Origin: Bacilli bacterium
GTDB taxonomy: Bacteria > Bacillota_I > Bacilli_A > RF39 > UBA660
Length of the DNA: 64,000 nucleotides
Assembly: GCA_045545595.1 (NCBI GenBank)
Contig: JAZQBG010000003.1
Coordinates: 91,462 to 155,461 of the forward strand
Direction: 5' to 3'
Part shown: in pieces, positions 1 through 64,000 of the stretch
How positions within the stretch are numbered: the stretch's first letter is position 1
How the letters are laid out: each line of letters opens with the position of its first letter
Program-made: the position numbers and the translations under genes
The notes under the pieces: generated by a model
Seen by the model: only the letters and a program-made list of their open reading frames with translations
Told to the model about the DNA's origin: nothing
Databases searched by the model: none

Positions 1-63
1 CATTCATTATTATCACCAGTAAATAATATGAATTTGAAAAGATTTTTATGAATAATACAAAAC

Positions 64-1155
64 TTATTTCTGATACTTGGATATATTAAGTAAAATTCCC
101 ATACCTATCATGGTTATAAGTAAACTACTACCACCATAACTTAAAAATGGTAATGTTACTCCTGTTACAGGAATTAATCCGACGACAACCATTAAATTTA
201 AAACAGCTTGAAAAGAAAGTTGAAAAATCATACCAAAAGCTAAATATTTTCCAAATAAATCATTGGAGTTTAGCGCTATTTTTATACCACGATAAATAAT
301 AGTTAAGAATAAACTACTAACTATTACAATACCTAAAAATCCCAATTCCTCACTAATAATAGAAAATATAAAATCTGTTTGAGGTTCTGGAAGATAAAAA
401 TGTTTTTGAATAGAATTACCTAATCCCATACCAAGTAAACCACCTGGACCTATTGCGTAAAGTGACTGAATGATTTGAAATCCAGCTCCTAAAGGATCTA
501 CCCAAGGATTAACAAATGATACAATACGTTGTAAACGATATGGTGCGACAACTATTAAAAGAATTGCGCCAATAAGACCTACTACTCCTATTTTCATAAA
601 AAATCCCATTTTTACACCACTTACAAATAACATACAAATAATTGTCATAACTAAAATAGTTCCAGTACCAAAATCTGGTTGCAACATAATAAATCCAAAG
701 GCAATTAACGTCATTCCTAAAATAGGAAAAACTCCCTTTTTAATATCACTAATATATTTATCATTTTTTTCTAAATATTTAGCTGTAAAAATAATAAGAG
801 CTAGTTTCATAAATTCACTAGGTTGAATACCAAAAGGACCAATACCAAACCAACTTCTAGAACCATTTCTTACAGTACCAATACCTGGTATTATAACTAG
901 GATTAGTAATACAAAACATACACCAAGTATAATATTTGCACGTGATTTATATTTTGTGTAATCGATTTTAGAAACTATTATCATTAGTACAACACCTATT
1001 ATTAAAAATAAAGATTGTGATTTTAAATATTTAAATGGATCATCAAATTTATATTCTGCCCAAACACTAGACGAAGAATATATCATTACTACCCCAAATA
1101 TAGATAGTATAATAACTGCTGCAAAAAGAATTAAATCAAAATTTATTTTCCTCAT
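64..1155 (-). CDS. SEDS-family peptidoglycan glycosyltransferase (FtsW/RodA/SpoVE family)
   Basis: 363 aa with about 10 TM segments. The C-terminal region has the family hallmark motifs around 'PEPQTDFIFS' and 'LPFLSYGGSS'. Confidence 0.85.
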   Translation of the reverse strand: MRKINFDLILFAAVIILSIFGVVMIYSSSSVWAEYKFDDPFKYLKSQSLFLIIGVVLMIIVSKIDYTKYKSRANIILGVCFVLLILVIIPGIGTVRNGSRSWFGIGPFGIQPSEFMKLALIIFTAKYLEKNDKYISDIKKGVFPILGMTLIAFGFIMLQPDFGTGTILVMTIICMLFVSGVKMGFFMKIGVVGLIGAILLIVVAPYRLQRIVSFVNPWVDPLGAGFQIIQSLYAIGPGGLLGMGLGNSIQKHFYLPEPQTDFIFSIISEELGFLGIVIVSSLFLTIIYRGIKIALNSNDLFGKYLAFGMIFQLSFQAVLNLMVVVGLIPVTGVTLPFLSYGGSSLLITMIGMGILLNISKYQK

Positions 1156-1230
1156 GTATTACACCTCATTTTCACATCTATATTAATTTATATGTGAACT
1201 TTTAAAGAAGTATTTAAAAAAAGATTTCAT

Positions 1231-2022
1231 TTAGACTTTGAAATCTTTTTTCTTCTCTTTAATACCCGAAATGTTGTCTTTGCTTGTTAATAATTCCTTA
1301 TCTCTTTGTAATAATTCTATTTTTTCTTCTCTTTTTAATTCTTTCTTTTTAACGCATTTATCTTCTTCAACAATGTTTTCTTGTTCCGTATCTTCTTTAA
1401 CAAAATCAGGAAGCCTCATATGAGAATCAGATTTATTTAATATTTTGGCATCAACATATTCAACAAAGGTTGCTGCCTCCATAGTTCCTGTTATTAAAAT
1501 TAATAGATTGACTATTTTTTCAAGTGGTAATTTTAATCCAGATGTTAATAATCCAAGAGATACAGTTGACATTAAAGCAATAGTTTTTTCCCTACCTGTT
1601 TGACTTACTTTTACTTTTTCTGCATCTACTACTAGTTTTTTTATATATTCTTTATTAAATATCTTTTTTAGTTCAACATCTTTCATAAAATCCTTAATAT
1701 TTACTATAGCTATACCAGACTCTAAAATAAACGGCGCTAACATTAATGGATTTATTGTAATACCATTTAATAATAATGCACTCATAACTAGCATTTTATC
1801 TGCTAGTGGATCAGTAACTTTACCGTATGTACTTTCTACATTCCAACGTCTAGCTAAAAAACCGTCTAATGCATCAGTCGCACACGCTGAACCAAATAAA
1901 ATAGTAGCAGGTAATAAGTTGCCAGTTAAAGTAAGAATCCAAAATGCTGGAACCGCACCAAGTCTTAATGTTGTTAAAATATTTGGTATATGTTTTTTAT
2001 ACTTATCAAAAAATCCTTTCAT
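1231..2022 (-). CDS. CDP-alcohol phosphatidyltransferase (PgsA-like) with long Lys/Glu-rich C-terminal tail
   Basis: The D-G-x2-A-R...G-x3-D-x3-D motif is present as 'DALDGFLARRW...GKVTDPLADK'. A C-terminal extension of about 70 aa is highly charged. Confidence 0.75.
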   Translation of the reverse strand: MKGFFDKYKKHIPNILTTLRLGAVPAFWILTLTGNLLPATILFGSACATDALDGFLARRWNVESTYGKVTDPLADKMLVMSALLLNGITINPLMLAPFILESGIAIVNIKDFMKDVELKKIFNKEYIKKLVVDAEKVKVSQTGREKTIALMSTVSLGLLTSGLKLPLEKIVNLLILITGTMEAATFVEYVDAKILNKSDSHMRLPDFVKEDTEQENIVEEDKCVKKKELKREEKIELLQRDKELLTSKDNISGIKEKKKDFKV

Positions 2023-2123
2023 GATGATTCCCCCTCTTATCCGACTATTATAATGTTTATTTGAAAATTTGTAAACAATTATATAAAGAATTAATGTATA
2101 ATATTATTGAAGTTGGTGAAATT

Positions 2124-2699
2124 ATGAAATATGAAATAAGTAATAATATTATTAATGAATATATAGTAAACAAATCTAGATTTATTTGTTTACTACAAAA
2201 AGTATATGATGTTAATGATATAAATAATATATTAAATGATATAAAAAAAGAATATAAAGGAGCAAATCATTATTGTTATGCATATATAATAAATAATATG
2301 GAAAAATGCAGTGATGATGGAGAACCTGGTGGAACAGCAGGATTACCAATTTTAAATGTTTTAAAGAAAAATAATTTAACTAACATATTATGTGTTGTTG
2401 TTAGATATTTCGGTGGAATTAAATTGGGTGCTGGTGGATTAGTTAGAGCATACTCTACATCTGTTAGTGAATCGTTAAAACTAGTTTCAATAAATGAGTA
2501 TGTTAAATTTGATACTATAGAAGTTATTACCAATTATGAAAACATTAAAGATTTAGAATATTTATTAAAAGATTATGATGTTATCGATAAAAAGTTTCTA
2601 GAAGATATTCATTTTATAGTTAAAATTCCAAGTGATAAATTAGACTCTATAGTTAGTAATTTAAGTAAAAAATATAATGTAAAACGAGAACAAAATTAA
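2124..2699 (+). CDS. IMPACT/YigZ family protein (UPF0029)
   Basis: The 'NKSRFI...GEPGGTAG...VVVRYFGGIKLGAGGLVRAY' pattern is typical of YigZ. The ORF opens at 2061, but the ATG at 2124 has a better Shine-Dalgarno (GGTGA). Confidence 0.7.
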   Translation: MKYEISNNIINEYIVNKSRFICLLQKVYDVNDINNILNDIKKEYKGANHYCYAYIINNMEKCSDDGEPGGTAGLPILNVLKKNNLTNILCVVVRYFGGIKLGAGGLVRAYSTSVSESLKLVSINEYVKFDTIEVITNYENIKDLEYLLKDYDVIDKKFLEDIHFIVKIPSDKLDSIVSNLSKKYNVKREQN

Positions 2700-2707
2700 G
2701 TTCTCGT

Positions 2708-3019
2708 TTATTTGTTTTTATTAATAAATTCTATCATATCTTCTTTTGGCATAAATCCAATGCTTTTATCTACTTCTTTTCCATCTTTAAATAATATTAA
2801 AGTTGGTATACTCATTACTCCATATTTTTGTGCGATATCACTATGTTCATCAACATTAACTTTTACTATTTGTACATCAGCTAACTCAGATGATACTTCT
2901 TCAACAATTGGTCCTATCATTTTACATGGTCCACACCACTCAGCATAAAAATCTACTAATGTTAGACCACTACTTATTATTTCATTAAATTTTTCATTTT
3001 CTAAATGTAATACACCCAT
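2708..3019 (-). CDS. trxA: thioredoxin
   Basis: 103 aa with the WCGPC active site. Confidence 0.9.
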   Translation of the reverse strand: MGVLHLENEKFNEIISSGLTLVDFYAEWCGPCKMIGPIVEEVSSELADVQIVKVNVDEHSDIAQKYGVMSIPTLILFKDGKEVDKSIGFMPKEDMIEFINKNK

Positions 3020-3028
3020 AACTATCTC

Positions 3029-3730
3029 CTATCTATATTTTTCTATAATACTTTCTGAACCTTCGATTTCTAATTTACCACTTTCTATTAATTTTTCAAC
3101 TGAATCAACATCAATAATTTCATGTTTAAGTAAAATATCTAATGATTTTCTACTGTATTCTTCCTTAGTTTCGTTATTATCCTTTAATTCATAAACACTT
3201 TGGAATGCGTCTAAAGTATTGCCTACTGTATTTGTTAAAATTGGAGTATTGTTAAGTATTTTATCAGTTACTTTTGAATCATTTACTATTCCAATATTAA
3301 ACATTGGTAAAGTTAAAAAGTACATTATTATAAATACATAAATATATGTTTCAATAAATCCTACAAAAATACCAATTATTTTAGAAGGAATTCCTAATAT
3401 TATTGTAAAATTTAAAGCTTTTTCTATTGTATTAGCAATATTACTTAATAATCCTACTCCTATTTGAAGTATTGCGAAAACTAAGAAAAATGCAACTACT
3501 TCATACAGTAAAATATTTAAAACTGTTATACCTTCAAACAATCCTCCAAAATTAAAGAATGGAAGATGTTCATACATAAATCCTGCAACTGGACGTCTTA
3601 AGATTGCTGCTAAAACTATAGCTAGTACTAATCCAACAAATGAAACACCAGTTTTTATTGCACCTCTTTTAAACCCTAATACTGCACCAAATGCTAGTGA
3701 TAATACTATAATTACGTCTACAACATTCAT
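3029..3730 (-). CDS. CvpA family membrane protein
   Basis: N-terminus 'VDVIIVLSLAFGAVLGFKRG' is CvpA-like; 4 TM segments plus a C-terminal soluble domain. Confidence 0.65.
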   Translation of the reverse strand: MNVVDVIIVLSLAFGAVLGFKRGAIKTGVSFVGLVLAIVLAAILRRPVAGFMYEHLPFFNFGGLFEGITVLNILLYEVVAFFLVFAILQIGVGLLSNIANTIEKALNFTIILGIPSKIIGIFVGFIETYIYVFIIMYFLTLPMFNIGIVNDSKVTDKILNNTPILTNTVGNTLDAFQSVYELKDNNETKEEYSRKSLDILLKHEIIDVDSVEKLIESGKLEIEGSESIIEKYR

Positions 3731-3825
3731 ATTACCTCTCCTTTACACCATTTATAGTATTAGTATATTATATTTCTAAGAAAAAATAAAGAAAATGTGA
3801 TAAAATATTTTTAGGAGCTGATATT

Positions 3826-4908
3826 ATGGCAAAAGCTAAACAAAAAACTATAGTATTAAAAGTTAGTGATGAAATTAAAAAAGAAATGATTAATCATTAT
3901 GCATTTATGAGAAGAGAAAAAACTCCACCTTACGCTGTTTTTCAAGCACAGGATGCAGATACAATAATTACACTTTATGAATCTGGTAAAGCAATGTTTC
4001 AAGGAATAAGTGCGGATATAGATGCAAATATATGGAAACAAAGAGAAGCTTTTTTACACCCTGAATTAACTATTGAAGAAAAACCAGTTGTTAAAAAGGA
4101 AGTTACAAAAACTGGTGAAGTTTGTCCTAAGTGTGGACATGATATGGTTGTAAGAACTAGTAAGTATGGCGAATTTGAAGCTTGTAGTAATTATCCTAAA
4201 TGTAAATATATTAAAGGTCAAGAAAATAAGAAACCAAAAACTGTTGATAATACAGATTATCATAATGTATGCTCAATTGGATCTGATGAAGTTGGTACTG
4301 GTGACTTTTTTGGACCACTAGTAGTTACTGCTGCATATGTAACTATGGATGATATTAAATTTTTAGAAGATTTAGGTGTTAAAGATTCTAAAAAAATGAG
4401 TGATGAAACTATTCTTAAAGTTGTTCCAAAAATTAAAGAAAGAATTCAATATGAAACTAAGATACTTAGTAACGAACAATATAATTTAATGTATTCAGAA
4501 AAAATAAATATGAATACTTTTAAAGCATTAATGCATAATGAAGTATTATATAAGTTAGAACAAAAACATAAAGATTATGATTATATTATTGTAGATCAAT
4601 TTGTTAATCCTAAAAAATATTATGAATATTTGAAAGATGAAGAAAATGTTGTTAAAAATATTACATTTATGACTAAAGCTGAAGATAAGAATTTAGCAGT
4701 TGCTTGCGGATCATTAATAAGTAGATATACATTTCTTTTAGAACTTGATAAGTTAGGTGAAAAATATGATATGTTTTTACCTAAAGGTGCTTCTAATTTA
4801 GTTGATGAATTTGGAGTTAATTTTGTAAAGAAGTATGGATTTGATGAACTTAAAAAAGTTTGTAAAATGAATTTTAAAAATGTAAATAAAATAAAAGAAA
4901 ACATATAA
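3826..4908 (+). CDS. rnhC: ribonuclease HIII with inserted topoisomerase-type C4 zinc ribbon
   Basis: Catalytic 'CSIGSDEVGTGDFFGPL' (DEDD RNase HII/HIII fold). There is an N-terminal TBP-like domain. A 'CPKCGHDMVVRT...CSNYPKCKY' zinc ribbon lies between the two domains. Confidence 0.75.
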   Translation: MAKAKQKTIVLKVSDEIKKEMINHYAFMRREKTPPYAVFQAQDADTIITLYESGKAMFQGISADIDANIWKQREAFLHPELTIEEKPVVKKEVTKTGEVCPKCGHDMVVRTSKYGEFEACSNYPKCKYIKGQENKKPKTVDNTDYHNVCSIGSDEVGTGDFFGPLVVTAAYVTMDDIKFLEDLGVKDSKKMSDETILKVVPKIKERIQYETKILSNEQYNLMYSEKINMNTFKALMHNEVLYKLEQKHKDYDYIIVDQFVNPKKYYEYLKDEENVVKNITFMTKAEDKNLAVACGSLISRYTFLLELDKLGEKYDMFLPKGASNLVDEFGVNFVKKYGFDELKKVCKMNFKNVNKIKENI

Positions 4909-4936
4909 AAGATGCTAGTCAAATGACTAACATCTT

Positions 4937-5719
4937 TTATCTATTTAATAAATCATATATTTTCGCACTTACTACATGAGATGTTGGAGCTCTATAAATA
5001 AAGCTTGGTTTATCAGTTTCGATAGCTTCTATAATTTTATCTGTAATAGTGTTTAGTTTTTCTTTTTCCATTAATTCAAACATTAACTTCTCTTTAGCTT
5101 TAATTTTAGGAATTTGTTTTTTAAAATATGATGATTCTTGCATCCAATCATATTTGTTTTCTGCCATAAGTTGATTGAATCCTGTATGATATAATCCTGG
5201 TTCAATTAAAATTATATCAATATTATTACTAATTAACTTCATTTCATTTTTTAAAGTAGTCGCAAGTGTGTTTATTGCAGATTTAGTAGAACAGTATACT
5301 CCCATAAAACTAAAAGGCATAACTCCAGCTAAAGAACCCATAATTATAATTCTACCCTTATCTTTTTTTATCATATTTTTAAGTACTACTTGTATAAGTT
5401 CAAATGTTCCAAATACATTAACATTAAAATTTTCTCTAACATATTCAAAAGGTATTTCAGCAATAGAACCTCCATAACAAACTGCTGCATTACTAACTAA
5501 TACATCGATATCTAGTTCTTCTACTTTTTTTCTGTCTTTAGGATCAGTTATATCAAGTTTAAAACATTTGACGTTTTTAATATCCTTATACTCTTTTTCA
5601 ATACTTCTAAGTTGTTCATCAGTTCTAACTGTTAAAAATATTGTGTAATCCTTTTTTAATAAGTCATCAATAGTAGATTTTGCTATCCCACTACGTGCGC
5701 CTGTAAATAAAATGTTCAT
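4937..5719 (-). CDS. short-chain dehydrogenase/reductase (SDR)
   Basis: N-terminal 'FTGARSGIAK' Rossmann motif and a 'YCSTK' YxxxK catalytic motif. Confidence 0.8.
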   Translation of the reverse strand: MNILFTGARSGIAKSTIDDLLKKDYTIFLTVRTDEQLRSIEKEYKDIKNVKCFKLDITDPKDRKKVEELDIDVLVSNAAVCYGGSIAEIPFEYVRENFNVNVFGTFELIQVVLKNMIKKDKGRIIIMGSLAGVMPFSFMGVYCSTKSAINTLATTLKNEMKLISNNIDIILIEPGLYHTGFNQLMAENKYDWMQESSYFKKQIPKIKAKEKLMFELMEKEKLNTITDKIIEAIETDKPSFIYRAPTSHVVSAKIYDLLNR

Positions 5720-5752
5720 AATATCACCATTAATATTATGGACATTTTTTAA

Positions 5753-6472
5753 TTATTTATTATGACGAATTTCTACTTTTTTTAACCAACCTTTTTTGTA
5801 TTTTAAAGATATAAACCCTATCATTGATATGATAAACGCACCAAGACCATCTACTATTAAATCTTTCATGGTATCCTTTAATGCAATTCTACCAATTAAA
5901 TCAGTTCCATCTTCAAGTGCAAATTTTTGCATATTTAATCCTAATATTCCATCAAAAGTAAATTCATATATTTCCCAAACTACGCCTAAGGTTATTGAAA
6001 AACATAATGCGAAAAATGCAACAAATGCTGGGCTTAAATTTAATCGCCATCTCTTATTTTTATTCATTATTGTTACTACAGAAAAACCAAGTGCTCCTAA
6101 CATCGCACCACTAAATGTGTGTAATATTGTGTCCCAATGTGGAAAAGTATAATAAAAGTTTCTAACTTCTCCTAAAAATATTGCGCAATATAAGAAGATA
6201 ACATACAATATTTCCATACTACTTGGTATTTCAAATTTCCATTTTTTCTCCAATATACTTGGAAGAAAAATTGCCGCTATTCCTAATAAACATTGAATCA
6301 ACATTAAAACATAATCACTTTTAGTTTTTATTATTTCACTACTAATATTTTTATTTGGTGAAACTACTATCATTATTATAACAAATATTGTTGATAGCAA
6401 TAATGCTGCTAAGACAAATCCAGTTAAAATTTTATCCCAATTTGTTATTTTTTTCTTTTTTGATTTTTTCAT
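5753..6472 (-). CDS. polytopic membrane protein of unknown function
   Basis: About 6 TM segments. Probable start is M30 ('MKKSKKKK', 'cat' at 6470-6472) with an AAGGAAG RBS; the ORF extends to 6559. Confidence 0.45.
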   Translation of the reverse strand: MKKSKKKKITNWDKILTGFVLAALLLSTIFVIIMIVVSPNKNISSEIIKTKSDYVLMLIQCLLGIAAIFLPSILEKKWKFEIPSSMEILYVIFLYCAIFLGEVRNFYYTFPHWDTILHTFSGAMLGALGFSVVTIMNKNKRWRLNLSPAFVAFFALCFSITLGVVWEIYEFTFDGILGLNMQKFALEDGTDLIGRIALKDTMKDLIVDGLGAFIISMIGFISLKYKKGWLKKVEIRHNK

Positions 6473-6604
6473 ACTACACTTCCTTATAGTTATTTTATCA
6501 TATTTGATAAATAGTGTGCATATAATTACTATAACAAATTTAATAATTAGAATTGACATTAAAAAAAAAATATCGTATAATTTAAACTGTTATTGAGAAA
6601 ACGC

Positions 6605-6688
6605 GCGAGTATGGCGGAATTGGCAGACGCGCTAGACTTAGAATCTAGTGTCTATGACGTGCAGGTTCAAGTCCTGTTACTCGCACCA
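6605..6688 (+). tRNA. tRNA-Leu (anticodon UAG), class II with long variable arm, CCA encoded
   Basis: Acceptor GCGAGTA/TACTCGC; D-arm TGGCGGAATTGGCAGACGCGC; anticodon loop CTTAGAA; T-arm GCAGGTTCAAGTCCTGT. Confidence 0.9.
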
Positions 6689-6692
6689 AACT

Positions 6693-6769
6693 GTCCTGGT
6701 AGCTCAGTTGGATAGAGCAATCGCCTTCTAAGCGATCGGTCAGGGGTTCGAATCCCTTCCAGGACACCA
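6693..6769 (+). tRNA. tRNA-Arg (anticodon UCU), CCA encoded
   Basis: Acceptor GTCCTGG/CCAGGAC; D-arm GCTCAGTTGGATAGAGC; anticodon loop CTTCTAA; T-arm AGGGGTTCGAATCCCTT. Confidence 0.9.
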
Positions 6770-6776
6770 CTGAGAA

Positions 6777-6806
6777 TTAAAACGACTTGTCAAAAAGTCG
6801 TTTTTA
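6777..6806 (+). terminator. rho-independent terminator after the tRNA pair
   Basis: AAAACGACTTgtcaaAAAGTCGTTTTTAT hairpin followed by a T-run. Confidence 0.7.
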
Positions 6807-6872
6807 TGTTATTATGAATATGTCAAGGGAACTTGTATAAAAATATAGCGTGAATTAAACGCTATATTTTTT

Positions 6873-7847
6873 TTATTCTTCATTAAAAACAGTTTTTTCT
6901 ATTTCTTCATTATCAACATAAAATACTATTTCATCTATATCAAAATTATCCTTTATAGATAAAGATATAGTATATTTAACTTCTTCTAATATATTCATTT
7001 TATCTATATCATCTATTAGATAATTATTAAATTCTAATTTCATCTGTTTATCTTTTATTTCATAATTTAATAGTTCAGTATTAGAATTTAGAAAACTCAT
7101 TAAATTATTTTCATAAGTAGGATTTCCTGCTAATTCCTCAATTATAACTTTAACTTTATCATCAGTGTTATTTGTATATTTAGTTACTGGTACATAGTAG
7201 TAATTATCATTATACTTGTTTATATAATAAACAGTTACTGGCTCTACATCTTTTAAACTAGTTATATTAAAAACTTTATTAATACCAAAACTTCTATCTA
7301 GTATCGTTGGTAAGAATTTTTTACTCTTTGGTAATTCTGTTAATAAGGTTCCATCTACATAAATTAATACTCCTTTTACCTCTTTAATACTTGTCAAAGT
7401 GTAACAAATTGACTCTATCATTTTTTCTTCATAATCTTCATTTATATCTAAGAATTCTTTTGAAAAATCAATTTTTAAAGTTCCATCTTCAAATATTACA
7501 CTTAAAATTTTAGTATCAACAGGAATTATAGCTTTAAATCCATTAGGTATCAAACTTTCTTTAGTACCACCTATTATCATTGCTTCAATTAATTCTTGTG
7601 CTTTTGATTCTATATTTTTATCTTCAGTATTAACATAAGAAATTGTAGTTCTAGCAATATAATTATTTTTATCTAAAAGATAGATTTCATGCATATTAGT
7701 AGTATCTAAGTTAACATATTGCTCGGTTTGTGGCACCTCTAAATCCTTTGTATTATCTGGCAATAAATACATTAACATCAGTACAAATAATGTGAATGTT
7801 GCTAAAGTAATTTTTCTAATAGAAATTCTTTTTAACATAAATTCCAC
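6873..7847 (-). CDS. membrane-anchored protein, possible GerM-like sporulation/germination protein
   Basis: N-terminal signal anchor and two similar roughly 130-aa halves. It sits next to a gerE-like gene. Assignment is by context only. Confidence 0.3.
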   Translation of the reverse strand: MEFMLKRISIRKITLATFTLFVLMLMYLLPDNTKDLEVPQTEQYVNLDTTNMHEIYLLDKNNYIARTTISYVNTEDKNIESKAQELIEAMIIGGTKESLIPNGFKAIIPVDTKILSVIFEDGTLKIDFSKEFLDINEDYEEKMIESICYTLTSIKEVKGVLIYVDGTLLTELPKSKKFLPTILDRSFGINKVFNITSLKDVEPVTVYYINKYNDNYYYVPVTKYTNNTDDKVKVIIEELAGNPTYENNLMSFLNSNTELLNYEIKDKQMKLEFNNYLIDDIDKMNILEEVKYTISLSIKDNFDIDEIVFYVDNEEIEKTVFNEE

Positions 7848-7905
7848 CTCTAATTAATGATATGTGAGTTTAATAAAAAAAGTCGTTTTTTTTACGACTT
7901 TTATT

Positions 7906-8133
7906 TTATATTGATAATTCTCCTAATTTTAAAAGTTCTACTACTGCTTGTGCTCTACCCTTAACTCCAAGCTTTTGCATTGCATTAGATATATGGTTTC
8001 TAACTGTTTTTTCACTAATATCTAATTCACTAGCGATTTCTTTTGTACTTTTATTTTTTATAAGTAACTCAAATACCTCTTTTTCTCTTTTAGTCATTAT
8101 TTCCTTACTCATTGTTTCCCTCACTTTCCTCAC
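7906..8133 (-). CDS. gerE: GerE/LuxR-family HTH transcription regulator
   Basis: 75 aa with 'TKREKEVFELL...KSTKEIASELDISEKTVRNHISNAMQKLGV', essentially a LuxR C-terminal HTH alone, as in GerE. Confidence 0.8.
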   Translation of the reverse strand: MRKVRETMSKEIMTKREKEVFELLIKNKSTKEIASELDISEKTVRNHISNAMQKLGVKGRAQAVVELLKLGELSI

Positions 8134-8222
8134 AATAGAGGTGGTTTATATTTTCATTCATAATATTGTATGTTTATTTTTAGTTTTAGTGAGGGACAAA
8201 AACACAAAAAAACTAACCTTAG

Positions 8223-8753
8223 TTAGTTTTGAAATTTTACAGATATATACATCTTTGTATCGAAATCTTCTTGGATACTTCTCATAATATTATTTGCTAA
8301 TTCTGTAGTATGTTCACTACCAGAGACTACTACTCTTACTTGATTGTTATCATCGATTTTTACAAAAGAATCTAATTTGAAATTTTCTTTAATCTTTTTT
8401 TCTAACAATTGTTCTTTTCCTTTTAATGAATTCAAATCTTTTAATTTTTCAAATGCATTATTTTTATCTTCTGTACTTGCCTCTTTATTATTTAATGTTT
8501 CATTAAGTGAATTAATTTCTTCTGTTCTTTCTTCTTCAGCTTCTACTCTTAATGCGGTTAATAATTCACTTTCTTTTATTACTGCCTTTTCTTCACTAGT
8601 CTCACTAGTTGTTTCTTCAGTTTGATTTGAATTATTAGTTAATAAAAGTTCATTCGGCATTGTAATATAATATACACTTAGTACAAGAATTAAACTGAAC
8701 AATGTTAAAAACCATATACTTTGCTTATTAATCATATATATCCCTCGCTTCAA
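8223..8753 (-). CDS. membrane-anchored protein with acidic coiled-coil linker (possible SpoIIIAH/YscJ-like)
   Basis: N-terminal TM segment, Glu-rich linker, and a C-terminal beta-rich domain with 'VRVVVSGSEH'. Confidence 0.35.
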   Translation of the reverse strand: MKRGIYMINKQSIWFLTLFSLILVLSVYYITMPNELLLTNNSNQTEETTSETSEEKAVIKESELLTALRVEAEEERTEEINSLNETLNNKEASTEDKNNAFEKLKDLNSLKGKEQLLEKKIKENFKLDSFVKIDDNNQVRVVVSGSEHTTELANNIMRSIQEDFDTKMYISVKFQN

Positions 8754-8799
8754 TAAATTATATTATGATTAATAACAAATATTCCAAATTAAATTAATT

Positions 8800-9663
8800 T
8801 TACATAAATGGTATAAAATGATAGAAATAATCTAGTACAAGTACTCCTATTGCGATAATAATTAATACCAATATAGTAATTAATATTTTTATTAAAACAT
8901 TATTTGATTTAACGTTTTCATTTAAATCTGATAATCCTTCAAAATCTCTCTTTGAAAATGTAAATGAGTCAGAATAAAAACTTTCTTCTTCATCATCTTC
9001 CTGTTTTTTTGTTTCAACTTTAATTTCATCTTTTACGTCCTTTTGAGGAGGTACTATATCAGAATTATTAGATATATCAGCAAGTGGTAATGCACTAGTA
9101 GCATGTAAATCTGATAGTAATCCTAATGGATCATTATCTTCCTCTTCATTAACTATTTTATTGCTAACTTTATTATTTTTATTAGTAATAGAATTAATTA
9201 AATCTTTTAAATCTTCTTTTTGTTGTTCTAAATCATCAGTTGCTTTTTCTTTTTTACTTTTAATATCTAAATTACTTAAAATATCATATTGGGTATTTCT
9301 TAATTTTCTCATTTTATCTTTTTCATCTAATGTATCTTTTTCATCTTTAACTTTTTGCAATAAAGCATTTATATCATAATTTTTTTCTTCGTAACTTTCT
9401 TCTTCAACTTCTATATCATCATAGTCAAATTTTTTATCATTTAACATATTTCTATATGATTTAGTACGCTGATAATCTTCTCTACTTTGAATTATACTTT
9501 TTAATTTAGTAATATCAATTTCATTATTTGTATCTATGACTGTTTCGTTTGAAGAATACACACTATAATCTGTTTTTCTATACAAATTTTCATTTTTAGC
9601 TGCTCTACCTACAAACTCATCATTTTGATTATAGTATTTTTCCATTCTACTCTTCATAAACAA
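8800..9663 (-). CDS. hypothetical acidic protein with C-terminal TM anchor
   Basis: Complete ORF with a C-terminal hydrophobic segment 'VLIKILITILVLIIIAIGVLVL'. Confidence 0.4.
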   Translation of the reverse strand: MFMKSRMEKYYNQNDEFVGRAAKNENLYRKTDYSVYSSNETVIDTNNEIDITKLKSIIQSREDYQRTKSYRNMLNDKKFDYDDIEVEEESYEEKNYDINALLQKVKDEKDTLDEKDKMRKLRNTQYDILSNLDIKSKKEKATDDLEQQKEDLKDLINSITNKNNKVSNKIVNEEEDNDPLGLLSDLHATSALPLADISNNSDIVPPQKDVKDEIKVETKKQEDDEEESFYSDSFTFSKRDFEGLSDLNENVKSNNVLIKILITILVLIIIAIGVLVLDYFYHFIPFM

Positions 9664-9778
9664 TCACCCTCGACTTTTACTATATATACCAAAATAATAA
9701 CATATTTTCGACAAAAATAAAACATATAATACTTTTTTTGTTGCTTTTTTCTCTATTAATTTATATAATTTAAAAGAG

Positions 9779-9976
9779 GTGAATATAATGGTAAAGGTAA
9801 ATAAAGATACTTGTATTGGTTGTGGAGCATGTCAAGCATTAGTTAGTGATGTGTTTGATATTGATGATGATGGATTAGCATATGTAATGGATGATGCTAA
9901 AGTAGAAGAAAACATTGATGAAGTTAAGGAAGCAGCTGATAATTGCCCTACTGGTGCGATAGTTGTTGATGAATAA
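9779..9976 (+). CDS. 4Fe-4S ferredoxin (single-cluster)
   Basis: 65 aa; CIGCGAC...C...NCP cysteine pattern. Confidence 0.85.
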   Translation: MNIMVKVNKDTCIGCGACQALVSDVFDIDDDGLAYVMDDAKVEENIDEVKEAADNCPTGAIVVDE

Positions 9977-9993
9977 AAAATAAGCGATTGCGC

Positions 9994-10482
9994 TTATTTT
10001 TTTTGATATTCAATGTTATATTGTTGTTTTAGTTTATCTATTTCTTCTTTTGATGTATAAATTAGTATTTTGTTTATTATTATCCCTGATATATCTATAT
10101 TAGGGATTTCATCTGAGAGATTATTTTTCTGTAATATATTTTTATAGTGAGAAACAAAATTTTCTAGATTATCAAAACTATATTCTTTAAGTTCTTCTTT
10201 TATTTTTTCATTCCATGTTTCTCTGATATTTGAATATAATTTTTTTATTTGATACTTATTTTTTTCTAATATTGAAAACTTTTCATTAAAATTTTTACTG
10301 CTTAAAGTATTTTTAAAATCTACTAAATACTCTGAATAATTATTTATATCAGAAACTGTTTCACTAAATACCATTACAGTTTTATTCTCATTATTTATAA
10401 ATATATAATATTGAAATACTAATACTATTATAAAAAGAAAACTAAGAATGGATCTTGCGAATTTTGTCATAATAATCACCAT
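9994..10482 (-). CDS. hypothetical membrane-anchored protein
   Basis: N-terminal TM segment. Confidence 0.35.
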   Translation of the reverse strand: MVIIMTKFARSILSFLFIIVLVFQYYIFINNENKTVMVFSETVSDINNYSEYLVDFKNTLSSKNFNEKFSILEKNKYQIKKLYSNIRETWNEKIKEELKEYSFDNLENFVSHYKNILQKNNLSDEIPNIDISGIIINKILIYTSKEEIDKLKQQYNIEYQKK

Positions 10483-10504
10483 TCTTAGTATTATCTTTTA
10501 TTTG

Positions 10505-13123
10505 TTAATTAAACTTATTTTTTATTTTTTTATATACTTCCATAACTATCAATACAATAGTTGAGATTAAGAATAAATATAATATATGAATAGCTGGAAT
10601 TGAAATTGTTTGAAGAAACTTAGACATAAACGGTACTTCCATAACAATTATTTGTAAGAGAACTGAACATATAACTCCACCAACGATTAATTTATTAGTT
10701 TTTAATGGAACACTAAATGCTGAATTACTTTCACTTCTACAGTTAAATACATGGATATTTTGTATAAATACCATTAATGCCATAATGTAACCTCTTGCCA
10801 TTGTAACTTCCATATTTAATACATTTATTAAAATGTACCATGTAATAAATACTACAGTTCCTATTACTAAACCTGATACTATAATTTCTCTAAGCAAGTT
10901 TTTATCGAATAATGGTTCTTTTGGATTTCTTGGTTTTTCCTTCATAATACCATTTTCTGCTTTTTCAAATGATAAAGCAAAATCTTGAATACCATCCGTT
11001 ACTACATTAAGCCATAAAAGTTGTATTGCGACTAATGGCATTGGTAAATCAAATAAAATTGATAAACAGAAGAATAATACTTCAGCCATACCACAAGAAA
11101 TTAAGAATAAAATTATTTTACGTATATTAGAATACGCTACACGTCCTTCTTTTACACCAGCAACAATTGATTTAAAATTGTCATCAATTACTATCATATT
11201 TGCAGTTTCACGCGCTATATCAGTACCACTTCCCATAGCGATACCAATATTCGCACTTTTTAATGCTGGAGCGTCATTTACTCCGTCACCAGTAACCGCA
11301 ACAAACTCACCTTGTCTTTTTAATGATTCAACAATTTCAAGTTTTTGCAAAGGTGTTACTCTTGTAAATATTATCTTACTAGATACAAATTTATCAAATT
11401 CTTCTTTACCTTTTGATAAGTATTCATCTACTTCTTCACCATTAGTTACATCATCATATGTATTAGTTAATTTTAAATCTTTTGCAATAGAAAATGCAGT
11501 TAGAGGATGATCCCCTGTAATCATTAAAACTTTTATACCTGCATTTCTACATTCATTAATAGATGCAACTGCTTCTTTACGTATTGGGTCAATAAAACCA
11601 ACCATACCCATGAATGTTAATTTCTTTATATCATGTTCACAATAACTATCTTGTTTTTTAACTTTACCATTTGCGATAGCTATAACTCTATATCCATCTT
11701 TCGCAAGACTTTCATTTTGTTCTTCTAGTATATTAGAATTTATTTTTTCATCAATTAAATTAATATCACTACAAAATTCTTTTACTTTTTCTAATGAACC
11801 TTTTACTGTACAATATGTTTCACCATTCATTTCATAGAATACTGCTGAATATTTATTTTCTGATTCATATGGAATAATTTCTAAAGTTTTAATATTGTGA
11901 GTTTTTATATTTAATTTTTTACCTAGAACTAGGAAAGCAATATCTATTGAGTCACCTAGTCTTTTATTTTTATCAATACTAGCCTCATTATTTAATACAC
12001 CATATAAAGCTAGATCTTTTGCATACTCTATGTTTTCACCTATTACTTCACCTTTAATATCATAACCAGTACCAGATATTTCATAGCTAGTGTTATTTGG
12101 AAGTAATATCTTCTTTGCAGTTTGTTCATTAACTGTTAATGTACCAGTTTTATCACTTGCAATTACTGTACAACTTCCTAATGATTCAACAGAGTTTAAT
12201 TTTCTTACAATTACATTTTTCTTAGCCATTTTATTAGAAGCAATCGTTAGAGCCATAGTTAAAGCAAGGGGTAATCCTTCTGGCATTGCAGAAACTGCTA
12301 ATGCAATTACTGACAAAAATATTTCATGATATGGTACATTTTTAGTTATTAGTAGAAATGTAATGATTACAGCTACAATTAATACTAACATACTAATTTG
12401 TTTAGAAAACTTTTCCACACGTATTGTTAATGGAGATTTTTCTTCTTTTGTCTCATTTATACTGTGTGCGATTTTTCCTATTTCAGTATTAAGTCCTACT
12501 GCAACAACTATAGCTTTAGCTCTACCTGTTACTACATTTGTGCCAGCAAATAACATATTACTTTGTTCTGTTATAGCAGCATTACTTTTTGAAACTATAT
12601 CACTTGTTTTATTTACTTGTACACTTTCACCTGTTAATATTGATTCATCAACCATAAAGTTATGAGCTTCTACAATTCTTAAATCAGCCGATATTTTGTC
12701 TCCTGATTCTAAAAGTACATAATCTCCTATTGTTAATTCAGTAGAATCTATTACAATTACTTTGTCGTTTCTTACAACTCTAGTTTTAACTGTTACTAAT
12801 TTTTCTAAAGCTTCAGCTGTATTGTTAGCTTTATTTTCCTGATAAGTTCCCATTATAATATCAATTAATACTATAGCTATTATTGCAACTGCATCAATTA
12901 CTTCACCAACTATTAATGATGCTAAAATTGCAAACAATAACAATATTATAATTGGATCTTTAAATTCATTAAAAAATATTTTTATAACACTGTCTTTTTT
13001 CTTTTTTGGTAATGTATTCTTGCCATATTTCTTAATTCTTTTATTAGCTTCTGCACTACTTAATCCTTTACTACTTGTATTTAATTCTTTTTCTAAATCT
13101 TCTATTTTTTTATTGTAAAACAT
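10505..13123 (-). CDS. P-type cation-transporting ATPase (type IIA Ca2+-ATPase-like)
   Basis: 872 aa with 'ASDKTGTLT' phosphorylation site, 'TGDGVNDAPALK' hinge and 10 TM segments. GGAGGAG RBS. Confidence 0.9.
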   Translation of the reverse strand: MFYNKKIEDLEKELNTSSKGLSSAEANKRIKKYGKNTLPKKKKDSVIKIFFNEFKDPIIILLLFAILASLIVGEVIDAVAIIAIVLIDIIMGTYQENKANNTAEALEKLVTVKTRVVRNDKVIVIDSTELTIGDYVLLESGDKISADLRIVEAHNFMVDESILTGESVQVNKTSDIVSKSNAAITEQSNMLFAGTNVVTGRAKAIVVAVGLNTEIGKIAHSINETKEEKSPLTIRVEKFSKQISMLVLIVAVIITFLLITKNVPYHEIFLSVIALAVSAMPEGLPLALTMALTIASNKMAKKNVIVRKLNSVESLGSCTVIASDKTGTLTVNEQTAKKILLPNNTSYEISGTGYDIKGEVIGENIEYAKDLALYGVLNNEASIDKNKRLGDSIDIAFLVLGKKLNIKTHNIKTLEIIPYESENKYSAVFYEMNGETYCTVKGSLEKVKEFCSDINLIDEKINSNILEEQNESLAKDGYRVIAIANGKVKKQDSYCEHDIKKLTFMGMVGFIDPIRKEAVASINECRNAGIKVLMITGDHPLTAFSIAKDLKLTNTYDDVTNGEEVDEYLSKGKEEFDKFVSSKIIFTRVTPLQKLEIVESLKRQGEFVAVTGDGVNDAPALKSANIGIAMGSGTDIARETANMIVIDDNFKSIVAGVKEGRVAYSNIRKIILFLISCGMAEVLFFCLSILFDLPMPLVAIQLLWLNVVTDGIQDFALSFEKAENGIMKEKPRNPKEPLFDKNLLREIIVSGLVIGTVVFITWYILINVLNMEVTMARGYIMALMVFIQNIHVFNCRSESNSAFSVPLKTNKLIVGGVICSVLLQIIVMEVPFMSKFLQTISIPAIHILYLFLISTIVLIVMEVYKKIKNKFN

Positions 13124-13140
13124 GTTACTCCTCCATTCTA

Positions 13141-13256
13141 CTAAAAAAGACTTATCTGTATTATTACAGACAAGCCTCGTTAATTGATATTAAATATTAT
13201 AATATCGAGGTTGTCTATTTATTACGTAGAGTATATTATTAACTACTCCCTCGTAT
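13141..13256 (-). ncRNA. candidate yybP-ykoY-like (Mn2+) riboswitch / leader attenuator of the P-type ATPase gene
   Basis: Minus-strand promoter TTGATT-16-TATAAT. The leader starts 'ACGAGGGAGUAGUU', containing the GGGAGUAG hallmark of the yybP-ykoY L1 element. An intrinsic terminator hairpin (CTTGTCTGTA..TACAGATAAG plus U-run) ends about 20 nt before the RBS. Confidence 0.35.
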
Positions 13257-13282
13257 ATTATAATTATAACACTTAAATGAAA

Positions 13283-14443
13283 TTAATCAATTCTATTCTT
13301 TTTATTGTTAAAATTAATTTTAAAACTTTTAGTTTTTTTATTATCTTCAGTTTTTTCTTCGTATTCATTTTGAATAATATCAATGTCATTATTTTTAAAC
13401 ATTTCAATTGCTAATTTAGTAGCATATTTAACACAACTTAAATCATGAAAGTCCATATTTTTTTCATCTATTACATCTATTTTTGGAATCTCTTCACCAT
13501 CGAGAAAATCACTATCTTCCATTTCATCATATTCTTTTAAAAAAGTATCATATTTATAAAATACACTTTCTAAACATAATTTTTTTGTTACGTAATTTAT
13601 TAATCCTATAGTTGAAATTGTCATTCCATATTTATCAACATATTCTTCAACTTTCTTTTCATATATATTAACTTTTTCTGAATTAATTCTATTTACATAA
13701 TTATCCCAATTTTTTTCTATTCTACGAACTGATTTTTTAATTGGTTCTAATAAATCCAAGTGTACTAAAGCATATGATGATAGATGTTTGTCGTACTTTT
13801 TAATATAATCTGTTAGAAAAGTGTTTATACCATAGGCTTTAAGTTTATTAAAACTTTTAAAATTCATATGTAATATTTGTTCTAAAGTGTAGTCTTCGTT
13901 TTCATAAAAGATTTCATCAATTAATCTTTTTGCAAAGAAGTTACAAATAGTATTACTTTTTTCATATGTATCAAGAATATACAAAAATCCTAATCCATAT
14001 TCTTCTTTTAAACTTTCGTCTTTTGTTTGTTCTAGTGCAGCAGCAAGTTTAATTAACTCTATTTCATAGAAAGATGATGCTTGTAGTTTAAAACTACATA
14101 ATTTAGGATCTTCTAATGCCATATCACTAGTAATACCTTTAGATATTAAAATAGTTAATTCATGTGCATTTATATCGTCTTCATCAACTGTTTTTAGATA
14201 GTTGTTTCCAACATCTACAATAAAGTTAAAATCATTTTTAAATGTTTCAACTATAAATTTTACAAAATTATAATTCTTCTTAACTTCATCAGAGCATAGA
14301 TTATATAAATTTTTATCTTTAGTATGTTTTATTACCTCTATCATAAATTCATAATCATTTTCTAATTCATCAATATCATAATCAACTAGTTCGTTTCCTA
14401 CAATATAATCAAAAACTAATTTTTTACTATACTTTTTAACCAT
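13283..14443 (-). CDS. hypothetical protein (386 aa), no recognisable domain
   Basis: Intact ORF with AAGGGGA RBS. Its own promoter region carries the operator-like palindromes listed below. Confidence 0.5.
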   Translation of the reverse strand: MVKKYSKKLVFDYIVGNELVDYDIDELENDYEFMIEVIKHTKDKNLYNLCSDEVKKNYNFVKFIVETFKNDFNFIVDVGNNYLKTVDEDDINAHELTILISKGITSDMALEDPKLCSFKLQASSFYEIELIKLAAALEQTKDESLKEEYGLGFLYILDTYEKSNTICNFFAKRLIDEIFYENEDYTLEQILHMNFKSFNKLKAYGINTFLTDYIKKYDKHLSSYALVHLDLLEPIKKSVRRIEKNWDNYVNRINSEKVNIYEKKVEEYVDKYGMTISTIGLINYVTKKLCLESVFYKYDTFLKEYDEMEDSDFLDGEEIPKIDVIDEKNMDFHDLSCVKYATKLAIEMFKNNDIDIIQNEYEEKTEDNKKTKSFKINFNNKKNRID

Positions 14444-14592
14444 AAAAATCCCCTTAATAAATTTGATAGTATATAGTTTACAAAATTTTTATGATTTTTT
14501 CAACTTAATATTGAGTTTTTCTGAAATATATATTATTTTTAAGACTTGACTTTTTGTAATAAAAAAGCATATTGGTCTCTTCAGGGGGACCG

Positions 14593-14745
14593 TTACGAAT
14601 AGTTCGTAATTTGAATAACCCTTTTTAAATCTTTATTACGATTGGTTCGTAATTACCTGCTTATCCCCTATTTTACCCCTATAAGTTAGTGTGTCGGTTC
14701 CTATATGGTTCCTGATATAAAATTCTACATTCAAAACGGTTCCTA
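14593..14745 (-). promoter_or_regulatory. two palindromic operator-like sites plus three GGTTCCT direct repeats upstream of the 386-aa gene
   Basis: TTACGAAtagTTCGTAA (14593-14609) and ATTACGAttggtTCGTAAT (14635-14653) are perfect inverted repeats about 42 bp apart. CGGTTCCTA occurs at 14695 and 14737, with GGTTCCT at 14707. Confidence 0.4.
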
Positions 14746-14765
14746 GAATATTTTTTATTATAAAT

Positions 14766-14794
14766 ATTCAAAAAAACAGATATTTCTATCTGTT
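14766..14794 (-). terminator. rho-independent terminator of the 951-aa gene (overlaps its stop codon)
   Basis: Minus-strand AACAGATAgaaaTATCTGTT hairpin followed by TTTTTTT. Confidence 0.65.
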
Positions 14795-17641
14795 TAATGG
14801 ACTTGACGTTTGACTTTTTGATGCATTTTGTTTCATTTCTATTTCTACTGCTCTTGCAATATTAACTAAATCATTTAAATTCATTACTATATTAAAATTC
14901 CTAGTACCATCATTATATTCATCATATAAATAAATTTTATCTTCTACAACACTATTGTCTTGTTCTTTTAGTGCTTTAAATCTAAAATGAGCAACTGAAT
15001 TTCTTAATTTATTTATTATATAGTTCTTCATATTTGTAAAATCTCGTTGTTCATTTGTTTTATCATCAATAACAAATTGTTTTAAATATTCTTCTTGACC
15101 AAATTCAATACCTGTATTTGTTCTTATAAATTGAATTGAATCATTGTATGAATTATGTATAAATTGTATTGGTTCAATATTTATATTTTCAAAATTTATT
15201 GTTCTATCGATATTGCTAAAAACACTATTTACATATATTAAAGAAGCTACAATTTTAGGATTATCAATGCCAAAAATACTTTTACAAATATTAACATTAT
15301 AATTAGTAAGCATTTCATTTAATAGTTCTGTTTCGCAAGAAAAAAATTCATTCGGAAACTCATCTAATCTTTCATAATTCATACCGACTCTATTAAGTAA
15401 AATTTCAATATTATCAAAATTGAATTTACAATTCATCAATTTTACAGGCAATTTAGACATATCTATATTAATTTCTTTTTTAGTAAAATAATCTATTATT
15501 TGTGGTGAAGATATATAATTTCTATACATTTCATCAGCTATCATTGTCACATCAATATTGTTATTTTTGGCATTTTCAAATAATCTAATAATTGATTCTA
15601 TTCTATTATTATGACTTACCCAATTAGGTAATTTCATTAATGCATCCAATGAAATATCATATTTTTTGGCAGCTTCAAATATTTTTATTACACCATCTTC
15701 TCTTACGAAACTCGACATCCACATCGCTGTTGCAAATCGTTGTTCTTCGTTCTTTTTATCATTTTCTACATATTTACAAATATCGGAAATATTAATGTTA
15801 TTTTTTTCAAAATAATCTGTTAATTTCTCAAATGACTGCGGATAAAAGAATATATCACTTGGTAAACTTGACATAATAATATCGCCATATTTAGTTCTTA
15901 TTTTTTTATAAAAATTAAGAGATTCTTCTAAATTATCCCACATTTCTGGCAAAGGTAATTTAAGTGCTTCCTCTATGTCTATATCTGATCCTTTAATAAA
16001 TTGCAGAAAATATTTAGTACTATCGTAATTTCTAAACATTACGTCCGGGAATTCAATTATTTCTTTTAATGAAATATTTAATACTTCTCTATTCTTTAAA
16101 AGTTCAATTAAGACATCGTGATTAAAAAAACCATTAATATGAATTTTTAATAAATCTTCCATTGCTACATTTAGATTTTTTATATCAGTTAAAAATCTTA
16201 CAATATTTTCTTCTTCTAAAATTGAATCTGTTTTTATATATAAACTTGGTAATAGGTCCATCGACATACTATTCTTTTTTAAACTTTGTGATACTATCGC
16301 TAGTCTTTTTAAATTCACTTGATAAACTTCACTATTTTTTAAAATTTCAAATATTTTTTCTAATTCTATATTATTTTCCTTTGCATAATTTATAACATTA
16401 ATAATTTCATCACTATTTGAAAAACTTTTAATCTCATATACAATATTTTCATCTATGTCGCTACTTTTCAAATATTCATAAGTCTTTTTAAATTGTTCTT
16501 TGTTACGTAAAATTGAATACCTATTATTAGAGCAAAACACTTTTTCAATATCTAAATTGTTATTTATAATATATTCAATAAAATTTATTATTTCATGTGA
16601 ATTAAGCCAATCTGATTGAGTCATTTTAGTTATATATTTTGTATCTAATTTTTTATTAAAAAAATAATCTAATAATTCACAATCAAAGTTTTCTATTTTA
16701 TCTGTTAGAGAGCAAAATGCTGGAGACGGCAACAAAGATAATTGTTCCAACGAAAACATACCTTTTTTTACATAATTAAATATAACATCTATTACGTATT
16801 CTTCTTTACCAAAAATTTCAACTGGTAATTTATATAATTTATGAATATCGTTATCACAATAAGCGATTAATTTTGTCATAACATTTGGACTTACATTATA
16901 AAAGAAACTATTTAATTGTTTTGGATCAAATTGTAACTCTCTTAATATTGGATACGCTATCGAATCTGTTGTTTCTCGTATTTCTTTATCCTCTTCTTTG
17001 GCAATAATTCGTCCTCTATTAAATCCATCTATATAATCACTAGGAATAAGTACTTTAAAAAAATTCTTTTTATTATCAATTTCAATTAATTTACCTAATT
17101 TTAAATTTGAGTTTCTGTGTTCAAAAGAATCGCGTATTTTTTGAAAAATTAAAATAGCTTTTTTTAATTCTACGATTTCTTTTTCTATATTTATTTGAGA
17201 ATTCGTATTTAATCCATGTATTTTGACTTTTGAAAGCTCACTTTCTTTACCAATTTTTTGAAAATAAGTATTAATAAGTGTTACATTTTTATTTAACTCT
17301 GCTATTTGATTTCTTATTTCGTTTGTTGATGGTTTGATAGATTTAAGTCTATGTAATTCTTTTCTTAATTCTTCTTGTTCTTGATTCCATTGTTTGAATA
17401 TATATTGAGAAATAAAAATTATATCCCATATATCCTGTATGTCTTTATCTAAATCATAATTAATGTCTTTATCCACTTTACTAAGAATCAAGTCTTTTTT
17501 CTTAACAAAATGAGAAACAATATTTTCATAATATTCACTACTATTGATATCTAAACCATTGATACCATATAATCTTTGTTTAGCTAACTCAAGTGATGAT
17601 TCGTTTAATATTTCCTTTACTAACTCGTACAATCTTTCCAC
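14786..17641 (-). CDS. large repeat-containing protein with two HEPN-like R-x4-H motifs (candidate RNase defense effector)
   Basis: 951 aa, GTG start with AGGAG RBS 24 nt after the dpnB stop. Only two R-x4-H occurrences: 'KIRDSFEHRN' (R170/H175) and 'KLRNSVAHFR' (R880/H885). The central region has about six repeats of a roughly 40-aa module (...NNIDIEKVF / NNIELEKIF / NNINISDIC / NNIDVTMIA...). Confidence 0.5.
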   Translation of the reverse strand: MERLYELVKEILNESSLELAKQRLYGINGLDINSSEYYENIVSHFVKKKDLILSKVDKDINYDLDKDIQDIWDIIFISQYIFKQWNQEQEELRKELHRLKSIKPSTNEIRNQIAELNKNVTLINTYFQKIGKESELSKVKIHGLNTNSQINIEKEIVELKKAILIFQKIRDSFEHRNSNLKLGKLIEIDNKKNFFKVLIPSDYIDGFNRGRIIAKEEDKEIRETTDSIAYPILRELQFDPKQLNSFFYNVSPNVMTKLIAYCDNDIHKLYKLPVEIFGKEEYVIDVIFNYVKKGMFSLEQLSLLPSPAFCSLTDKIENFDCELLDYFFNKKLDTKYITKMTQSDWLNSHEIINFIEYIINNNLDIEKVFCSNNRYSILRNKEQFKKTYEYLKSSDIDENIVYEIKSFSNSDEIINVINYAKENNIELEKIFEILKNSEVYQVNLKRLAIVSQSLKKNSMSMDLLPSLYIKTDSILEEENIVRFLTDIKNLNVAMEDLLKIHINGFFNHDVLIELLKNREVLNISLKEIIEFPDVMFRNYDSTKYFLQFIKGSDIDIEEALKLPLPEMWDNLEESLNFYKKIRTKYGDIIMSSLPSDIFFYPQSFEKLTDYFEKNNINISDICKYVENDKKNEEQRFATAMWMSSFVREDGVIKIFEAAKKYDISLDALMKLPNWVSHNNRIESIIRLFENAKNNNIDVTMIADEMYRNYISSPQIIDYFTKKEINIDMSKLPVKLMNCKFNFDNIEILLNRVGMNYERLDEFPNEFFSCETELLNEMLTNYNVNICKSIFGIDNPKIVASLIYVNSVFSNIDRTINFENINIEPIQFIHNSYNDSIQFIRTNTGIEFGQEEYLKQFVIDDKTNEQRDFTNMKNYIINKLRNSVAHFRFKALKEQDNSVVEDKIYLYDEYNDGTRNFNIVMNLNDLVNIARAVEIEMKQNASKSQTSSPLNR

Positions 17642-17665
17642 AATTTCATCTCCTATTTAAGGTGT

Positions 17666-18523
17666 TTATTTTAAACTATTAATAATTCCATGTTCTAAAT
17701 CTTCTATATTGTATATTGTATCCATTTCATTAAATGTTTCTTCAAGATTTTTTCTAGCACTTAACCATCCTAATCCATCAGTAAACCAAATAAAAGTTAC
17801 ACCATTTACTTTTTTAGATTCTTCGGCTAACATCTTATAACTTCTTGCTGTTTCATTTAATTTTGAACCACCACTTGAATAAAAATTAGTTTCTATTACA
17901 TATACTTGATTCTCTGTTTTAATAACAAAATCAAATCTTTTTGTTGATACATTGTTGCCAGACATTGCAGACAAATCTAAATTCCATTTTTTCTCAATAT
18001 CAGATAAGTACATTTCTTTGAAGTAACTAACGTCTTTTTTATATCCTCCTTTTTCGATATATTCTTCAACAAGATTTTCCATTAGATGTCCACCACGATT
18101 TTTTCTACCATTAGAATCTAAGCCAACTTCTATTCCTAAAACATAATCATAAAGGTTATTTATAATATGATTTTGTAATAAATCAAATAATCCTGATTCT
18201 CTCATAAATCTTATGTAATCTTCTATGGAATAAATCATTTTATCAAATTTAAATAAGTATTCATTCATTTGATCTTTAATAAATATCTCACGAGAACGAA
18301 CTGCTAATAATAATGGAATACATTCCAAAGTTTCTGGATATTTAATTAGTATATTTTGAAATTCTTCTTCGATATTTTGGCTACCGATTAATGAATTTAA
18401 AATATTTAATTCTACTTTTACTTTATCAACATTTTTATATATTTTTTCAAAATCAACATAATAAGTATAATCTGAGATACTTGTTTTAAATTTACTTAAC
18501 CATTCATTAAAATCTCTTTTCAT
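17666..18523 (-). CDS. dpnB: type II restriction endonuclease, DpnII (R.DpnII/DpnB)-like, GATC-specific
   Basis: 285 aa, the same size as DpnB. It sits downstream of the two DpnII-type methylases in dpnM-dpnA-dpnB order. Confidence 0.8.
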   Translation of the reverse strand: MKRDFNEWLSKFKTSISDYTYYVDFEKIYKNVDKVKVELNILNSLIGSQNIEEEFQNILIKYPETLECIPLLLAVRSREIFIKDQMNEYLFKFDKMIYSIEDYIRFMRESGLFDLLQNHIINNLYDYVLGIEVGLDSNGRKNRGGHLMENLVEEYIEKGGYKKDVSYFKEMYLSDIEKKWNLDLSAMSGNNVSTKRFDFVIKTENQVYVIETNFYSSGGSKLNETARSYKMLAEESKKVNGVTFIWFTDGLGWLSARKNLEETFNEMDTIYNIEDLEHGIINSLK

Positions 18524-19296
18524 TTAGACTCACTATCCTTTCTTCTTATTGTTAAATCTAAATATTCTTTTTCTTTTTCAATACCGATATATTTTCTATT
18601 TAACCTATTAGCTACTATACCTGTTGTTCCACTACCATTAAAAGGATCTAATACTAAATCTTTTTCATCTGTAGAAGATAATATTATTTTTTCTAATAAT
18701 TCAATTGGTTTTTGAGTGGGATGCTTCCCACATTTCTTTTCGCTTGGTTTTGTTAATGGTGTTTCCCATACATCTTTCATCTGCTTATTGTTATTTAGTT
18801 TTTTCATAACATCATAGTTGAACTTATGTTTAGCTTTAGACATGTCTTTTTTTGCCCATAAGACGGTTTCTGTTGAATGAACGAAAGCACGACAACTAAT
18901 ATTAGGCGGAGGGTTTAATTTCTTCCAGGTAATGTTATTAATTATCTTAAACCCCTCTTCTTCAAGTGCCATTCCTATTGAATAAATATTATGCATAGTG
19001 CCACTTATCCAAATAGTACCTTCATCCTTTAAAACTTTCTTACAAGCTCTTATCCACTTTTTATTAAAATTATGTTTTTCTTTGACGGATATTTTTTCAT
19101 CCCACTTACCTTTATTTACCGATACCATTTTTCCACCACTACAAGTGATTCCATCTCCTGATAAAAAATAAGGTGGATCTGCAAATATCATATCAATACT
19201 TTGTGGCTCTATCTTTTTCAATAATAAAAGTGCATCTCCATGTAGTAATTTAAAATCGTCTTTATCATAGTAGAACTTTTTACTCATGTTATGCAC
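18520..19296 (-). CDS. dpnA: N6-adenine DNA methyltransferase, DpnA (M2.DpnII)-like
   Basis: 258 aa. 'IFADPPYFLS' (DPPY) and 'LDPFNGSGTTG' (FxGxG) in the beta-class order. High similarity to S. pneumoniae DpnA as I recall it. Confidence 0.9.
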   Translation of the reverse strand: MHNMSKKFYYDKDDFKLLHGDALLLLKKIEPQSIDMIFADPPYFLSGDGITCSGGKMVSVNKGKWDEKISVKEKHNFNKKWIRACKKVLKDEGTIWISGTMHNIYSIGMALEEEGFKIINNITWKKLNPPPNISCRAFVHSTETVLWAKKDMSKAKHKFNYDVMKKLNNNKQMKDVWETPLTKPSEKKCGKHPTQKPIELLEKIILSSTDEKDLVLDPFNGSGTTGIVANRLNRKYIGIEKEKEYLDLTIRRKDSESK

Positions 19297-19319
19297 CTCC
19301 TAATAATATTATTGTAAAA

Positions 19320-20174
19320 TTATTCTTCAAATCCTCTTTTATTTTCGTAATTTGTTATAATTACTTCTTCTACTTTTCCCCTTTTCTTTCCATTTGAATT
19401 TATATTTCTTTTTGCTTCAATTACATGAATATTAAAATCTTTATATAAATCTTTTACTAAAGTTGTGTTATGATTCGATAACATCACGTAACATCCTTTA
19501 TCTGCTAATTCTTTATATACTCTAGCTAATCTTACTTGCTCTTCTTTTCCAAATCCATTTTCTGTATAACTATTGAATGTTGACGTTTCAGAATCATATG
19601 GAGGATCAAAATATATAAAATCTCCTTTTTTAGCATCTTTTACAGCTTCTTCAAAATCTTTATTTAAAATTTTTACATCACTGAAGTTTAAGTATGAATG
19701 AATAATACCTAAATTTTGTCCATCATATGTATTAACTTTTGCCTTTCTATTGAATGGTACATTAAATTCATTTTTACTATTAACTCTATATAATCCATTA
19801 AAACAAGCTTTATTCAAATAAATTGTTCTAGCGCTTCTTTTATAATCCGGCATTCTTTTAAACTTTGTTTTATCTCTATCTTTATTTCTTATTTCATAAT
19901 AATATTCTTCTGAATGATTTGCTTCATGATGATTTAATTCATTACACATTTTATTAAATTTTATTTCATCTTTAATACAATTAAAAACATTCATCAATTC
20001 TTCATTATAATCATTTATTACTGCCTTTTTTGGAGATAATTCAAACAATAAAGCTCCACCACCAACAAATGGTTCGTAGTATGTATTATACTCATCAGGA
20101 GCATACATTTTTAGCTTGTCAATTATTTGTCTTTTTCCCCCTGCCCATTTTACAAATGGTTTTCCCTTTATCAT
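19320..20174 (-). CDS. dpnM: Dam-family N6-adenine DNA methyltransferase, DpnM (M1.DpnII)-like
   Basis: 284 aa. 'EPFVGGGALLF' motif I, 'FNGLYRVNSKNEFNVP' and 'FIYFDPPY' motif IV in the alpha-class order. C-terminal 'MLSNHNTTLVKDLYKDFNIH...VTNYEN' matches DpnM. Confidence 0.9.
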   Translation of the reverse strand: MIKGKPFVKWAGGKRQIIDKLKMYAPDEYNTYYEPFVGGGALLFELSPKKAVINDYNEELMNVFNCIKDEIKFNKMCNELNHHEANHSEEYYYEIRNKDRDKTKFKRMPDYKRSARTIYLNKACFNGLYRVNSKNEFNVPFNRKAKVNTYDGQNLGIIHSYLNFSDVKILNKDFEEAVKDAKKGDFIYFDPPYDSETSTFNSYTENGFGKEEQVRLARVYKELADKGCYVMLSNHNTTLVKDLYKDFNIHVIEAKRNINSNGKKRGKVEEVIITNYENKRGFEE

Positions 20175-20255
20175 ATTGGTACCTCCTGAATATTATAATC
20201 ACTTTAGTTCATTATATCATATTTATAAGAAATTATTGAAGAAACAGAAAAAAAT

Positions 20256-21164
20256 TTAATTAAAATTTTTTTCTAAGTGTGGTAAATCATAATAAAGTAA
20301 TCTATTAAAATTACCTTTAACAAACAATGAATCTTTTCTTAATATGCTTCTAATTTTTTTGTCTATTGTTATATCCCAACGCCATGGTCTACGATATTCT
20401 GCAATTAATAAATGTAAAACACCAGATATATTACAAATGTATTTCTTTAAATAGTTCGAATCTAATGAGTTGGAATCAATATTTTCTAAATCATATATTA
20501 TTTCATCAATGTTTTCGTATAACAACTCTTTAACTCTTAAATTATCAACTCCTATAAATTTTTCATTACTATTAACTAAAAGCCCCATTTTATTTATATA
20601 TTTATTATTTAAGTATAATAAATATTTTTTTAACTTTTCACCTTTGCAATTTAATTTAACATTATTTTTAAGTTCACTAATTTTTCTATAAAAGTCATAA
20701 TAATTGTCTTCATCTATATATATACTATTAACTACTTTATAATTCATGAGTGACAACAAATCATTTATATACCATTCTGACATGCACATTATAGAATAAT
20801 ATATGTCATATTGATTTATTAGTTTATTATGCCATTCCATTTCAGAACTATAAATAGTTAAAAAAACTATTAATATAACATTTGTTATTAAAAGTTCTTT
20901 CATTTCCCATAAACCTTCAAAAAAACTATTATATTCTCCAATATGTATTCCTAAAAAAATTATAGCAATTATAACAATAAGAATAAATATAATACTAACT
21001 AAATTAGTTTTATTATTTAGAAATTCTCTTTTTATAAATCTTTTTATTCGATTAATTTTTAAGATTGTTTTTAAATACTCTATTGTTATCTTATTTTTCA
21101 AACTAACTTTATACTTTGATTTAAAATGCTTTTTTCCGTATTTAACTAATGCCATGATTGTCAT
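20256..21164 (-). CDS. hypothetical membrane protein (2 TM) upstream of the R-M cassette
   Basis: 302 aa, Lys-rich N-terminus, two TM helices, C-terminal soluble domain. Confidence 0.4.
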   Translation of the reverse strand: MTIMALVKYGKKHFKSKYKVSLKNKITIEYLKTILKINRIKRFIKREFLNNKTNLVSIIFILIVIIAIIFLGIHIGEYNSFFEGLWEMKELLITNVILIVFLTIYSSEMEWHNKLINQYDIYYSIMCMSEWYINDLLSLMNYKVVNSIYIDEDNYYDFYRKISELKNNVKLNCKGEKLKKYLLYLNNKYINKMGLLVNSNEKFIGVDNLRVKELLYENIDEIIYDLENIDSNSLDSNYLKKYICNISGVLHLLIAEYRRPWRWDITIDKKIRSILRKDSLFVKGNFNRLLYYDLPHLEKNFN

Positions 21165-21574
21165 TCCTTTCTAATGATAATTATTATAATATATCACATA
21201 AGTTTTTAACAACTAAATATTAATTATTTACCAAAACCACCGTAATTATATTGAAAAACGCTCTTTTTTCTATTTTATCTCAATATTTATAAAATTTTTA
21301 TTTTTACATCTTTAATTTTATGTGTCAAAAATAATATCTAAAAGGGGCCTAAATTGTACCTATTACAGTTATATTAGTTTACAAATTTGTAATTACTGAG
21401 TTTAAGACACAAAAAATGGAGCGCTATGCGCTCCTTCAGGGGGTTTTGGTTGAATACACTCTCACATAGAATCGTAAGAGTGAGCGTGTTATCTTATCAC
21501 GCTACATTCATGATATTAGAAAATGACAAAAATGTCAATAATATTTATACCAATATTTTCTAAAATTTTAGTGA

Positions 21575-23572
21575 TTAATTCAAATTCCTAATGTTTTCAA
21601 TGGTTTTCTTAATATGGCTATTTGTGTCAAGTGTGTCAACTAAATCTGTTTTTAAAAACTCTAATGAATCTTCTTTAGCTTGCATAAGTATTTTAAAATC
21701 ATCCTTAATATTAGCAATCTTAAAGCTCATATCACCACTTTGTTTAACACCAAATAAATCTCCTTGTCCTCTTAGTTTAAAATCTTGTTCACTTATCTCA
21801 AAACCATCATTAGTATTTTCCATTATCTGTAATCTTTCTTTAGCTTTATCACTAATCAAAATACAATAAGATTGTAAATCATTTCTTCCTACTCTACCTC
21901 TCAATTGGTGAAGTGTTGATAATCCAAATCTATTAGCGTCAAATATTGCGATTACAGTAGCGTTTTTTACATCTACTCCAACTTCTATTACAGTGGTACT
22001 TATTAATATGTTGATTTCATTTTTAGAAAACTTGTCCATAATTTCTTCTTTTTCATCTGGACTCATTTTACCATGTAACATTTCTATATTTCTATTTGGA
22101 AATGCTTTTTTAAACTTTTCTTTAAGCTTAACAACATTTTCCATATCAGACTTTTCACTTTCTTCTATTAATGGCGCAATAACATATACTTGATGATTAT
22201 TATCTAATTCTTGTTTCATTAGAGTTAAGACATCAACTATTTCCTTATTAGTTTTAACTTTAGTAATAATATCTTTTCTACCACTAGGTCTAGTTTTAAT
22301 ACTTGATATATCCATGTCACCATAAATTGTTAAAGCATAAGTTCTAGGTATAGGTGTCGCACTCATGTATAAAATATCTGGCATAGTTCCTTTGTTTCTT
22401 AAATTAGATCTTTGATTAACTCCGAATCTGTGTTGTTCATCAGTTATAACTAAACCTAAATTATTATATTTAACTTCATCTTGAATTAATGCATGAGTAC
22501 CAATCACTAAATCTATTTCATTGTTTTCTAATTTTTTATAAATTTCTTTTTTCTCTTTCTTAGGAGTACTTCCTGTAAGAAGTTCAACATTTATTCCTGT
22601 ATCTTTAAATAGTTTCTTAATATTATCATAGTGTTGTTTAGCTAAGATTTCAGTTGGTGCCATAAAAGCAGATTGATAACCACCTAAATAGTTTATATAA
22701 CACGCTATTATACTAACTATAGTCTTTCCACTACCAACATCACCTTGTAAAAGTCTATTCATACGTTTAGGTTCTGTCATATCTATTTTGATATCATCTA
22801 CAGCCTTTTTTTGGTCTACGGTTAAGTCAAAAGGTATAGTGTTAATAAAATCAGTTAATTTATTTTCATCTATTGTTCTTTTAAGTCCTATATTATCACT
22901 TTGATTTTTTAACTTCAAACAATTTATCTTTAACATAAATGTAAATAGCTCTTCATACTTTAATCTTATTTGAGCCTGTTTAATACTGTTTATATCATTA
23001 GGACTATGAATTAGTTTAACAGCTTCTTCTTTGTCCATAAAATTATATTTTTGGACTAGATAAGGAGGTATATCATCTTCTAATTCATTTATATTAGATT
23101 TTATAGCTTCTTCTATATAATTAGATAAATTCTTTTTAGGTAATCCATTAGTAGTTCTATAAATACTTTCTATTTTTGTACCATTTATTTTTTCAAATCT
23201 AAAATCTGAAGCAACTATTGTATTTTTCTTACTATCCCATTTTCCTATTATCAAAACAGTTTTACCAATTTCAAAATGTCTTTTCATAAATCCTCTATTA
23301 AAGATTACAACATTAACAATCATATTATCAGTTTCAATTCTAAAACTCATTTTATTCATGTTACCTCTAAGTCTAATTAGAGTTGGTATTTTTTCTATTA
23401 CCCCTTCAACACAAATTTTATCTCCATCGCTCATTTCTGTTAAATTATTTAATTTGATTACTTCATATCTAAATGGATAATAATTTAGTAAATCATTAAT
23501 TGTATAGATATTTAATTTGTTTAGTAGTTTTAAAGATTTGGGTCCAACACCAGGTAGTTCAATAAGTTCCAA
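21575..23572 (-). CDS. recG: ATP-dependent DNA helicase RecG
   Basis: 665 aa with 'GDVGSGKT' Walker A, 'TDEQHRFG' DEQH box, 'SATPIPRT' and 'QLRGRVGR' motifs. Confidence 0.9.
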   Translation of the reverse strand: MELIELPGVGPKSLKLLNKLNIYTINDLLNYYPFRYEVIKLNNLTEMSDGDKICVEGVIEKIPTLIRLRGNMNKMSFRIETDNMIVNVVIFNRGFMKRHFEIGKTVLIIGKWDSKKNTIVASDFRFEKINGTKIESIYRTTNGLPKKNLSNYIEEAIKSNINELEDDIPPYLVQKYNFMDKEEAVKLIHSPNDINSIKQAQIRLKYEELFTFMLKINCLKLKNQSDNIGLKRTIDENKLTDFINTIPFDLTVDQKKAVDDIKIDMTEPKRMNRLLQGDVGSGKTIVSIIACYINYLGGYQSAFMAPTEILAKQHYDNIKKLFKDTGINVELLTGSTPKKEKKEIYKKLENNEIDLVIGTHALIQDEVKYNNLGLVITDEQHRFGVNQRSNLRNKGTMPDILYMSATPIPRTYALTIYGDMDISSIKTRPSGRKDIITKVKTNKEIVDVLTLMKQELDNNHQVYVIAPLIEESEKSDMENVVKLKEKFKKAFPNRNIEMLHGKMSPDEKEEIMDKFSKNEINILISTTVIEVGVDVKNATVIAIFDANRFGLSTLHQLRGRVGRNDLQSYCILISDKAKERLQIMENTNDGFEISEQDFKLRGQGDLFGVKQSGDMSFKIANIKDDFKILMQAKEDSLEFLKTDLVDTLDTNSHIKKTIENIRNLN

Positions 23573-23660
23573 ATTATCATCCCTTTCTAATTTAATTATA
23601 TATAATTTTGAAGTGAAACAAAAGAAAATGAAAAAAATTTTAAAAAAATGTTCAAAATTG

Positions 23661-23800
23661 TTGACAAATCACTCAAGATGAATTAGTATAAGAGTCACCA
23701 ATTCCCAATTAGGCGAATTGGTGCTAGTATCACACTAGCCAACCCCTTTTTATTCTTTTTTGAAGGTTACCCTCAGGGGGTGTAACCTTCTTTTTTTTGT
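23661..23800 (+). ncRNA. candidate small RNA (promoter + about 105-nt structured transcript + intrinsic terminator)
   Basis: TTGACA(23661)-17-TAGTAT(23684). Hairpins CACCAATTC..GAATTGGTG and CTAGT..ACTAG. Terminator AAGGTTACcctcagggggtGTAACCTT plus T8 at 23763-23799. No ATG anywhere in the transcript. Confidence 0.3.
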
Positions 23801-23807
23801 ATACAAA

Positions 23808-23838
23808 TATAAAAAAACAGAGACTTTCTTAGTCTCTG
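23808..23838 (-). terminator. rho-independent terminator of rpsU
   Basis: Minus-strand CAGAGACTaagaaAGTCTCTG hairpin followed by TTTTTTT. Confidence 0.7.
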
Positions 23839-24023
23839 TTTCTTCTTGCGTTTCTTCTAGAATTTTTGATTCCTTCTTTTTTTTCTATTCTTCTTTTTAC
23901 ACCTGGTTTATCATAGTGTTTTCTTTTTTTAATTTCAGAAGGGACTCCACTTTTAGCAAATTTTTGTTTAAAGATTTTAAGTGCACCATCGACATTATCG
24001 TTTTTAACTGATACATGTACCAT
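23829..24023 (-). CDS. rpsU: 30S ribosomal protein S21
   Basis: 64 aa 'MVHVSVKNDNVDGALKIFKQKFAKSGV...RRNRD'. Confidence 0.9.
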   Translation of the reverse strand: MVHVSVKNDNVDGALKIFKQKFAKSGVPSEIKKRKHYDKPGVKRRIEKKEGIKNSRRNARRNRD

Positions 24024-24129
24024 TTTATTTCCCTCCCTTCTTGCTTTCGTGTTTAATTATAACACAACACTTTGTTTTCCACAAGAAAAAAATAACTTAA
24101 AAACACAAAAAAGGACAAATATTGTCCTT

Positions 24130-24300
24130 TTAAAGCATATTAATCAATACTTCTTGAATTAATCTTAATGTAGTCCCGCATATTCTACCACAATTTAATA
24201 TAAAATCTATAACTATATTAAATGTTGATAAAATTATTGGACTAAGTAATATTACAGATAAAATAAAAAGCGGCTTCCTATATTTTTGAATATATTCCAT
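24130..24300 (-). CDS. putative bacteriocin immunity protein (small membrane protein)
   Basis: 56 aa 'MEYIQKYRKPLFILSVILLSPIILSTFNIVIDFIL...' immediately after the second bacteriocin peptide. It is followed by a terminator (AAAGGACAatatTGTCCTTTT at about 24102-24128). Confidence 0.4.
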   Translation of the reverse strand: MEYIQKYRKPLFILSVILLSPIILSTFNIVIDFILNCGRICGTTLRLIQEVLINML

Positions 24301-24301
24301 A

Positions 24302-24472
24302 TTATCCTAGAGAACATGTTTGTCCACTATTTATTCTTCTAATCGCAGTACCTAAGCTTCTTCCTACTTCTAAAATCGAGTTGATTGCTTTGGTAAATGC
24401 AGAAACTAAACTTCCTGATATATTTATTCCACCTTCTATTTCTAATAAACCATCTTTATTTAATTCTTTCAT
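24302..24472 (-). CDS. class II bacteriocin precursor with double-glycine leader (peptide B)
   Basis: Not in the ORF track (under 60 aa). 'MKELNKDGLLEIEGG|INISGSLVSAFTKAINSILEVGRSLGTAIRRINSGQTCSLG'. Leader has hydrophobics at -4, -7 and -12. GAAAGGAAG RBS. Confidence 0.65.
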   Translation of the reverse strand: MKELNKDGLLEIEGGINISGSLVSAFTKAINSILEVGRSLGTAIRRINSGQTCSLG

Positions 24473-24486
24473 TAATATCTTCCTTT

Positions 24487-24621
24487 CTAATTACAATTTA
24501 ATGGTCTTACATAACCATCAATTACTCCTACTAAAAATATAACCGCACCAATTATTCCAGCAATACCCCAGGCTCCTATTCCTCCGCTAACATTCATCAT
24601 TTCTTCTTTAGTTAATTCCAA
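24487..24621 (-). CDS. class II bacteriocin precursor with double-glycine leader (peptide A, Gly-rich hydrophobic)
   Basis: Not in the ORF track. TTG start with GGAAAGG RBS. '(M)ELTKEEMMNVSGG|IGAWGIAGIIGAVIFLVGVIDGYVRPLNCN'. Mature part has GxxG/GxxxG motifs typical of two-peptide (IIb) bacteriocins. Confidence 0.55.
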   Translation of the reverse strand: MELTKEEMMNVSGGIGAWGIAGIIGAVIFLVGVIDGYVRPLNCN

Positions 24622-24625
24622 ATTA

Positions 24626-25066
24626 TCATTCCTTTCCAAAAACTAATTCTTTGATTATTTCAAAACCATATTTATTATCATAATTTATTTTAAATTCAAC
24701 AATTGAATTATTAGATTTATTAAGATCATCAACTTCTATTACTATACTTTGATATGGTATATCATTTTCTATTACTGGGATTGAAACGTCTTTTATTTTG
24801 TAAGAGAATTTATTTTTATTAATAGTAAGTTTATTATTATCTAATAACTTATAAGAATCAGTATAACTTATTTTAGTTTCTATTATACCTTTATTATTAA
24901 CTATTCCAATTCCTTTGTAATAGTATTGATATTTGAAGAATAACAGTGAAATTAAAACTATAATTAGTATTATTAAGATTAGTGTAAAACTATAAAATTT
25001 TTTTGGTAATAAAATTTTTGGACTTTTATATTCTTCAATATTAACTAAATTATCCATTAGAACCAT
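24626..25066 (-). CDS. bacteriocin secretion accessory protein (short, single TM)
   Basis: 146 aa overlapping the exporter stop. N-terminal TM then a beta-rich domain, in the position normally held by an LcnD/HlyD-type accessory protein. Confidence 0.4.
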   Translation of the reverse strand: MVLMDNLVNIEEYKSPKILLPKKFYSFTLILIILIIVLISLLFFKYQYYYKGIGIVNNKGIIETKISYTDSYKLLDNNKLTINKNKFSYKIKDVSIPVIENDIPYQSIVIEVDDLNKSNNSIVEFKINYDNKYGFEIIKELVFGKE

Positions 25067-27167
25067 CTTTTCTTTCTAAAATATTTTTAATAATACCACT
25101 TTCCATACTAACAACCTTATCAAACAAGTCCATATTTTCTAACCTATGTGATACTACTATTATTGTTTTATCTTTCATATTTTTAAACATTCTTTTAAGT
25201 ATTCTTCTTTCCATATCTACGTCTATTTCATTTAGAGCTTCATCTAAAAGAATTATATTAGAACTCTCCATGAGCGCCCTACATAATATAATTCTATTTC
25301 TTTCCCCACCTGATATATTAAAGCCATTTTCTTCTAATAAAGTATCATAACCTAAATATTTATTATTACAAATTTTATCTACTTCTGTTAACCTAGACTT
25401 CTTTAAAAATTCATTATAATCTATATCTTTATTTAATACTATATTGTTAAATATTGAGTCAGTAAACAATGTTTCATTTTGTGAAACATAGGTAATATTT
25501 TCTCTTAATTCTTTGGTATTGTAATCATTGATATCTTTATCATCGATAAATATTTTACCTCGCTCTATTTCACTATATTTTAACAGTGATTTAAGCAATG
25601 TTGATTTACCACATCCACTATTACCTATTATCATTATTTTACTTCCTCTAGAGGTGTTTAAATTAATATTATTAAGTATTAAATCTTTATCATTAATAGA
25701 ATAACTAAAATCTTTAATTGTAATATTACCCATTATTTTATTTCCAGTATATTTATGGTCAATTTCTAATTTTTCCATATCTATCTCATATAATTCATTT
25801 ACTCTTTTAAAAGAGGATAAAGCATATCGTATTAGGGGTTCTAATTCTAATATATTTTTTATAGGATTAAGAAAATATATTAATAATGAATTATATGTGA
25901 TTAAATCACCTATAGAAAGCGTACCCTTCATTACTTTTAAATAACCAACAAACAATATTACAAAAAGTCCTAGTCCTCCTATTAAATCTTTTAAAAACTG
26001 ACTTATATTATGATTCTTATTAACTTTATGCTCAATATATAAATTATCTATATATTGATTTTCAACTTTATTAATTGTTCTATTCTGTAGATTCATACTT
26101 TTTATAGTCTCAAATCCATTTATAGATTCAATTAAATTAGAATTTATTTGTGCGTTTTTTTCTTGGCTTAAATTTATCAATCTCTTGTATATTGGAGAAA
26201 AAATTAAAGCTACTATTAGATATAAGACAAATATAATAATTGTAATTAAAAATAAATCTTTATTTATTCCTAATAATATTGCCCCTGAAATTATAATAAG
26301 TAATAAATCTACAAAGAGTGTTACAATAATTTTACTTATTGCCTCTTTTATATAATTTAAATCACTTATCCTTGATAATATCTCTCCAGTTGTTTTGTTT
26401 TTGAAATAATCGTATGGAAGGTTCATAACATGACTAAAGGTTTTGGTGAATAATTGATAGTCTATCTTTTGATTAGAATACAATATTAATTGATTTCTGA
26501 AGAACTCACATAAAGTTTTTAACAGGATAAGTATTACAAATAAAAATGAAATAATATAGAAGTTATTTATAGAACTTACCACTAAATCATCGATGATTAT
26601 TTTAAAATAGTATGAATTAATAATATTGAACAAAGTTATAAATAACGATAATAATACAATATTGACAAAAACTTTTTTATTACTAGAAACAAGAAATTTT
26701 AAAACATTTTTTACATTATTATCTGTTTTATAGGTTGGTATTTTTTTAATTGGATAGAACGTTATTATAACTTTAGACCACATCTTATCAAACTCATCAA
26801 AACTTAACTTTTTAACTCCGTAATTTGGATCCATAATCGTGACTATTTTCTTTTTATAATTTAAATCATAGACTACTACGTAATGTTTATAAGATTTATT
26901 TATGACTAAATGTGCAATAAATGGAACATCAATTTTATTATTTAAATCATTCAAAGATTTACACTTTATGCCTTTAGAGACAAATCCTAATTTTTCCGAA
27001 GCTAAAGTTAAATGATAAGCAGTAGTTCCTATTTTAGTTGTTTTTGTGAGTTCTCTTAATTTTTCTAGACTAATATTTCCACCATAATACCTGATTATTG
27101 ATAGAAGACATGAGGCACCACAATCTTTTATGCCTTCTTGTTTAACTATTGGTATTTTCTTTTTCAT
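25050..27167 (-). CDS. bacteriocin ABC transporter with N-terminal C39 peptidase domain
   Basis: 705 aa. 'CGASCLLSIIRYYG' catalytic Cys, 'HYVVVY' His, 6 TM, Walker A 'GNSGCGKST', signature 'LSGGERNRI' and Walker B 'ILLDEA'. Confidence 0.9.
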   Translation of the reverse strand: MKKKIPIVKQEGIKDCGASCLLSIIRYYGGNISLEKLRELTKTTKIGTTAYHLTLASEKLGFVSKGIKCKSLNDLNNKIDVPFIAHLVINKSYKHYVVVYDLNYKKKIVTIMDPNYGVKKLSFDEFDKMWSKVIITFYPIKKIPTYKTDNNVKNVLKFLVSSNKKVFVNIVLLSLFITLFNIINSYYFKIIIDDLVVSSINNFYIISFLFVILILLKTLCEFFRNQLILYSNQKIDYQLFTKTFSHVMNLPYDYFKNKTTGEILSRISDLNYIKEAISKIIVTLFVDLLLIIISGAILLGINKDLFLITIIIFVLYLIVALIFSPIYKRLINLSQEKNAQINSNLIESINGFETIKSMNLQNRTINKVENQYIDNLYIEHKVNKNHNISQFLKDLIGGLGLFVILFVGYLKVMKGTLSIGDLITYNSLLIYFLNPIKNILELEPLIRYALSSFKRVNELYEIDMEKLEIDHKYTGNKIMGNITIKDFSYSINDKDLILNNINLNTSRGSKIMIIGNSGCGKSTLLKSLLKYSEIERGKIFIDDKDINDYNTKELRENITYVSQNETLFTDSIFNNIVLNKDIDYNEFLKKSRLTEVDKICNNKYLGYDTLLEENGFNISGGERNRIILCRALMESSNIILLDEALNEIDVDMERRILKRMFKNMKDKTIIVVSHRLENMDLFDKVVSMESGIIKNILERKDGSNG

Positions 27168-27248
27168 GTTATGACCTCCACACTTATATAATCAACATTT
27201 TTTGTGTAGAAGACTTTAAAATAAAAAAAATAAATCAATTTTTTTGAT

Positions 27249-28085
27249 TTATTTAACATTTCTCATTGAATGATACATATATTGAAGCGCAATTCCCGAA
27301 TAGCTACCATATTTTTCTTTCGCAAATTTTATTATTTCTTTCTGACTATTTTTAACATTAGGGTATAATTCTTTCATAGATTGCATAACCCAAGTATCAA
27401 CAGGAAACACATCATATTTTTTATAAGCAAATAATAGAATACAAGACGCTACTTTAGGACCTACTCCTTTTATTAACATCAAATAATTTAAAGCATCATC
27501 TGTATTCATATCATATATTTTGTTTAAGTCTATCATACCTTTATTAATTAGATTTAATGCACTAATTATATAAGTATCTCTAAATCCTACTCCTATATCT
27601 TTTATATCTTCAATAGTTATTGATTTAAGATCCTTATAACTAGGAAATAAATAGTAATCATTATTTTTAAAAGTTACTTTTTTACCATATTTAATTGATA
27701 ATAATTCTACTGACTTCATTATTCTTTTAACATTATTATTCTGTGATATTATATATGATATTAACATTTCAAAAGGATTTTGATTTAATATTTTAAATCC
27801 TCTTGATAAATTTATACTACTCTTCAATGTTTTATCTTTTTTTAATATTTCATTATTGATTTTATTATAATCGTTATTTAAATCAAAATACTCGATGATT
27901 ATTTCTTCTAAATTATCTTCATTACTAGACTCTACAATTAAATTATTATTATCCTGTTTAATATTAATAACTCTATCTGATAGAATCATAGTAAAACTAT
28001 CATCATCCATTTTATAAAATCTAAAACATTGTCCACAGGTTACTGTGTCACTTAAATTAATATCAGTATCCTTAATTATTATCAT
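27249..28085 (-). CDS. HhH-GPD DNA glycosylase, 8-oxoguanine glycosylase (Ogg)-like
   Basis: 'LMLIKGVGPKVASCILLF' helix-hairpin-helix plus a 'VFPVDTWV' catalytic Asp loop. Confidence 0.7.
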   Translation of the reverse strand: MIIIKDTDINLSDTVTCGQCFRFYKMDDDSFTMILSDRVINIKQDNNNLIVESSNEDNLEEIIIEYFDLNNDYNKINNEILKKDKTLKSSINLSRGFKILNQNPFEMLISYIISQNNNVKRIMKSVELLSIKYGKKVTFKNNDYYLFPSYKDLKSITIEDIKDIGVGFRDTYIISALNLINKGMIDLNKIYDMNTDDALNYLMLIKGVGPKVASCILLFAYKKYDVFPVDTWVMQSMKELYPNVKNSQKEIIKFAKEKYGSYSGIALQYMYHSMRNVK

Positions 28086-28096
28086 TTAAATCACCA

Positions 28097-28273
28097 CTAT
28101 TTTGCTTGTTTAGTTTTCATTAATTCCGAATAGCTAATTACAGCATTAGCTTCTTCCTTTTTTACATCAATTATTTCAAAATACCATTTTTGTTTTTGCT
28201 CATCCCACATTTTAACCATTACTTTATTTTTTAAAATATTTCCAGTAAATAGATTAATAAGATTTTCTTTCAT
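28097..28273 (-). CDS. small SOS-associated protein (58 aa), translationally coupled to upstream peptide
   Basis: Not in the track. 'MKENLINLFTGNILKNKVMVKMWDEQKQKWYFEIIDVKKEEANAVISYSELMKTKQAK'. ATGA overlap with the preceding ORF. Confidence 0.35.
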   Translation of the reverse strand: MKENLINLFTGNILKNKVMVKMWDEQKQKWYFEIIDVKKEEANAVISYSELMKTKQAK

Positions 28274-28389
28274 CTATTATACACTATTTGATTAGATATT
28301 TCATGGTTAAAACTAGATTTTTCTATATGATCTACTCTAATTACTGCAAAATAAGCAAAAACAATAAACATTAATAAGAAAATAATCAT
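28270..28389 (-). CDS. small single-TM peptide (39 aa), divergent from lexA (SosA/YneA-like position)
   Basis: Not in the track. 'MIIFLLMFIVFAYFAVIRVDHIEKSSFNHEISNQIVYNR'. GAAGGGAAAGG RBS. LexA boxes lie upstream. Confidence 0.35.
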   Translation of the reverse strand: MIIFLLMFIVFAYFAVIRVDHIEKSSFNHEISNQIVYNR

Positions 28390-28458
28390 TCCTTTCCCTT
28401 CTCTTAAAACATTACTTAACATACTACCAACTTCCTTTCATGATTACATTCTACAACA

Positions 28459-28501
28459 AACAATTGTTCGTGTCAATATATTTTCGAACAATTGTTTGAC
28501 A
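28459..28501 (+). promoter_or_regulatory. two LexA (Cheo-type) boxes and the lexA promoter
   Basis: AACAATTGTTCG (28459-28470) and CGAACAATTGTTTG (28485-28498) match GAAC-N4-GTTC. The second overlaps the lexA -35 TTGACA (28496-28501); -10 TAAGAT at 28519. Confidence 0.6.
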
Positions 28502-28546
28502 AATTTGTAAAGTTGTGTTAAGATGTAAATGTAAGGAGTTGGTTAA

Positions 28547-29164
28547 ATGCAAGAATTAACTGAAAGACAAACTGAGATACTTAATTTTATTAAAGAATTT
28601 ATCGTTTCAAATGGATACCCACCTACTGTTAGGGAAATAGGAAAAGCTCTAGGATTATCTTCACCAGCAACTATTCATTCACATTTAAATAATTTAGCTG
28701 CAAAAGGATTTATTAAAAAAGACAGTTCAAAAAATCGTGCGCTTGAATTGTTAGTTGAAAATGAATATGAAAATAAAGCTGAAGATGTTATCGAAGTTCC
28801 TTTACTTGGAAAAGTTACAGCAGGTAATCCTATTGAAGCAATTGAAAGACCTAATGAGTTTTTCTCATTACCAGCATTTTTAGTTCCAAAACAAAAAGAG
28901 GTATTTACTCTTGATGTTAGTGGTGAAAGTATGATTAATGCAGGTATATTTGATGGAGATATTGTTATAGTTCAAAAACAAAACACAGCTAGAAATGGTG
29001 ACATCGTTGTTGCGATGACTGCTGATAACGAAGTAACATTAAAAACATATTATAAAGAAAACGGGTATTTTAGATTACAACCAGAAAATGATAAGTTAGA
29101 GCCTATTATATTAGATAGTGTTACTATATTAGGAAAAGCAATAGGACTATATAGAAAATTTTAA
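28547..29164 (+). CDS. lexA: LexA repressor
   Basis: 205 aa with an N-terminal winged HTH, an Ala-Gly cleavage site 'VTAGNP' and the S24 peptidase 'SGESMINAGI...K' Ser/Lys dyad. Confidence 0.9.
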   Translation: MQELTERQTEILNFIKEFIVSNGYPPTVREIGKALGLSSPATIHSHLNNLAAKGFIKKDSSKNRALELLVENEYENKAEDVIEVPLLGKVTAGNPIEAIERPNEFFSLPAFLVPKQKEVFTLDVSGESMINAGIFDGDIVIVQKQNTARNGDIVVAMTADNEVTLKTYYKENGYFRLQPENDKLEPIILDSVTILGKAIGLYRKF

Positions 29165-29323
29165 TACAAATAGAGCTAATATTTATGCTTAAAAGGCCAA
29201 AGTGTCATATGACACTTTGGCCTTTACAAATTTCTATCTTTTGATTTAGTTCTTCTTTTTTTATTATCTTACTTAATTATAATGTACATATTGTGATTAA
29301 GAAGATATTCCATAAGGCAAGCC

Positions 29324-31264
29324 TTATGGAATCAAGAGAGGGCGGAAGGAGTTGGCGGCGACGTTGTTAGCAGAACCAGCGTGGCTGTCAGAGTAAAACA
29401 CCCCTACCCGTGCATTGGAAGAATAGCTACCACCACGCATAAACCAAGGAGTACTAGCGGTCACGAAGACATCATTATCGGAATACCATTTCATTGTTTC
29501 CCAAGTCGCATCTCCTAATATTGCTTTTTCCTTTGTTATATTACTTAAAATTGTTCCATTATATAAATCATAATATTTTGAAGATGGAAATGTTGTAAAT
29601 CCTGATGAACTGGTAGTACTTGCATAGTTTCCCATAGTATATTCAAATAATCCTCCACTCATATCATATACTCCATATATTGTTCCAGTGGTACTCGCTC
29701 CTGTTCCTGCATATGCAACCTTATCTCCTGTACATTCTGCTACATCAGTTGAACAGGCTTTATCATTATATGAATATGTTCCATATGTTGAATATCCAAT
29801 TGCTGGTGGTACTCCACTACTTCTTCCTGTATATGAACTTGTGCTAGAACTATAACTGTTATTTTTATATACTTCTTTATTTGTTCCTGTATAATTTGCA
29901 TTACCCATTTTTCCGTACTGGCTTTGTGAAAGAATTGCTACTGCTCCCCATTCTGTATTCTTCATCATATGTGTATCTGTTGTATTAGTTGTTGTATTTA
30001 ATCCATATACATTATTTTCATTTGCTGTAAATGTTACTTCTCCTGTACTACTATCAAATGTTCCTCCTGCAAATTTTAATGCAGTAATAAACCGTGTACT
30101 TACTGTTTGATAACTTAATGATTGTACATCTGGTTTTATGATTGGTTCTACATCTGCACAGTTGTCAGCACTACCTGATGTATTACAAGTTTCATTGCTA
30201 GTCCCTGGTTCAAATTTCGCTACCCAAAAACCTGTTATTTCTTCGTCCCATGCTCCTCTTGATGTTGTACTGCTGTCATATTCTATGTTATCTAAATTTC
30301 TAAATGCTGGATGTGTATAATAATTTGTATTTGTTCCATCATCTGATATACCATTTCTATATACAGTTTCTGTAACCCCATTTGTTTCAGTTCCGGTCTC
30401 AAATACTACATCTATTTGTGGTGGCTCTGTAATAGCACTACTACTCCCAATATTACTTGATATATTATATCTATATCTAGGTATCCATACCCACATACTA
30501 TTTATATCGTCCATTGGTATTGGTGTTCCAGGTTCTGCGTTTAAATAAGTACTTCTATTTGTACTTGTTACTGTCACTGCATTTGCCCATACCTGTTCTT
30601 GATATGCATACCATCCTTTTTCAGTATCTGCTTTAACCCATACATCATTATCATCATCATACACAACTGGTATCATTCCATCCGCTAATACCGGTTCATT
30701 TGCGCCACTTGTATCTGTAAATGTTGAATATGGTAGTGCTTCTTCTATAACATTCATTTCATTTCTGCCTGTATTAAGCACTACAGTATTTGCTGCATAC
30801 CCACCTTGTACACCTATTTCCAAGGTTGCCGCTTGTGATGAAGTATTTGTTATTATTATTCTTACTGTTTTTGATAAACCAGACGCAATTAAATCTGTTA
30901 CTGGTGATTCACTATTACTTGATACACCGACATCTACACCAAGTATTGTAACGTCGCCTGCAAATCTATAATACATTTTATATTTTGTAGTGTTTGCTAA
31001 TCCATTTGTAATTGTAATATTAAATGTTTTTGTTTCACCAGATGCTACCGTAATAGTTCCACTATTTCCATTTATAATAAAATTATTTTCATCTGAAGTC
31101 AAAGTGAAATTTATCTCACTAGCTACTATTGATGCAATTCCTACTCTTTCTACTGATTTTTCAAACAGTGCAAAAGAAGTATATATTAGTGAAAATAATA
31201 ACATTGCACCTATTAATAACACTGCATATATTTCTCTTACTGACATAGTTAATATCCTCTTCAT
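29324..31264 (-). CDS. membrane-anchored protein with C-terminal FGE-sulfatase (SUMF1/DUF323) domain
   Basis: Probable start M32 ('MKRILTMSV...' signal anchor); the ORF extends to 31357 through the rny terminator hairpin. C-terminal 'WFMRGGSYSSNARVGVFYSD...FRPLL' resembles the FGE-domain C-terminus. Confidence 0.55.
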   Translation of the reverse strand: MKRILTMSVREIYAVLLIGAMLLFSLIYTSFALFEKSVERVGIASIVASEINFTLTSDENNFIINGNSGTITVASGETKTFNITITNGLANTTKYKMYYRFAGDVTILGVDVGVSSNSESPVTDLIASGLSKTVRIIITNTSSQAATLEIGVQGGYAANTVVLNTGRNEMNVIEEALPYSTFTDTSGANEPVLADGMIPVVYDDDNDVWVKADTEKGWYAYQEQVWANAVTVTSTNRSTYLNAEPGTPIPMDDINSMWVWIPRYRYNISSNIGSSSAITEPPQIDVVFETGTETNGVTETVYRNGISDDGTNTNYYTHPAFRNLDNIEYDSSTTSRGAWDEEITGFWVAKFEPGTSNETCNTSGSADNCADVEPIIKPDVQSLSYQTVSTRFITALKFAGGTFDSSTGEVTFTANENNVYGLNTTTNTTDTHMMKNTEWGAVAILSQSQYGKMGNANYTGTNKEVYKNNSYSSSTSSYTGRSSGVPPAIGYSTYGTYSYNDKACSTDVAECTGDKVAYAGTGASTTGTIYGVYDMSGGLFEYTMGNYASTTSSSGFTTFPSSKYYDLYNGTILSNITKEKAILGDATWETMKWYSDNDVFVTASTPWFMRGGSYSSNARVGVFYSDSHAGSANNVAANSFRPLLIP

Positions 31265-31361
31265 GCCTTCACCACTCTTCTTTATTATGTAACAATTATA
31301 ACATATTTTTTCTAATTTTCTACCTGTAATAACAAAAAGATTTGGAAAAATTTCCAAATCT

Positions 31362-32915
31362 TTATTTTGCTTCTTCTGTTGCTCTAGTTTCTCTAACTAC
31401 AGTAATTTTTACTGTACCAGGATATTTCATTTCTCTTTCTATTTTTTCTTTTATATCTCTAGCGATTTTATAACTAGTCAAATCATCAACTTGATCAGGT
31501 TTAACGATAACTCTAAGTTCTCTACCAGCTTGTAACGCATAACTTTTATCAACGCCATTAATATCTGTAGCGATTTCTTCAAGTTGTTTTACACGTTTTA
31601 CATAGTTTTCGAATGAATCATTACGTGCACCAGGTCTAGCTGCTGATAAAGCATCTGCTATCATTACTAGTGATGAAATGATACTAGTTTGTTCGTGATC
31701 CCCATGATGAGATTCTATCGAATTAATAACTACTTCATCTTCACCATATTTTTTAGCTAAATCTGACCCTATTTCTACATGACTACCTTCCATTTCAAAG
31801 TCGATAGCTTTCCCAATATCATGCAATAAACCAGCTCTTTTAGCAAGTAATACATTTTCACCAATTTCAGCTGCCATAATACCAGCAAGATTCGCAACTT
31901 CCATTGAATGTTGTAAAGCGTTTTGACCATAACTTGTTCTAAAATGAAGTTTCCCTAAAATATGAATTAACTCAGGATCCACTTTAGTAATACCAAGTTG
32001 GAATAATGCATCTTCACCTATTTCAGTTATTCTTGCATTTATATCCTTACAAGTTTTGTCATATAATTCTTCAATTCTAGTTGGATGGATTCTTCCATCT
32101 TTAATTAAAGTTTCAATAGTTACTCTAGCAATTTCCCTTCTTAATGGATCAAAACTAGATAGAACAATAGCTTCTGGAGTATCATCAATTATTAAATCAA
32201 CACCAGTAACAGCTTCGATTGTTCTAATGTTTCTACCTTCTCTACCAATTATTCTACCCTTCATTTCATCGTTAGGTAAAGTAACAACGGTAACAGTTTG
32301 TTCATTAGTTACATCAGATGCATATTTTTGCATACTCATTACTAATAAATTTTTAGCTTTTCTATCAGCTTCTAGTTTAGCTTCAGTTTCTCTTTCTTTA
32401 ACATATTCTGCTATTTCTAAACTCATAGCCGCTTCTACTTTTTTCATTATTTCTGATTTTGCTTTTTCTTTTGAATAACCAGAAATATTTTCAAGTACTT
32501 CTAATTGTTGTTTTTCCAATTCTCCTAAATTTACTTCCTTATCTTGGAGTTCCTTTTGTTTTTGTAATAAATTATTATCTCTTTCATCTAAAAGTTTTTC
32601 TCTATTTTGTAATGCTAAATCTCTTTTATCAATATTTTCTTCACGTTGTAAAAGTCTATCTTCAGCTTCTTTAGCTTCAGCTTTTCTTTCTTTTACTTCT
32701 TTATCAGCTTCTTGTTTAAGCTTATAAATTTCTTCTTTAGTTTCTAAAATAGAATCTCTTTTAGACTTGTCAGCTTCTTTTTTAGCCTTTTCAATTAATT
32801 CTTCAGCCTTTTTTAAAGCGTTATTTCCTTTTATATTATTAATAATAATTGATACAACAAATCCAAGAAATATACCAACAATAGTAAGTAAAATGGAGAA
32901 CAGAATATTATCCAT
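31362..32915 (-). CDS. rny: ribonuclease Y
   Basis: 517 aa with N-terminal TM, coiled coil, KH domain and an HD domain ('HHGDHEQTS'). Confidence 0.9.
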
Positions 32916-33317
32916 ATAAATTCCTCCATTCTCTAATTTATATATGTTAACAAATTATAAAATTTAATTTAACGTATATTTCTATTTTATATGTAATATG
33001 TCAATTAGTCAAGGAGGAATTTCCAAATAATTTTCTTTAAGTAAAATATCACAATGTTATTGCATAAAATATCATTGATTTTTAATTTGATAAGACTTAA
33101 TTCTAATATCATCAATCTTTTCTAGTAAATCATTAAAAATCATTTCCATATAGATAGTGTTCATAATATCATCTCCATCTGAATACTATCATAAAAATTG
33201 TACATATTCATTAGTTTCGACAAATGTTGTCAATTACCGTCAAGTTAGTTTTGTAGTATAAGTTTTGATAGAAGAATTATAGAACTTTATTTCAATTTGT
33301 AGTATAATATTTGTCAG

Positions 33318-33911
33318 GTGAGAAAGATGAAATATCCGAAAGGGACCAAGAAAAATTTAAATAAAAATATTTATTATGGTAACCGAGGAATGAACTTAGA
33401 ACAAGATATAAATATTACTAATGAATATTATTTAACAAACGATATTGCAGTAATACATAAAAAACCTACTCCAATAACAGTAAATAAGGTAGATTATCCA
33501 TCTAGAATAGATGCAGTAATTACAGAAGCACATTATAAAACACCTTCTACTACTGATTATAATGGGGTATATAAAGGTTTATATATTGATTTTGAAGCCA
33601 AAGAAACTAAAAATAAAACCTCTTTCCCACTTTCGAATATACATTCCCATCAAATAAAACATATCGAATCAGTAATACGACATGGTGGAATAAGTTTTGT
33701 AATTGTTAGTTTTACAACGATTAATAAACTATATTTATTGGATGGTAATGATTTAATTTCTTTCGTCAACAATAATGAAAGAAAATCTATCCCACTTCTC
33801 TATTTTGAGGAAAAAGGAATAATACTAGAATATAAGTTCCAACCTAGAATTGATTATCTAAAAGCAGTCGATAAGTTAATTGAGGTGAAATATGAAAAAT
33901 ATAGTAGATAA
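33318..33911 (+). CDS. recU: Holliday junction resolvase RecU
   Basis: 197 aa. RecU motifs; conserved recU-ponA arrangement. Confidence 0.85.
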
Positions 33912-36771
33912 AATTAAGAGTTTTATAAAGGAAAAAGAAGATATATTACCTATTATAATTTTAAGTATTATAATATTTATAATTGGTATATTTGTAGTAG
34001 GTTTTATAAAGTCATTTTTGCTTATAGCAATTATCGCACTTATATATGTTGTTTATGAATATGGAGATGATATTATGAAAAGGATAAAAACGGGAAAAGG
34101 AAATAAAGTTAAAGTTACTACAAGTGAAAAAACAACTACTCCTAAAGTTAAGAAACCAAAGGAAAAGAAAAAAGGAAAAAGAAGAATATTAAATAACATA
34201 ATGATTTTTATATTATCACTTATAGGGTTAGGACTTATAGCAGTTGGCGTATTCCTAGGTTATATTGTTAGTAATGCACCAGAATTTGATGCGGATAAGT
34301 TATATTCTAAAGAAAAAAGTGTAGTTTATGATAGCAACGGTAATATTTGGGCTGAGTTAGGTACAGAAAAACGTGAAAAAGTTACATATGATGAATTACC
34401 ACAAGTACTTATAGATGCAATAATCGCTACAGAAGATGCAAACTTCTTTAAACATAATGGTATTGATCTAGGTAGATTTACTGTTGCAACAATTAAACAA
34501 TTAATGGGTAAAGATGGTGGTGGTGCTTCTACCCTATCGATGCAAGTTGTAAAAAATCAATTTACTTCTAAAGATCAAACTTTAACAAGAAAATTTACAG
34601 ATATATACTTAGCAGTATTCAAATTAGAAAAGAAATATACTAAAGAAGAAATTATGGAATTCTATGTTAATATACCTTATTTAGGAAATGGTGCATATGG
34701 TGTTCAACAAGCAAGCCGTGTTTACTTTAATAAAGATGTTAAAGATTTAACACTACCTGAAGCAGCAATGATAGCTGGTATGTTTCAAGCACCTGGTTCT
34801 TATGATCCTACAATAAATCCAGAAAACACTAAAGAAAGACGTTCAACAGTTTTATATTTAATGAAACGTCATGGTTATATTACTGAGGAAGAAAGAAAAG
34901 CTGCAGAAGCAGTAGATATTCAACAAATGATTTCACAAGGAACTGCTTCTTCAAGTAAATATCAAAGTTATTTAGATGTTGTTATTAAAGAAGTTGAAGA
35001 AAAAACAGGAAGCAATCCTTACAATGTTTCAATGCAAATTTATACAACATTACAACCAGATAAACAAGATTATGTTGAAAAAATATTAGCTGGTGAAGTT
35101 TACAAATTTAAAGATGATTTAGTTCAAACTGGCATAGCAGTTACAGATATACACACAGGTGCGATAGTCGCAATCGGTGGTGGTAGAAATAAAGGGGCTG
35201 CCAAAACATTCTATAACAATGCTACTATGATAAAAAGGCAAATCGGTTCTACTGCAAAACCTTTATTCGATTATGGTCCAGGTATAGAATATAACAATTG
35301 GAGTCCTGCAATGACATTTGTTGATGAACCGTATTCATATAGTGATGGAAAACCTATTAGAAACTCTGATGGTTCATTCTTAGGAACATTAACAATGAGA
35401 GAATCATTGATTAGGTCTCGTAACATTCCTGCTGTTAAGGCATTCCAACAAGTAAACAAAAAACAAATAATTCAATTTGTACAAGGATTAGGTATTGAAC
35501 CTGAAATTAGTAATGGAACAATTCATGAAGCACATGCTTTAGGTGCATTTAATGGTTCTAACCCACTTCAAATGGCAGCAGCTTATGCGACATTTGGTAA
35601 TGGCGGATATTATATTAAACCTTATTCAGTAACGAAAATAGTTTATGAAGCAGATGGTAGCGAAGAAACATTTGCTGTTAATAAGACAAAAGCTATGTCT
35701 GATTCAACTGCATTTATGATAACTGATATGTTAAACTATGGTATAAATAGTGGATATATTGGTGGTGGAAGAGTTAGTGGTGTTCAATATGCTGCTAAAA
35801 CTGGTACTTCTAACTTTGATGAAGATACAATTAAAAATAACGGACTTCGTTCTAATGCAATAAATGATTTGTGGGAAGTTGGTTTTGACCAAGAATATGC
35901 AATTGGTATGTGGTTTGGTTATGAAGAAATTGATCCTAATTACCATTTCACTACTAATAACTGGGGAGATAGAACTCAATTATGGAATGCTATAGCTAGA
36001 GGAATATTCGAACAAAGCGGCAAAAAATTTGAAGCGCCTGATAGTGTTGTAAAAGTAAAAGTAGTTAAAGGTTCTGATCCATTAAAACTAGCTAGTGAAT
36101 ATACTCCTAGTGATATGGTAGTTGAGGAATACTTCAAAAAAGGAACCGAACCAACTGAAGTTGATACTTCATATATGCAAATTCCAGATGTATCTAGTTT
36201 AACTGCAATTGGTAGTGGTAAAGAAGTAACGCTAAAATGGAATGCACCAGTAATGCCAGATACTAGTGGACTTCCAACATACATTATTTATCAAGATGAT
36301 GTTGAAATTGGAACTACTGATTCAACAAGTTATAAAATTAAAATTACTGAGAAAAAGAAATATACATTTACTATTAAAGTAAGTTATTCTAATTTAGAAG
36401 GAGCACAAAGTCCAGGTGCTAGTACAACAATCGATTTATCAGAAAATGAAGAAATTACAGTTAAATTAAATGGTAAAAAAACTATTGACATAGATCTTAA
36501 TGAAACATTTGAAGACCCAGGAATTATAGTACTTGAAGGTACTAAAGATGTTACTAGTAAAGCCACTGTATCAATTACACCTAGCAAAATTGATACAGGC
36601 GTTGTGGGAACATATACATTAACTTATACAATTAGTTATAACGGTCAAACTAAAAAATTAACTAGAACAGTTAATGTTGTTGATGATAATAGTAATAATA
36701 GTAGTTCTACACCTGATGAAAATACCGGTGAATCTACTGATACTGAAACTCCTACAATTCCAACTACATAA
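33892..36771 (+). CDS. ponA: penicillin-binding protein 1A (bifunctional GT51 glycosyltransferase/transpeptidase) with C-terminal Ig-like/low-complexity extension
   Basis: GT51 '[14 protein letters not shown]'. Transpeptidase S-T-A-K ('GSTAKP'), SRN ('RSRNIP') and KTG ('AKTGTS'). Ser/Thr/Asp-rich tail. Confidence 0.9.
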
Positions 36772-36794
36772 TAAAAGAACATAAAGATTTGAAA

Positions 36795-37418
36795 TTAATC
36801 TTTATGTTTTTTTTCTTTACAAATGTTAATTAGTTTGCAATTTTCACATTCAGGTTTTTGTGCTTTGCACTTATATCTACCAAATAAAACTAATTGATGA
36901 TGTCTTTTACTCCAATTTTCTTTTTTTATTTTTTTCATAAGTTTCTTTTCGATTTTATCCACATCATCTTTTTTATATGCTAAACCAAGTCTTTTACTTA
37001 CTCTAGAAACATGAGTATCAACTGCAATTGCTGGCACATTATAAATGTTACTCAATACCACATTACAAGTCTTTCTACCTACTCCTGGCATACTTTCTAG
37101 TATTTCTCTATTATTTGGAACAATACCTTCATATTCATCGTATAATATACGTGAAATTTCTTTTACGAAGATAGCCTTTTTTCTGTATGTACCTATTTCT
37201 TTTATAATATTTGAAATATCTTTTATATCAGCCTGTTTTAAATCTTTTAATGAAGGATATTTACTAAATAAAACTTCTGTGACTTTATTTACCCTTTTAT
37301 CTGTTGTCTGCGCACTTAATACAACTGCAATCAACAATTCATAATCTTTATTATAATTTAATTCACATTTTGGATTAGGAAAAAGTTCATCTAAATAGTT
37401 TTCTATTTCACTAATCAC
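36795..37418 (-). CDS. nth: endonuclease III
   Basis: HhH-GPD 'MPGVGRKTCNVVL' and a C-terminal 4Fe-4S Cys cluster 'CKAQKPECENCKLINIC'. Confidence 0.9.
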   Translation of the reverse strand: MISEIENYLDELFPNPKCELNYNKDYELLIAVVLSAQTTDKRVNKVTEVLFSKYPSLKDLKQADIKDISNIIKEIGTYRKKAIFVKEISRILYDEYEGIVPNNREILESMPGVGRKTCNVVLSNIYNVPAIAVDTHVSRVSKRLGLAYKKDDVDKIEKKLMKKIKKENWSKRHHQLVLFGRYKCKAQKPECENCKLINICKEKKHKD

Positions 37419-38080
37419 TTTTCGTCACCATTTAACCAATCATAATCAAAGATTTCAATTTTTTCTTCTTGTTTGTTTCTTCTAATGTTATTCTTTCTAA
37501 CATCACTTACAGTTTTATAACCTTTTTTCTTCCATTCATATAATATTTTATCAATATATCTAAGGCTACTAACACCATTAAATGTAGCTTCTTTTAAAGC
37601 TTCTATTATTATTTCATTACTAAATTTTTCTTTAATCCAACCATTAATGATTTCATATTCCATTGGAGATAAAGTTCTTCCAAATTCATCTTCAAATGTT
37701 TGAAATAAATTTGAATCTATATTTTCATTACTATTCACTTCATCCATCATTAACATAGAAATTTTATTGTAGAATAATTCACAAGAAATAAATTCTTCCA
37801 TTACTCCCATATTATTTTTAACTAAGTCTATAGATATAATTTGTTTTTCAGTTAAGCTGTTTATCAATTCTAATACTTTCTTTAACGTGATATCTAATTC
37901 TTTAGAAATAACCTTAGGATTAAATGGCAATAGACCATTATTATTAATTAAATAAATAACTAAAATAAATTCTTCAGAGTTTAAATTAAGTTTTTTATAA
38001 TTCAAAAATATATATTTAGGAATAGTTATATTACCCATTTTCATAAATTCTAGTAGTTTAATAGTATTTGTTCCGCTCAT
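37415..38080 (-). CDS. dnaD: DnaD domain replication initiation protein
   Basis: C-terminal 'LRYIDKILYEWKKKGYKTV' DnaD/DnaB C-terminal signature. Conserved dnaD-nth arrangement. Confidence 0.7.
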   Translation of the reverse strand: MSGTNTIKLLEFMKMGNITIPKYIFLNYKKLNLNSEEFILVIYLINNNGLLPFNPKVISKELDITLKKVLELINSLTEKQIISIDLVKNNMGVMEEFISCELFYNKISMLMMDEVNSNENIDSNLFQTFEDEFGRTLSPMEYEIINGWIKEKFSNEIIIEALKEATFNGVSSLRYIDKILYEWKKKGYKTVSDVRKNNIRRNKQEEKIEIFDYDWLNGDEK

Positions 38081-38090
38081 TTTAATCCCC

Positions 38091-38528
38091 CTATCTGTCC
38101 ATATTTATTTTTTTGATAAATTCTCCTGTTAATGCATCATAATATGAATATGTGTATCCATCTTTATTTTCTTTTTTTATTCCGTATATTAGCTTTTCAT
38201 ATTTATAACCAACTGTATAATTTTGATTTTTTATTTCATCAATTTGTTTTAAAGAAGACTTTTCAACATTCATTGTTAAATTATAATCTTTGTCCATAAC
38301 TCCAATATAATCATTGTTATCCTTGGTGTAATAAGAAATATAATATACTTCTTCACCATAATATACATTTGTTTTACTAATATTTGCAGCCCCATAATTA
38401 ATATATAAAACATTTTCTGCTGATTTAATGTTGGCATTAGGTTTACTATTTCCTAATTTTGACATTATTAATATTGCCACTAATACAATTAATAGTATAG
38501 AAACTATTGTTATAATAATTTTTTTCAT
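38091..38528 (-). CDS. hypothetical membrane-anchored protein
   Basis: Probable start 'MKKIIITIVSILL' (M21 of the ORF that extends to 38588); single N-terminal TM. Confidence 0.4.
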   Translation of the reverse strand: MKKIIITIVSILLIVLVAILIMSKLGNSKPNANIKSAENVLYINYGAANISKTNVYYGEEVYYISYYTKDNNDYIGVMDKDYNLTMNVEKSSLKQIDEIKNQNYTVGYKYEKLIYGIKKENKDGYTYSYYDALTGEFIKKINMDR

Positions 38529-38559
38529 ATAATCACCTATTAACATTATAACACAATTC

Positions 38560-39075
38560 TTAGAATCTTTTTGTAACAAATATCGCAATTAAATCTATTA
38601 CAAAGATAAGTGTAAATATTATGGTTGCTAGTCTAGGTATTCTTTTTATAAATCTATCTAAAAACGGTTTAACAATATATACATAAAGTAGCGCTAGTAC
38701 ACCCCAACATAACGATACTTCTAAGCAAATATATTTTCCAAAGTTATAATTTTTATTTGTATAATCCCATAAATCAACACCAAATATCATGTTGATTAAA
38801 TGTCCACCTATCCACTCAATTAGTGTTAGTAATATGAATGAGGAAAAAAATAATAATACTGGTTGTAAAAATTTATTAATTTTTAATTTTTTGTATATCA
38901 AATTATACAAAGATAAAATAATCAATACACCTATTCCATAGATAGGAGTTATAGGTCCATAAAATATACCACTATGTCTATTGGAATCCATAAATTTATA
39001 CATTGTTGATTCTATAATAAAGCCTATAACGGAATATATATAAAAAGTATTTAAATAGTACATAATAATCACCAT
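38560..39075 (-). CDS. hypothetical polytopic membrane protein
   Basis: 171 aa, about 5 TM segments. Confidence 0.4.
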   Translation of the reverse strand: MVIIMYYLNTFYIYSVIGFIIESTMYKFMDSNRHSGIFYGPITPIYGIGVLIILSLYNLIYKKLKINKFLQPVLLFFSSFILLTLIEWIGGHLINMIFGVDLWDYTNKNYNFGKYICLEVSLCWGVLALLYVYIVKPFLDRFIKRIPRLATIIFTLIFVIDLIAIFVTKRF

Positions 39076-39136
39076 TATTAATATGTATATTTTTAATAAT
39101 TTTATAATGTTTGAATATATTTATATTGGTGATGAT

Positions 39137-39751
39137 ATGTATAAAATTAGTCCATTATATTATGGATATTCTAGTTTAGAACCTTATATTGATACACATA
39201 CGATGGGATTACATTATAATAAACATTATAGAAATTATCTTAATAATTTAAATAAATTATTAATCAAGAACAACTATGATTTTAGTTATCCTATTGAACA
39301 ACTCTATTTGCACTTAAATATGTTTAATGAAAGTGATATTGAAGATATTTTATTTAATCTTGGTGGGGTTTTAAATCACGAACTGTATTTTAGAATTATT
39401 GCGCCAAATAAAAACAAAAGTGATAATTTACCTTTACTTAGCCTAATTAAACAAAAATACGGTAGTTATGATAATTTTAAGGGAGAATTTAGAAAGTTTG
39501 CTAAAAGTTTAAAAGGCTCAGGATATACTTCATTAGTTATGAATGATAATAACGAAATATATATAATAAATACACAAAATCAAGATAGCCCTATATTTTA
39601 TAATTTAATACCTCTAATTATAATTGACATGTGGGAACATGCATATTATATAAATTATGAAAATGATAAGGATAAATATATTGATGCCTTTTTTGATATT
39701 TTAAATTTAGAAGAAGCTAATAAACTATTTGAATTTAGTTATAGAAGATAA
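39137..39751 (+). CDS. sod: Fe/Mn superoxide dismutase
   Basis: 'LEPYIDTHTMGLHYNKHY' N-terminal metal-ligand His, 'LGGVLNHELYF' and 'DMWEHAYYINY' D/H ligands. The ORF opens at 39083, but the ATG at 39137 gives the canonical N-terminus. Confidence 0.85.
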   Translation: MYKISPLYYGYSSLEPYIDTHTMGLHYNKHYRNYLNNLNKLLIKNNYDFSYPIEQLYLHLNMFNESDIEDILFNLGGVLNHELYFRIIAPNKNKSDNLPLLSLIKQKYGSYDNFKGEFRKFAKSLKGSGYTSLVMNDNNEIYIINTQNQDSPIFYNLIPLIIIDMWEHAYYINYENDKDKYIDAFFDILNLEEANKLFEFSYRR

Positions 39752-39753
39752 CA

Positions 39754-40194
39754 TTATTTGATATTATTTTCTATTTTTTCATTATTTACATATTTATATG
39801 GTAATGAATTATCTTTACTAATAACTGTTTTACCAAGTTTAGTTTTTAGGTCATTTCGAGCAACCTTAGCAACATCTCCACCAATTTGAGCCATTTTCTT
39901 ATTTTGATCTAATACATCTGTACTATAATATTTTCCATCTGATGATTTTAACTTCAGTTGTCCGATTTTTTCGGACAACTGACTTCCTTCTTTTTTTAAG
40001 TCAGTTTTCAGATCATGCCAATATTTTCTTGTTCTTTTGCTATCAGTTAAAGCTCCAATAACATCAACTACACTATAATAATATTCTTCTTTTTCAATAT
40101 CCCAAATACTTCTAATTTCATTACCTTCAAAAAGGCTTGTAATTGTATTTAGTTTATCGATTTGTAAATTATTTGTTTTTGTCATTTTTATCAC
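39754..40194 (-). CDS. Bro-N domain protein (phage antirepressor-like N-terminal domain)
   Basis: 'LFEGNEIRSIWDIEKEEYYYSVVDVIGALTDS' matches the Bro-N/KilA-N-like core. Confidence 0.5.
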   Translation of the reverse strand: MIKMTKTNNLQIDKLNTITSLFEGNEIRSIWDIEKEEYYYSVVDVIGALTDSKRTRKYWHDLKTDLKKEGSQLSEKIGQLKLKSSDGKYYSTDVLDQNKKMAQIGGDVAKVARNDLKTKLGKTVISKDNSLPYKYVNNEKIENNIK

Positions 40195-40271
40195 CTAATA
40201 ATTATATAGATAAAAAATGACTAAAAGACTTCTTTTCAAACAAAAAAGAATAATAAACTTAATTATTATTC

Positions 40272-43200
40272 TTAAAATAAACTTAATTGATTTGATTCAT
40301 CCATATTATCTAGAATACCCATTAATTTCATCTTAGCGATAGTTGTAGAAGAAATCTTAGCTCTAACTTGTAAATCTTCAATACTTAAGAAAGGTCTAAT
40401 GTTTCTTTCTTCTATGATTTTCTTCGCAACAGTATCCCCTAGTCCATCTATTGTTCTAAATGGAGGAATTAAAGTTTTTCTATCTTCATCTATAATGAAC
40501 TTGTCAGAATCAGATTTATTTAAATCTATTGGTCCAAACTTAAATCCACGAGCAGTCATTTCAAGAGCCATTTCAAGTTCACCAAGTATTGATGTTTCTT
40601 TATTAGTTGCTTCATATCCTTTATTATTTATTTCAAATATTTTATTTTTGATAGCTTCATATCCTTCTATCATCGTTTCGATATCATAATCTGAACTTCT
40701 TACACTAAAATATGTTGAATAATATTCAATTGGGTAATAAATCTTAAACCATGCAACTCTATACCCCATCATAACATATGCAGTGGCGTGTGCTTTAGGG
40801 AACATGTATTTAATTTTTCTACAAGTTTCAATATACCATTCATCAATTCCTTTTTCTCGCATTAGTTTGGCATATACATCCCATTGTTCTTTATCTTTAC
40901 TAGCCTTACCTTTACGAACAAATTCCATGATTTTGAACGCGTCAATTGGTTCTAATCCATGATACATTAAATAAACCATTATATCGTCACGACATCCTAT
41001 AACATCCTTAAATTCGCATACTTTATTAGTAATTAAATCTTTAGCATTACCAAGCCATACATTAGTACCGTGTGATAAACCAGATATTTTTACTAATTCT
41101 GCGAAAGTTTTAGGTTTTGTATCTTTAAGCATTTCTATAACAAATTTAGTACCAAATTCAGGCACACCTAAAGTTCCTGTTTCACACATTATTTGTTCAG
41201 GTTTAACACCTAATATTTTAGGTGATGAGAAAATGCTTAATACATTAGGATCATCAAAAGGAATATCTTCTAATTTTATACCAGTAATATCACTTAACAT
41301 TCTTAAAGCTGTTGGATCGTCGTGTCCAAGTATATCAAGTTTTAAGACATTATCATGAATTGCATGGAAGTCAAAGTGTGTTGTATACCATCTAGAATTT
41401 GCATCATCAGCAGGATATTGAAACGGACTAAAATCATATATATCCATGTAATTAGGCACAACAATAATTCCACCTGGGTGTTGTCCGGTTGTTCTTTTAA
41501 CACCTACACACCCTTTAGCAAGTCTTTCAGTTTCAGCTGGTGACATTTCAATATTGTTATATTCACAATAGCCTTTAACAAATCCATAAGCAGTTCTGTC
41601 AGCAACTGTACCAATTGTACCGGCTCTAAATACATTATGTTCACCAAACATAACTTTAGTAAAATCATGTGCTTGCCATTGATATTCACCTGAAAAGTTA
41701 AGGTCTATATCAGGAACTTTATCAGCATTGAAGCCTAGGAAGGTTGCGAAAGGCATATCTTGACCCTCTTTTTTCATTTTAGTTCCACAATCACATGTTC
41801 TATCAGGTAAGTCATATCCACTAAAATATTTAGAACCTAAACTAACTCCATTTTCTTCAAATATACTTTTCTTACAATTTGGACAAACATAGTGTGCAGG
41901 TAATGGATTAACTTCTGTAATACCCATCATAGTAGCAACAAAACTACTACCAACACTACCCCTACTACCAACAATATAACCATCATCATTAGATTTCTTA
42001 ACTAATTTTTGAGCAATCAAGTAGATAACATCAAATCCACCACCAATAATACCTTGTAATTCTTTTTCAATTCTCTCTTCTATTATCTGTGGTAAAGGAT
42101 CACCATACACTTCTTTAGCTTTAGTATAAACCATATTTTTAACTTCACTATCACTATTGTCCATCTTAGGAGTATATAGTTTATCTTTAATTATTTGAAC
42201 TTCTTCAATCATATCAGCTATTTTATTAGTATTAGTTACTACTATCTCTTTTCTTATTACCGAATCGATAAAGTAAAAACTATCTAACATTTCTTTAGTT
42301 GTCATCATATGAAATGATGGTATATTTTTGATTACACTTGGTTTATATAATGGATGAAATCCTCCTATACCAGGAGTTTTTTGATTTATAATAACTTCTC
42401 TGTATATTTTATCTTCTGGATCAAGATGATGAACGTCACCTGTCGCGACAACTAACTTACCTTTATCACGTGCGACACGAATTATCTTTTTAACATTTTC
42501 TTCTAGTTCAACTGTATTTGAAAAATCTCCAGTTTGAACTAAATGGTCATACACACTTAATGGTTGAACTTCTATGTAATCATAAAATGCCATAAGGTTT
42601 GCAAGTTCTTCGTCACTTTTACTCTTTGCTTGTATAAATATTTCACCATTAGAACAAGCACTACCTATAAGTAATCCTTCTCTATGTTTTTCTATTTCAC
42701 TTCTTAAAATTCTAGGATTTTTATATAAGTATTTAGTATTTGCAAGTGAAACTAATTTAAATAAGTTTCTTAAGCCTTCTTGATTTTTTACTAATATATT
42801 TACATGATATACTGTACCAAATTTATGAATATCATCACTTTCTACTATTGTTTTGATATCACTTATTTTTTCAATATTACGGTCTTCTAACCTTTTTAAC
42901 ATCTTATGAAGAATAAGCGCAGTAGCTTCAGCATCGTAATCTGCTCTATGGTGATTATCTTCATCAAATGGTATATCGTATCTTTTAACTAGAGCGGATA
43001 AACTATGTCTATTGTAATTACTATCCATTACACGAGACAGTTCCAAAGTATCTATTACTGTATTTGTAAATTCACCAAATCCATATTTTTGATATGCGGC
43101 TTCTAAAAATGACATATCAAATTTTGCATTATGCGCAACCATTGGTAAATCTCCAGTCCACTCAATAAATCTTCTTATCGCATTTTCTTCATTATCTTTA

Positions 43201-44354
43201 TCCTTAAGCATTTCATCAGTAATACCAGTTAATTCTGTGATTTTATTTAATAGTGGCTTACCAGGATTAATTAACTCATCAAATCTATCGATTATTTCAC
43301 CATTGCAAATTTTAACCGCACCAACTTCAATTATAGAATCAGTCCCACCTGCATTAAAACCAGTAGTTTCAAAGTCAAATACAACATATGTGGTATCTAG
43401 AAGTTTATTATCGCTTTCTCTAAATACCATGTCGACATTATCATCTATTAAATTTAATTCTACACCGTAGATTACTTTTATACCTTTGGCATTATTATAA
43501 CTTTCAGGGAACGCTTGTACAGCATTATGGTCTGTAATCGCAATAGCTTTATGACCCCATTCCTTAGCTCTATTTATAAGCTTAGTAGGACTCACCAATC
43601 CATCCATTTGACTCATAAATGTATGTGTATGTAATTCCACTCTTTTTTCTTCTGCATCATCTACTCTAACAACATCTTTAGATTCAATATTCATAATTGA
43701 TCTAATGTTTAGAACCAAACTTTTAGCGTAATTATCATTTTTAGTATATCCTTCTAACCTATACCAATTACCTTCTTTAAGTTTAGATTTCATATCATTA
43801 AATTCATCTGCATTATTAAAAAACACTTTACAATAAATACTGTTAGTATAATCTGTTACTTTCAAAGTTATGATTTTGAAATCACTTTTGCTAGATTCAA
43901 ATAAATCTATTCCAAAAAGTTTACCTTCTATAATAACATTGTTTAACTCTGTATCAACATTATCAAGTCTGTTTACTTTACCAAAGATTTCTTCTCCATA
44001 TAAAACATCAGAATTTCTGTTATTATCTACTTTTGTTTCAGTTTCATCTTTTGGCAACTCAATTTTTTGAATTTCTTCTTTCTTAGGTTCTTCTTTTTTA
44101 TTGTTTAAAACAGACTCATCTTTTAAATAATACTCTACCTTTATGTCATTAATATTACTAAACTTATTTTTCATTAAGTCTATAATTTCATTAGTTATGT
44201 TTTGTTCAATACTTTCTTTTACTTCAATTAAAATTCTATAGGTTTTAGTTTCTTTATTAACAAATATTTTCTTTATATTTGCACCATTAAACATTTCTAT
44301 TTTATCTTTTTCTAATCCTATTGAATTTAATATTTCTGATAATTTATTTTGCAT
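40272..44354 (-). CDS. polC: DNA polymerase III PolC-type (Gram-positive replicative polymerase)
   Basis: 1360 aa with OB domain, PHP domain ('HTHTFMSQMDG'), 3'-5' exonuclease ('VVFDFETTG...') and polymerase core. Confidence 0.95.
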   Translation of the reverse strand: MQNKLSEILNSIGLEKDKIEMFNGANIKKIFVNKETKTYRILIEVKESIEQNITNEIIDLMKNKFSNINDIKVEYYLKDESVLNNKKEEPKKEEIQKIELPKDETETKVDNNRNSDVLYGEEIFGKVNRLDNVDTELNNVIIEGKLFGIDLFESSKSDFKIITLKVTDYTNSIYCKVFFNNADEFNDMKSKLKEGNWYRLEGYTKNDNYAKSLVLNIRSIMNIESKDVVRVDDAEEKRVELHTHTFMSQMDGLVSPTKLINRAKEWGHKAIAITDHNAVQAFPESYNNAKGIKVIYGVELNLIDDNVDMVFRESDNKLLDTTYVVFDFETTGFNAGGTDSIIEVGAVKICNGEIIDRFDELINPGKPLLNKITELTGITDEMLKDKDNEENAIRRFIEWTGDLPMVAHNAKFDMSFLEAAYQKYGFGEFTNTVIDTLELSRVMDSNYNRHSLSALVKRYDIPFDEDNHHRADYDAEATALILHKMLKRLEDRNIEKISDIKTIVESDDIHKFGTVYHVNILVKNQEGLRNLFKLVSLANTKYLYKNPRILRSEIEKHREGLLIGSACSNGEIFIQAKSKSDEELANLMAFYDYIEVQPLSVYDHLVQTGDFSNTVELEENVKKIIRVARDKGKLVVATGDVHHLDPEDKIYREVIINQKTPGIGGFHPLYKPSVIKNIPSFHMMTTKEMLDSFYFIDSVIRKEIVVTNTNKIADMIEEVQIIKDKLYTPKMDNSDSEVKNMVYTKAKEVYGDPLPQIIEERIEKELQGIIGGGFDVIYLIAQKLVKKSNDDGYIVGSRGSVGSSFVATMMGITEVNPLPAHYVCPNCKKSIFEENGVSLGSKYFSGYDLPDRTCDCGTKMKKEGQDMPFATFLGFNADKVPDIDLNFSGEYQWQAHDFTKVMFGEHNVFRAGTIGTVADRTAYGFVKGYCEYNNIEMSPAETERLAKGCVGVKRTTGQHPGGIIVVPNYMDIYDFSPFQYPADDANSRWYTTHFDFHAIHDNVLKLDILGHDDPTALRMLSDITGIKLEDIPFDDPNVLSIFSSPKILGVKPEQIMCETGTLGVPEFGTKFVIEMLKDTKPKTFAELVKISGLSHGTNVWLGNAKDLITNKVCEFKDVIGCRDDIMVYLMYHGLEPIDAFKIMEFVRKGKASKDKEQWDVYAKLMREKGIDEWYIETCRKIKYMFPKAHATAYVMMGYRVAWFKIYYPIEYYSTYFSVRSSDYDIETMIEGYEAIKNKIFEINNKGYEATNKETSILGELEMALEMTARGFKFGPIDLNKSDSDKFIIDEDRKTLIPPFRTIDGLGDTVAKKIIEERNIRPFLSIEDLQVRAKISSTTIAKMKLMGILDNMDESNQLSLF

Positions 44355-44401
44355 ACTAACACCTTCTACCCACTAATAAAATTATATCAAAAAAAAGATA
44401 C

Positions 44402-44914
44402 CTATTGAACAAAATTTGGTATCTTTTTCATTGTTTTATTTATTTTTTTTCTAGTTCCAAAAGAATTCGCATATCCAATTGCGCTAGTTAAATATTTATT
44501 ATTTTTGTTTTGTTCTTTAACATCATCAGATAATACTAAAGCATAGCTAAGTTCTAATTCATTATCTGAAGAAAATATAGAATCTAAATTAGATACAAAT
44601 AAACCATTTATAATGTAATCATTTAATACTTCTTTAGAATCTAATTTGTTTTTTAAATTAGTCATTACCTGATTGATTTGTGTATTTGTAGTTCCTAGTA
44701 AATTTTGTTCTACTAGATTTAACATATACATTTTGGAAATTTGTTTTCTATATTGTTCTATTACTTGTTGCAGACTTTCTTTCATATTGTTATATAAAGT
44801 CTCATCATTTTTTTCTTTTAATAGCCAATATAGATATAAATTCTTTTCATCTAATTTTTCAGTCATACTGACCAGTTCAGACACGTCAGAGTCAGTAATA
44901 TTTATTATTGTCAT
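44402..44914 (-). CDS. hypothetical protein
   Basis: 170 aa, no recognisable motif. Confidence 0.4.
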   Translation of the reverse strand: MTIINITDSDVSELVSMTEKLDEKNLYLYWLLKEKNDETLYNNMKESLQQVIEQYRKQISKMYMLNLVEQNLLGTTNTQINQVMTNLKNKLDSKEVLNDYIINGLFVSNLDSIFSSDNELELSYALVLSDDVKEQNKNNKYLTSAIGYANSFGTRKKINKTMKKIPNFVQ

Positions 44915-44926
44915 TTTTTCATCCCT

Positions 44927-46333
44927 TTATATTTGTTCAATTTTCATAAAATTTGTATGTCTAATTTGTTTATTAGGGAAACCACCAGTAATTATGATAG
45001 TATCACCTTTAGTTAATAAACATGTTTCTTTGGATACTTCGATTGCATTATTTACTATATCATCAGTATTAGAAAAATTTGGCACCAATACTGGATATAT
45101 TCCATAATTTAAAACTAAAGAACGAACAGTTTTTTCATTTTGTGATGTAGCTATTATCATACAATTTGGTCTATATTTACTAATTGCACGAGCTGTATAA
45201 CCACTTGTAGTGCAAGCTACTATGTTTTTGCACTCTAATTTTAATGATGCATCTACTACGCTACTTGCGATTACTTTAGTAACTGAATGTTCATCATCAT
45301 AAAGTTTTAATTTTTCTTTTTTTAATCTTTGTTCTGTTTCTTCTGCTATTTTGGACATTATACTAACTGCTTCTACAGGGAAACTTCCAGATGCAGTTTC
45401 ACCACTTAACATTATTGCATCTGTTCCTTCTATAATTGCGTTTGAAACATCACTTACTTCTGCTCTAGTAGGTCTTGGTGAAAATTCCATAGAAGCTAAC
45501 ATTTCAGTAGCAACTATACATATTTTTCCACATTCGTTAGCGACTTGTACTAAGTTCTTTTGAATTGATGGTAATTGTTCCATAGGAACTTCAACACCCA
45601 AATCTCCACGAGCCACCATAATACCATCACTAACTCTTAAAATTTCTTTAACATTGTCAACAGCCATTTGGTTTTCTATTTTAGATATTAATTGAATATG
45701 ACCGTTATTATGTTCTTTTAAAATTTCTCTTACTCCTAATACATCTTCTTTACCTGAAACAAAAGACAAAGCTATAAAGTCTACATCATTTTTAATTGCA
45801 AAATTAATATCTTCTCTATCTTTTTCTGATAAGAATGGTATTGAAAGTTTTATTCCAGGTAAATTTACACTTCTCTTGTTTTTAATCGTTCCAGTATTTT
45901 CTACTACACATTTTACATCATTTTTACTAATTTCAATAACAGATAATTTAACTAATCCATTATTTAACAGTATTGTACTTCCCTTTTTTAAATCTTTGGT
46001 AAGATTAGGATATCTGATAGTAAATTTATTTTCATCACCTAATATTTCTTCACTAGTAACGTAAACAATGCTATCTTTAGTTAAAGTTACTTCACCATTC
46101 CTAAAATCACCTGTTCTAAGTTCAGGACCTTTTGTATCTATAAGTATCCCAATATGAGAAGTTAGTTCTTCACTCACATTTCTCACAGTATTAATTCTAT
46201 TAATACACTCTTCATAATATGCATGACTCATATTAATGCGAATACAATTTAAACCATTTTGTACCATTTGTTTTAATATTTCATACTTTTCACTTGCAGG
46301 ACCAACTGTTCCTATAATTTTCGTTTTTTTCAT
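44927..46333 (-). CDS. pyk: pyruvate kinase
   Basis: 468 aa with 'KIICTVGP'-type N-terminus and 'MVARGDLGVE' signature. Confidence 0.9.
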   Translation of the reverse strand: MKKTKIIGTVGPASEKYEILKQMVQNGLNCIRINMSHAYYEECINRINTVRNVSEELTSHIGILIDTKGPELRTGDFRNGEVTLTKDSIVYVTSEEILGDENKFTIRYPNLTKDLKKGSTILLNNGLVKLSVIEISKNDVKCVVENTGTIKNKRSVNLPGIKLSIPFLSEKDREDINFAIKNDVDFIALSFVSGKEDVLGVREILKEHNNGHIQLISKIENQMAVDNVKEILRVSDGIMVARGDLGVEVPMEQLPSIQKNLVQVANECGKICIVATEMLASMEFSPRPTRAEVSDVSNAIIEGTDAIMLSGETASGSFPVEAVSIMSKIAEETEQRLKKEKLKLYDDEHSVTKVIASSVVDASLKLECKNIVACTTSGYTARAISKYRPNCMIIATSQNEKTVRSLVLNYGIYPVLVPNFSNTDDIVNNAIEVSKETCLLTKGDTIIITGGFPNKQIRHTNFMKIEQI

Positions 46334-46398
46334 AATACATCTCCCCTTTTTAAAGCAGCTTTCTGATTATACAATAAAAAAAAGGTTTTGTCCACCTT

Positions 46399-47343
46399 TT
46401 ATAGCATATTTTTCTTTTTTAGAATATAAGCAACAAATAGAGCAAAAATCAATGATATTATTATTATCACTAAGAATGAAAACTCACTACTAGCAAAAAA
46501 TCCTAGTGGGACATTCATTCCCATAAAACTCGCGACCATTGTAGGAATAGATATTACAATTGTAAATGCGGCCAATATTTTCATTACCATATTTAAATTG
46601 TTTGAAATAATTGTACCAAAAGCATCTATTGTACTGTTTAATAGTCCATTATATATTTCTGCCATTTCTATTGCTTGTTGATATTCTATTATTGTATTTT
46701 CTAATAATGTTTTATCGTCATCATATAGTGTAATTATATTTTTTTGAGTAATTCTATCCAATACTATTTGATTACCCTTTAATGAGGTTTTAAAGTAAAC
46801 TAGTGTTTTTCTAAGATTCATAAGATTTAATAAGTCCTTATTTTGTGTTGATTTTTGCATTAAATCTTCTGCTTTATTTATTTCCTCATTAATTTGTTTT
46901 AGGTCTTTAATATATGTAAGTGCGATTTTATACATTATTTGAAACGTAAATCTACTTTTTTTATCAGTAAAAAATTCTGGTACTTCTCCTTTAATAAAAT
47001 CATCCAATATATTATTTTTCTTAGTACATATTGTTACAATATACTCATTTCTTACTTGCATTATTACCAAAGGATTAGTAATATTAATAGAATAATTTTT
47101 TCTTCTTACTTCTGTAGGTATATCAACAATTATCGTTTGAATATCATCTTTAACATCAATTCTAGATTGTTCCTCATCATCAAGTATTTTTATTAAATAT
47201 TTTTCATCTATGTTTAATTTTTTTGATAATTCTGTTATTTCATCATTTGTAGGATTTGTTACATTAATCCATGAATTAGTTTCTAGATTCTCTATTTCAT
47301 TAATTTCAGTATTAACTTCATCATTTTTATAAATTTTTATCAT
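46399..47343 (-). CDS. corA: CorA-family magnesium/cobalt transporter
   Basis: 314 aa with a C-terminal 'FMGMNVPL' GMN motif followed by 2 TM segments. Confidence 0.85.
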   Translation of the reverse strand: MIKIYKNDEVNTEINEIENLETNSWINVTNPTNDEITELSKKLNIDEKYLIKILDDEEQSRIDVKDDIQTIIVDIPTEVRRKNYSINITNPLVIMQVRNEYIVTICTKKNNILDDFIKGEVPEFFTDKKSRFTFQIMYKIALTYIKDLKQINEEINKAEDLMQKSTQNKDLLNLMNLRKTLVYFKTSLKGNQIVLDRITQKNIITLYDDDKTLLENTIIEYQQAIEMAEIYNGLLNSTIDAFGTIISNNLNMVMKILAAFTIVISIPTMVASFMGMNVPLGFFASSEFSFLVIIIISLIFALFVAYILKKKNML

Positions 47344-47491
47344 ACTATCACCATGATAATTATATTATAAACAAAAAAATAGAGCAAGTATTGCCCTATT
47401 AAATTACATAATATTACCTATCACAACTACCTGTCAAGAAAAGTTTTCCACAGACTTGCATTTTTGTAAAGTTAGTGTTAAGATATAGAAG

Positions 47492-47698
47492 AAAGCGATG
47501 ATGAAAGACTAGTAACTGTAATCAATGTTATATAGAGAACTAGTGGTTGGTGAAAACTAGTAATATATTACTGTGAATCTACTTTCTAGGCAATAGTTAA
47601 TAGCTATCGGATAAGTCCGTTATAATTATTAGAGTAAATCTAAGGATGGTACCGTGAATTAATTCACTCCTTTTTGGGAGTGAATTTTTATTTTAGAA
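47492..47698 (+). ncRNA. T-box riboswitch leader, serine (UCU specifier) upstream of DUF1653-serS
   Basis: Promoter TTGCAT-17-TAAGAT. AGAGA bulge at 47534. 'GAAUCUA' specifier at 47576-47582. T-box sequence 'AGGATGGTACCGTG' at 47643-47656. Terminator AATTCACTCCtttttGGGAGTGAATT plus U-run. Confidence 0.7.
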
Positions 47699-47710
47699 AG
47701 GAAAATTTAT

Positions 47711-47935
47711 ATGATTGAAGCAGGACAAAAATATAGACATTTTAAAGGCAATATTATTACAATTTTAAATATTGCAAAACATTCGGAAAACTTAGAGGAA
47801 CTAGTTATATATGAACATGATAATAGTGTTTGGGCTAGACCGCTCTCCATGTTTATGGATAAAGAAGATATTAGTAATAGAAATGATAATGTTACTGGTC
47901 AAAAATATAGATTTGAACTTATAGAGGAGGAATAA
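47711..47935 (+). CDS. DUF1653-like small protein
   Basis: 74 aa 'YRHFKGNIITILNIAKHSENLEELVIYE...WARPLSMF', co-operonic with serS. Confidence 0.55.
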   Translation: MIEAGQKYRHFKGNIITILNIAKHSENLEELVIYEHDNSVWARPLSMFMDKEDISNRNDNVTGQKYRFELIEEE

Positions 47936-47936
47936 T

Positions 47937-49223
47937 ATGTTAGATATTAATTTAGTAAGAAATAACCCAGAATTAGTAAAAGAAAATATTAGAAAGAAAT
48001 TTCAAGATCAAAAAGTTGAATTGGTTGATAAAGTTTTAGAGTTAGACTTAGAATATAGAAGTATTAAGACTAGTTTAGATGAATTAAGGGCTAAAAGAAA
48101 CAGTATTTCAGCTGAAATTGGAGTATGTATGAGAAATGGTCAAAAAGAAGAAGCTGAAGCTAAAAAAGAAGAAGTTACCCTACTTTTAAATGAAATTAAA
48201 TCATTAGAAAAACAAGAGGAAACATTAGGAGCTGATGTTAAAAGAATTATGATGGTTTTACCTAATATTATAGATGATTCAGTTCCTATTGGTAAAGATG
48301 ATAGCGAAAACGTTGAAATTGAACGTTTCCTTGAACCGAAAGTTCCAAACTTTGAAGTACCATATCATGTTGATATTTTAGAAAGTGTGGATGGAATAGA
48401 TTTAGATAGTGCTAGAAAAACTAGTGGAAATGGATTCTACTATTTAACTGGTGATATTGCAAGACTTCATTCAGCAGTTTTAACTTATGCAAGAGATTTT
48501 ATGATTGATAAAGGTTTTACTTATGTAATTCCACCATTCATGATTAGAAGTAATGTTGTTAATGGTGTTATGAGTTTTGATGAAATGGAAAATATGATGT
48601 ATAAAATTGAAGGTGAAGATTTATACTTAATTGGTACTAGTGAGCATTCTATGATTGGTAGATATATTGATACTATTTTAGATGAAAAGAAATTACCTAT
48701 CACACTTACAAGTTATTCACCATGTTTTAGAAAAGAAAAAGGTGCTCATGGTATTGAAGAACGTGGAATTTATAGAATACATCAATTCGAAAAACAAGAA
48801 ATGATTGTTATTTGTAATCCAGAAGAATCTATGGATTGGTATAATAAAATGCTTAGCTATACTGTAGAATTATTTACTAGTATGGAAGTTCCTGTTAGAA
48901 CATTAGAATGTTGTAGTGGTGACTTAGCAGATTTAAAAGTTAAAAGTTGTGATGTAGAGGCGTGGAGTCCAAGACAAAAGAAATATTTTGAAGTTGGATC
49001 TTGCTCTACTTTAGGTGATGCACAAGCTAGAAGACTTGGCATTAGAGTTAATGGTGAAAATGGTAAATATTATGCTCATACATTAAACAATACAGTTGTT
49101 GCACCACCTCGTATGTTAATTTCAATTTTAGAAAATCATTTAAATGAAGATGGTAGTATAAATATACCTAAAGTTTTACAACCATATATGGGTGGTAAAG
49201 AAAGAATAGAAGTTAAAAAATAA
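47937..49223 (+). CDS. serS: seryl-tRNA synthetase
   Basis: 428 aa with an N-terminal coiled-coil arm and class II core motifs ('FRKEKGAHGIEERGIYRIHQFEK'). Confidence 0.95.
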   Translation: MLDINLVRNNPELVKENIRKKFQDQKVELVDKVLELDLEYRSIKTSLDELRAKRNSISAEIGVCMRNGQKEEAEAKKEEVTLLLNEIKSLEKQEETLGADVKRIMMVLPNIIDDSVPIGKDDSENVEIERFLEPKVPNFEVPYHVDILESVDGIDLDSARKTSGNGFYYLTGDIARLHSAVLTYARDFMIDKGFTYVIPPFMIRSNVVNGVMSFDEMENMMYKIEGEDLYLIGTSEHSMIGRYIDTILDEKKLPITLTSYSPCFRKEKGAHGIEERGIYRIHQFEKQEMIVICNPEESMDWYNKMLSYTVELFTSMEVPVRTLECCSGDLADLKVKSCDVEAWSPRQKKYFEVGSCSTLGDAQARRLGIRVNGENGKYYAHTLNNTVVAPPRMLISILENHLNEDGSINIPKVLQPYMGGKERIEVKK

Positions 49224-49310
49224 AAGTGGAAATTTTCCACTTTTTTAATTTTCATAAATTCGATATAAAAGAATATGATTAATTGTAAATAATTTTAAGG
49301 AGGAAAAATA

Positions 49311-49571
49311 ATGGGAACATTAAAAGTTAGTTCTAAATCAAATCCAAATTCAGTAGCAGGTGCTCTAGCAAATGTTTTTAGAGATAAAGGTGAAGTTGAA
49401 ATTCAAGCAATAGGTGCTGGTGCATTAAATCAAGCAATTAAGGCAATTGCGATAGCTAGAGGATTTGTTGCACCCAGTGGTAAAAATTTAGTTTGTATTC
49501 CTGCTTTTACAGATATTGTAATTGATGGTGAGGAGCGAACTGCTATAAAACTTATTGTAGAAGCAAAATAA
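49311..49571 (+). CDS. spoVS: stage V sporulation protein S
   Basis: 86 aa 'MGTLKVSSKSNPNSVAGALANV...QAIGAGALNQAIKAIAIARGF'. Confidence 0.9.
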   Translation: MGTLKVSSKSNPNSVAGALANVFRDKGEVEIQAIGAGALNQAIKAIAIARGFVAPSGKNLVCIPAFTDIVIDGEERTAIKLIVEAK

Positions 49572-49593
49572 AAAGTGGAATTTCACCACTTTT

Positions 49594-51366
49594 TTAATTA
49601 TCTAAGTTTTTTAATAAGGCGTGAAGTTTTTTTGATACTTCTATTGGTAATATTTCACTTAATTCTTCAACGCTTAGTTCTTTCATTTTCTTCAACGAGC
49701 CATATTTTTTTAAGAGTTGTTTTTTTCTAATATTACCTATTCCTTCTACATTATCCAATATACTTTCTAGTGATCCTTTACTTCTTATTTGTCTATGGTA
49801 ATTAATTGTAAAGTTATGAACTTCATCTTGCATTCTAGTAAGCAAATGAAATACATTACTACTTCTGTCAATATTTATAATATTATAATTACTATCCATT
49901 AAATCACTAGTTCTATGTTTATTATTTTTAACTAATCCACATATTGGTATATTAAGATTTAATTCATTAATAACTTCTTTAGCGGCAGTTATTTGACTTT
50001 TACCACCATCAACTATTATTAAATCAGGCATATTTTTTCTTTCTTTTAATAGTCTAAAATATCTTCTATATATTACCTCTTTCATTGTATTGAAATCATC
50101 ATTTTTTTGTTCAGCAATACTAAATTTTCTATATTCATTTTTATTAGGTTTACCATTTTCAAAGACTACCATACCACTTACATTAAAACTACCAAATATG
50201 TTAGAATTATCAAATATTTCTATTCTATTTAATCCATCTATATTCAATATATTACCTAGTTCTTCATTAGCTATTATGGTTCTTTCTTCATCTTTTTCTA
50301 TTAATTGAAATTTCTTTTCTAAAGAAATCTTAGCATTCTCACTAGCCATATCTAATAACTTCTTCTTCTCACCTTTTTTAGGTACTAATACATTTATATC
50401 TAATACATTTTTTAATATTTCTATGTTATCTTCTAAAATGTTAGGAACCAAGATTTCTTTTGGTTTTAAATTATCTTTTACATAAAATCTAGATATAAAT
50501 TCTTCTAGTTCTTCTTCTACTTCACCTACTATTGGATGGATATGTGAATCTCTTTCTACAAGTTTACCACCACGTAAGAAGAACACTTGAAAAGATATAT
50601 AACCTTTATCAACATAATAACCAAATATATCCCTATCAATATTATCATGTAAATCAACTTTTTGTTTAACCAGAGTTATATTAATATAATCTATTAGTTC
50701 TTTTAATTCTTTAGCCTTCTCAAAGTTTAATACCTCACTTGCACTTTCCATATCTTCTTTTATTTTATTTATAACTTTATCATAATTACCATTTAAGAAA
50801 TATATTATTTCATTTACAATTTTATCAACAGTTTCTGTGGATATGTTTTTTTCACAATATCCCAAACATTCATGTATATGATAATATAAACAAACTTCTT
50901 TGGGCATTGTCGCACATTTTCTCAATGGATAAATTCTATTTAATAAATTAACAGTTTTACGTGCTGCATAAACATTTGGATATGGTCCATATATTCTTTT
51001 ATGTTTATGTTTTTTAAGATTTATATTTCTAACTACTAGTAATCTAGGATATTTTTCATTTGTAAGTTCTATATATGGGTATGTTTTATCATCTCTAAGT
51101 AATATATTATATTTGGGATCATATTTTTTGATTAAGTTTAATTCTAATACTAATGCTTCAGTTTCAGAGTTAGTAACTATGTATTCAAAGTCTACTATTT
51201 CACTAACTAACTTTTTAGTTTTACCCGTGTGTTCTCTATTGAAGTAACTTGATAATCTTCTTTTTAACTTCTTTGCTTTACCAACATATATTATTGTACC
51301 TTTTTTATCATGCATTAAATAACATCCTGGAAGTTCTGGTACTAAGTGTAATTTATCTTTAAGCAT
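49594..51366 (-). CDS. uvrC: excinuclease ABC subunit C
   Basis: 590 aa with N-terminal GIY-YIG ('GCYLMHDKKGTIIYVGKAKKLKRRLSSYF'), a UvrBC-interaction region and C-terminal RNase H-like plus HhH. Confidence 0.9.
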   Translation of the reverse strand: MLKDKLHLVPELPGCYLMHDKKGTIIYVGKAKKLKRRLSSYFNREHTGKTKKLVSEIVDFEYIVTNSETEALVLELNLIKKYDPKYNILLRDDKTYPYIELTNEKYPRLLVVRNINLKKHKHKRIYGPYPNVYAARKTVNLLNRIYPLRKCATMPKEVCLYYHIHECLGYCEKNISTETVDKIVNEIIYFLNGNYDKVINKIKEDMESASEVLNFEKAKELKELIDYINITLVKQKVDLHDNIDRDIFGYYVDKGYISFQVFFLRGGKLVERDSHIHPIVGEVEEELEEFISRFYVKDNLKPKEILVPNILEDNIEILKNVLDINVLVPKKGEKKKLLDMASENAKISLEKKFQLIEKDEERTIIANEELGNILNIDGLNRIEIFDNSNIFGSFNVSGMVVFENGKPNKNEYRKFSIAEQKNDDFNTMKEVIYRRYFRLLKERKNMPDLIIVDGGKSQITAAKEVINELNLNIPICGLVKNNKHRTSDLMDSNYNIINIDRSSNVFHLLTRMQDEVHNFTINYHRQIRSKGSLESILDNVEGIGNIRKKQLLKKYGSLKKMKELSVEELSEILPIEVSKKLHALLKNLDN

Positions 51367-51400
51367 TAAACATCACCCACTTGTTAAAAGTATAACACCT

Positions 51401-53302
51401 TTATCTTGTTTTTTCAAAATTTTCTTTATCAAAATTTCCATCGAAATATTTAAAATTCCAGTAATCAAGTCCATCATGTCTATATATGTCTGTCCTTTCT
51501 TTGTCTGGTTTATGATAATTTTTACCATTAACTAAAAATATTCCCACTCCTTCTTGTTTTGCTTTTTCAATATCCTGTTCTTTTATAGTATTGATACAAT
51601 ATAGTGCCATTTTTTGTAATCTAGGAATTGATTTATCCATATCTGTTGTCTTATTACCCCTTTCCAATATAAGTATTTCGTTATATTTGTGCCCTGTTTG
51701 TTGCATTAATTCATCAGGCATCATTAAGGTATATACTCTATTTGTGGCATTTTTAGATAATGAATAAGGTTTATATAGTGTAAAAGAATCGAATGGATAT
51801 GTATGAACTATTTGGTTTGGATTTAAAGAACCAGTATCATAAAGATAAGTATCAGAATCTTCTGCACTTCCAAAAACTGTCATACAATCATAGCCAATCA
51901 ATGAAAATGAATGTCCTGTAGGTAGCATATGACCACGTGAATTAGTGCCTGTTTTTACTAAAGCAAAAAAATTATTATCTTCAATTGTATAAACATCTAT
52001 TCCATATTCTTTAGATAATTTTTCATTTCTGTATTGTTTAATAGATTCAGAAGATAGTGAATATTCTTTTATCGCTTCATTTACAATTTTCCTTGATAAT
52101 GACATATCATCATAAAACATTTCCATTATATTAAAATTTTTAAGCAAATTATGTAATTCTATCTTTTCTTCCATTTCTAAATAATCTATATTAGATATTT
52201 TATTGTAAAGTTCTATTTTTTCTTCAGATAAATTAATATTGCCTGCAAAATAGAAGTTTAATAATTCTCTTAAATCAAGCATAATATTATGATAATTTTC
52301 TTCAAAGTGATAATCAATTATATAATTAGATATCATATTTGAACTTAATTTTTTAAAATATTTTTCAACACCTGCTAATCCCTCATTAGAAAAAATTTCT
52401 TTAATATCATTAATAATGTATGAATCAATTTTTTTACATAATTCAAAATATTGTTTTTGATTATAACTATACTCATCATCATTATTACTATTAATAATTT
52501 TAGAAAAATAATTGTATAATTCATAAAATGGACTAATCATATCATAAGATAAAGAATTTAAAATAATTTCTTCTTCTTTTTGTTTAACAAAGTTATTTAA
52601 CTTAGTAGTATCAGTTATATAAACAGCATCATTAATTAATGCTCTTAATTTAAAGATGTCATAATCTTTCCACATCTTATTACATAACTCATCAGTTATC
52701 ATTAATGGAGATATTTCAATTGCCTCTATTTGTTTATCAAACATATTCCGACTTTGTATTTCATGATAATATGCTACTTTACCATGGATAATTAACCCTT
52801 CAATATTAAGTTTATCGTTTGATAAATCAATATTATATTTTTCTAATATTTTGTTTATTACAGGAACATTTTGCTTATTTAAAATAGGATATAATAAACT
52901 ATTAGGATATTTCCAATCATCTAATAATTTTAATTGGTATTCAATAGGAAAATAACTAAATAAACTTATAAATGTTTTTTCATTGTTAATAACATCAATA
53001 GAATTTAAAATTAAATCATAAGTTTCTTTTGATAAACCACTCATACTTGCATAATAAGAACCAATATTTGAATTAAGGAAAATACTTAAAAATCTTTCAT
53101 TTTTAAATAATTCATTTGCATATTTTGAATATGTTAATATATAACAAATTATATCTTCTTTATATCTACAATTGTTTAATAGATTCATATATTCATTATT
53201 AAATAATTGTAAAATTTCACCAGTAGTATCATTTTGTAAAAAATCCATAAATTTTCCCTTATTGAAATCCTCAAATAATTCTTCTTTATTCATTGTTATC
53301 AC
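51401..53302 (-). CDS. large hypothetical protein (633 aa), no recognisable domain
   Basis: Intact ORF, Asn/Lys/Tyr-rich, no TM. Confidence 0.45.
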   Translation of the reverse strand: MITMNKEELFEDFNKGKFMDFLQNDTTGEILQLFNNEYMNLLNNCRYKEDIICYILTYSKYANELFKNERFLSIFLNSNIGSYYASMSGLSKETYDLILNSIDVINNEKTFISLFSYFPIEYQLKLLDDWKYPNSLLYPILNKQNVPVINKILEKYNIDLSNDKLNIEGLIIHGKVAYYHEIQSRNMFDKQIEAIEISPLMITDELCNKMWKDYDIFKLRALINDAVYITDTTKLNNFVKQKEEEIILNSLSYDMISPFYELYNYFSKIINSNNDDEYSYNQKQYFELCKKIDSYIINDIKEIFSNEGLAGVEKYFKKLSSNMISNYIIDYHFEENYHNIMLDLRELLNFYFAGNINLSEEKIELYNKISNIDYLEMEEKIELHNLLKNFNIMEMFYDDMSLSRKIVNEAIKEYSLSSESIKQYRNEKLSKEYGIDVYTIEDNNFFALVKTGTNSRGHMLPTGHSFSLIGYDCMTVFGSAEDSDTYLYDTGSLNPNQIVHTYPFDSFTLYKPYSLSKNATNRVYTLMMPDELMQQTGHKYNEILILERGNKTTDMDKSIPRLQKMALYCINTIKEQDIEKAKQEGVGIFLVNGKNYHKPDKERTDIYRHDGLDYWNFKYFDGNFDKENFEKTR

Positions 53303-53373
53303 CTACTATAATCTTATCATAACAATTATATTATTTCAAATTAATCATTAGAAAATATAATAAACATAATACC

Positions 53374-54243
53374 TTATAAATTTAATATTTTTATTAATAT
53401 TTCTAAATATTTATCATCACTAAATTCATTAATTGCAAAACATCTCTTACCTAAGTCTTTAAATGATGCTCCACATGAATATAATTTATTTCTATCTAAT
53501 ATTATAAATCTATCATGAAATGAATTGTTGTTTATAAAAGTTACATTATTATATTGTTTCTCATACTTTTTCTTTAATGTTTCATCTATATTTTTAGACA
53601 CTATTATTACTTTTTTGTCTAATTTCTTTAATATATCCAAAAGCTCTTTACCAGCATAATTATCTATTATAATTATTTCTTCTTTAACACTATTAAAAAT
53701 ATCTAAAAGTAGTGAATACGCATCGTATAACTCTCTTTCGAAAAATATTTTATTTATTTGCTCTTTTTCTTTAAATTTATCAAATGTTTCTTCTAACTTT
53801 AATAATCTATTTTCATGATTAAGCAATATTTCGTTGTTTGATATAGTATTTGCAAAATATTTTCTCATTTTAACAAATGCATCTATAATTTGAATATTTA
53901 CTTTTACAGCAATATCACTTTTAAGTAATCCTGATAGCATCATTATACCCTGCTCAGTTAAAACGTATGGTAAATATTTAACATTATAACCTCTTAGGTT
54001 ATTACTTTTGTTCAAGGTCACAAATTGTGACCTTGAAGATAACTTGTCTATTTCTTCATTAGTTAATTGAAAGCAAAATGTATCTGGAAATCTATTTATA
54101 TTTCTTTTGATAGTTTGATTTAAGACTTTTGTTTCAACTTGATAAAGCTTAGCTACATCTGATGATAACATTACTTGTACACCTCTTATTTCATAAATCA
54201 TATCTTCAATTAATATTTGATCTTTTTCTGTTATTTCATTCAT
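53374..54243 (-). CDS. ORF6N (KilA-N-like) DNA-binding domain protein with C-terminal domain of unknown function, copy A
   Basis: N-terminal 'IRGVQVMLSSDVAKLYQVETKVLNQTIKRNINRFPDTFCFQLT...YLPYVLTEQGIMMLSGLL' matches the ORF6N/antirepressor N-domain. Confidence 0.6.
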   Translation of the reverse strand: MNEITEKDQILIEDMIYEIRGVQVMLSSDVAKLYQVETKVLNQTIKRNINRFPDTFCFQLTNEEIDKLSSRSQFVTLNKSNNLRGYNVKYLPYVLTEQGIMMLSGLLKSDIAVKVNIQIIDAFVKMRKYFANTISNNEILLNHENRLLKLEETFDKFKEKEQINKIFFERELYDAYSLLLDIFNSVKEEIIIIDNYAGKELLDILKKLDKKVIIVSKNIDETLKKKYEKQYNNVTFINNNSFHDRFIILDRNKLYSCGASFKDLGKRCFAINEFSDDKYLEILIKILNL

Positions 54244-54440
54244 TATATTTCCTCCTTCTAAAACAATAAAAAAGAAGACACTTATTCTATAAATAAGTAT
54301 CTCCGCATCATATATATTTCTATTTTGCCTCTAGAAATATACCCTATCGATTAAATTGTCATATAAATATCAGGCAAACTATTTAATATATATTAATTAT
54401 ACATAAATCATATGTTTGTTACAATGTTTTTTTATAAGTA
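54244..54440 (-). repeat. duplicated upstream/promoter segment, copy A (about 90% identical to 56281-56478)
   Basis: Shared sequence '...gacacttat.ctataaataagtatctccgcatcatatatatttctattttgcctctagaaatata.cctatcgattaaattgtcatataaatatcaggcaaactatttaata...'. Confidence 0.8.
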
Positions 54441-54449
54441 ATGTATATT

Positions 54450-55370
54450 TTATCCCATTACCTGGCCACCATTATTATGTATTACTTGACCTGTTACATA
54501 ACTAGAATCATCACTAGCTAAAAATACAAATGTAGGAGCTAATTCATATGGCATAGCACCTCTTGCCATAGCTGCATCACTACCTAGAGATGGTATTTTC
54601 TCTTTTACCCAACAAGCAGGTTGAAGTGGTGTCCAAAAGAAACCAGGCGCAATGGCATTTACTCTTATATTTTTTAAAGCAAGATTTCTAGCAAGAGACC
54701 TAGTAAACCCTACTATCGCACCTTTTGTTGTAACATAATCAATTAATTGTGGTTCTCCATAAAAAGTTGTTACTGATGATAAATTTATTATTGAAGCTCC
54801 ACTTTTTAAATGTGGTAAAACTTCTCTAGTTAAATAAAACATACCATATACATTTACTTTCATAGTTCTATCAAATTGTTCGTCTGATATACATTCTAAA
54901 GTATCTTGTTGATATTGTACTCCCGCATTATTAACAAGTATATCTATTTTACCAAATCTTTGAAGTGTAAAATCTACGATATGTTTACAGAAGTTTCTAT
55001 CACTAATATCTCCTGATAATAATTCACATTCTCCGCCAAGCATTTCAATATATTCTTTTGTTTCCTTTGCATCTATATGTTCATCATAATAAGGAATTAC
55101 TACTTTTGCCCCTTCTTTTACAAAAGCAACAGCTGCTGCCCTACCAAGACCACTATCTGCTCCTGTTATAATTGCAACTTTATCCTTTAATTTATCACTG
55201 CCTATATAATTAGGATTATCAAATATAGGTCTTGGAGTCATTAAATACTCCATTCCTGGTTGTTTCCTTTGTTCCTGCTCTGGGGCAAGTATCTCATATT
55301 TTAAACTCTTTATACCAGTATTACCATAATAGTTATAACACTGATTCCCAAAACTATAATCACAATTCAT
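54450..55370 (-). CDS. short-chain dehydrogenase/reductase (YdaD/general-stress-protein-39-like)
   Basis: 306 aa with 'ITGADSGLGRA' Rossmann motif, 'NNAG' and a YxxxK motif. Confidence 0.8.
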   Translation of the reverse strand: MNCDYSFGNQCYNYYGNTGIKSLKYEILAPEQEQRKQPGMEYLMTPRPIFDNPNYIGSDKLKDKVAIITGADSGLGRAAAVAFVKEGAKVVIPYYDEHIDAKETKEYIEMLGGECELLSGDISDRNFCKHIVDFTLQRFGKIDILVNNAGVQYQQDTLECISDEQFDRTMKVNVYGMFYLTREVLPHLKSGASIINLSSVTTFYGEPQLIDYVTTKGAIVGFTRSLARNLALKNIRVNAIAPGFFWTPLQPACWVKEKIPSLGSDAAMARGAMPYELAPTFVFLASDDSSYVTGQVIHNNGGQVMG

Positions 55371-55425
55371 AAAATCACCTATATTTAGTTTATGTAATTT
55401 GTAAATATGTGTGTTATTGTTTTAT

Positions 55426-56274
55426 TTATATATTTAGTATTTTTAATAACATATTTAAATATTCTTTATCATTAAATTTATTGATTGCAATACACTTTTT
55501 ACCTAAGTCTTTAAATGATGCTCCACATGAATAAAATTTATTTCTATCTAAGATTATAAATCTATCATGAAATGAACTATTATTAATAAACTTAATATTT
55601 TCATACTGACTTTCATATTTTTTCTTTAATATTTCATCTATATTTTTAAATACTATTATTATTTTCTTATCAATTTTCTTTAATATATCCAAAAGTTCTT
55701 TACCAGCATAATTATCTATTATAATTATTTCTTCTTTAACACCATTAAAAATATCTATTAACAATGAATAAGAATCATAGAAATCTCCTTCAAAGAATAA
55801 ATAATCTTTAACTATGTCTTTAGGATTAAACTTATCAAACAATTCATTTATTCTCTTTGTATTATCATCTACTTTTTTCTCTAAAAACATGAATTTATGT
55901 GGTAAAAAAATCCTTGTTATAATTTATATAATGTCTCATTTTTATAAAAGTATCCATAATTGCAATTGAAACTTTTGTGGCAACTGTAGATTTTAATATT
56001 GTTGCAAGCATATATAAACCTTGTTCTGTAAAAACTGTATGTCCTTTTCTTGAACCCCCTTTTGAAGTCGAAAATTTCGACTTCAAAAAAATATATTCTT
56101 CTTCTGTAATTCTAAAACTAAATCTTTCTGGAAACTTATCAGGATTGTTCTTTACTGCTTCATTTACCCCTTTAATAATTTCGCTATATCAGAATCCAAC
56201 ATTACTTGTACTCCCCTTATTTCATAAATCATATCTTCAATTAATATTTGTTCTTTTTCTATTATTTCATTCAT
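55426..56274 (-). pseudogene. ORF6N-domain paralog, copy B, disrupted by two frameshifts at homopolymer runs
   Basis: Three fragments: 56164-56274 'MNEIIEKEQILIEDMIYEIRGVQVMLDSDIAKLLKG*'; 55895-56086; 55426-55890. Breaks fall at a G4 run and a T7 run. Once the frame is corrected it is collinear with copy A. Confidence 0.6.
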
Positions 56275-56280
56275 ATTAAA

Positions 56281-56478
56281 TCCTCCTTTTTAAAATAATA
56301 AAAAAAGAGACACTTATCCTAAAATAAGTATCTCCACATCATATATATTTCTATTTTGCCTCTAAAAATATATCCTATCGATTAAATTGTCATATAAATA
56401 TCAGGCAAACTATTTAATACATATTTATTATACATAAGGAATATGTTTATTACAATATTTTTTTCATAAGAAAAGACT
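56281..56478 (-). repeat. duplicated upstream/promoter segment, copy B
   Basis: About 90% identical to 54244-54440. Confidence 0.8.
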
Positions 56479-56602
56479 AGATTTCTCTAGCCTTTAAGTT
56501 TTATTAATTTTTTTTAACATAAGTATATGAGAGTGTTTAATTTATGAAGAAATTTAATAAAATATTAGTTACATGTCCAAAATATCTTTGTATTTTATAT
56601 TT

Positions 56603-57085
56603 TTACAATTTTTTGATATCTATTAATCCTCTAGTATGATACCCTTGTTTTCTATAAAAATTAATTGCTAATTCATTGTACGCAAATACATCAATAACAA
56701 CATATTCACAATTAATGCTTTTAAAATATTCTTCCATTTTTTGCATTAACTGTTGCCCAATTCCATTACTTCTAACATTTTTTGAGATTATTAATTCTGT
56801 TATTTCTCCTCGTTTCGGACATTTATAATCTAAATAATCATATTCATCATAAGTACCAACTATCCCCATAATTAATCCCACAGCTTTGTCATTTTCAACA
56901 GCTAGAAAACATTTTCCGTTATTTTCTTTTACTTCTTCCAAATCTAATACAGCCATTTTATCACGATACTCTGGATGTAATTGATCTAACTCATCCTTAT
57001 CTATAGTCAAAATATATTCTTCTAATTCAACAAGCAAGTCTTTTACATCTTCTAAATATTTTTCGTCATATTCAATTATTTTCAT
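56603..57085 (-). CDS. GNAT family N-acetyltransferase
   Basis: 160 aa with a 'QLMQKMEEYFKS...' acetyl-CoA binding region. Confidence 0.75.
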   Translation of the reverse strand: MKIIEYDEKYLEDVKDLLVELEEYILTIDKDELDQLHPEYRDKMAVLDLEEVKENNGKCFLAVENDKAVGLIMGIVGTYDEYDYLDYKCPKRGEITELIISKNVRSNGIGQQLMQKMEEYFKSINCEYVVIDVFAYNELAINFYRKQGYHTRGLIDIKKL

Positions 57086-57166
57086 TACATCACCTTATAT
57101 CAATTATACCATAAAAAAGACCAAGATTTTCAAAACCTCAGTCTAATTTTGTATTATTGATTTTCC

Positions 57167-58867
57167 TTAACAGCAGCTTGTGCCACAGTCAAACTCGGGT
57201 AGCAATTTACCATTTATAAATAAATTGCTACTAGATGAGTTACTGCGTCCTTTTATATCTACTTCTATTATATCATTAATATAATTTAATTTCCATACAA
57301 ATCCTTCATTTAAAACAGTTATTTTATCAACAAAAGATTCAACTATTTCATCTGAAACATTTGCATCATCCCAATTTAATATTTTCTTTATACAATTCTT
57401 TAATTTTTTTATTCTATCTAGCAAAGTTTCTTTTGGAATATTTCTTTTTTGTTCTAATTCTTCATTTTCTTTTTTTAATTTCGTAATAACATCCTCTATT
57501 TCGGTTTTCTTTTTAATATACTCTTCTTTTTTTATCATATCTCCGCTCAAATACATCTCTAATAGTTTTTCTGCTTTTCTATTATTACTTTCAATTTTGT
57601 TTAAATTACTTTTGATAATGTTATCAATTTCATTATTATGATCTTCTTCTTTTATATTTTCATCTATCATTTTATTTGCCATATCAATTATAGATTCTTT
57701 ATCTTCCCAAATCATATTAAACAATACATTAGCTGTTAAATTTAATTTCCATTCTTGAACAATCGGTGTATCGCATGCACCATCTATTTCAAGTCCTCGC
57801 TTTTGTCTTGCTCTAGCTGTTCCCATATTTTTTTGTTTATAACACTGATAACAAAAAGTTGTCTCATCATTCTTTTTGTGATAAATTCTTTTATTATATG
57901 TGGATCCACAATTACAAATAAGTTTTTTACTCCAAACACTCTTTGGATTTCCATATCCTGCTTTTTTCTTTTCTGGGATATGAGCAGAACGAACTTTAAA
58001 CAATTCTTGAACCCTTTGAAAATCTTCTTTAGATATAAGAGGTTGATGTCTTCCTTCTACAATTACTTGCTCTACATCGCCTTTGTTAATAATTGCCTTT
58101 TGTTCTAAAAAATCAGGTACAAAACTTTTTCTATATACAATAGTTCCGCAATAGAACGGATTTTTTAATATTCTAGTTATATATGACGCACTCCAATTTT
58201 TTAATCCAGTTGATGTTAAACAGCCTCTTTTTTCTAGTTCATATTTTATTGCTGTTGAACCCATACCATCTAAAAAAGACGAAAAAATAAATCTTACTAT
58301 TTCTGCTTGTTCTTCATTTACGATCATATCCTTGCCAACTTTATCATAGCCTAACACATTACCTGTACCATAAAACACACCGTTTTCAAAAGAAATTTTT
58401 TGACCTGCTTTAACTCTTTGAGAAGTCTTTTTACTTTCATTTTGAGCTAGTGTAGCCATAATAGTTAATTTCAATTCACCATCTTCATCATTAAAAGTCC
58501 AAATATTATCTTCAGTAAAATACACTTCAACTCCAAGTTTTTTTAAATTTCTTGTTTCTTGAAGTGTATCTACTGTATTTCTTGCGAATCGAGAAACCTC
58601 ACGAGTGATAATTAAATCAAAACATCCATTTTTCGCATCTTCCATCATTCTTAAAAAATTTTTTCTTTTTTTGATAGATGTTCCAGTAATCCCTTCATCT
58701 ATATATCTATCATAAAGTTCCCAATCTGGATGTTTTGCTAATATATCATCATAATATTGGACTTGGTTTTCTAGTGCTGAAAGTTGTGCTTCATGTTCAG
58801 TTGATACCCTTGCATATATAGCAACAATTCTTCGCATTATTAACCCCTCCTTGTTTGTCAGTTTCAA
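57167..58867 (-). CDS. large serine recombinase (resolvase/invertase N-domain + recombinase + zinc ribbon)
   Basis: 566 aa. N-terminal 'VAIYARVSTEHEAQLSALENQ' catalytic-Ser region and a C-terminal Cys-rich/coiled-coil region. Confidence 0.85.
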   Translation of the reverse strand: MKLTNKEGLIMRRIVAIYARVSTEHEAQLSALENQVQYYDDILAKHPDWELYDRYIDEGITGTSIKKRKNFLRMMEDAKNGCFDLIITREVSRFARNTVDTLQETRNLKKLGVEVYFTEDNIWTFNDEDGELKLTIMATLAQNESKKTSQRVKAGQKISFENGVFYGTGNVLGYDKVGKDMIVNEEQAEIVRFIFSSFLDGMGSTAIKYELEKRGCLTSTGLKNWSASYITRILKNPFYCGTIVYRKSFVPDFLEQKAIINKGDVEQVIVEGRHQPLISKEDFQRVQELFKVRSAHIPEKKKAGYGNPKSVWSKKLICNCGSTYNKRIYHKKNDETTFCYQCYKQKNMGTARARQKRGLEIDGACDTPIVQEWKLNLTANVLFNMIWEDKESIIDMANKMIDENIKEEDHNNEIDNIIKSNLNKIESNNRKAEKLLEMYLSGDMIKKEEYIKKKTEIEDVITKLKKENEELEQKRNIPKETLLDRIKKLKNCIKKILNWDDANVSDEIVESFVDKITVLNEGFVWKLNYINDIIEVDIKGRSNSSSSNLFINGKLLPEFDCGTSCC

Positions 58868-58886
58868 CTGACATTAAGTTTATAGT

Positions 58887-59066
58887 AATTTTCCGTCAAT
58901 GTTAAAAGTACGATGTATATTTAAAACTAATGTGTCGAATTCCTTTTTGGTTATATAATTATTTCTATATAAAGTTTCAAACACAGAAATAATTAACTTA
59001 ACATTCATTATTTCTTTTTGTTTCGCTGTAAATTTAAATACGCCTTTTGTTTCATTCATCTAAATT
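58887..59066 (-). CDS. small protein (59 aa) immediately upstream of the serine recombinase; candidate recombination directionality factor or regulator
   Basis: Not in the track. 'MNETKGVFKFTAKQKEIMNVKLIISVFETLYRNNYITKKEFDTLVLNIHRTFNIDGKLL'. Confidence 0.3.
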
Positions 59067-59142
59067 TCCTTTCCTGTTATTTTTCGGTAAACCTAAAATC
59101 TATTTATAAAACAAAAAAATCGTATTTCTACGATCTGCATCT

Positions 59143-59886
59143 TTACAATTTTATTATTTTTGCATGAACATAATAACGATCATCTTTTGCGTGTCCTCTT
59201 TCATGAGAACATGAATATAAGGTTACTATCTTATCTTTAACATAATCAACTTCAACATCACTTTTAATTACACTATAACTTTTCATCAAATCAATATAAT
59301 CTTTATATACTTCATCTGTTATAAAATTCATCTGATAAGATTTAGATGATGCCTTATCTACATGAACACTAAATATTTCTAATTTATAATTTTGATTTGT
59401 TGTATAAATATATATTTCTTTATGGCTATTATAAAAATCTTGTTTCATATATTTTCCCAATTGTCCAAACATACTTCCATCAGAAGTATAATGTCCATAT
59501 ATAAAAGTGTTTTTTGATTCAAAATTACTATTTGCAGTAGCATCCATATAAATACTTCCTGCGTTACTATATTCCTTATAAAAAGAATGTTTTAAATAAT
59601 AAGTATTGTTAGTTCCTTGAACTATTGGATAATTAATATTTGTATCATTTATTTTAATCCATCCAACAAAATCTGGGTTTATATTAATTAACTCCTGAAA
59701 ATTTATTTCGTTATTTTTTTCTTCTATTTCTTCTACCTTTTCTGGTATTTCTGCTATTTCAATTAATTCATTTTGTTCTTCTTTTATTTTTCCTTGTTCT
59801 TTTTTTATCTCATAAGCCTTATAAAAGCAAAATACTGCCATTGCAACGAATAATAACACATATAATATTTTTAAAATTTTTTTCAT
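59143..59886 (-). CDS. sortase B-like cysteine transpeptidase
   Basis: Signal anchor, 'GSIYMDA', 'IYGHYTSDGSMFGQL' (His), 'TLYSCS' (TLxTC Cys) and 'RYYVHAKI' (Arg). Confidence 0.6.
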   Translation of the reverse strand: MKKILKILYVLLFVAMAVFCFYKAYEIKKEQGKIKEEQNELIEIAEIPEKVEEIEEKNNEINFQELININPDFVGWIKINDTNINYPIVQGTNNTYYLKHSFYKEYSNAGSIYMDATANSNFESKNTFIYGHYTSDGSMFGQLGKYMKQDFYNSHKEIYIYTTNQNYKLEIFSVHVDKASSKSYQMNFITDEVYKDYIDLMKSYSVIKSDVEVDYVKDKIVTLYSCSHERGHAKDDRYYVHAKIIKL

Positions 59887-59900
59887 TATTTTTCTCCTTT

Positions 59901-60599
59901 TTATTTTTCTATTTCTTCATTAACTAAATCTTTATTTTTAATAGCCTCTAAAACTTCTTTATATTTTTCTTCACTTATAATTGAACTATGATTTACTGAA
60001 TATATTTTATCAATATCAATAGTTTTTTCTATTAAATCTTTATAATTTGCATTAGTAACTTTTTTTGTTTCATCAATATAATCATTTATTGTTGTTCTTA
60101 TTTCTTTAAAATCTTTGTATTTTGTTATAAAATCATACCTATCATTTAATAATGCCAAAACATCTGGTATATAATTTAAAATACCATCAACATCTACCTC
60201 ATCATTTGTATTTTCAATATATTCCATTTTTAGTTTTAAATTAGTAAAATGATTTATTAAATGTTCTCTTAAACCATAAGCACATTTTAATAAATTTGCA
60301 ATATTCAAATTTGCAAAAGGATTTATAGATTCTAATTTTTGTTCTTCCAACATTTCATAAATTTCTTCTATTCTTTTAGCAATTATATCATCTATGTCAA
60401 TTTTACCTTTTATTAATTCTTCAATTTCATCTAAATCCAAAAAATACTCATTGTATAACTGATACACAGTTCTAATAACATTCGCTTGTTTTTCATCTAC
60501 TACATACTTATTTTTCTTATCATCATAACTATATCCAAATATATTAATACTATTGTTTTTTTCCATTATTTTTCCCTCTCTTTTTATATTATCTTTCAT
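59901..60599 (-). CDS. hypothetical protein on mobile element
   Basis: 232 aa, acidic. Confidence 0.4.
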   Translation of the reverse strand: MKDNIKREGKIMEKNNSINIFGYSYDDKKNKYVVDEKQANVIRTVYQLYNEYFLDLDEIEELIKGKIDIDDIIAKRIEEIYEMLEEQKLESINPFANLNIANLLKCAYGLREHLINHFTNLKLKMEYIENTNDEVDVDGILNYIPDVLALLNDRYDFITKYKDFKEIRTTINDYIDETKKVTNANYKDLIEKTIDIDKIYSVNHSSIISEEKYKEVLEAIKNKDLVNEEIEK

Positions 60600-60948
60600 A
60601 TTCTTCGTTTTCCTTTTCTATATTGTTTTTAGTGTTTTCTTTCATTTCTTTCCATATATCATCTTGGTCGATAAAATCTCCTCTTGAAATAAATTCAGCA
60701 CAAATTCTTCGATAATCTTCTTCACTATTAGGACGATAATAATTTAATAATTGTCCGTAATATGGAGACCTACTATAAATATATATTGTGCTATTGTCAG
60801 GCGATACATAACCACCTTCTATTGGTACATCTCTCCATCCTTTTTTTTTTACTTTTTCTATATAAGCTATGCTTATTTTTTCGTATTCTTCTAATGTTAT
60901 TTTGTTATTACATAAGTCTTTATACTCTTTTAAACAAACTCTTCCCAT
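60589..60948 (-). CDS. hypothetical protein on mobile element
   Basis: 119 aa, overlaps the downstream gene. Confidence 0.4.
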   Translation of the reverse strand: MGRVCLKEYKDLCNNKITLEEYEKISIAYIEKVKKKGWRDVPIEGGYVSPDNSTIYIYSRSPYYGQLLNYYRPNSEEDYRRICAEFISRGDFIDQDDIWKEMKENTKNNIEKENEEYER

Positions 60949-60964
60949 AAATATATTCCTCCAT

Positions 60965-62500
60965 CTATTTTGATTTATAATATTCGCTTATCTTTTGTTT
61001 TTCTTCTTTTGATACTTTTTCTAATTCTTCACCACGAATTCTTTGAACAACTTCATTCTTGTCATTATATAAATTATATTCTTTATCATCTATCAAATAG
61101 ATAACACCTCTATTATCAAAACTAAACCATGCAACATTATCTTTAGGAACATAAATATATAATTCGCTATAAGGAACTCTTATACAGTATTCTTTATCTG
61201 TCGTTCTATTCACATCTATCATTTTTTTAGAAAATGAAACACTTTTTATATATCCTTTTGAATTTTCAATTGATGCGCCTTTTATTTTTTCTAATTCATT
61301 AACCTGCTTTTTTAAATAATTTAAATAAGCATATTGTCTATTTGCTTCGATTTTAGTTTTGTTTGCTGATGCAATTATATCTTTAACTTCATCTACATTA
61401 GATACCTGCAATTCCTTTTGTGTATCTAAAAATATTTTTACTTCATCACTTAACTCAATATCATCTTTTACTATTTCCTTCTGCTCTAAATATCTTTCAT
61501 AATAATCTAAATATTTTAAATATAATTCACATAATGGTACTCTAAGTTGAAGCGTTTCATTTTGTGATTGTAGATCGATAAAAATTTTTTCTTTTGAAAT
61601 AATTTCTTGTGATAATTCATTAATTTTATTTTGTAGATCTTCATAACTAAAAATATTATTATCATTAAGAAAATTTATTGTATCCACTATCTTATTAAAC
61701 CTTTTAACTTCTAAAAATCTTGAATTATAATATTTAGGATAAGAAACTTTAACATCTAAACTTTTCATACTTAATAATATTGATTGTTTTGATATATCCG
61801 CTAACATACTTTGAATATTTAATAATTCACTAGAATTATTTTTAATCTTATAACTTTGAAATGCAAATGCCTTTTGATTACTTCTTTTATCATAGAAAAA
61901 TTGTTTTAAATTTTCTTCAGAATAATCCTCTCCTAATACTTTCATAGTTACATAATTTTCTTTTCCTAACGGTTTGACTTTTATATGTTTCCCATCTTTA
62001 ATTTGATAACCTTCCATTAGAAATCTCTCTAAAAGTTCTTCAAAAGAAAAACATTCTTCTTTTAATGATTCTATCATTTCAATAATTTGTTTTTTCCAAG
62101 ATTTATTTGCTGTTGCATATAAATATTTATTTTTATGAAATCTACTTATTTTAGGAGCATCTTCTATTATTTTTAATCCATGTTCTAAAGCAATCTCATC
62201 ACTTACATCTCTTAGTCCATACAAACCTTCTTTGGGATTAGCAAGTCTATCTTCTAACTTTTTACCATTCATATCTACCGCATTAACAACAAAATGATTA
62301 TGCAAATGTCCTTGATCGATATGAGTTGTTACTAATACTTGATAACTAGGATATAGTCTTTTCATTAATTCTATTCCCATCTGATGAACTTCTTCAGCTG
62401 TTAAATCTTTTTCTTTCGGATCAAAACTTTGATAGCCATGATAACAAGTTCTACTTTCCTTTTCCTCGTTAATATGAAATTTATCATTATTTAATTTCAT
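60965..62500 (-). CDS. MobA/MobL-type relaxase (mobilisation nuclease)
   Basis: 'HIDQGHLHNHFVVNAV' HxDxxxHxH motif. The reading frame stays open upstream to 62643 and encodes relaxase-like N-terminal residues, with no ATG/GTG/TTG start. Confidence 0.8.
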   Translation of the reverse strand: MKLNNDKFHINEEKESRTCYHGYQSFDPKEKDLTAEEVHQMGIELMKRLYPSYQVLVTTHIDQGHLHNHFVVNAVDMNGKKLEDRLANPKEGLYGLRDVSDEIALEHGLKIIEDAPKISRFHKNKYLYATANKSWKKQIIEMIESLKEECFSFEELLERFLMEGYQIKDGKHIKVKPLGKENYVTMKVLGEDYSEENLKQFFYDKRSNQKAFAFQSYKIKNNSSELLNIQSMLADISKQSILLSMKSLDVKVSYPKYYNSRFLEVKRFNKIVDTINFLNDNNIFSYEDLQNKINELSQEIISKEKIFIDLQSQNETLQLRVPLCELYLKYLDYYERYLEQKEIVKDDIELSDEVKIFLDTQKELQVSNVDEVKDIIASANKTKIEANRQYAYLNYLKKQVNELEKIKGASIENSKGYIKSVSFSKKMIDVNRTTDKEYCIRVPYSELYIYVPKDNVAWFSFDNRGVIYLIDDKEYNLYNDKNEVVQRIRGEELEKVSKEEKQKISEYYKSK

Positions 62501-62643
62501 TTCATAAGATGCAAATTCAGAGGAACAATTAATTCCTGTGATTAAAGTTCCTCCATCAGTTTTCTTTGCATCTTTTATATAATTAATACAATCATTTCTT
62601 CCTTGAACTCCGTGTACTGCCCAACGTGCTGTTGTAGGAATGT

Positions 62644-63429
62644 TTATCCCTCCTTTAATTGTAGTTCATCTTTTGTATTACAACTATATAATTTCAATTT
62701 GTTATTTTGATTAACTTTTTCTTTATATTTATTTATGCTTTCTTCTTTCTCTTTGAAGTAATCAGCCAAATAGATATTCAATTCATTATTATTAGAACTA
62801 AAAAATAAATAACACTTTTCTCTTAATGCTTTTTCTCGTTGTAAATTTATAATTGTAATTGCACTTGTTTCTTCTAATGTTTTTATATCTAATGTTTCTG
62901 AATTATCTAAACTAACTAATAAAAAACCTTCTTTTGAATTTTTGATTCCCAATGTGCTCGGTAGAACAATAACAAACTTTTTATTAGATACATATTCTAA
63001 AAATTTTTTTGTTATTTTATTTTTTTCAACTAATCTTAATCTCTTTTGAAATTTAGGAACAGAGTTTGATGATAACTTTGTTATAAGTTCTTTTGATAAC
63101 CTTTCAATAGCGTCAATAATTTTTACATTATCCTGTCTTAATATTTCAATATTTTCTTTTGATAAAGTTATATTTTTAGACATATCAGTTTGTTTTTTTA
63201 ATATATCTTTTACAATTAGAATAAATTCACTAACAATTTTACAAACATCTTGTTTTCCAGATAAATCTTCTACATATAACTTTTCATAAATACATGCATC
63301 CCTGACATACTCTGCAAGACAATCGCCATATCCATATTCTCGTGCCTTATCACTGATTATTTTTCTTTCTTCAGGAGTTACTAAAATATTTATTTTTTCT
63401 CTACGCTTTTTGTTAGTGTTGTTTGTCAT
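62644..63429 (-). CDS. MobC-like relaxosome accessory protein (ribbon-helix-helix)
   Basis: N-terminal 'RREKINILVTPEERKIISDKAREYGYGDCLAEYVRDACI' RHH pattern typical of MobC. Confidence 0.55.
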   Translation of the reverse strand: MTNNTNKKRREKINILVTPEERKIISDKAREYGYGDCLAEYVRDACIYEKLYVEDLSGKQDVCKIVSEFILIVKDILKKQTDMSKNITLSKENIEILRQDNVKIIDAIERLSKELITKLSSNSVPKFQKRLRLVEKNKITKKFLEYVSNKKFVIVLPSTLGIKNSKEGFLLVSLDNSETLDIKTLEETSAITIINLQREKALREKCYLFFSSNNNELNIYLADYFKEKEESINKYKEKVNQNNKLKLYSCNTKDELQLKEG

Positions 63430-63994
63430 ATTGAATCTCTAACTTTCTTTTTAAATCTTCTAAATATTTTAAATAAGATTTACGATAATATTTTTCATTT
63501 ATATATTTAACTCCTTCAGCTTTAATAAAAATAATTCCGTCTTCAACATATTTTAAATTTTTCTTATAACGCTCTCCCATTTTTGAAATAGCCATATCAA
63601 TACTTTTTAAATTTTTATTAAAAAATTCCATCATTTCTTTTTTGCTCATATCACTATAATCAATTTCATTATGTGGAATATTTAACGCATCTTCTAATTT
63701 TCTTATCAATCTCTCATAAAAATCTATTTCCAAATCTAAATAGTATTTATCTTTCCTTAAATATACTTCTTTGATCCACTCTACAAATTCAAGACTACAA
63801 TACTCTGTTCTTTGATTATTATTCGGTTCTCTTACATAAATCCAATTTTCTGCGGGATGTCGCTGTTGCATCTTTTGAATTATTCTGTCAAGTTGTTTCG
63901 TTGTTAAATTTAATTCTTTTTCTACATACCATCTATCTTGAAATTTTTTACTCACTTTTATCTCCTTTCTTTCATCAAAATTAGAACATACCAA
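63413..63994 (-). CDS. hypothetical protein on mobile element
   Basis: 193 aa. Confidence 0.4.
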   Translation of the reverse strand: MVCSNFDERKEIKVSKKFQDRWYVEKELNLTTKQLDRIIQKMQQRHPAENWIYVREPNNNQRTEYCSLEFVEWIKEVYLRKDKYYLDLEIDFYERLIRKLEDALNIPHNEIDYSDMSKKEMMEFFNKNLKSIDMAISKMGERYKKNLKYVEDGIIFIKAEGVKYINEKYYRKSYLKYLEDLKRKLEIQYDKQH

Positions 63995-64000
63995 TTGGTA

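Follow-up and report, generated by a model that had tools for sequence, protein, structure and literature searches.

A DpnII-type restriction-modification cassette and an adjoining gene for a putative dual-HEPN protein in a low-G+C Bacillota contig

A three-gene cassette and the gene that follows it

On the reverse strand of the window, by which we mean the whole 64,000-nt stretch of DNA that was analysed, positions 20174-17666 are occupied by a complete and ordinary three-gene GATC restriction-modification (R-M) cassette in the order dpnM-dpnA-dpnB, followed by a gene encoding a protein of 951 aa (Table 1). The three cassette genes lie on one strand and are close or overlapping: dpnM and dpnA are separated by 32 nt (23 nt if the latter starts at a GTG), and dpnA shares its last 4 nt with dpnB. 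This assignment is not a chance pattern, the family matches having E-values of 1e-60 to 1e-110. The preliminary description of this DNA as a complete DpnII-type cassette with intact catalytic motifs is thus borne out by matches to Pfam, TIGR00571, PADLOC and PDB entry 2dpm.

Table 1. Positions of the cassette genes, the 951-aa gene and associated features in the window
Feature	Position	Strand	Description
Candidate promoter 5' of dpnM	20192..20220	-	ATGATA-17-TATAAT; consensus match only, 10/12
dpnM-like gene	19320..20174	-	α-class (D12/Dam family) N6-adenine DNA methyltransferase, 284 aa
dpnA-like gene	18520..19287	-	β-class N6-adenine methyltransferase, 255 aa from ATG 19287
dpnB-like gene	17666..18523	-	DpnII/MboI-family type II restriction endonuclease, 285 aa
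Module junction, 24 nt	17642..17665	-	AGGAG ribosome-binding site (RBS) of the 951-aa gene, terminator-free
951-aa gene	14786..17641	-	GTG start; N-terminal HEPN-like domain, helical repeat array, C-terminal HEPN domain
N-terminal Rx4H motif	17117..17134	-	R170-D-S-F-E-H175; conserved in 30 family members
Central array	15287..16849	-	Residues ~265-785; ~12-14 degenerate helix-loop-helix repeats of 31-33 aa
C-terminal HEPN domain	14822..15097	-	Residues 849-940; contains R880-N-S-V-A-H885 at 14987-15004
Intrinsic-terminator-like hairpin	14770..14795	-	AAACAGATA-GAAA-TATCTGTTT + T run; overlaps the stop codon

The product of the dpnM-like gene matches the Pfam MethyltransfD12 profile (PF02086, 4.4e-63) and scores 277.5 bits against TIGR00571 'dam', for which the cut-off is 114.85. 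Its residues 5-277 match PDB entry 2dpm, the 284-aa DpnM, with an E-value of 3e-84; the FxGxG and DPPY motifs are intact, and the cluster to which the protein belongs at 90% identity has 44 members. As for the dpnA-like gene, the mechanically called open reading frame extends from a GTG at 19296 to 18520 and encodes 258 aa. The true start is probably the ATG at 19287, since AGGAGG is found 8 nt upstream of it and the 255-aa orthologue at locus L022 has the same start. In the encoded protein DPPY precedes FNGSG, which is the motif order of the β-class. It matches Pfam N6_N4_Mtase (PF01555, 3.6e-63) and, over its full length, the PADLOC model MTase_II (PDLC03371, 6.8e-103), and its top PDB matches are CcrM (6e-62) and the H. 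pylori 'DpnA' (3e-33). The dpnB-like endonuclease aligns with positions 1-277 of the 278 in Pfam DpnII (PF04556, 2.3e-110) and also matches the PADLOC model REase_II (PDLC03548, 1.9e-102). It is 93% identical to its L022 orthologue and is the single member of its cluster at 90% identity. The promoter-like site upstream of dpnM is a candidate only, because sites of this kind are no commoner than expected in DNA so rich in A+T (75 found, 78.6 expected).

The cassette has the same gene order as the dpnMAB operon of the DpnII system of Streptococcus pneumoniae, and its proteins are nearly identical in size to the pneumococcal ones. Pneumococcal DpnII is an exchangeable cassette (PMC3812788), and the unit described here is likewise exchangeable and precisely bounded. 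It differs in its host, which is a spore-forming member of the Bacillota with about 25% G+C, as indicated by SpoIIIAH and GerM genes. The cassette is predicted to be specific for GATC, and it is reasonable to infer that the host DNA is methylated at this site. Methylation of single-stranded DNA by the dpnA-like enzyme would be expected by analogy with S. pneumoniae only. GATC is the most depleted tetranucleotide, with 58 occurrences where 150 are expected (0.39 of expectation). We do not take this scarcity to demonstrate that the system is active, since related contigs that carry no cassette are depleted too, to 0.37-0.73 of expectation.

The spacer that separates dpnB from the 951-aa gene reads ACACCTTAAATAGGAGATGAAATT from 17665 to 17642, and the GTG follows directly at 17641. 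A consensus scan detects nothing resembling a terminator from dpnB to the 951-aa open reading frame, so that the initial account of a HEPN-motif gene placed 24 nt past dpnB, with its own AGGAG RBS and no terminator between, agrees with both the junction sequence and the scan. The terminator that the same account placed after the 951-aa gene is also found. It consists of a hairpin at 14795-14770 with a 9-bp stem (-8.2 kcal/mol), followed by T7, and overlaps the stop codon. The hairpin is 100% conserved at locus L007, where homology stops right after it, at 14770. This hairpin is missing from the list returned by the consensus scan because its stem has too few G-C pairs.

Domains of the 951-aa protein

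The GTG start of the 951-aa gene is backed by homologues whose alignment begins at residue 1 (MxxLY...) and by the presence of the same GTG in L007 and L011. The family to which the protein belongs is rare, uncharacterised and unannotated, and comes from low-G+C gut Bacillota. At 50% identity it amounts to only 96 clusters in a collection of 1.84 billion representatives, and in a database of 5.8 billion sequences a profile search recovered no protein beyond the 8 already found with the single sequence.

The protein contains exactly two Rx4H motifs, R170-H175 and R880-H885. When 30 diverse family members were compared, R880 and H885 were invariant and N881 was at least 90% conserved; H175 was invariant as well, and R170 was at least 90% conserved, with a Lys in three members. 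The full-length protein has no match in Pfam. When residues 748-951 were scanned alone, they matched PF18736 (pEK499_p136) with 31.8 bits, for a gathering cut-off of 26.6 (E 1.4e-7), and precomputed PF18736 matches are present for homologues of the protein. The C-terminal domain carries an RNSxAHF motif, which can be aligned with that of the pEK499 'HEPN family nuclease', the sequence of the latter being taken from NC_013122. However, while the PF18736 prototype is a single-domain protein of 166 aa, here the domain forms the end of a 951-aa protein, which also contains a repeat array of ~500 aa and another HEPN-like domain of divergent sequence.

The N-terminal domain has no Pfam match, and its structural model (pLDDT 87) finds no fold match in the PDB at E < 0.5, the Foldseek hits being coiled-coil noise only. 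That it is a HEPN domain is suggested by its Rx4H motif and by an alignment of its profile with that of the C-terminal domain, for which hhalign gives a probability of 64.5% (E 6e-5) over 45 columns comprising the motif helix and a β-hairpin.

Between the two ends lies the central array, which was defined from the AF2 secondary structure and a repeat HMM. The AF2 model of the whole protein has a mean pLDDT of 81 and a pTM of 0.50. By phmmer the array matches designed 31-residue toroids (5byo and 4yxz), and the best Foldseek hits in the PDB for the complete model include BurrH (4cj9, E 1.3e-4), 5byo and the TALE dHax3 (4osh), with TM-scores of 0.14-0.20. TALE/BurrH (Bat) proteins and designed left-handed α/α toroids, with their two-helix repeats and a period of 31-35 aa, are therefore the best structural matches of the array. 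It differs from them not only by these low TM-scores, but also by being acidic (pI 5.0; about 5 in most family members), by having no RVD-like positions and by being fused to nuclease domains. Across the family the array ranges from 289 to 604 aa, and its mean identity is 14%, compared with 35-39% at the protein ends. We infer that it is the sensor or regulatory part of the protein.

This overall organisation, a single chain of ~900-1100 aa with two distant Rx4H motifs and a large helical region between them, resembles that of Cas13, especially Cas13b, in which one HEPN motif lies near each end. In contrast to Cas13, the 951-aa gene has no CRISPR array beside it and nothing there points to a guide RNA, and no Cas13 is found among the PDB sequence or fold matches of the protein. 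We searched for a direct-repeat family in 9000-26000 and for a tandem array in the window and found neither. Rfam matches in the whole window are limited to a T-box and two tRNAs, with none at E up to 1 in 14300-14900. In the absence of tandem or direct repeats and of a nearby Rfam match, a CRISPR array or guide RNA beside the HEPN gene was rejected. The 342-nt intergenic region downstream of the gene was considered as a partner RNA and also rejected, since it folds no better than its shuffles (z +0.72) and is unconserved in L007; it is unique in the window.

Module boundaries and independent occurrence

Comparison with related loci points to two units that meet within the spacer. The cassette is homologous to loci L022-L029 from 20176 to 17665, with 89% nt identity and unrelated flanks. 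The HEPN unit is homologous to L007 from 17660 to 14770, where it is found behind an unrelated Nuc_deoxyri_tr2 gene. Since the cassette homology ends at 17665 and the HEPN homology starts at 17660, the module boundary lies inside the 24-nt spacer. In L022-L029, the cassette occurs without the HEPN gene: GmrSD lies 19 nt ahead of it there, and it is followed by a terminator, a serine recombinase and an SLFN-like helicase. The terminator of these sister cassettes is strong (-21 kcal/mol) and lies 3 nt past the dpnB stop, whereas here it has been replaced by another gene, the HEPN gene. Its absence, with the HEPN gene in its place, makes co-transcription structurally plausible, and the sequence suggests that the cassette and the 951-aa gene probably share one transcript in the window. 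A separate promoter may nevertheless be present inside the last 110 nt of dpnB; at L007, TGTTATAAT stands directly before the RBS of the HEPN gene.

In the contexts that were examined, the link between the HEPN gene and R-M genes is seen only in the window and in its close relative L011-L013; with this exception, the 28 loci that carry a family member yielded neither a gene of the DpnII cassette nor a related methylase. Elsewhere the family members have as neighbours metG/tatD, fmt, ppdK, GNAT, a LysM amidase, a WYL regulator or RhuM, and their insertion sites are scattered, one of them being within the conserved metG-tatD-ksgA cluster. L011 shares the dpnB-HEPN junction with the window at 97.8% identity. 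There, dpnA has been deleted and dpnM and dpnB survive as fragments only, dpnB being disrupted, while the HEPN gene is intact and 97% identical to that of the window. The dN/dS ratio is 0.20 in this comparison and 0.22 against L007, and the HEPN gene is under purifying selection.

The neighbourhood comparison for which the preliminary description had called thus finds both arrangements, the cassette without the HEPN gene in L022-L029 and the HEPN gene without the cassette elsewhere. As far as sequence comparison can tell, the cassette and the HEPN gene are two independent modules and not a four-gene system. This splits the earlier proposal that the 951-aa gene is the fourth gene of the operon: co-transcription is plausible in view of the 24-nt spacing and the missing terminator, but membership of the DpnII system is not supported, since the modules occur separately. 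The gene is not a DpnII component, given the homology boundaries in the spacer, the occurrence of the modules apart from each other and the survival of the gene beyond its cassette in L011.

The locus shows at base-pair resolution how a defence operon is assembled from plug-in modules. A three-gene DpnII cassette bounded by its start and stop codons stands behind GmrSD elsewhere and ahead of a HEPN gene here, and in a close relative it decays while its HEPN neighbour stays. The R-M part of the locus is routine; it is the HEPN family that is uncharacterised.

Proposed function of the 951-aa protein and alternatives

The reading that we favour, to which we give somewhat better than even chances, is that two independent and separately mobile defence modules have come to lie head to tail, probably on one transcript, one for GATC restriction and the other a stand-alone dual-HEPN RNase. 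In the first module, the DpnM-like enzyme would methylate double-stranded GATC, the DpnA-like second methylase would add to this methylation, and the DpnII-family endonuclease would cleave the unmethylated GATC of incoming DNA. The second module (17660-14770) would be a single-gene unit that extends from its RBS to its terminator. HEPN RNases act as dimers, which is why we propose that the two HEPN domains of the chain pair with each other and together make up a single composite Rx4H RNase site. The long, fast-evolving acidic array would silence the nuclease as long as no phage-derived cue binds; on binding, host or phage RNA would then be cut, providing a second line of abortive-infection type behind restriction. 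RNase activity, intramolecular pairing and a role in defence are all predictions, and the protein is probably a stand-alone dual-HEPN RNase of the abortive-infection type. A phage origin of the gene was considered and set aside, since the protein has no relative in IMG/VR and no significant fold match in BFVD.

A bolder version of this reading, which we put forward tentatively and regard as having perhaps one chance in four, is that the 951-aa protein is the founding member of a class of stand-alone dual-HEPN RNases not described before. Its variable array of TALE-like repeats of 31-33 aa, and not a guide RNA, would sense a phage protein or a specific nucleic acid and activate a Cas13-like composite HEPN site, and in this genome the gene would be wired behind DpnII for joint expression of restriction and RNA-level abortive defence. 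Two conserved HEPN motifs set apart by a hypervariable repeat array form a parallel to Cas13 without CRISPR. Should the protein prove to be an RNase that is triggered by infection and senses it through protein repeats, it would represent a new type of single-gene defence and offer a compact sensor-nuclease scaffold for study.

The protein might instead be an accessory enzyme of RNA processing or turnover, or a toxin of some other conflict, that is not antiviral and adjoins the cassette by chance. We think this unlikely, although several observations agree with it. Several homologues are encoded near the translation and RNA-metabolism genes metG, tatD, ksgA and fmt, and many family members lie among housekeeping genes and not in recognisable defence islands. 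In addition, neither the whole protein nor any of three fragments of it matches a PADLOC or NCBIfam model, no PHROG-type evidence of a defence role was found, and the lack of an IMG/VR homologue would fit as well. Against this, the distribution of the family is rare and patchy, its members are single-gene insertions within otherwise conserved gene clusters, some contexts include an integrase fragment, YjcQ, RhuM, a WYL regulator or a Cas4-like nuclease, and the central domain is hypervariable. Such rarity, insertion pattern, contexts and hypervariable centre are typical of conflict genes and not of housekeeping enzymes.

Slightly less probable still is an integrated four-gene system, with the HEPN protein as a functional partner or guard of DpnII, in the manner of PrrC in the EcoprrI operon. 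In such a system the R-M proteins would silence it, and a phage that blocks restriction would set it free. The 24-nt spacing without a terminator, the common strand and the probable common transcript are what such a system would look like, and the junction shared with L011 predates the split of the two lineages. HEPN genes inside R-M operons, including those of the pEK499_p136 family, are also a known theme (PMC3710099). The window shares with PrrC/RloC a HEPN-type nuclease gene in or behind an R-M operon, plausibly as a back-up of restriction. However, the 951-aa protein has no match to ABC-ATPase families and no Walker A motif, and in its family the link to R-M is unconserved. Each module is found without the other, with the homology boundaries falling within the spacer, and no other family member adjoins an R-M gene of these classes. 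A nuclease silenced by DpnII should have been lost or lethal once the cassette was gone, yet in L011 the HEPN gene persists and has been kept under purifying selection after the cassette decayed.

Two further readings have very little to recommend them. It is highly improbable that the repeats read nucleic acid one repeat each, in the manner of TALE, BurrH or PUF proteins, and target the HEPN site at particular RNAs, as a guide-free, protein-programmed analogue of Cas13: the best PDB fold matches (BurrH, dHax3 and left-handed α/α toroids), the repeat period and the two HEPN domains flanking the array would suit such a protein, but at these low TM-scores the match may reflect no more than a two-helix repeat of a general kind, the acidic character of the array is unlike that of repeat proteins that wrap nucleic acid, and its degenerate repeats have no obvious pair of hypervariable positions. 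Equally hard to credit is a cassette that is inactive or, as in L011, decaying, beside which only the HEPN gene functions, since, despite the loss of the cassette in this close relative and the single-member cluster of the endonuclease, all three open reading frames are full length against their profiles, DPPY and FxGxG are intact, and the cassette is 92-93% identical to an intact one present on at least 24 other contigs.

A DpnII-type cassette followed by a HEPN gene

Four co-directional ORFs occupy positions 20174-14786 of the minus strand, in a window of ~25% G+C in which nearly all genes lie on that strand. Since the window includes the SpoIIIAH and GerM sporulation genes, the host is a low-G+C spore-forming Bacillota. 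The first three ORFs are DpnII-type genes in the order initially reported. The dpnM product scores 277 bits against TIGR00571 (cut-off 115) and matches the crystal-structure sequence of Streptococcus pneumoniae DpnM (2dpm) over its whole length (E 3e-84), the dpnA product matches a 260-position PADLOC type II methylase model at 6.8e-103, and dpnB overlaps dpnA by 4 nt. The 258 residues originally given for DpnA hold for the mechanical ORF. Since the GTG of this ORF falls within the AGGAGG serving an ATG at 19287, and since the orthologue in the related contig L022 (255 aa) is called from the same ATG, the product is likely to be a 255-residue protein starting there. With the same order, sizes and families as the pneumococcal dpnMAB operon (PMC3812788), the cassette is a further member of a well-known kind.

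Features of the window, in window positions
Feature	Position	Strand	Size	Match or description
dpnM, Dam/DpnM-family methylase	20174-19320	minus	284 aa	Pfam PF02086, 4.4e-63
dpnA, beta-class N6_N4 methylase	from GTG 19296 (mechanical ORF)	minus	258 aa	PF01555, 3.6e-63
dpnB, DpnII endonuclease	18523-17666	minus	285 aa	Pfam DpnII end to end, 2.3e-110
HEPN gene	17641-14786	minus	951 aa	
Terminator of HEPN gene	14795-14770		9-bp hairpin + T7	-8.2 kcal/mol (weak hairpin)
Intergenic region after HEPN terminator	14444-14785		342 nt	
ORF downstream of HEPN gene	13283-14443	minus	386 aa	faint DUF4116 repeat, E 0.005 (sole match)
ORF between recG and dpnM	20256-21164	minus	302 aa	
C39-peptidase ABC exporter and overlapping membrane-protein ORF	24626-27167	minus	705 aa; 146 aa	
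T-box leader	47489-47674	plus		98.9 bits
ORF downstream of T-box leader	47937-49223		428 aa	
tRNA-Leu/tRNA-Arg pair	6605-6769	plus		

The dpnB stop is followed by 24 nt (ACACCTTAAATAGGAGATGAAATT) and then by the GTG of the HEPN gene. Sequence comparison confirms this GTG as the correct start, since homologues align from residue 1 (MxxLY...) and two related contigs carrying HEPN homologues, L007 and L011, have the same GTG behind the same AGGAG. No terminator-like site was found in a scan of the dpnB/HEPN junction. The HEPN stop codon lies inside the downstream hairpin, which is perfectly kept in L007; all similarity between L007 and the window is lost immediately past this hairpin. Every detail observed in the preliminary description was confirmed, including the start, AGGAG and 24-nt gap, the lack of a terminator before the HEPN gene and the dedicated one after it.

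Relationship between the cassette and the HEPN gene

The HEPN gene had been regarded as very likely a fourth gene of the DpnII operon, and a comparison of gene neighbourhoods had been proposed as a check. Four such comparisons show that the cassette and the HEPN gene are two independent modules. First, DpnM falls into a cluster of 44 members at 90% identity, and contigs with one member of this cluster (L022-L029) carry the same three-gene cassette, with 92-93% amino-acid and 89% nucleotide identity. Their DNA similarity to the window spans exactly 20176-17665, starting 2 nt ahead of the dpnM start codon and ending 1 nt beyond the stop codon of dpnB. There, a GmrSD type IV restriction gene is located 19 nt upstream of the cassette, and a strong terminator (-21 kcal/mol) comes 3 nt after the dpnB stop, beyond which are an HTH gene, a large serine recombinase and an SLFN-like helicase, in what looks like a mobile defence island. 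No HEPN gene was found around the cassette in L022-L029. The GmrSD/DpnII-cassette arrangement (e.g., L022 5910-15815) occurs on at least 24 gut-metagenome contigs.

Second, the closest HEPN homologue outside the window lineage (L007, 78% identity) sits behind an unrelated nucleoside deoxyribosyltransferase-like gene, and the DNA common to L007 and the window extends only from the RBS (17660) to the terminator (14770). Since cassette homology ends at 17665 and HEPN homology starts at 17660, the two modules meet within an interval of a few bases in the 24-nt spacer.

Third, no conserved partner gene was found among the 28 family loci examined, several of which are near-identical copies and thus represent fewer independent contexts. 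Family members neighbour metG and tatD (by insertion into a conserved metG-tatD-ksgA cluster), fmt, ppdK, a GNAT, a LysM amidase, a Cas4-like/DUF2779 nuclease, a WYL regulator, RhuM or an integrase fragment. When the three R-M proteins were compared with these 28 loci by tblastn, matches were found in L011-L013 only. In L015, a WYL-domain HTH regulator (4578-5054) lies directly downstream of the HEPN-family homologue; WYL regulators go with some Cas13d loci and other defence systems.

Fourth, in L011-L013 (three samples from one study), whose HEPN gene has 97.8% DNA identity to that of the window, the cassette is reduced to remnants full of stops: dpnM survives only in its initial 190 nt, dpnB in about 380 nt of its 5' part and its final ~90 nt, and dpnA is gone. 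The HEPN gene is intact there, with a dN/dS of 0.20 relative to the window (0.04 in the N-terminal third); relative to L007, the value is 0.22. A nuclease dependent on the DpnII proteins for its control would not be expected to survive such loss. Together, these comparisons do not support the HEPN gene as a fourth gene of the DpnII system.

In L011 (1-250), the 3' end of ppdK occurs twice, once directly before the decayed cassette and HEPN gene and again, in degenerate form, after them, as if an insertion had pushed the original end of the gene aside. With ppdK also located upstream of distant HEPN-family members in L017 and L018, insertion at this spot may be recurrent; ppdK is absent from the window.

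What stands of the operon proposal is transcriptional. Consensus promoter scans are uninformative in the window DNA, and a promoter for the HEPN gene might lie within the 3' end of dpnB. Co-transcription with the cassette is nevertheless probable, and a place for the HEPN gene as the fourth gene of a transcription unit plausible, because the terminator of the sister cassettes is missing in the window (the next terminator-like structure comes after the HEPN gene), because the HEPN module common to L007 starts at the RBS without a promoter of its own, and because the 24-nt spacer holds nothing like the perfect extended -10 (TGTTATAAT) of L007, which lies in upstream sequence non-homologous to the window.

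A protein with one established and one probable HEPN domain and a repeat array

Only 96 relatives of the 951-residue protein (750-1170 aa) turned up when 1.84 billion cluster representatives were searched exhaustively with HMMER; they derive from uncultured gut Bacilli, 'Tenericutes' and Clostridium MAGs. The protein contains exactly two Rx4H motifs, the HEPN RNase motif: RDSFEH (170-175) and RNSVAH (880-885). When 30 diverse members are aligned, H175, R880 and H885 never vary, while R170 (K in three) and N881 are at least 90% conserved. Pfam scans of the whole protein gave no match, hmmscan failing to return PF18736 (pEK499_p136) even at E up to 10, but the last 204 residues scanned alone match this family with 31.8 bits (gathering score 26.6). 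With long proteins of biased composition from AT-rich genomes, whole-protein scans may miss real domains. PF18736 is also present in precomputed database annotation for several homologues, and the pEK499 protein itself, annotated as "HEPN family nuclease", aligns with the family profile along the motif helix, although at a probability of just 41%. The N-terminal domain, the more divergent of the two, has no Pfam match, and a confident model of residues 1-312 (pLDDT 87, pTM 0.82) has no significant fold match in the PDB. Its profile aligns with that of the C-terminal domain over the motif helix and the next β-hairpin and helix (hhalign probability 64.5%, E 6e-5). On these profile and fold results, the C-terminal domain is established as HEPN, and the N-terminal domain is probably one.

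Between them, in an AlphaFold model of the full-length protein (pLDDT 81, pTM 0.50), residues ~265 to ~785 form about a dozen helix-loop-helix repeats that recur every 31-33 residues. The sequence weakly matches designed 31-residue left-handed toroids, and the top PDB fold matches are the TALE-like BurrH (E 1.3e-4), the same toroids and the TALE dHax3, with low TM-scores of 0.14-0.20. The array is where the family varies: its length is 289 to 604 aa and its mean identity to the window protein 14%, compared to 35-39% at the two ends. Its acidity (pI about 5 in most members) speaks against TALE-style nucleic-acid wrapping and would better suit a sensor with a protein-binding or autoinhibitory role.

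The occurrence of HEPN genes next to R-M genes has been described before, also for the pEK499_p136 family (PMC3710099). The architecture found here, a HEPN-like domain, a long hypervariable α/α repeat array and a PF18736 HEPN domain, appears new; the family matches no PADLOC or NCBIfam model, and we found no literature on HEPN combined with TALE-like repeats. Its only resemblance to Cas13 is the pair of HEPN motifs far apart in one chain; no array, guide candidate or detectable Cas13 similarity was found. Unlike PrrC/RloC, it has neither an ATPase domain nor a conserved link to R-M.

As predicted from their families, DpnM would keep chromosomal GATC methylated and the DpnA-like enzyme would be a second GATC methylase, single-strand activity being known only for the pneumococcal DpnA (PMC3812788). 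The DpnII-family endonuclease would cut unmethylated incoming DNA. The dual-HEPN protein would be made from the cassette's transcript and most likely acts alone. What the comparisons establish for this protein is its domain composition, its pattern of conservation and that it is independent of R-M. By analogy with HEPN abortive-infection nucleases and Cas13, its two HEPN domains may come together in a single Rx4H RNase centre; an infection cue might be sensed by the variable array, which would release the nuclease, and the resulting RNA cleavage would stop growth of the infected cell.

GATC depletion and other features of the window

GATC is the most under-represented tetranucleotide of the window (58 observed vs. 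140-150 expected, ratio 0.39), with or without the cassette included, which fits long exposure to GATC restriction. As proof that the cassette is active, this was rejected because related contigs without it are depleted too (0.37-0.73). GATC is down 1.4- to 2.9-fold in all related low-G+C contigs examined (L001-L026), with or without cassette, and the window is also short of GGCC (0.39) and CATG (0.59), which suggests wide exposure of the clade to several 4-base restriction specificities.

The 302-residue ORF upstream of dpnM has hydrophobic N-terminal segments, no match in Pfam, NCBIfam or PADLOC and no exact copy in the protein collection; it lies outside the block common to the window and L011 or L022, and may be another accessory gene of the island. 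The intergenic region after the HEPN terminator has no Rfam match and folds no better than shuffles (z +0.72). Unique within the window and shared with L011 over its first 70 nt only, it contains AGGAACC three times, two ATTACGAAC-N-CGTAA(T) hairpins and, at its end, a T-run. The 386-residue ORF beyond it is a singleton cluster in a collection of 15 billion proteins. Elsewhere, the window holds a tRNA pair and a T-box leader upstream of a 428-residue ORF, and the exporter, its 3' end overlapped by the membrane-protein ORF, forms with it a pair that looks like a bacteriocin export locus.

Follow-up and report, generated by a model that had tools for sequence, protein, structure and literature searches.

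A putative class IIb-type two-peptide operon with a predicted membrane-anchored paralogue of one of its peptides at a conserved site in uncultured gut Bacilli

The window analysed here, i.e. the whole stretch of 64,000 nucleotides from contig JAZQBG010000003.1 of a Bacilli bacterium, contains a five-gene chromosomal operon that, with a probability of roughly 0.6, makes a class IIb-type two-peptide membrane-active agent, the third small protein of the operon being protective and its accessory protein cooperating with it. With regard to its sequence features, the operon is a good candidate for class IIb, exhibiting an adjacent pair of peptide genes, double-glycine leaders, an exporter with a C39 peptidase domain and a GxxxG motif. 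It is, on the same kind of evidence, apparently unusual for that class in having a miniature unclassifiable accessory protein, a peptide-derived third protein, a single cysteine in each peptide and a lineage-wide fixation.

All five genes are located on the minus strand, that of the exporter being followed by those of the accessory protein, peptide A, peptide B and the third protein. The first of them (25050..27167) encodes a peptidase-containing ABC exporter of 705 residues, in which a C39 peptidase is combined with a six-helix ABC membrane domain and an ATPase, and is followed by the gene in the accessory position (24626..25066; 146 residues, the public call starting at 25057 and giving 143 residues), the product of which consists of an N-terminal transmembrane helix and a beta-rich domain. 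The precursor of peptide A (24487..24621; 44 residues) is separated by 14 nucleotides from that of peptide B (24302..24472; 56 residues, ATG start) on the same strand, and the third ORF (24130..24300; 56 residues) codes for a hydrophobic, presumed immunity protein. The operon ends with an intrinsic-terminator-like hairpin and T-run (24109..24131, AAAAGGACAATATTTGTCCTTTT then TTGTGTTTTT, 10 pairs), behind which lies rpsU, the gene for ribosomal protein S21 (23829-24023, minus strand), with a terminator of its own. On the upstream side, the 8-oxoguanine glycosylase gene (ogg) and then the divergent lexA are found; the 81-nucleotide spacer on the minus strand from the stop of ogg to the start of the exporter gene (27168..27248), read directly from the sequence, offers an all-A/T hairpin with a T-run, a GGAGG ribosome-binding site and a candidate promoter. 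The operon region has three terminator-like sites where 0.7 would be expected, the G+C content of the window being about 25%. Judged from these signals, the operon would represent one transcription unit ending at the terminator.

The first-pass annotation of this DNA had drawn attention to three small minus-strand ORFs, all of which are present with the sequences it reported, as is the terminator it placed after the last of them (hairpin and T-run, 24131-24109). It had described them as unannotated, which is not quite correct, all three having already been called—without names—in the public NCBI record; its description of the operon was also incomplete, having missed the 146-residue gene between the exporter and peptide A. 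The TTG start of peptide A, with GGAAAGG located 9 nucleotides upstream, has been borne out, the leaders of 14-16 residues seen in the homologues favouring a start at 24621 over one at 24639.

The precursor of peptide A is composed of a double-glycine leader of 14 residues (24580-24621; MELTKEEMMNVSGG), one residue below the range of 15-30 quoted for such leaders (PMC2850506), and a hydrophobic mature peptide of 30 residues (24490-24579; IGAWG...PLNCN) with the motifs GxxDG and RPLxC, a mass of 3071.6 Da, a pI of 5.8, i.e. near neutral, and a GRAVY value of 1.36. In peptide B, a double-glycine leader of 15 residues (24428-24472; MKELNKDGLLEIEGG) precedes a mature peptide of 41 residues (24305-24427; INISG...CSLG) of 4205.8 Da, containing the segment GRSLGTAIRR and one cysteine; it is cationic and amphipathic, as had been claimed, with a pI of 10.8 and a high helical hydrophobic moment. 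Both leaders end, again as reported, in GG and carry hydrophobic residues at positions -4, -7 and -12, a feature shared by 72-77 of the 74-77 homologues. According to the alignments of homologues, the residues G14, F29, G32, D35, G36, P40 and C43 of peptide A and G37, R38, S39, G41, A43, I44, R45, R46 and C53 of peptide B are invariant. The GxxxG motif is thus represented by G32-V-I-D-G36 in peptide A, invariant in 74/74 sequences, and by G37-R-S-L-G41 in peptide B, invariant in 77/77, and the single cysteine noticed earlier in each mature peptide recurs near the C-terminus of 72/74 A peptides and 76/77 B peptides.

Concerning known families, the earlier statement that neither mature peptide resembles a bacteriocin that can be named stands for peptide B, matched by no curated family of Pfam or NCBIfam in its mature part, and fails for peptide A, which scores 33.7 bits against the cutoff of 21.5 with the NCBIfam model TIGR03949 (lactobin A/cerein 7B), 61/65 of its family members matching at E <= 0.01. 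The match, aligning residues 2-31 of peptide A with positions 3-33 of the 45 in the model, does not extend beyond the leader and 17 residues of the mature peptide, i.e. its glycine-rich start, and the invariant C-terminal block FxxGxxDGxxRPLxC lies outside it. Some members of TIGR03949, such as cerein 7B, have two cysteines, in contrast to the single one in peptide A. With the Pfam family PF10439 (Bacteriocin_IIc), peptide A reaches 16.1 bits, below the gathering threshold of 27.1, and 46/65 homologues likewise match below threshold, peptide B giving no match to this family. Profile searches of the PDB with both peptides returned just insignificant, leader-driven matches, and no description of the A/B family was found in the literature searched, including a large paper on the mining of class II bacteriocins from the gut.

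That the peptide genes are real is supported by several observations. Among 791 combinations of small ORFs and starts in the window, the double-glycine-leader pattern was matched by A, B and one antisense ORF overlying a large gene on the other strand; the pattern being nearly unique to A and B, and both of them directly following a C39 ABC exporter, a chance occurrence can be excluded. The pN/pS ratios, calculated pairwise between close relatives among the loci (9 to 11 pairs for each gene), were 0.21 for peptide A, 0.18 for peptide B, 0.33 for the third ORF and 0.46 for the 146-residue gene. These values indicate purifying selection, A, B and the third ORF being conserved in dozens of genomes, and no sign of diversification of the peptides was seen in the ratios of the close pairs. 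Chance or non-coding ORFs are accordingly ruled out by the conservation and the dN/dS near 0.2.

The exporter was recognised by the Pfam families Peptidase_C39 (2e-33), ABC_membrane (2e-45) and ABC_tran (6e-29). TIGR01193 (bacteriocin_ABC, the peptide cleavage/export ABC transporter) covers its full length at E = 2e-141, the score of 472.8 bits being below the curated cutoff of 523.85. Every homologue with a complete N-terminus retains its Gln10, Cys16, His95 and Asp113, and the ATPase has its Walker A, signature, Walker B and H-loop motifs. The closest solved relatives are PCAT1 from Acetivibrio thermocellum (4RY2; E = 2e-122) and ComA from Streptococcus pneumoniae (8HF4; E = 3e-112), similar over the full length and sharing the same catalytic residues and ATPase motifs, from which the exporter differs in its cargo and in its sub-cutoff TIGR01193 score. 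Given the intact catalytic set, the ATPase motifs and the leaders, the exporter should cut after Gly-Gly and export both peptides.

The 146-residue protein has no match in Pfam. With the NCBIfam model NF045999, built for the Mycoplasma MAG1140 family, it gives a weak match over nearly its whole length (E = 7e-4; 19.7 bits, below the cutoff of 35), and weak matches were also obtained for 13/45 of its homologues, the best one at E = 2.5e-6. The AlphaFold2 model (pLDDT 65.7) comprises a helix at residues 22-43, seven strands and a C-terminal helix; a Foldseek search with this model found no match in the PDB. The exporter, for its part, matches the Mycoplasma Mbov_0121 ABC transporter (NF045998) with 320 bits, below the curated cutoff of 500. 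Both weak links, to Mbov_0121 and to MAG1140, fit the host clade, labelled Tenericutes or Mollicutes in several records.

The third ORF, earlier taken for an immunity-like protein, turned out to be related to peptide B. It possesses a basic N-terminus and about 26 hydrophobic residues with a central proline, followed by a B-like GxxxGTxxR segment. The comparison of its profile with that of mature peptide B by hhalign yielded a probability of 95.2% (P = 2.7e-8) over 33 columns, the shared pattern being G-(R)-x-x-G-T-x-I-R, then 5-8 residues and a cysteine. The score of 36.4 is to be seen against the maximum of 11.6 obtained in 100 column shuffles, and the control comparisons gave P = 0.65 for A with the third ORF and P = 0.31 for A with B. 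Moreover, a hidden Markov model built from the third-ORF sequences alone matches 77/77 peptide B ORFs. The GxxxG motif is invariant also in the third ORF (57/57), and most of these proteins have a cysteine at the place matching that of peptide B, the copy in the window being without it. The third ORF is, on the basis of these profile comparisons and its hydrophobic stretch, a predicted membrane-anchored paralogue of peptide B, and this homology suggests immunity by mimicry. The distribution of charge—a median net charge of +3 in the N-terminal flank vs +1 in the C-terminal part—favours a topology with the N-terminus inside and the C-terminus outside, so that the B-like segment would sit at the outer face of the membrane.

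The third ORF is present in 60/77 loci and missing from the other 17, which keep A and B; these repeated losses are spread over six or more branches in the tree of the exporter. They are linked to those of the 146-residue gene: 48 loci have both genes, 16 neither, 12 the third ORF only and 1 the 146-residue gene only (Fisher's test, 3e-8, uncorrected for phylogeny). With the two genes lying apart, one deletion is not sufficient to account for their linked loss, and the pattern is in keeping with the suggestion that accessory proteins might contribute to class IIb immunity (PMC2850506). The loss of the third ORF from loci retaining A and B implies that there the protection is provided from elsewhere or that the peptides are harmless to their producers.

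With respect to the distribution, a search of 1.84 billion representative proteins with the profile of peptide B retrieved 411 clusters (50% identity) at E <= 1e-3, 106 of them at E <= 1e-10, nearly all with a length of 50-60 residues and, where looked up, without a source name. When one genome of each GTDB species was scanned for the motif GRS[LV]GTAIRR, 77 loci were found, 76 with an intact peptide B ORF, the component counts given in this study being over 77 loci, i.e. 76 genomes and the window. In all but three records, the hosts are labelled as uncultured Bacilli, Bacillota, Tenericutes or Mollicutes, or bear labels apparently resulting from binning errors; they originate from goat, rabbit, mouse, human and chicken gut and include Ca. 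Onthousia faecavium and Ca. Pelethosoma merdigallinarum. The locus nearest to the window, L008 (SIG205), has a peptide B identity of 91%. The exporter lies upstream in 74/77 loci, peptide A is adjacent to peptide B in the same order also in 74/77, and the 146-residue gene was found in 49/77. In L005-L007 and L061, no more than a 20-residue remnant of peptide A is left, peptide B being intact.

The site of the operon is fixed as well. Downstream, rpsU is found in 56/77 loci (within 1 kb in 47), in an rpsU-yqeY neighbourhood, and even in the divergent members P0211 and P0115 the operon is followed by rpsU and/or yqeY and then by yabP, yqfD, ybeY and dgkA, the P0211 loci having additionally era beside them. 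As to plasmid carriage, tblastn with peptide B gave only a chance match. The nearest neighbour by YqeY is the nearest by the exporter in 28/44 loci, which suggests vertical descent at shallow depth. The Mantel-type correlation between the exporter and YqeY identities is weak (r = 0.14, reached in 59/500 permutations) because most locus pairs are equally distant; with the deep signal flat, just the shallow one is usable, and strict vertical descent at depth is not claimed.

The median identities to the window amount to 55% for mature A, 54% for mature B, 52% for S21, 47% for the leader of B, 41% for the exporter, 36% for the leader of A, 30% for the third ORF and 26% for the 146-residue protein, the value for mature B, unlike that for mature A, being inflated by the loci having been found through the B motif. 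The conservation of the mature peptides is thus close to that of S21 and exceeds that of the exporter. In known bacteriocin loci, which as a rule vary and are specific to strains, it is usually the leaders that are conserved and the mature peptides that diverge; the conservation pattern found here is the reverse. The picture of an ordinary strain-level locus is at odds with one fixed site in at least 76 species and with mature peptides more conserved than the exporter. The class IIb reading of the first-pass annotation agrees with the adjacent double-glycine pair, the C39 exporter, the accessory protein and the GxxxG motif in both peptides.

Class IIb bacteriocins are encoded by neighbouring genes of a single operon that also contains an immunity gene; their double-glycine leaders are cut by a dedicated ABC transporter, an accessory protein is present, and all known members have a GxxxG motif (PMC2850506). 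Lactococcin G (lagA-E) and carnobacteriocin XY, two systems suitable for comparison, likewise have adjacent double-glycine peptides—one hydrophobic and one cationic amphipathic, GxxxG being present in both—a C39 exporter, an accessory membrane protein and a small membrane protein in the immunity position. The immunity protein of carnobacteriocin XY, CbnZ, is a single-pass protein with its N-terminus inside and C-terminus outside (PMC6957408), i.e. of the same topology as predicted for the third protein here. The present operon differs from both systems in that the exporter gene comes first, the accessory protein has only ~146 residues and no match to a family of the HlyD/LcnD type, the locus occupies a fixed site beside rpsU, mature A and B are conserved across at least 76 species and more strongly than the exporter, the third protein is paralogous to peptide B, and each peptide has a single invariant cysteine.

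The mechanism that would best suit these features starts with the C39 exporter cleaving both precursors after Gly-Gly and exporting peptide A of 30 and peptide B of 41 residues. In the membrane of a target cell, A and B would pack helix to helix via their GxxxG motifs (GVIDG and GRSLG), perhaps aided by the invariant aspartate of A and the arginines of B; a disulfide joining their C-terminal cysteines might lock the pair, which would make the membrane leaky. The third protein, spanning the membrane of the producer once (N-in/C-out), would display at the outer face a copy of the GxxxGTxIR...C segment of B and protect the cell by pairing with A or by occupying the site of B on the target, the accessory protein presumably working together with it. 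The locus might be kept through addiction, cells without the protection being killed by their producing neighbours. The more specific proposal of a lineage-wide, vertically kept system, in which a copy of the GxxxG-Arg-Cys segment of B, tethered in the membrane of the producer, captures A, possibly via the very disulfide that would link A to B, is considered unlikely as a whole. Against the preferred mechanism were counted the inverted conservation, the dN/dS near 0.2, the 17/77 loci without the third ORF, the restriction of the TIGR03949 match to the leader and the glycine-rich start, and the window's own third protein, which lacks the C-terminal cysteine of most homologues.

Much of this contrary evidence would be accommodated by a conserved non-antagonistic pair, the exported A and B acting on the producer or its kin as a component of the membrane or envelope or as a signal, with the third protein as their membrane partner. 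Although such a pair is rather unlikely, it would account for the same site beside rpsU-yqeY being occupied in 56/77 loci and in very divergent members as well, for mature peptides conserved like S21 and above the exporter, for strong purifying selection without diversification, and for the retention of A and B in the 17 loci that have lost the third ORF; the agreement of the nearest neighbours by YqeY and exporter in 28/44 loci and the lack of a plasmid homologue point in the same direction. The whole layout and the GxxxG pair, however, match class IIb (PMC2850506), and neither a histidine kinase nor a response regulator or receptor gene is adjacent in the window and the loci read. Peptide A—a near-neutral hydrophobic helix of 30 residues with a GRAVY of 1.36—is moreover unlike known pheromones and rather resembles a pore-former. 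Two-peptide bacteriocins encoded in the core genome are also known, e.g. the pneumococcal CibAB. A peptide-pheromone circuit, considered separately as the main reading, was rejected, no kinase or regulator being adjacent in any locus read.

It is improbable that A and B are two independent one-peptide products, e.g. a bacteriocin and its inducing pheromone, sharing the exporter. The absence of a bacteriocin family match for mature B and its persistence alone in the loci with a remnant of A would be in line with such an arrangement, yet the two peptides are adjacent in the same order in 74/77 loci, both have an invariant GxxxG and one invariant C-terminal cysteine, their chemistry is complementary and there is no sensor kinase nearby; in addition, a third protein copying a segment of B would be sensible if B has a binding partner. 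The least probable of the readings, and a very doubtful one, sees in the third ORF a secreted B-like peptide with a cleaved Sec signal instead of a membrane-anchored protector. Its basic N-terminus, the hydrophobic stretch behind it with a proline at the centre, and its C-terminal half homologous to mature B would suit a secreted peptide; in the alignment, however, no conserved small-x-small site for signal peptidase is visible, and the B-like segment begins immediately after the hydrophobic stretch of about 26 residues. A two-peptide agent of the class IIb type with a membrane-anchored protector is preferred.

New bacteriocin-like loci in genomes from metagenomes are routine; a protector that mimics a peptide and an inverted conservation pattern are not. 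The hosts, small-genome uncultured Bacilli, are common in human, mouse, rabbit, goat and chicken guts, and the peptide B family, with its 411 clusters and a fixed, recognisable locus, may be regarded as a source of candidate narrow-spectrum antimicrobials. The mechanism of class IIb immunity "remains a mystery" according to a study from 2019 (PMC6957408), and a protector recognisable as a copy of a peptide tethered to the membrane would allow a direct test of it. Should mimicry by the tethered copy prove true, class IIb immunity would have its first concrete mechanism open to testing; an A-B disulfide, if true, would define the first disulfide-linked heterodimeric class II bacteriocin. The conservation of the mature peptides above the exporter, contrary to the usual picture of fast-diversifying bacteriocins, also makes one ask whether modules of this kind may turn into fixed traits of a lineage. 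As for the individual loci, one of them (L016) has a gene for a peptidoglycan amidase inserted between A and B, which may be taken as a small hint of a lytic context.

In the window, the exporter gene of the peptide operon starts only 81 nt from the stop codon of ogg, the 8-oxoguanine glycosylase gene upstream, the sole element in this spacer being an all-A/T hairpin, and it is therefore conceivable from the sequence that the operon would be transcribed by SOS-driven read-through from ogg. The intergenic region between ogg and the divergent lexA contains two LexA (Cheo)-box-like palindromes, CAAACAATTGTTCG (window 28457-28470) and CGAACAATTGTTTG (28485-28498), which overlap promoter-like sites on both strands. 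This ogg/lexA-exporter arrangement is not kept in the other loci.

Among the homologous loci from other genomes (coordinates are those of each locus), L005-L007 and L061 possess an intact exporter and peptide B, while all that is left of peptide A is a 20-aa remnant (MFVSGIFDGYVRPYACRKEG), found at about 5937-5999 in the former three and at about 4937-4999 in the latter; both the accessory gene and the third ORF, i.e. the presumed immunity gene, are absent from all of them. In L016, the genes for peptides A and B are separated by an inserted one (3849-4922), whose 357-aa product contains Amidase_2 (E = 2.5e-13), the domain of N-acetylmuramoyl-L-alanine amidases, and in one subclade a DUF6273 protein of ~300-390 aa is encoded between the third ORF and rpsU (L054 5404-6564, L064 5381-6301, L076 5383-6471 and L080 5387-6547).

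Concerning the divergent peptide B family members, those of L085/L086 and L087/L088 are surrounded by sporulation-type genes (SpoIIIAH, GerE, Germane, YabP and YqfD), and at least a part of the host clade thus looks like spore-formers, judging from this gene neighbourhood.

As for other features of the window, the 677-aa ORF adjoining the RNase Y gene (29324-31357, minus strand) has no match at E ≤ 1 in Pfam and NCBIfam. The plus strand carries a T-box leader (47489-47674) upstream of a 428-aa ORF, as well as two tRNA genes (6605-6685 and 6693-6766).
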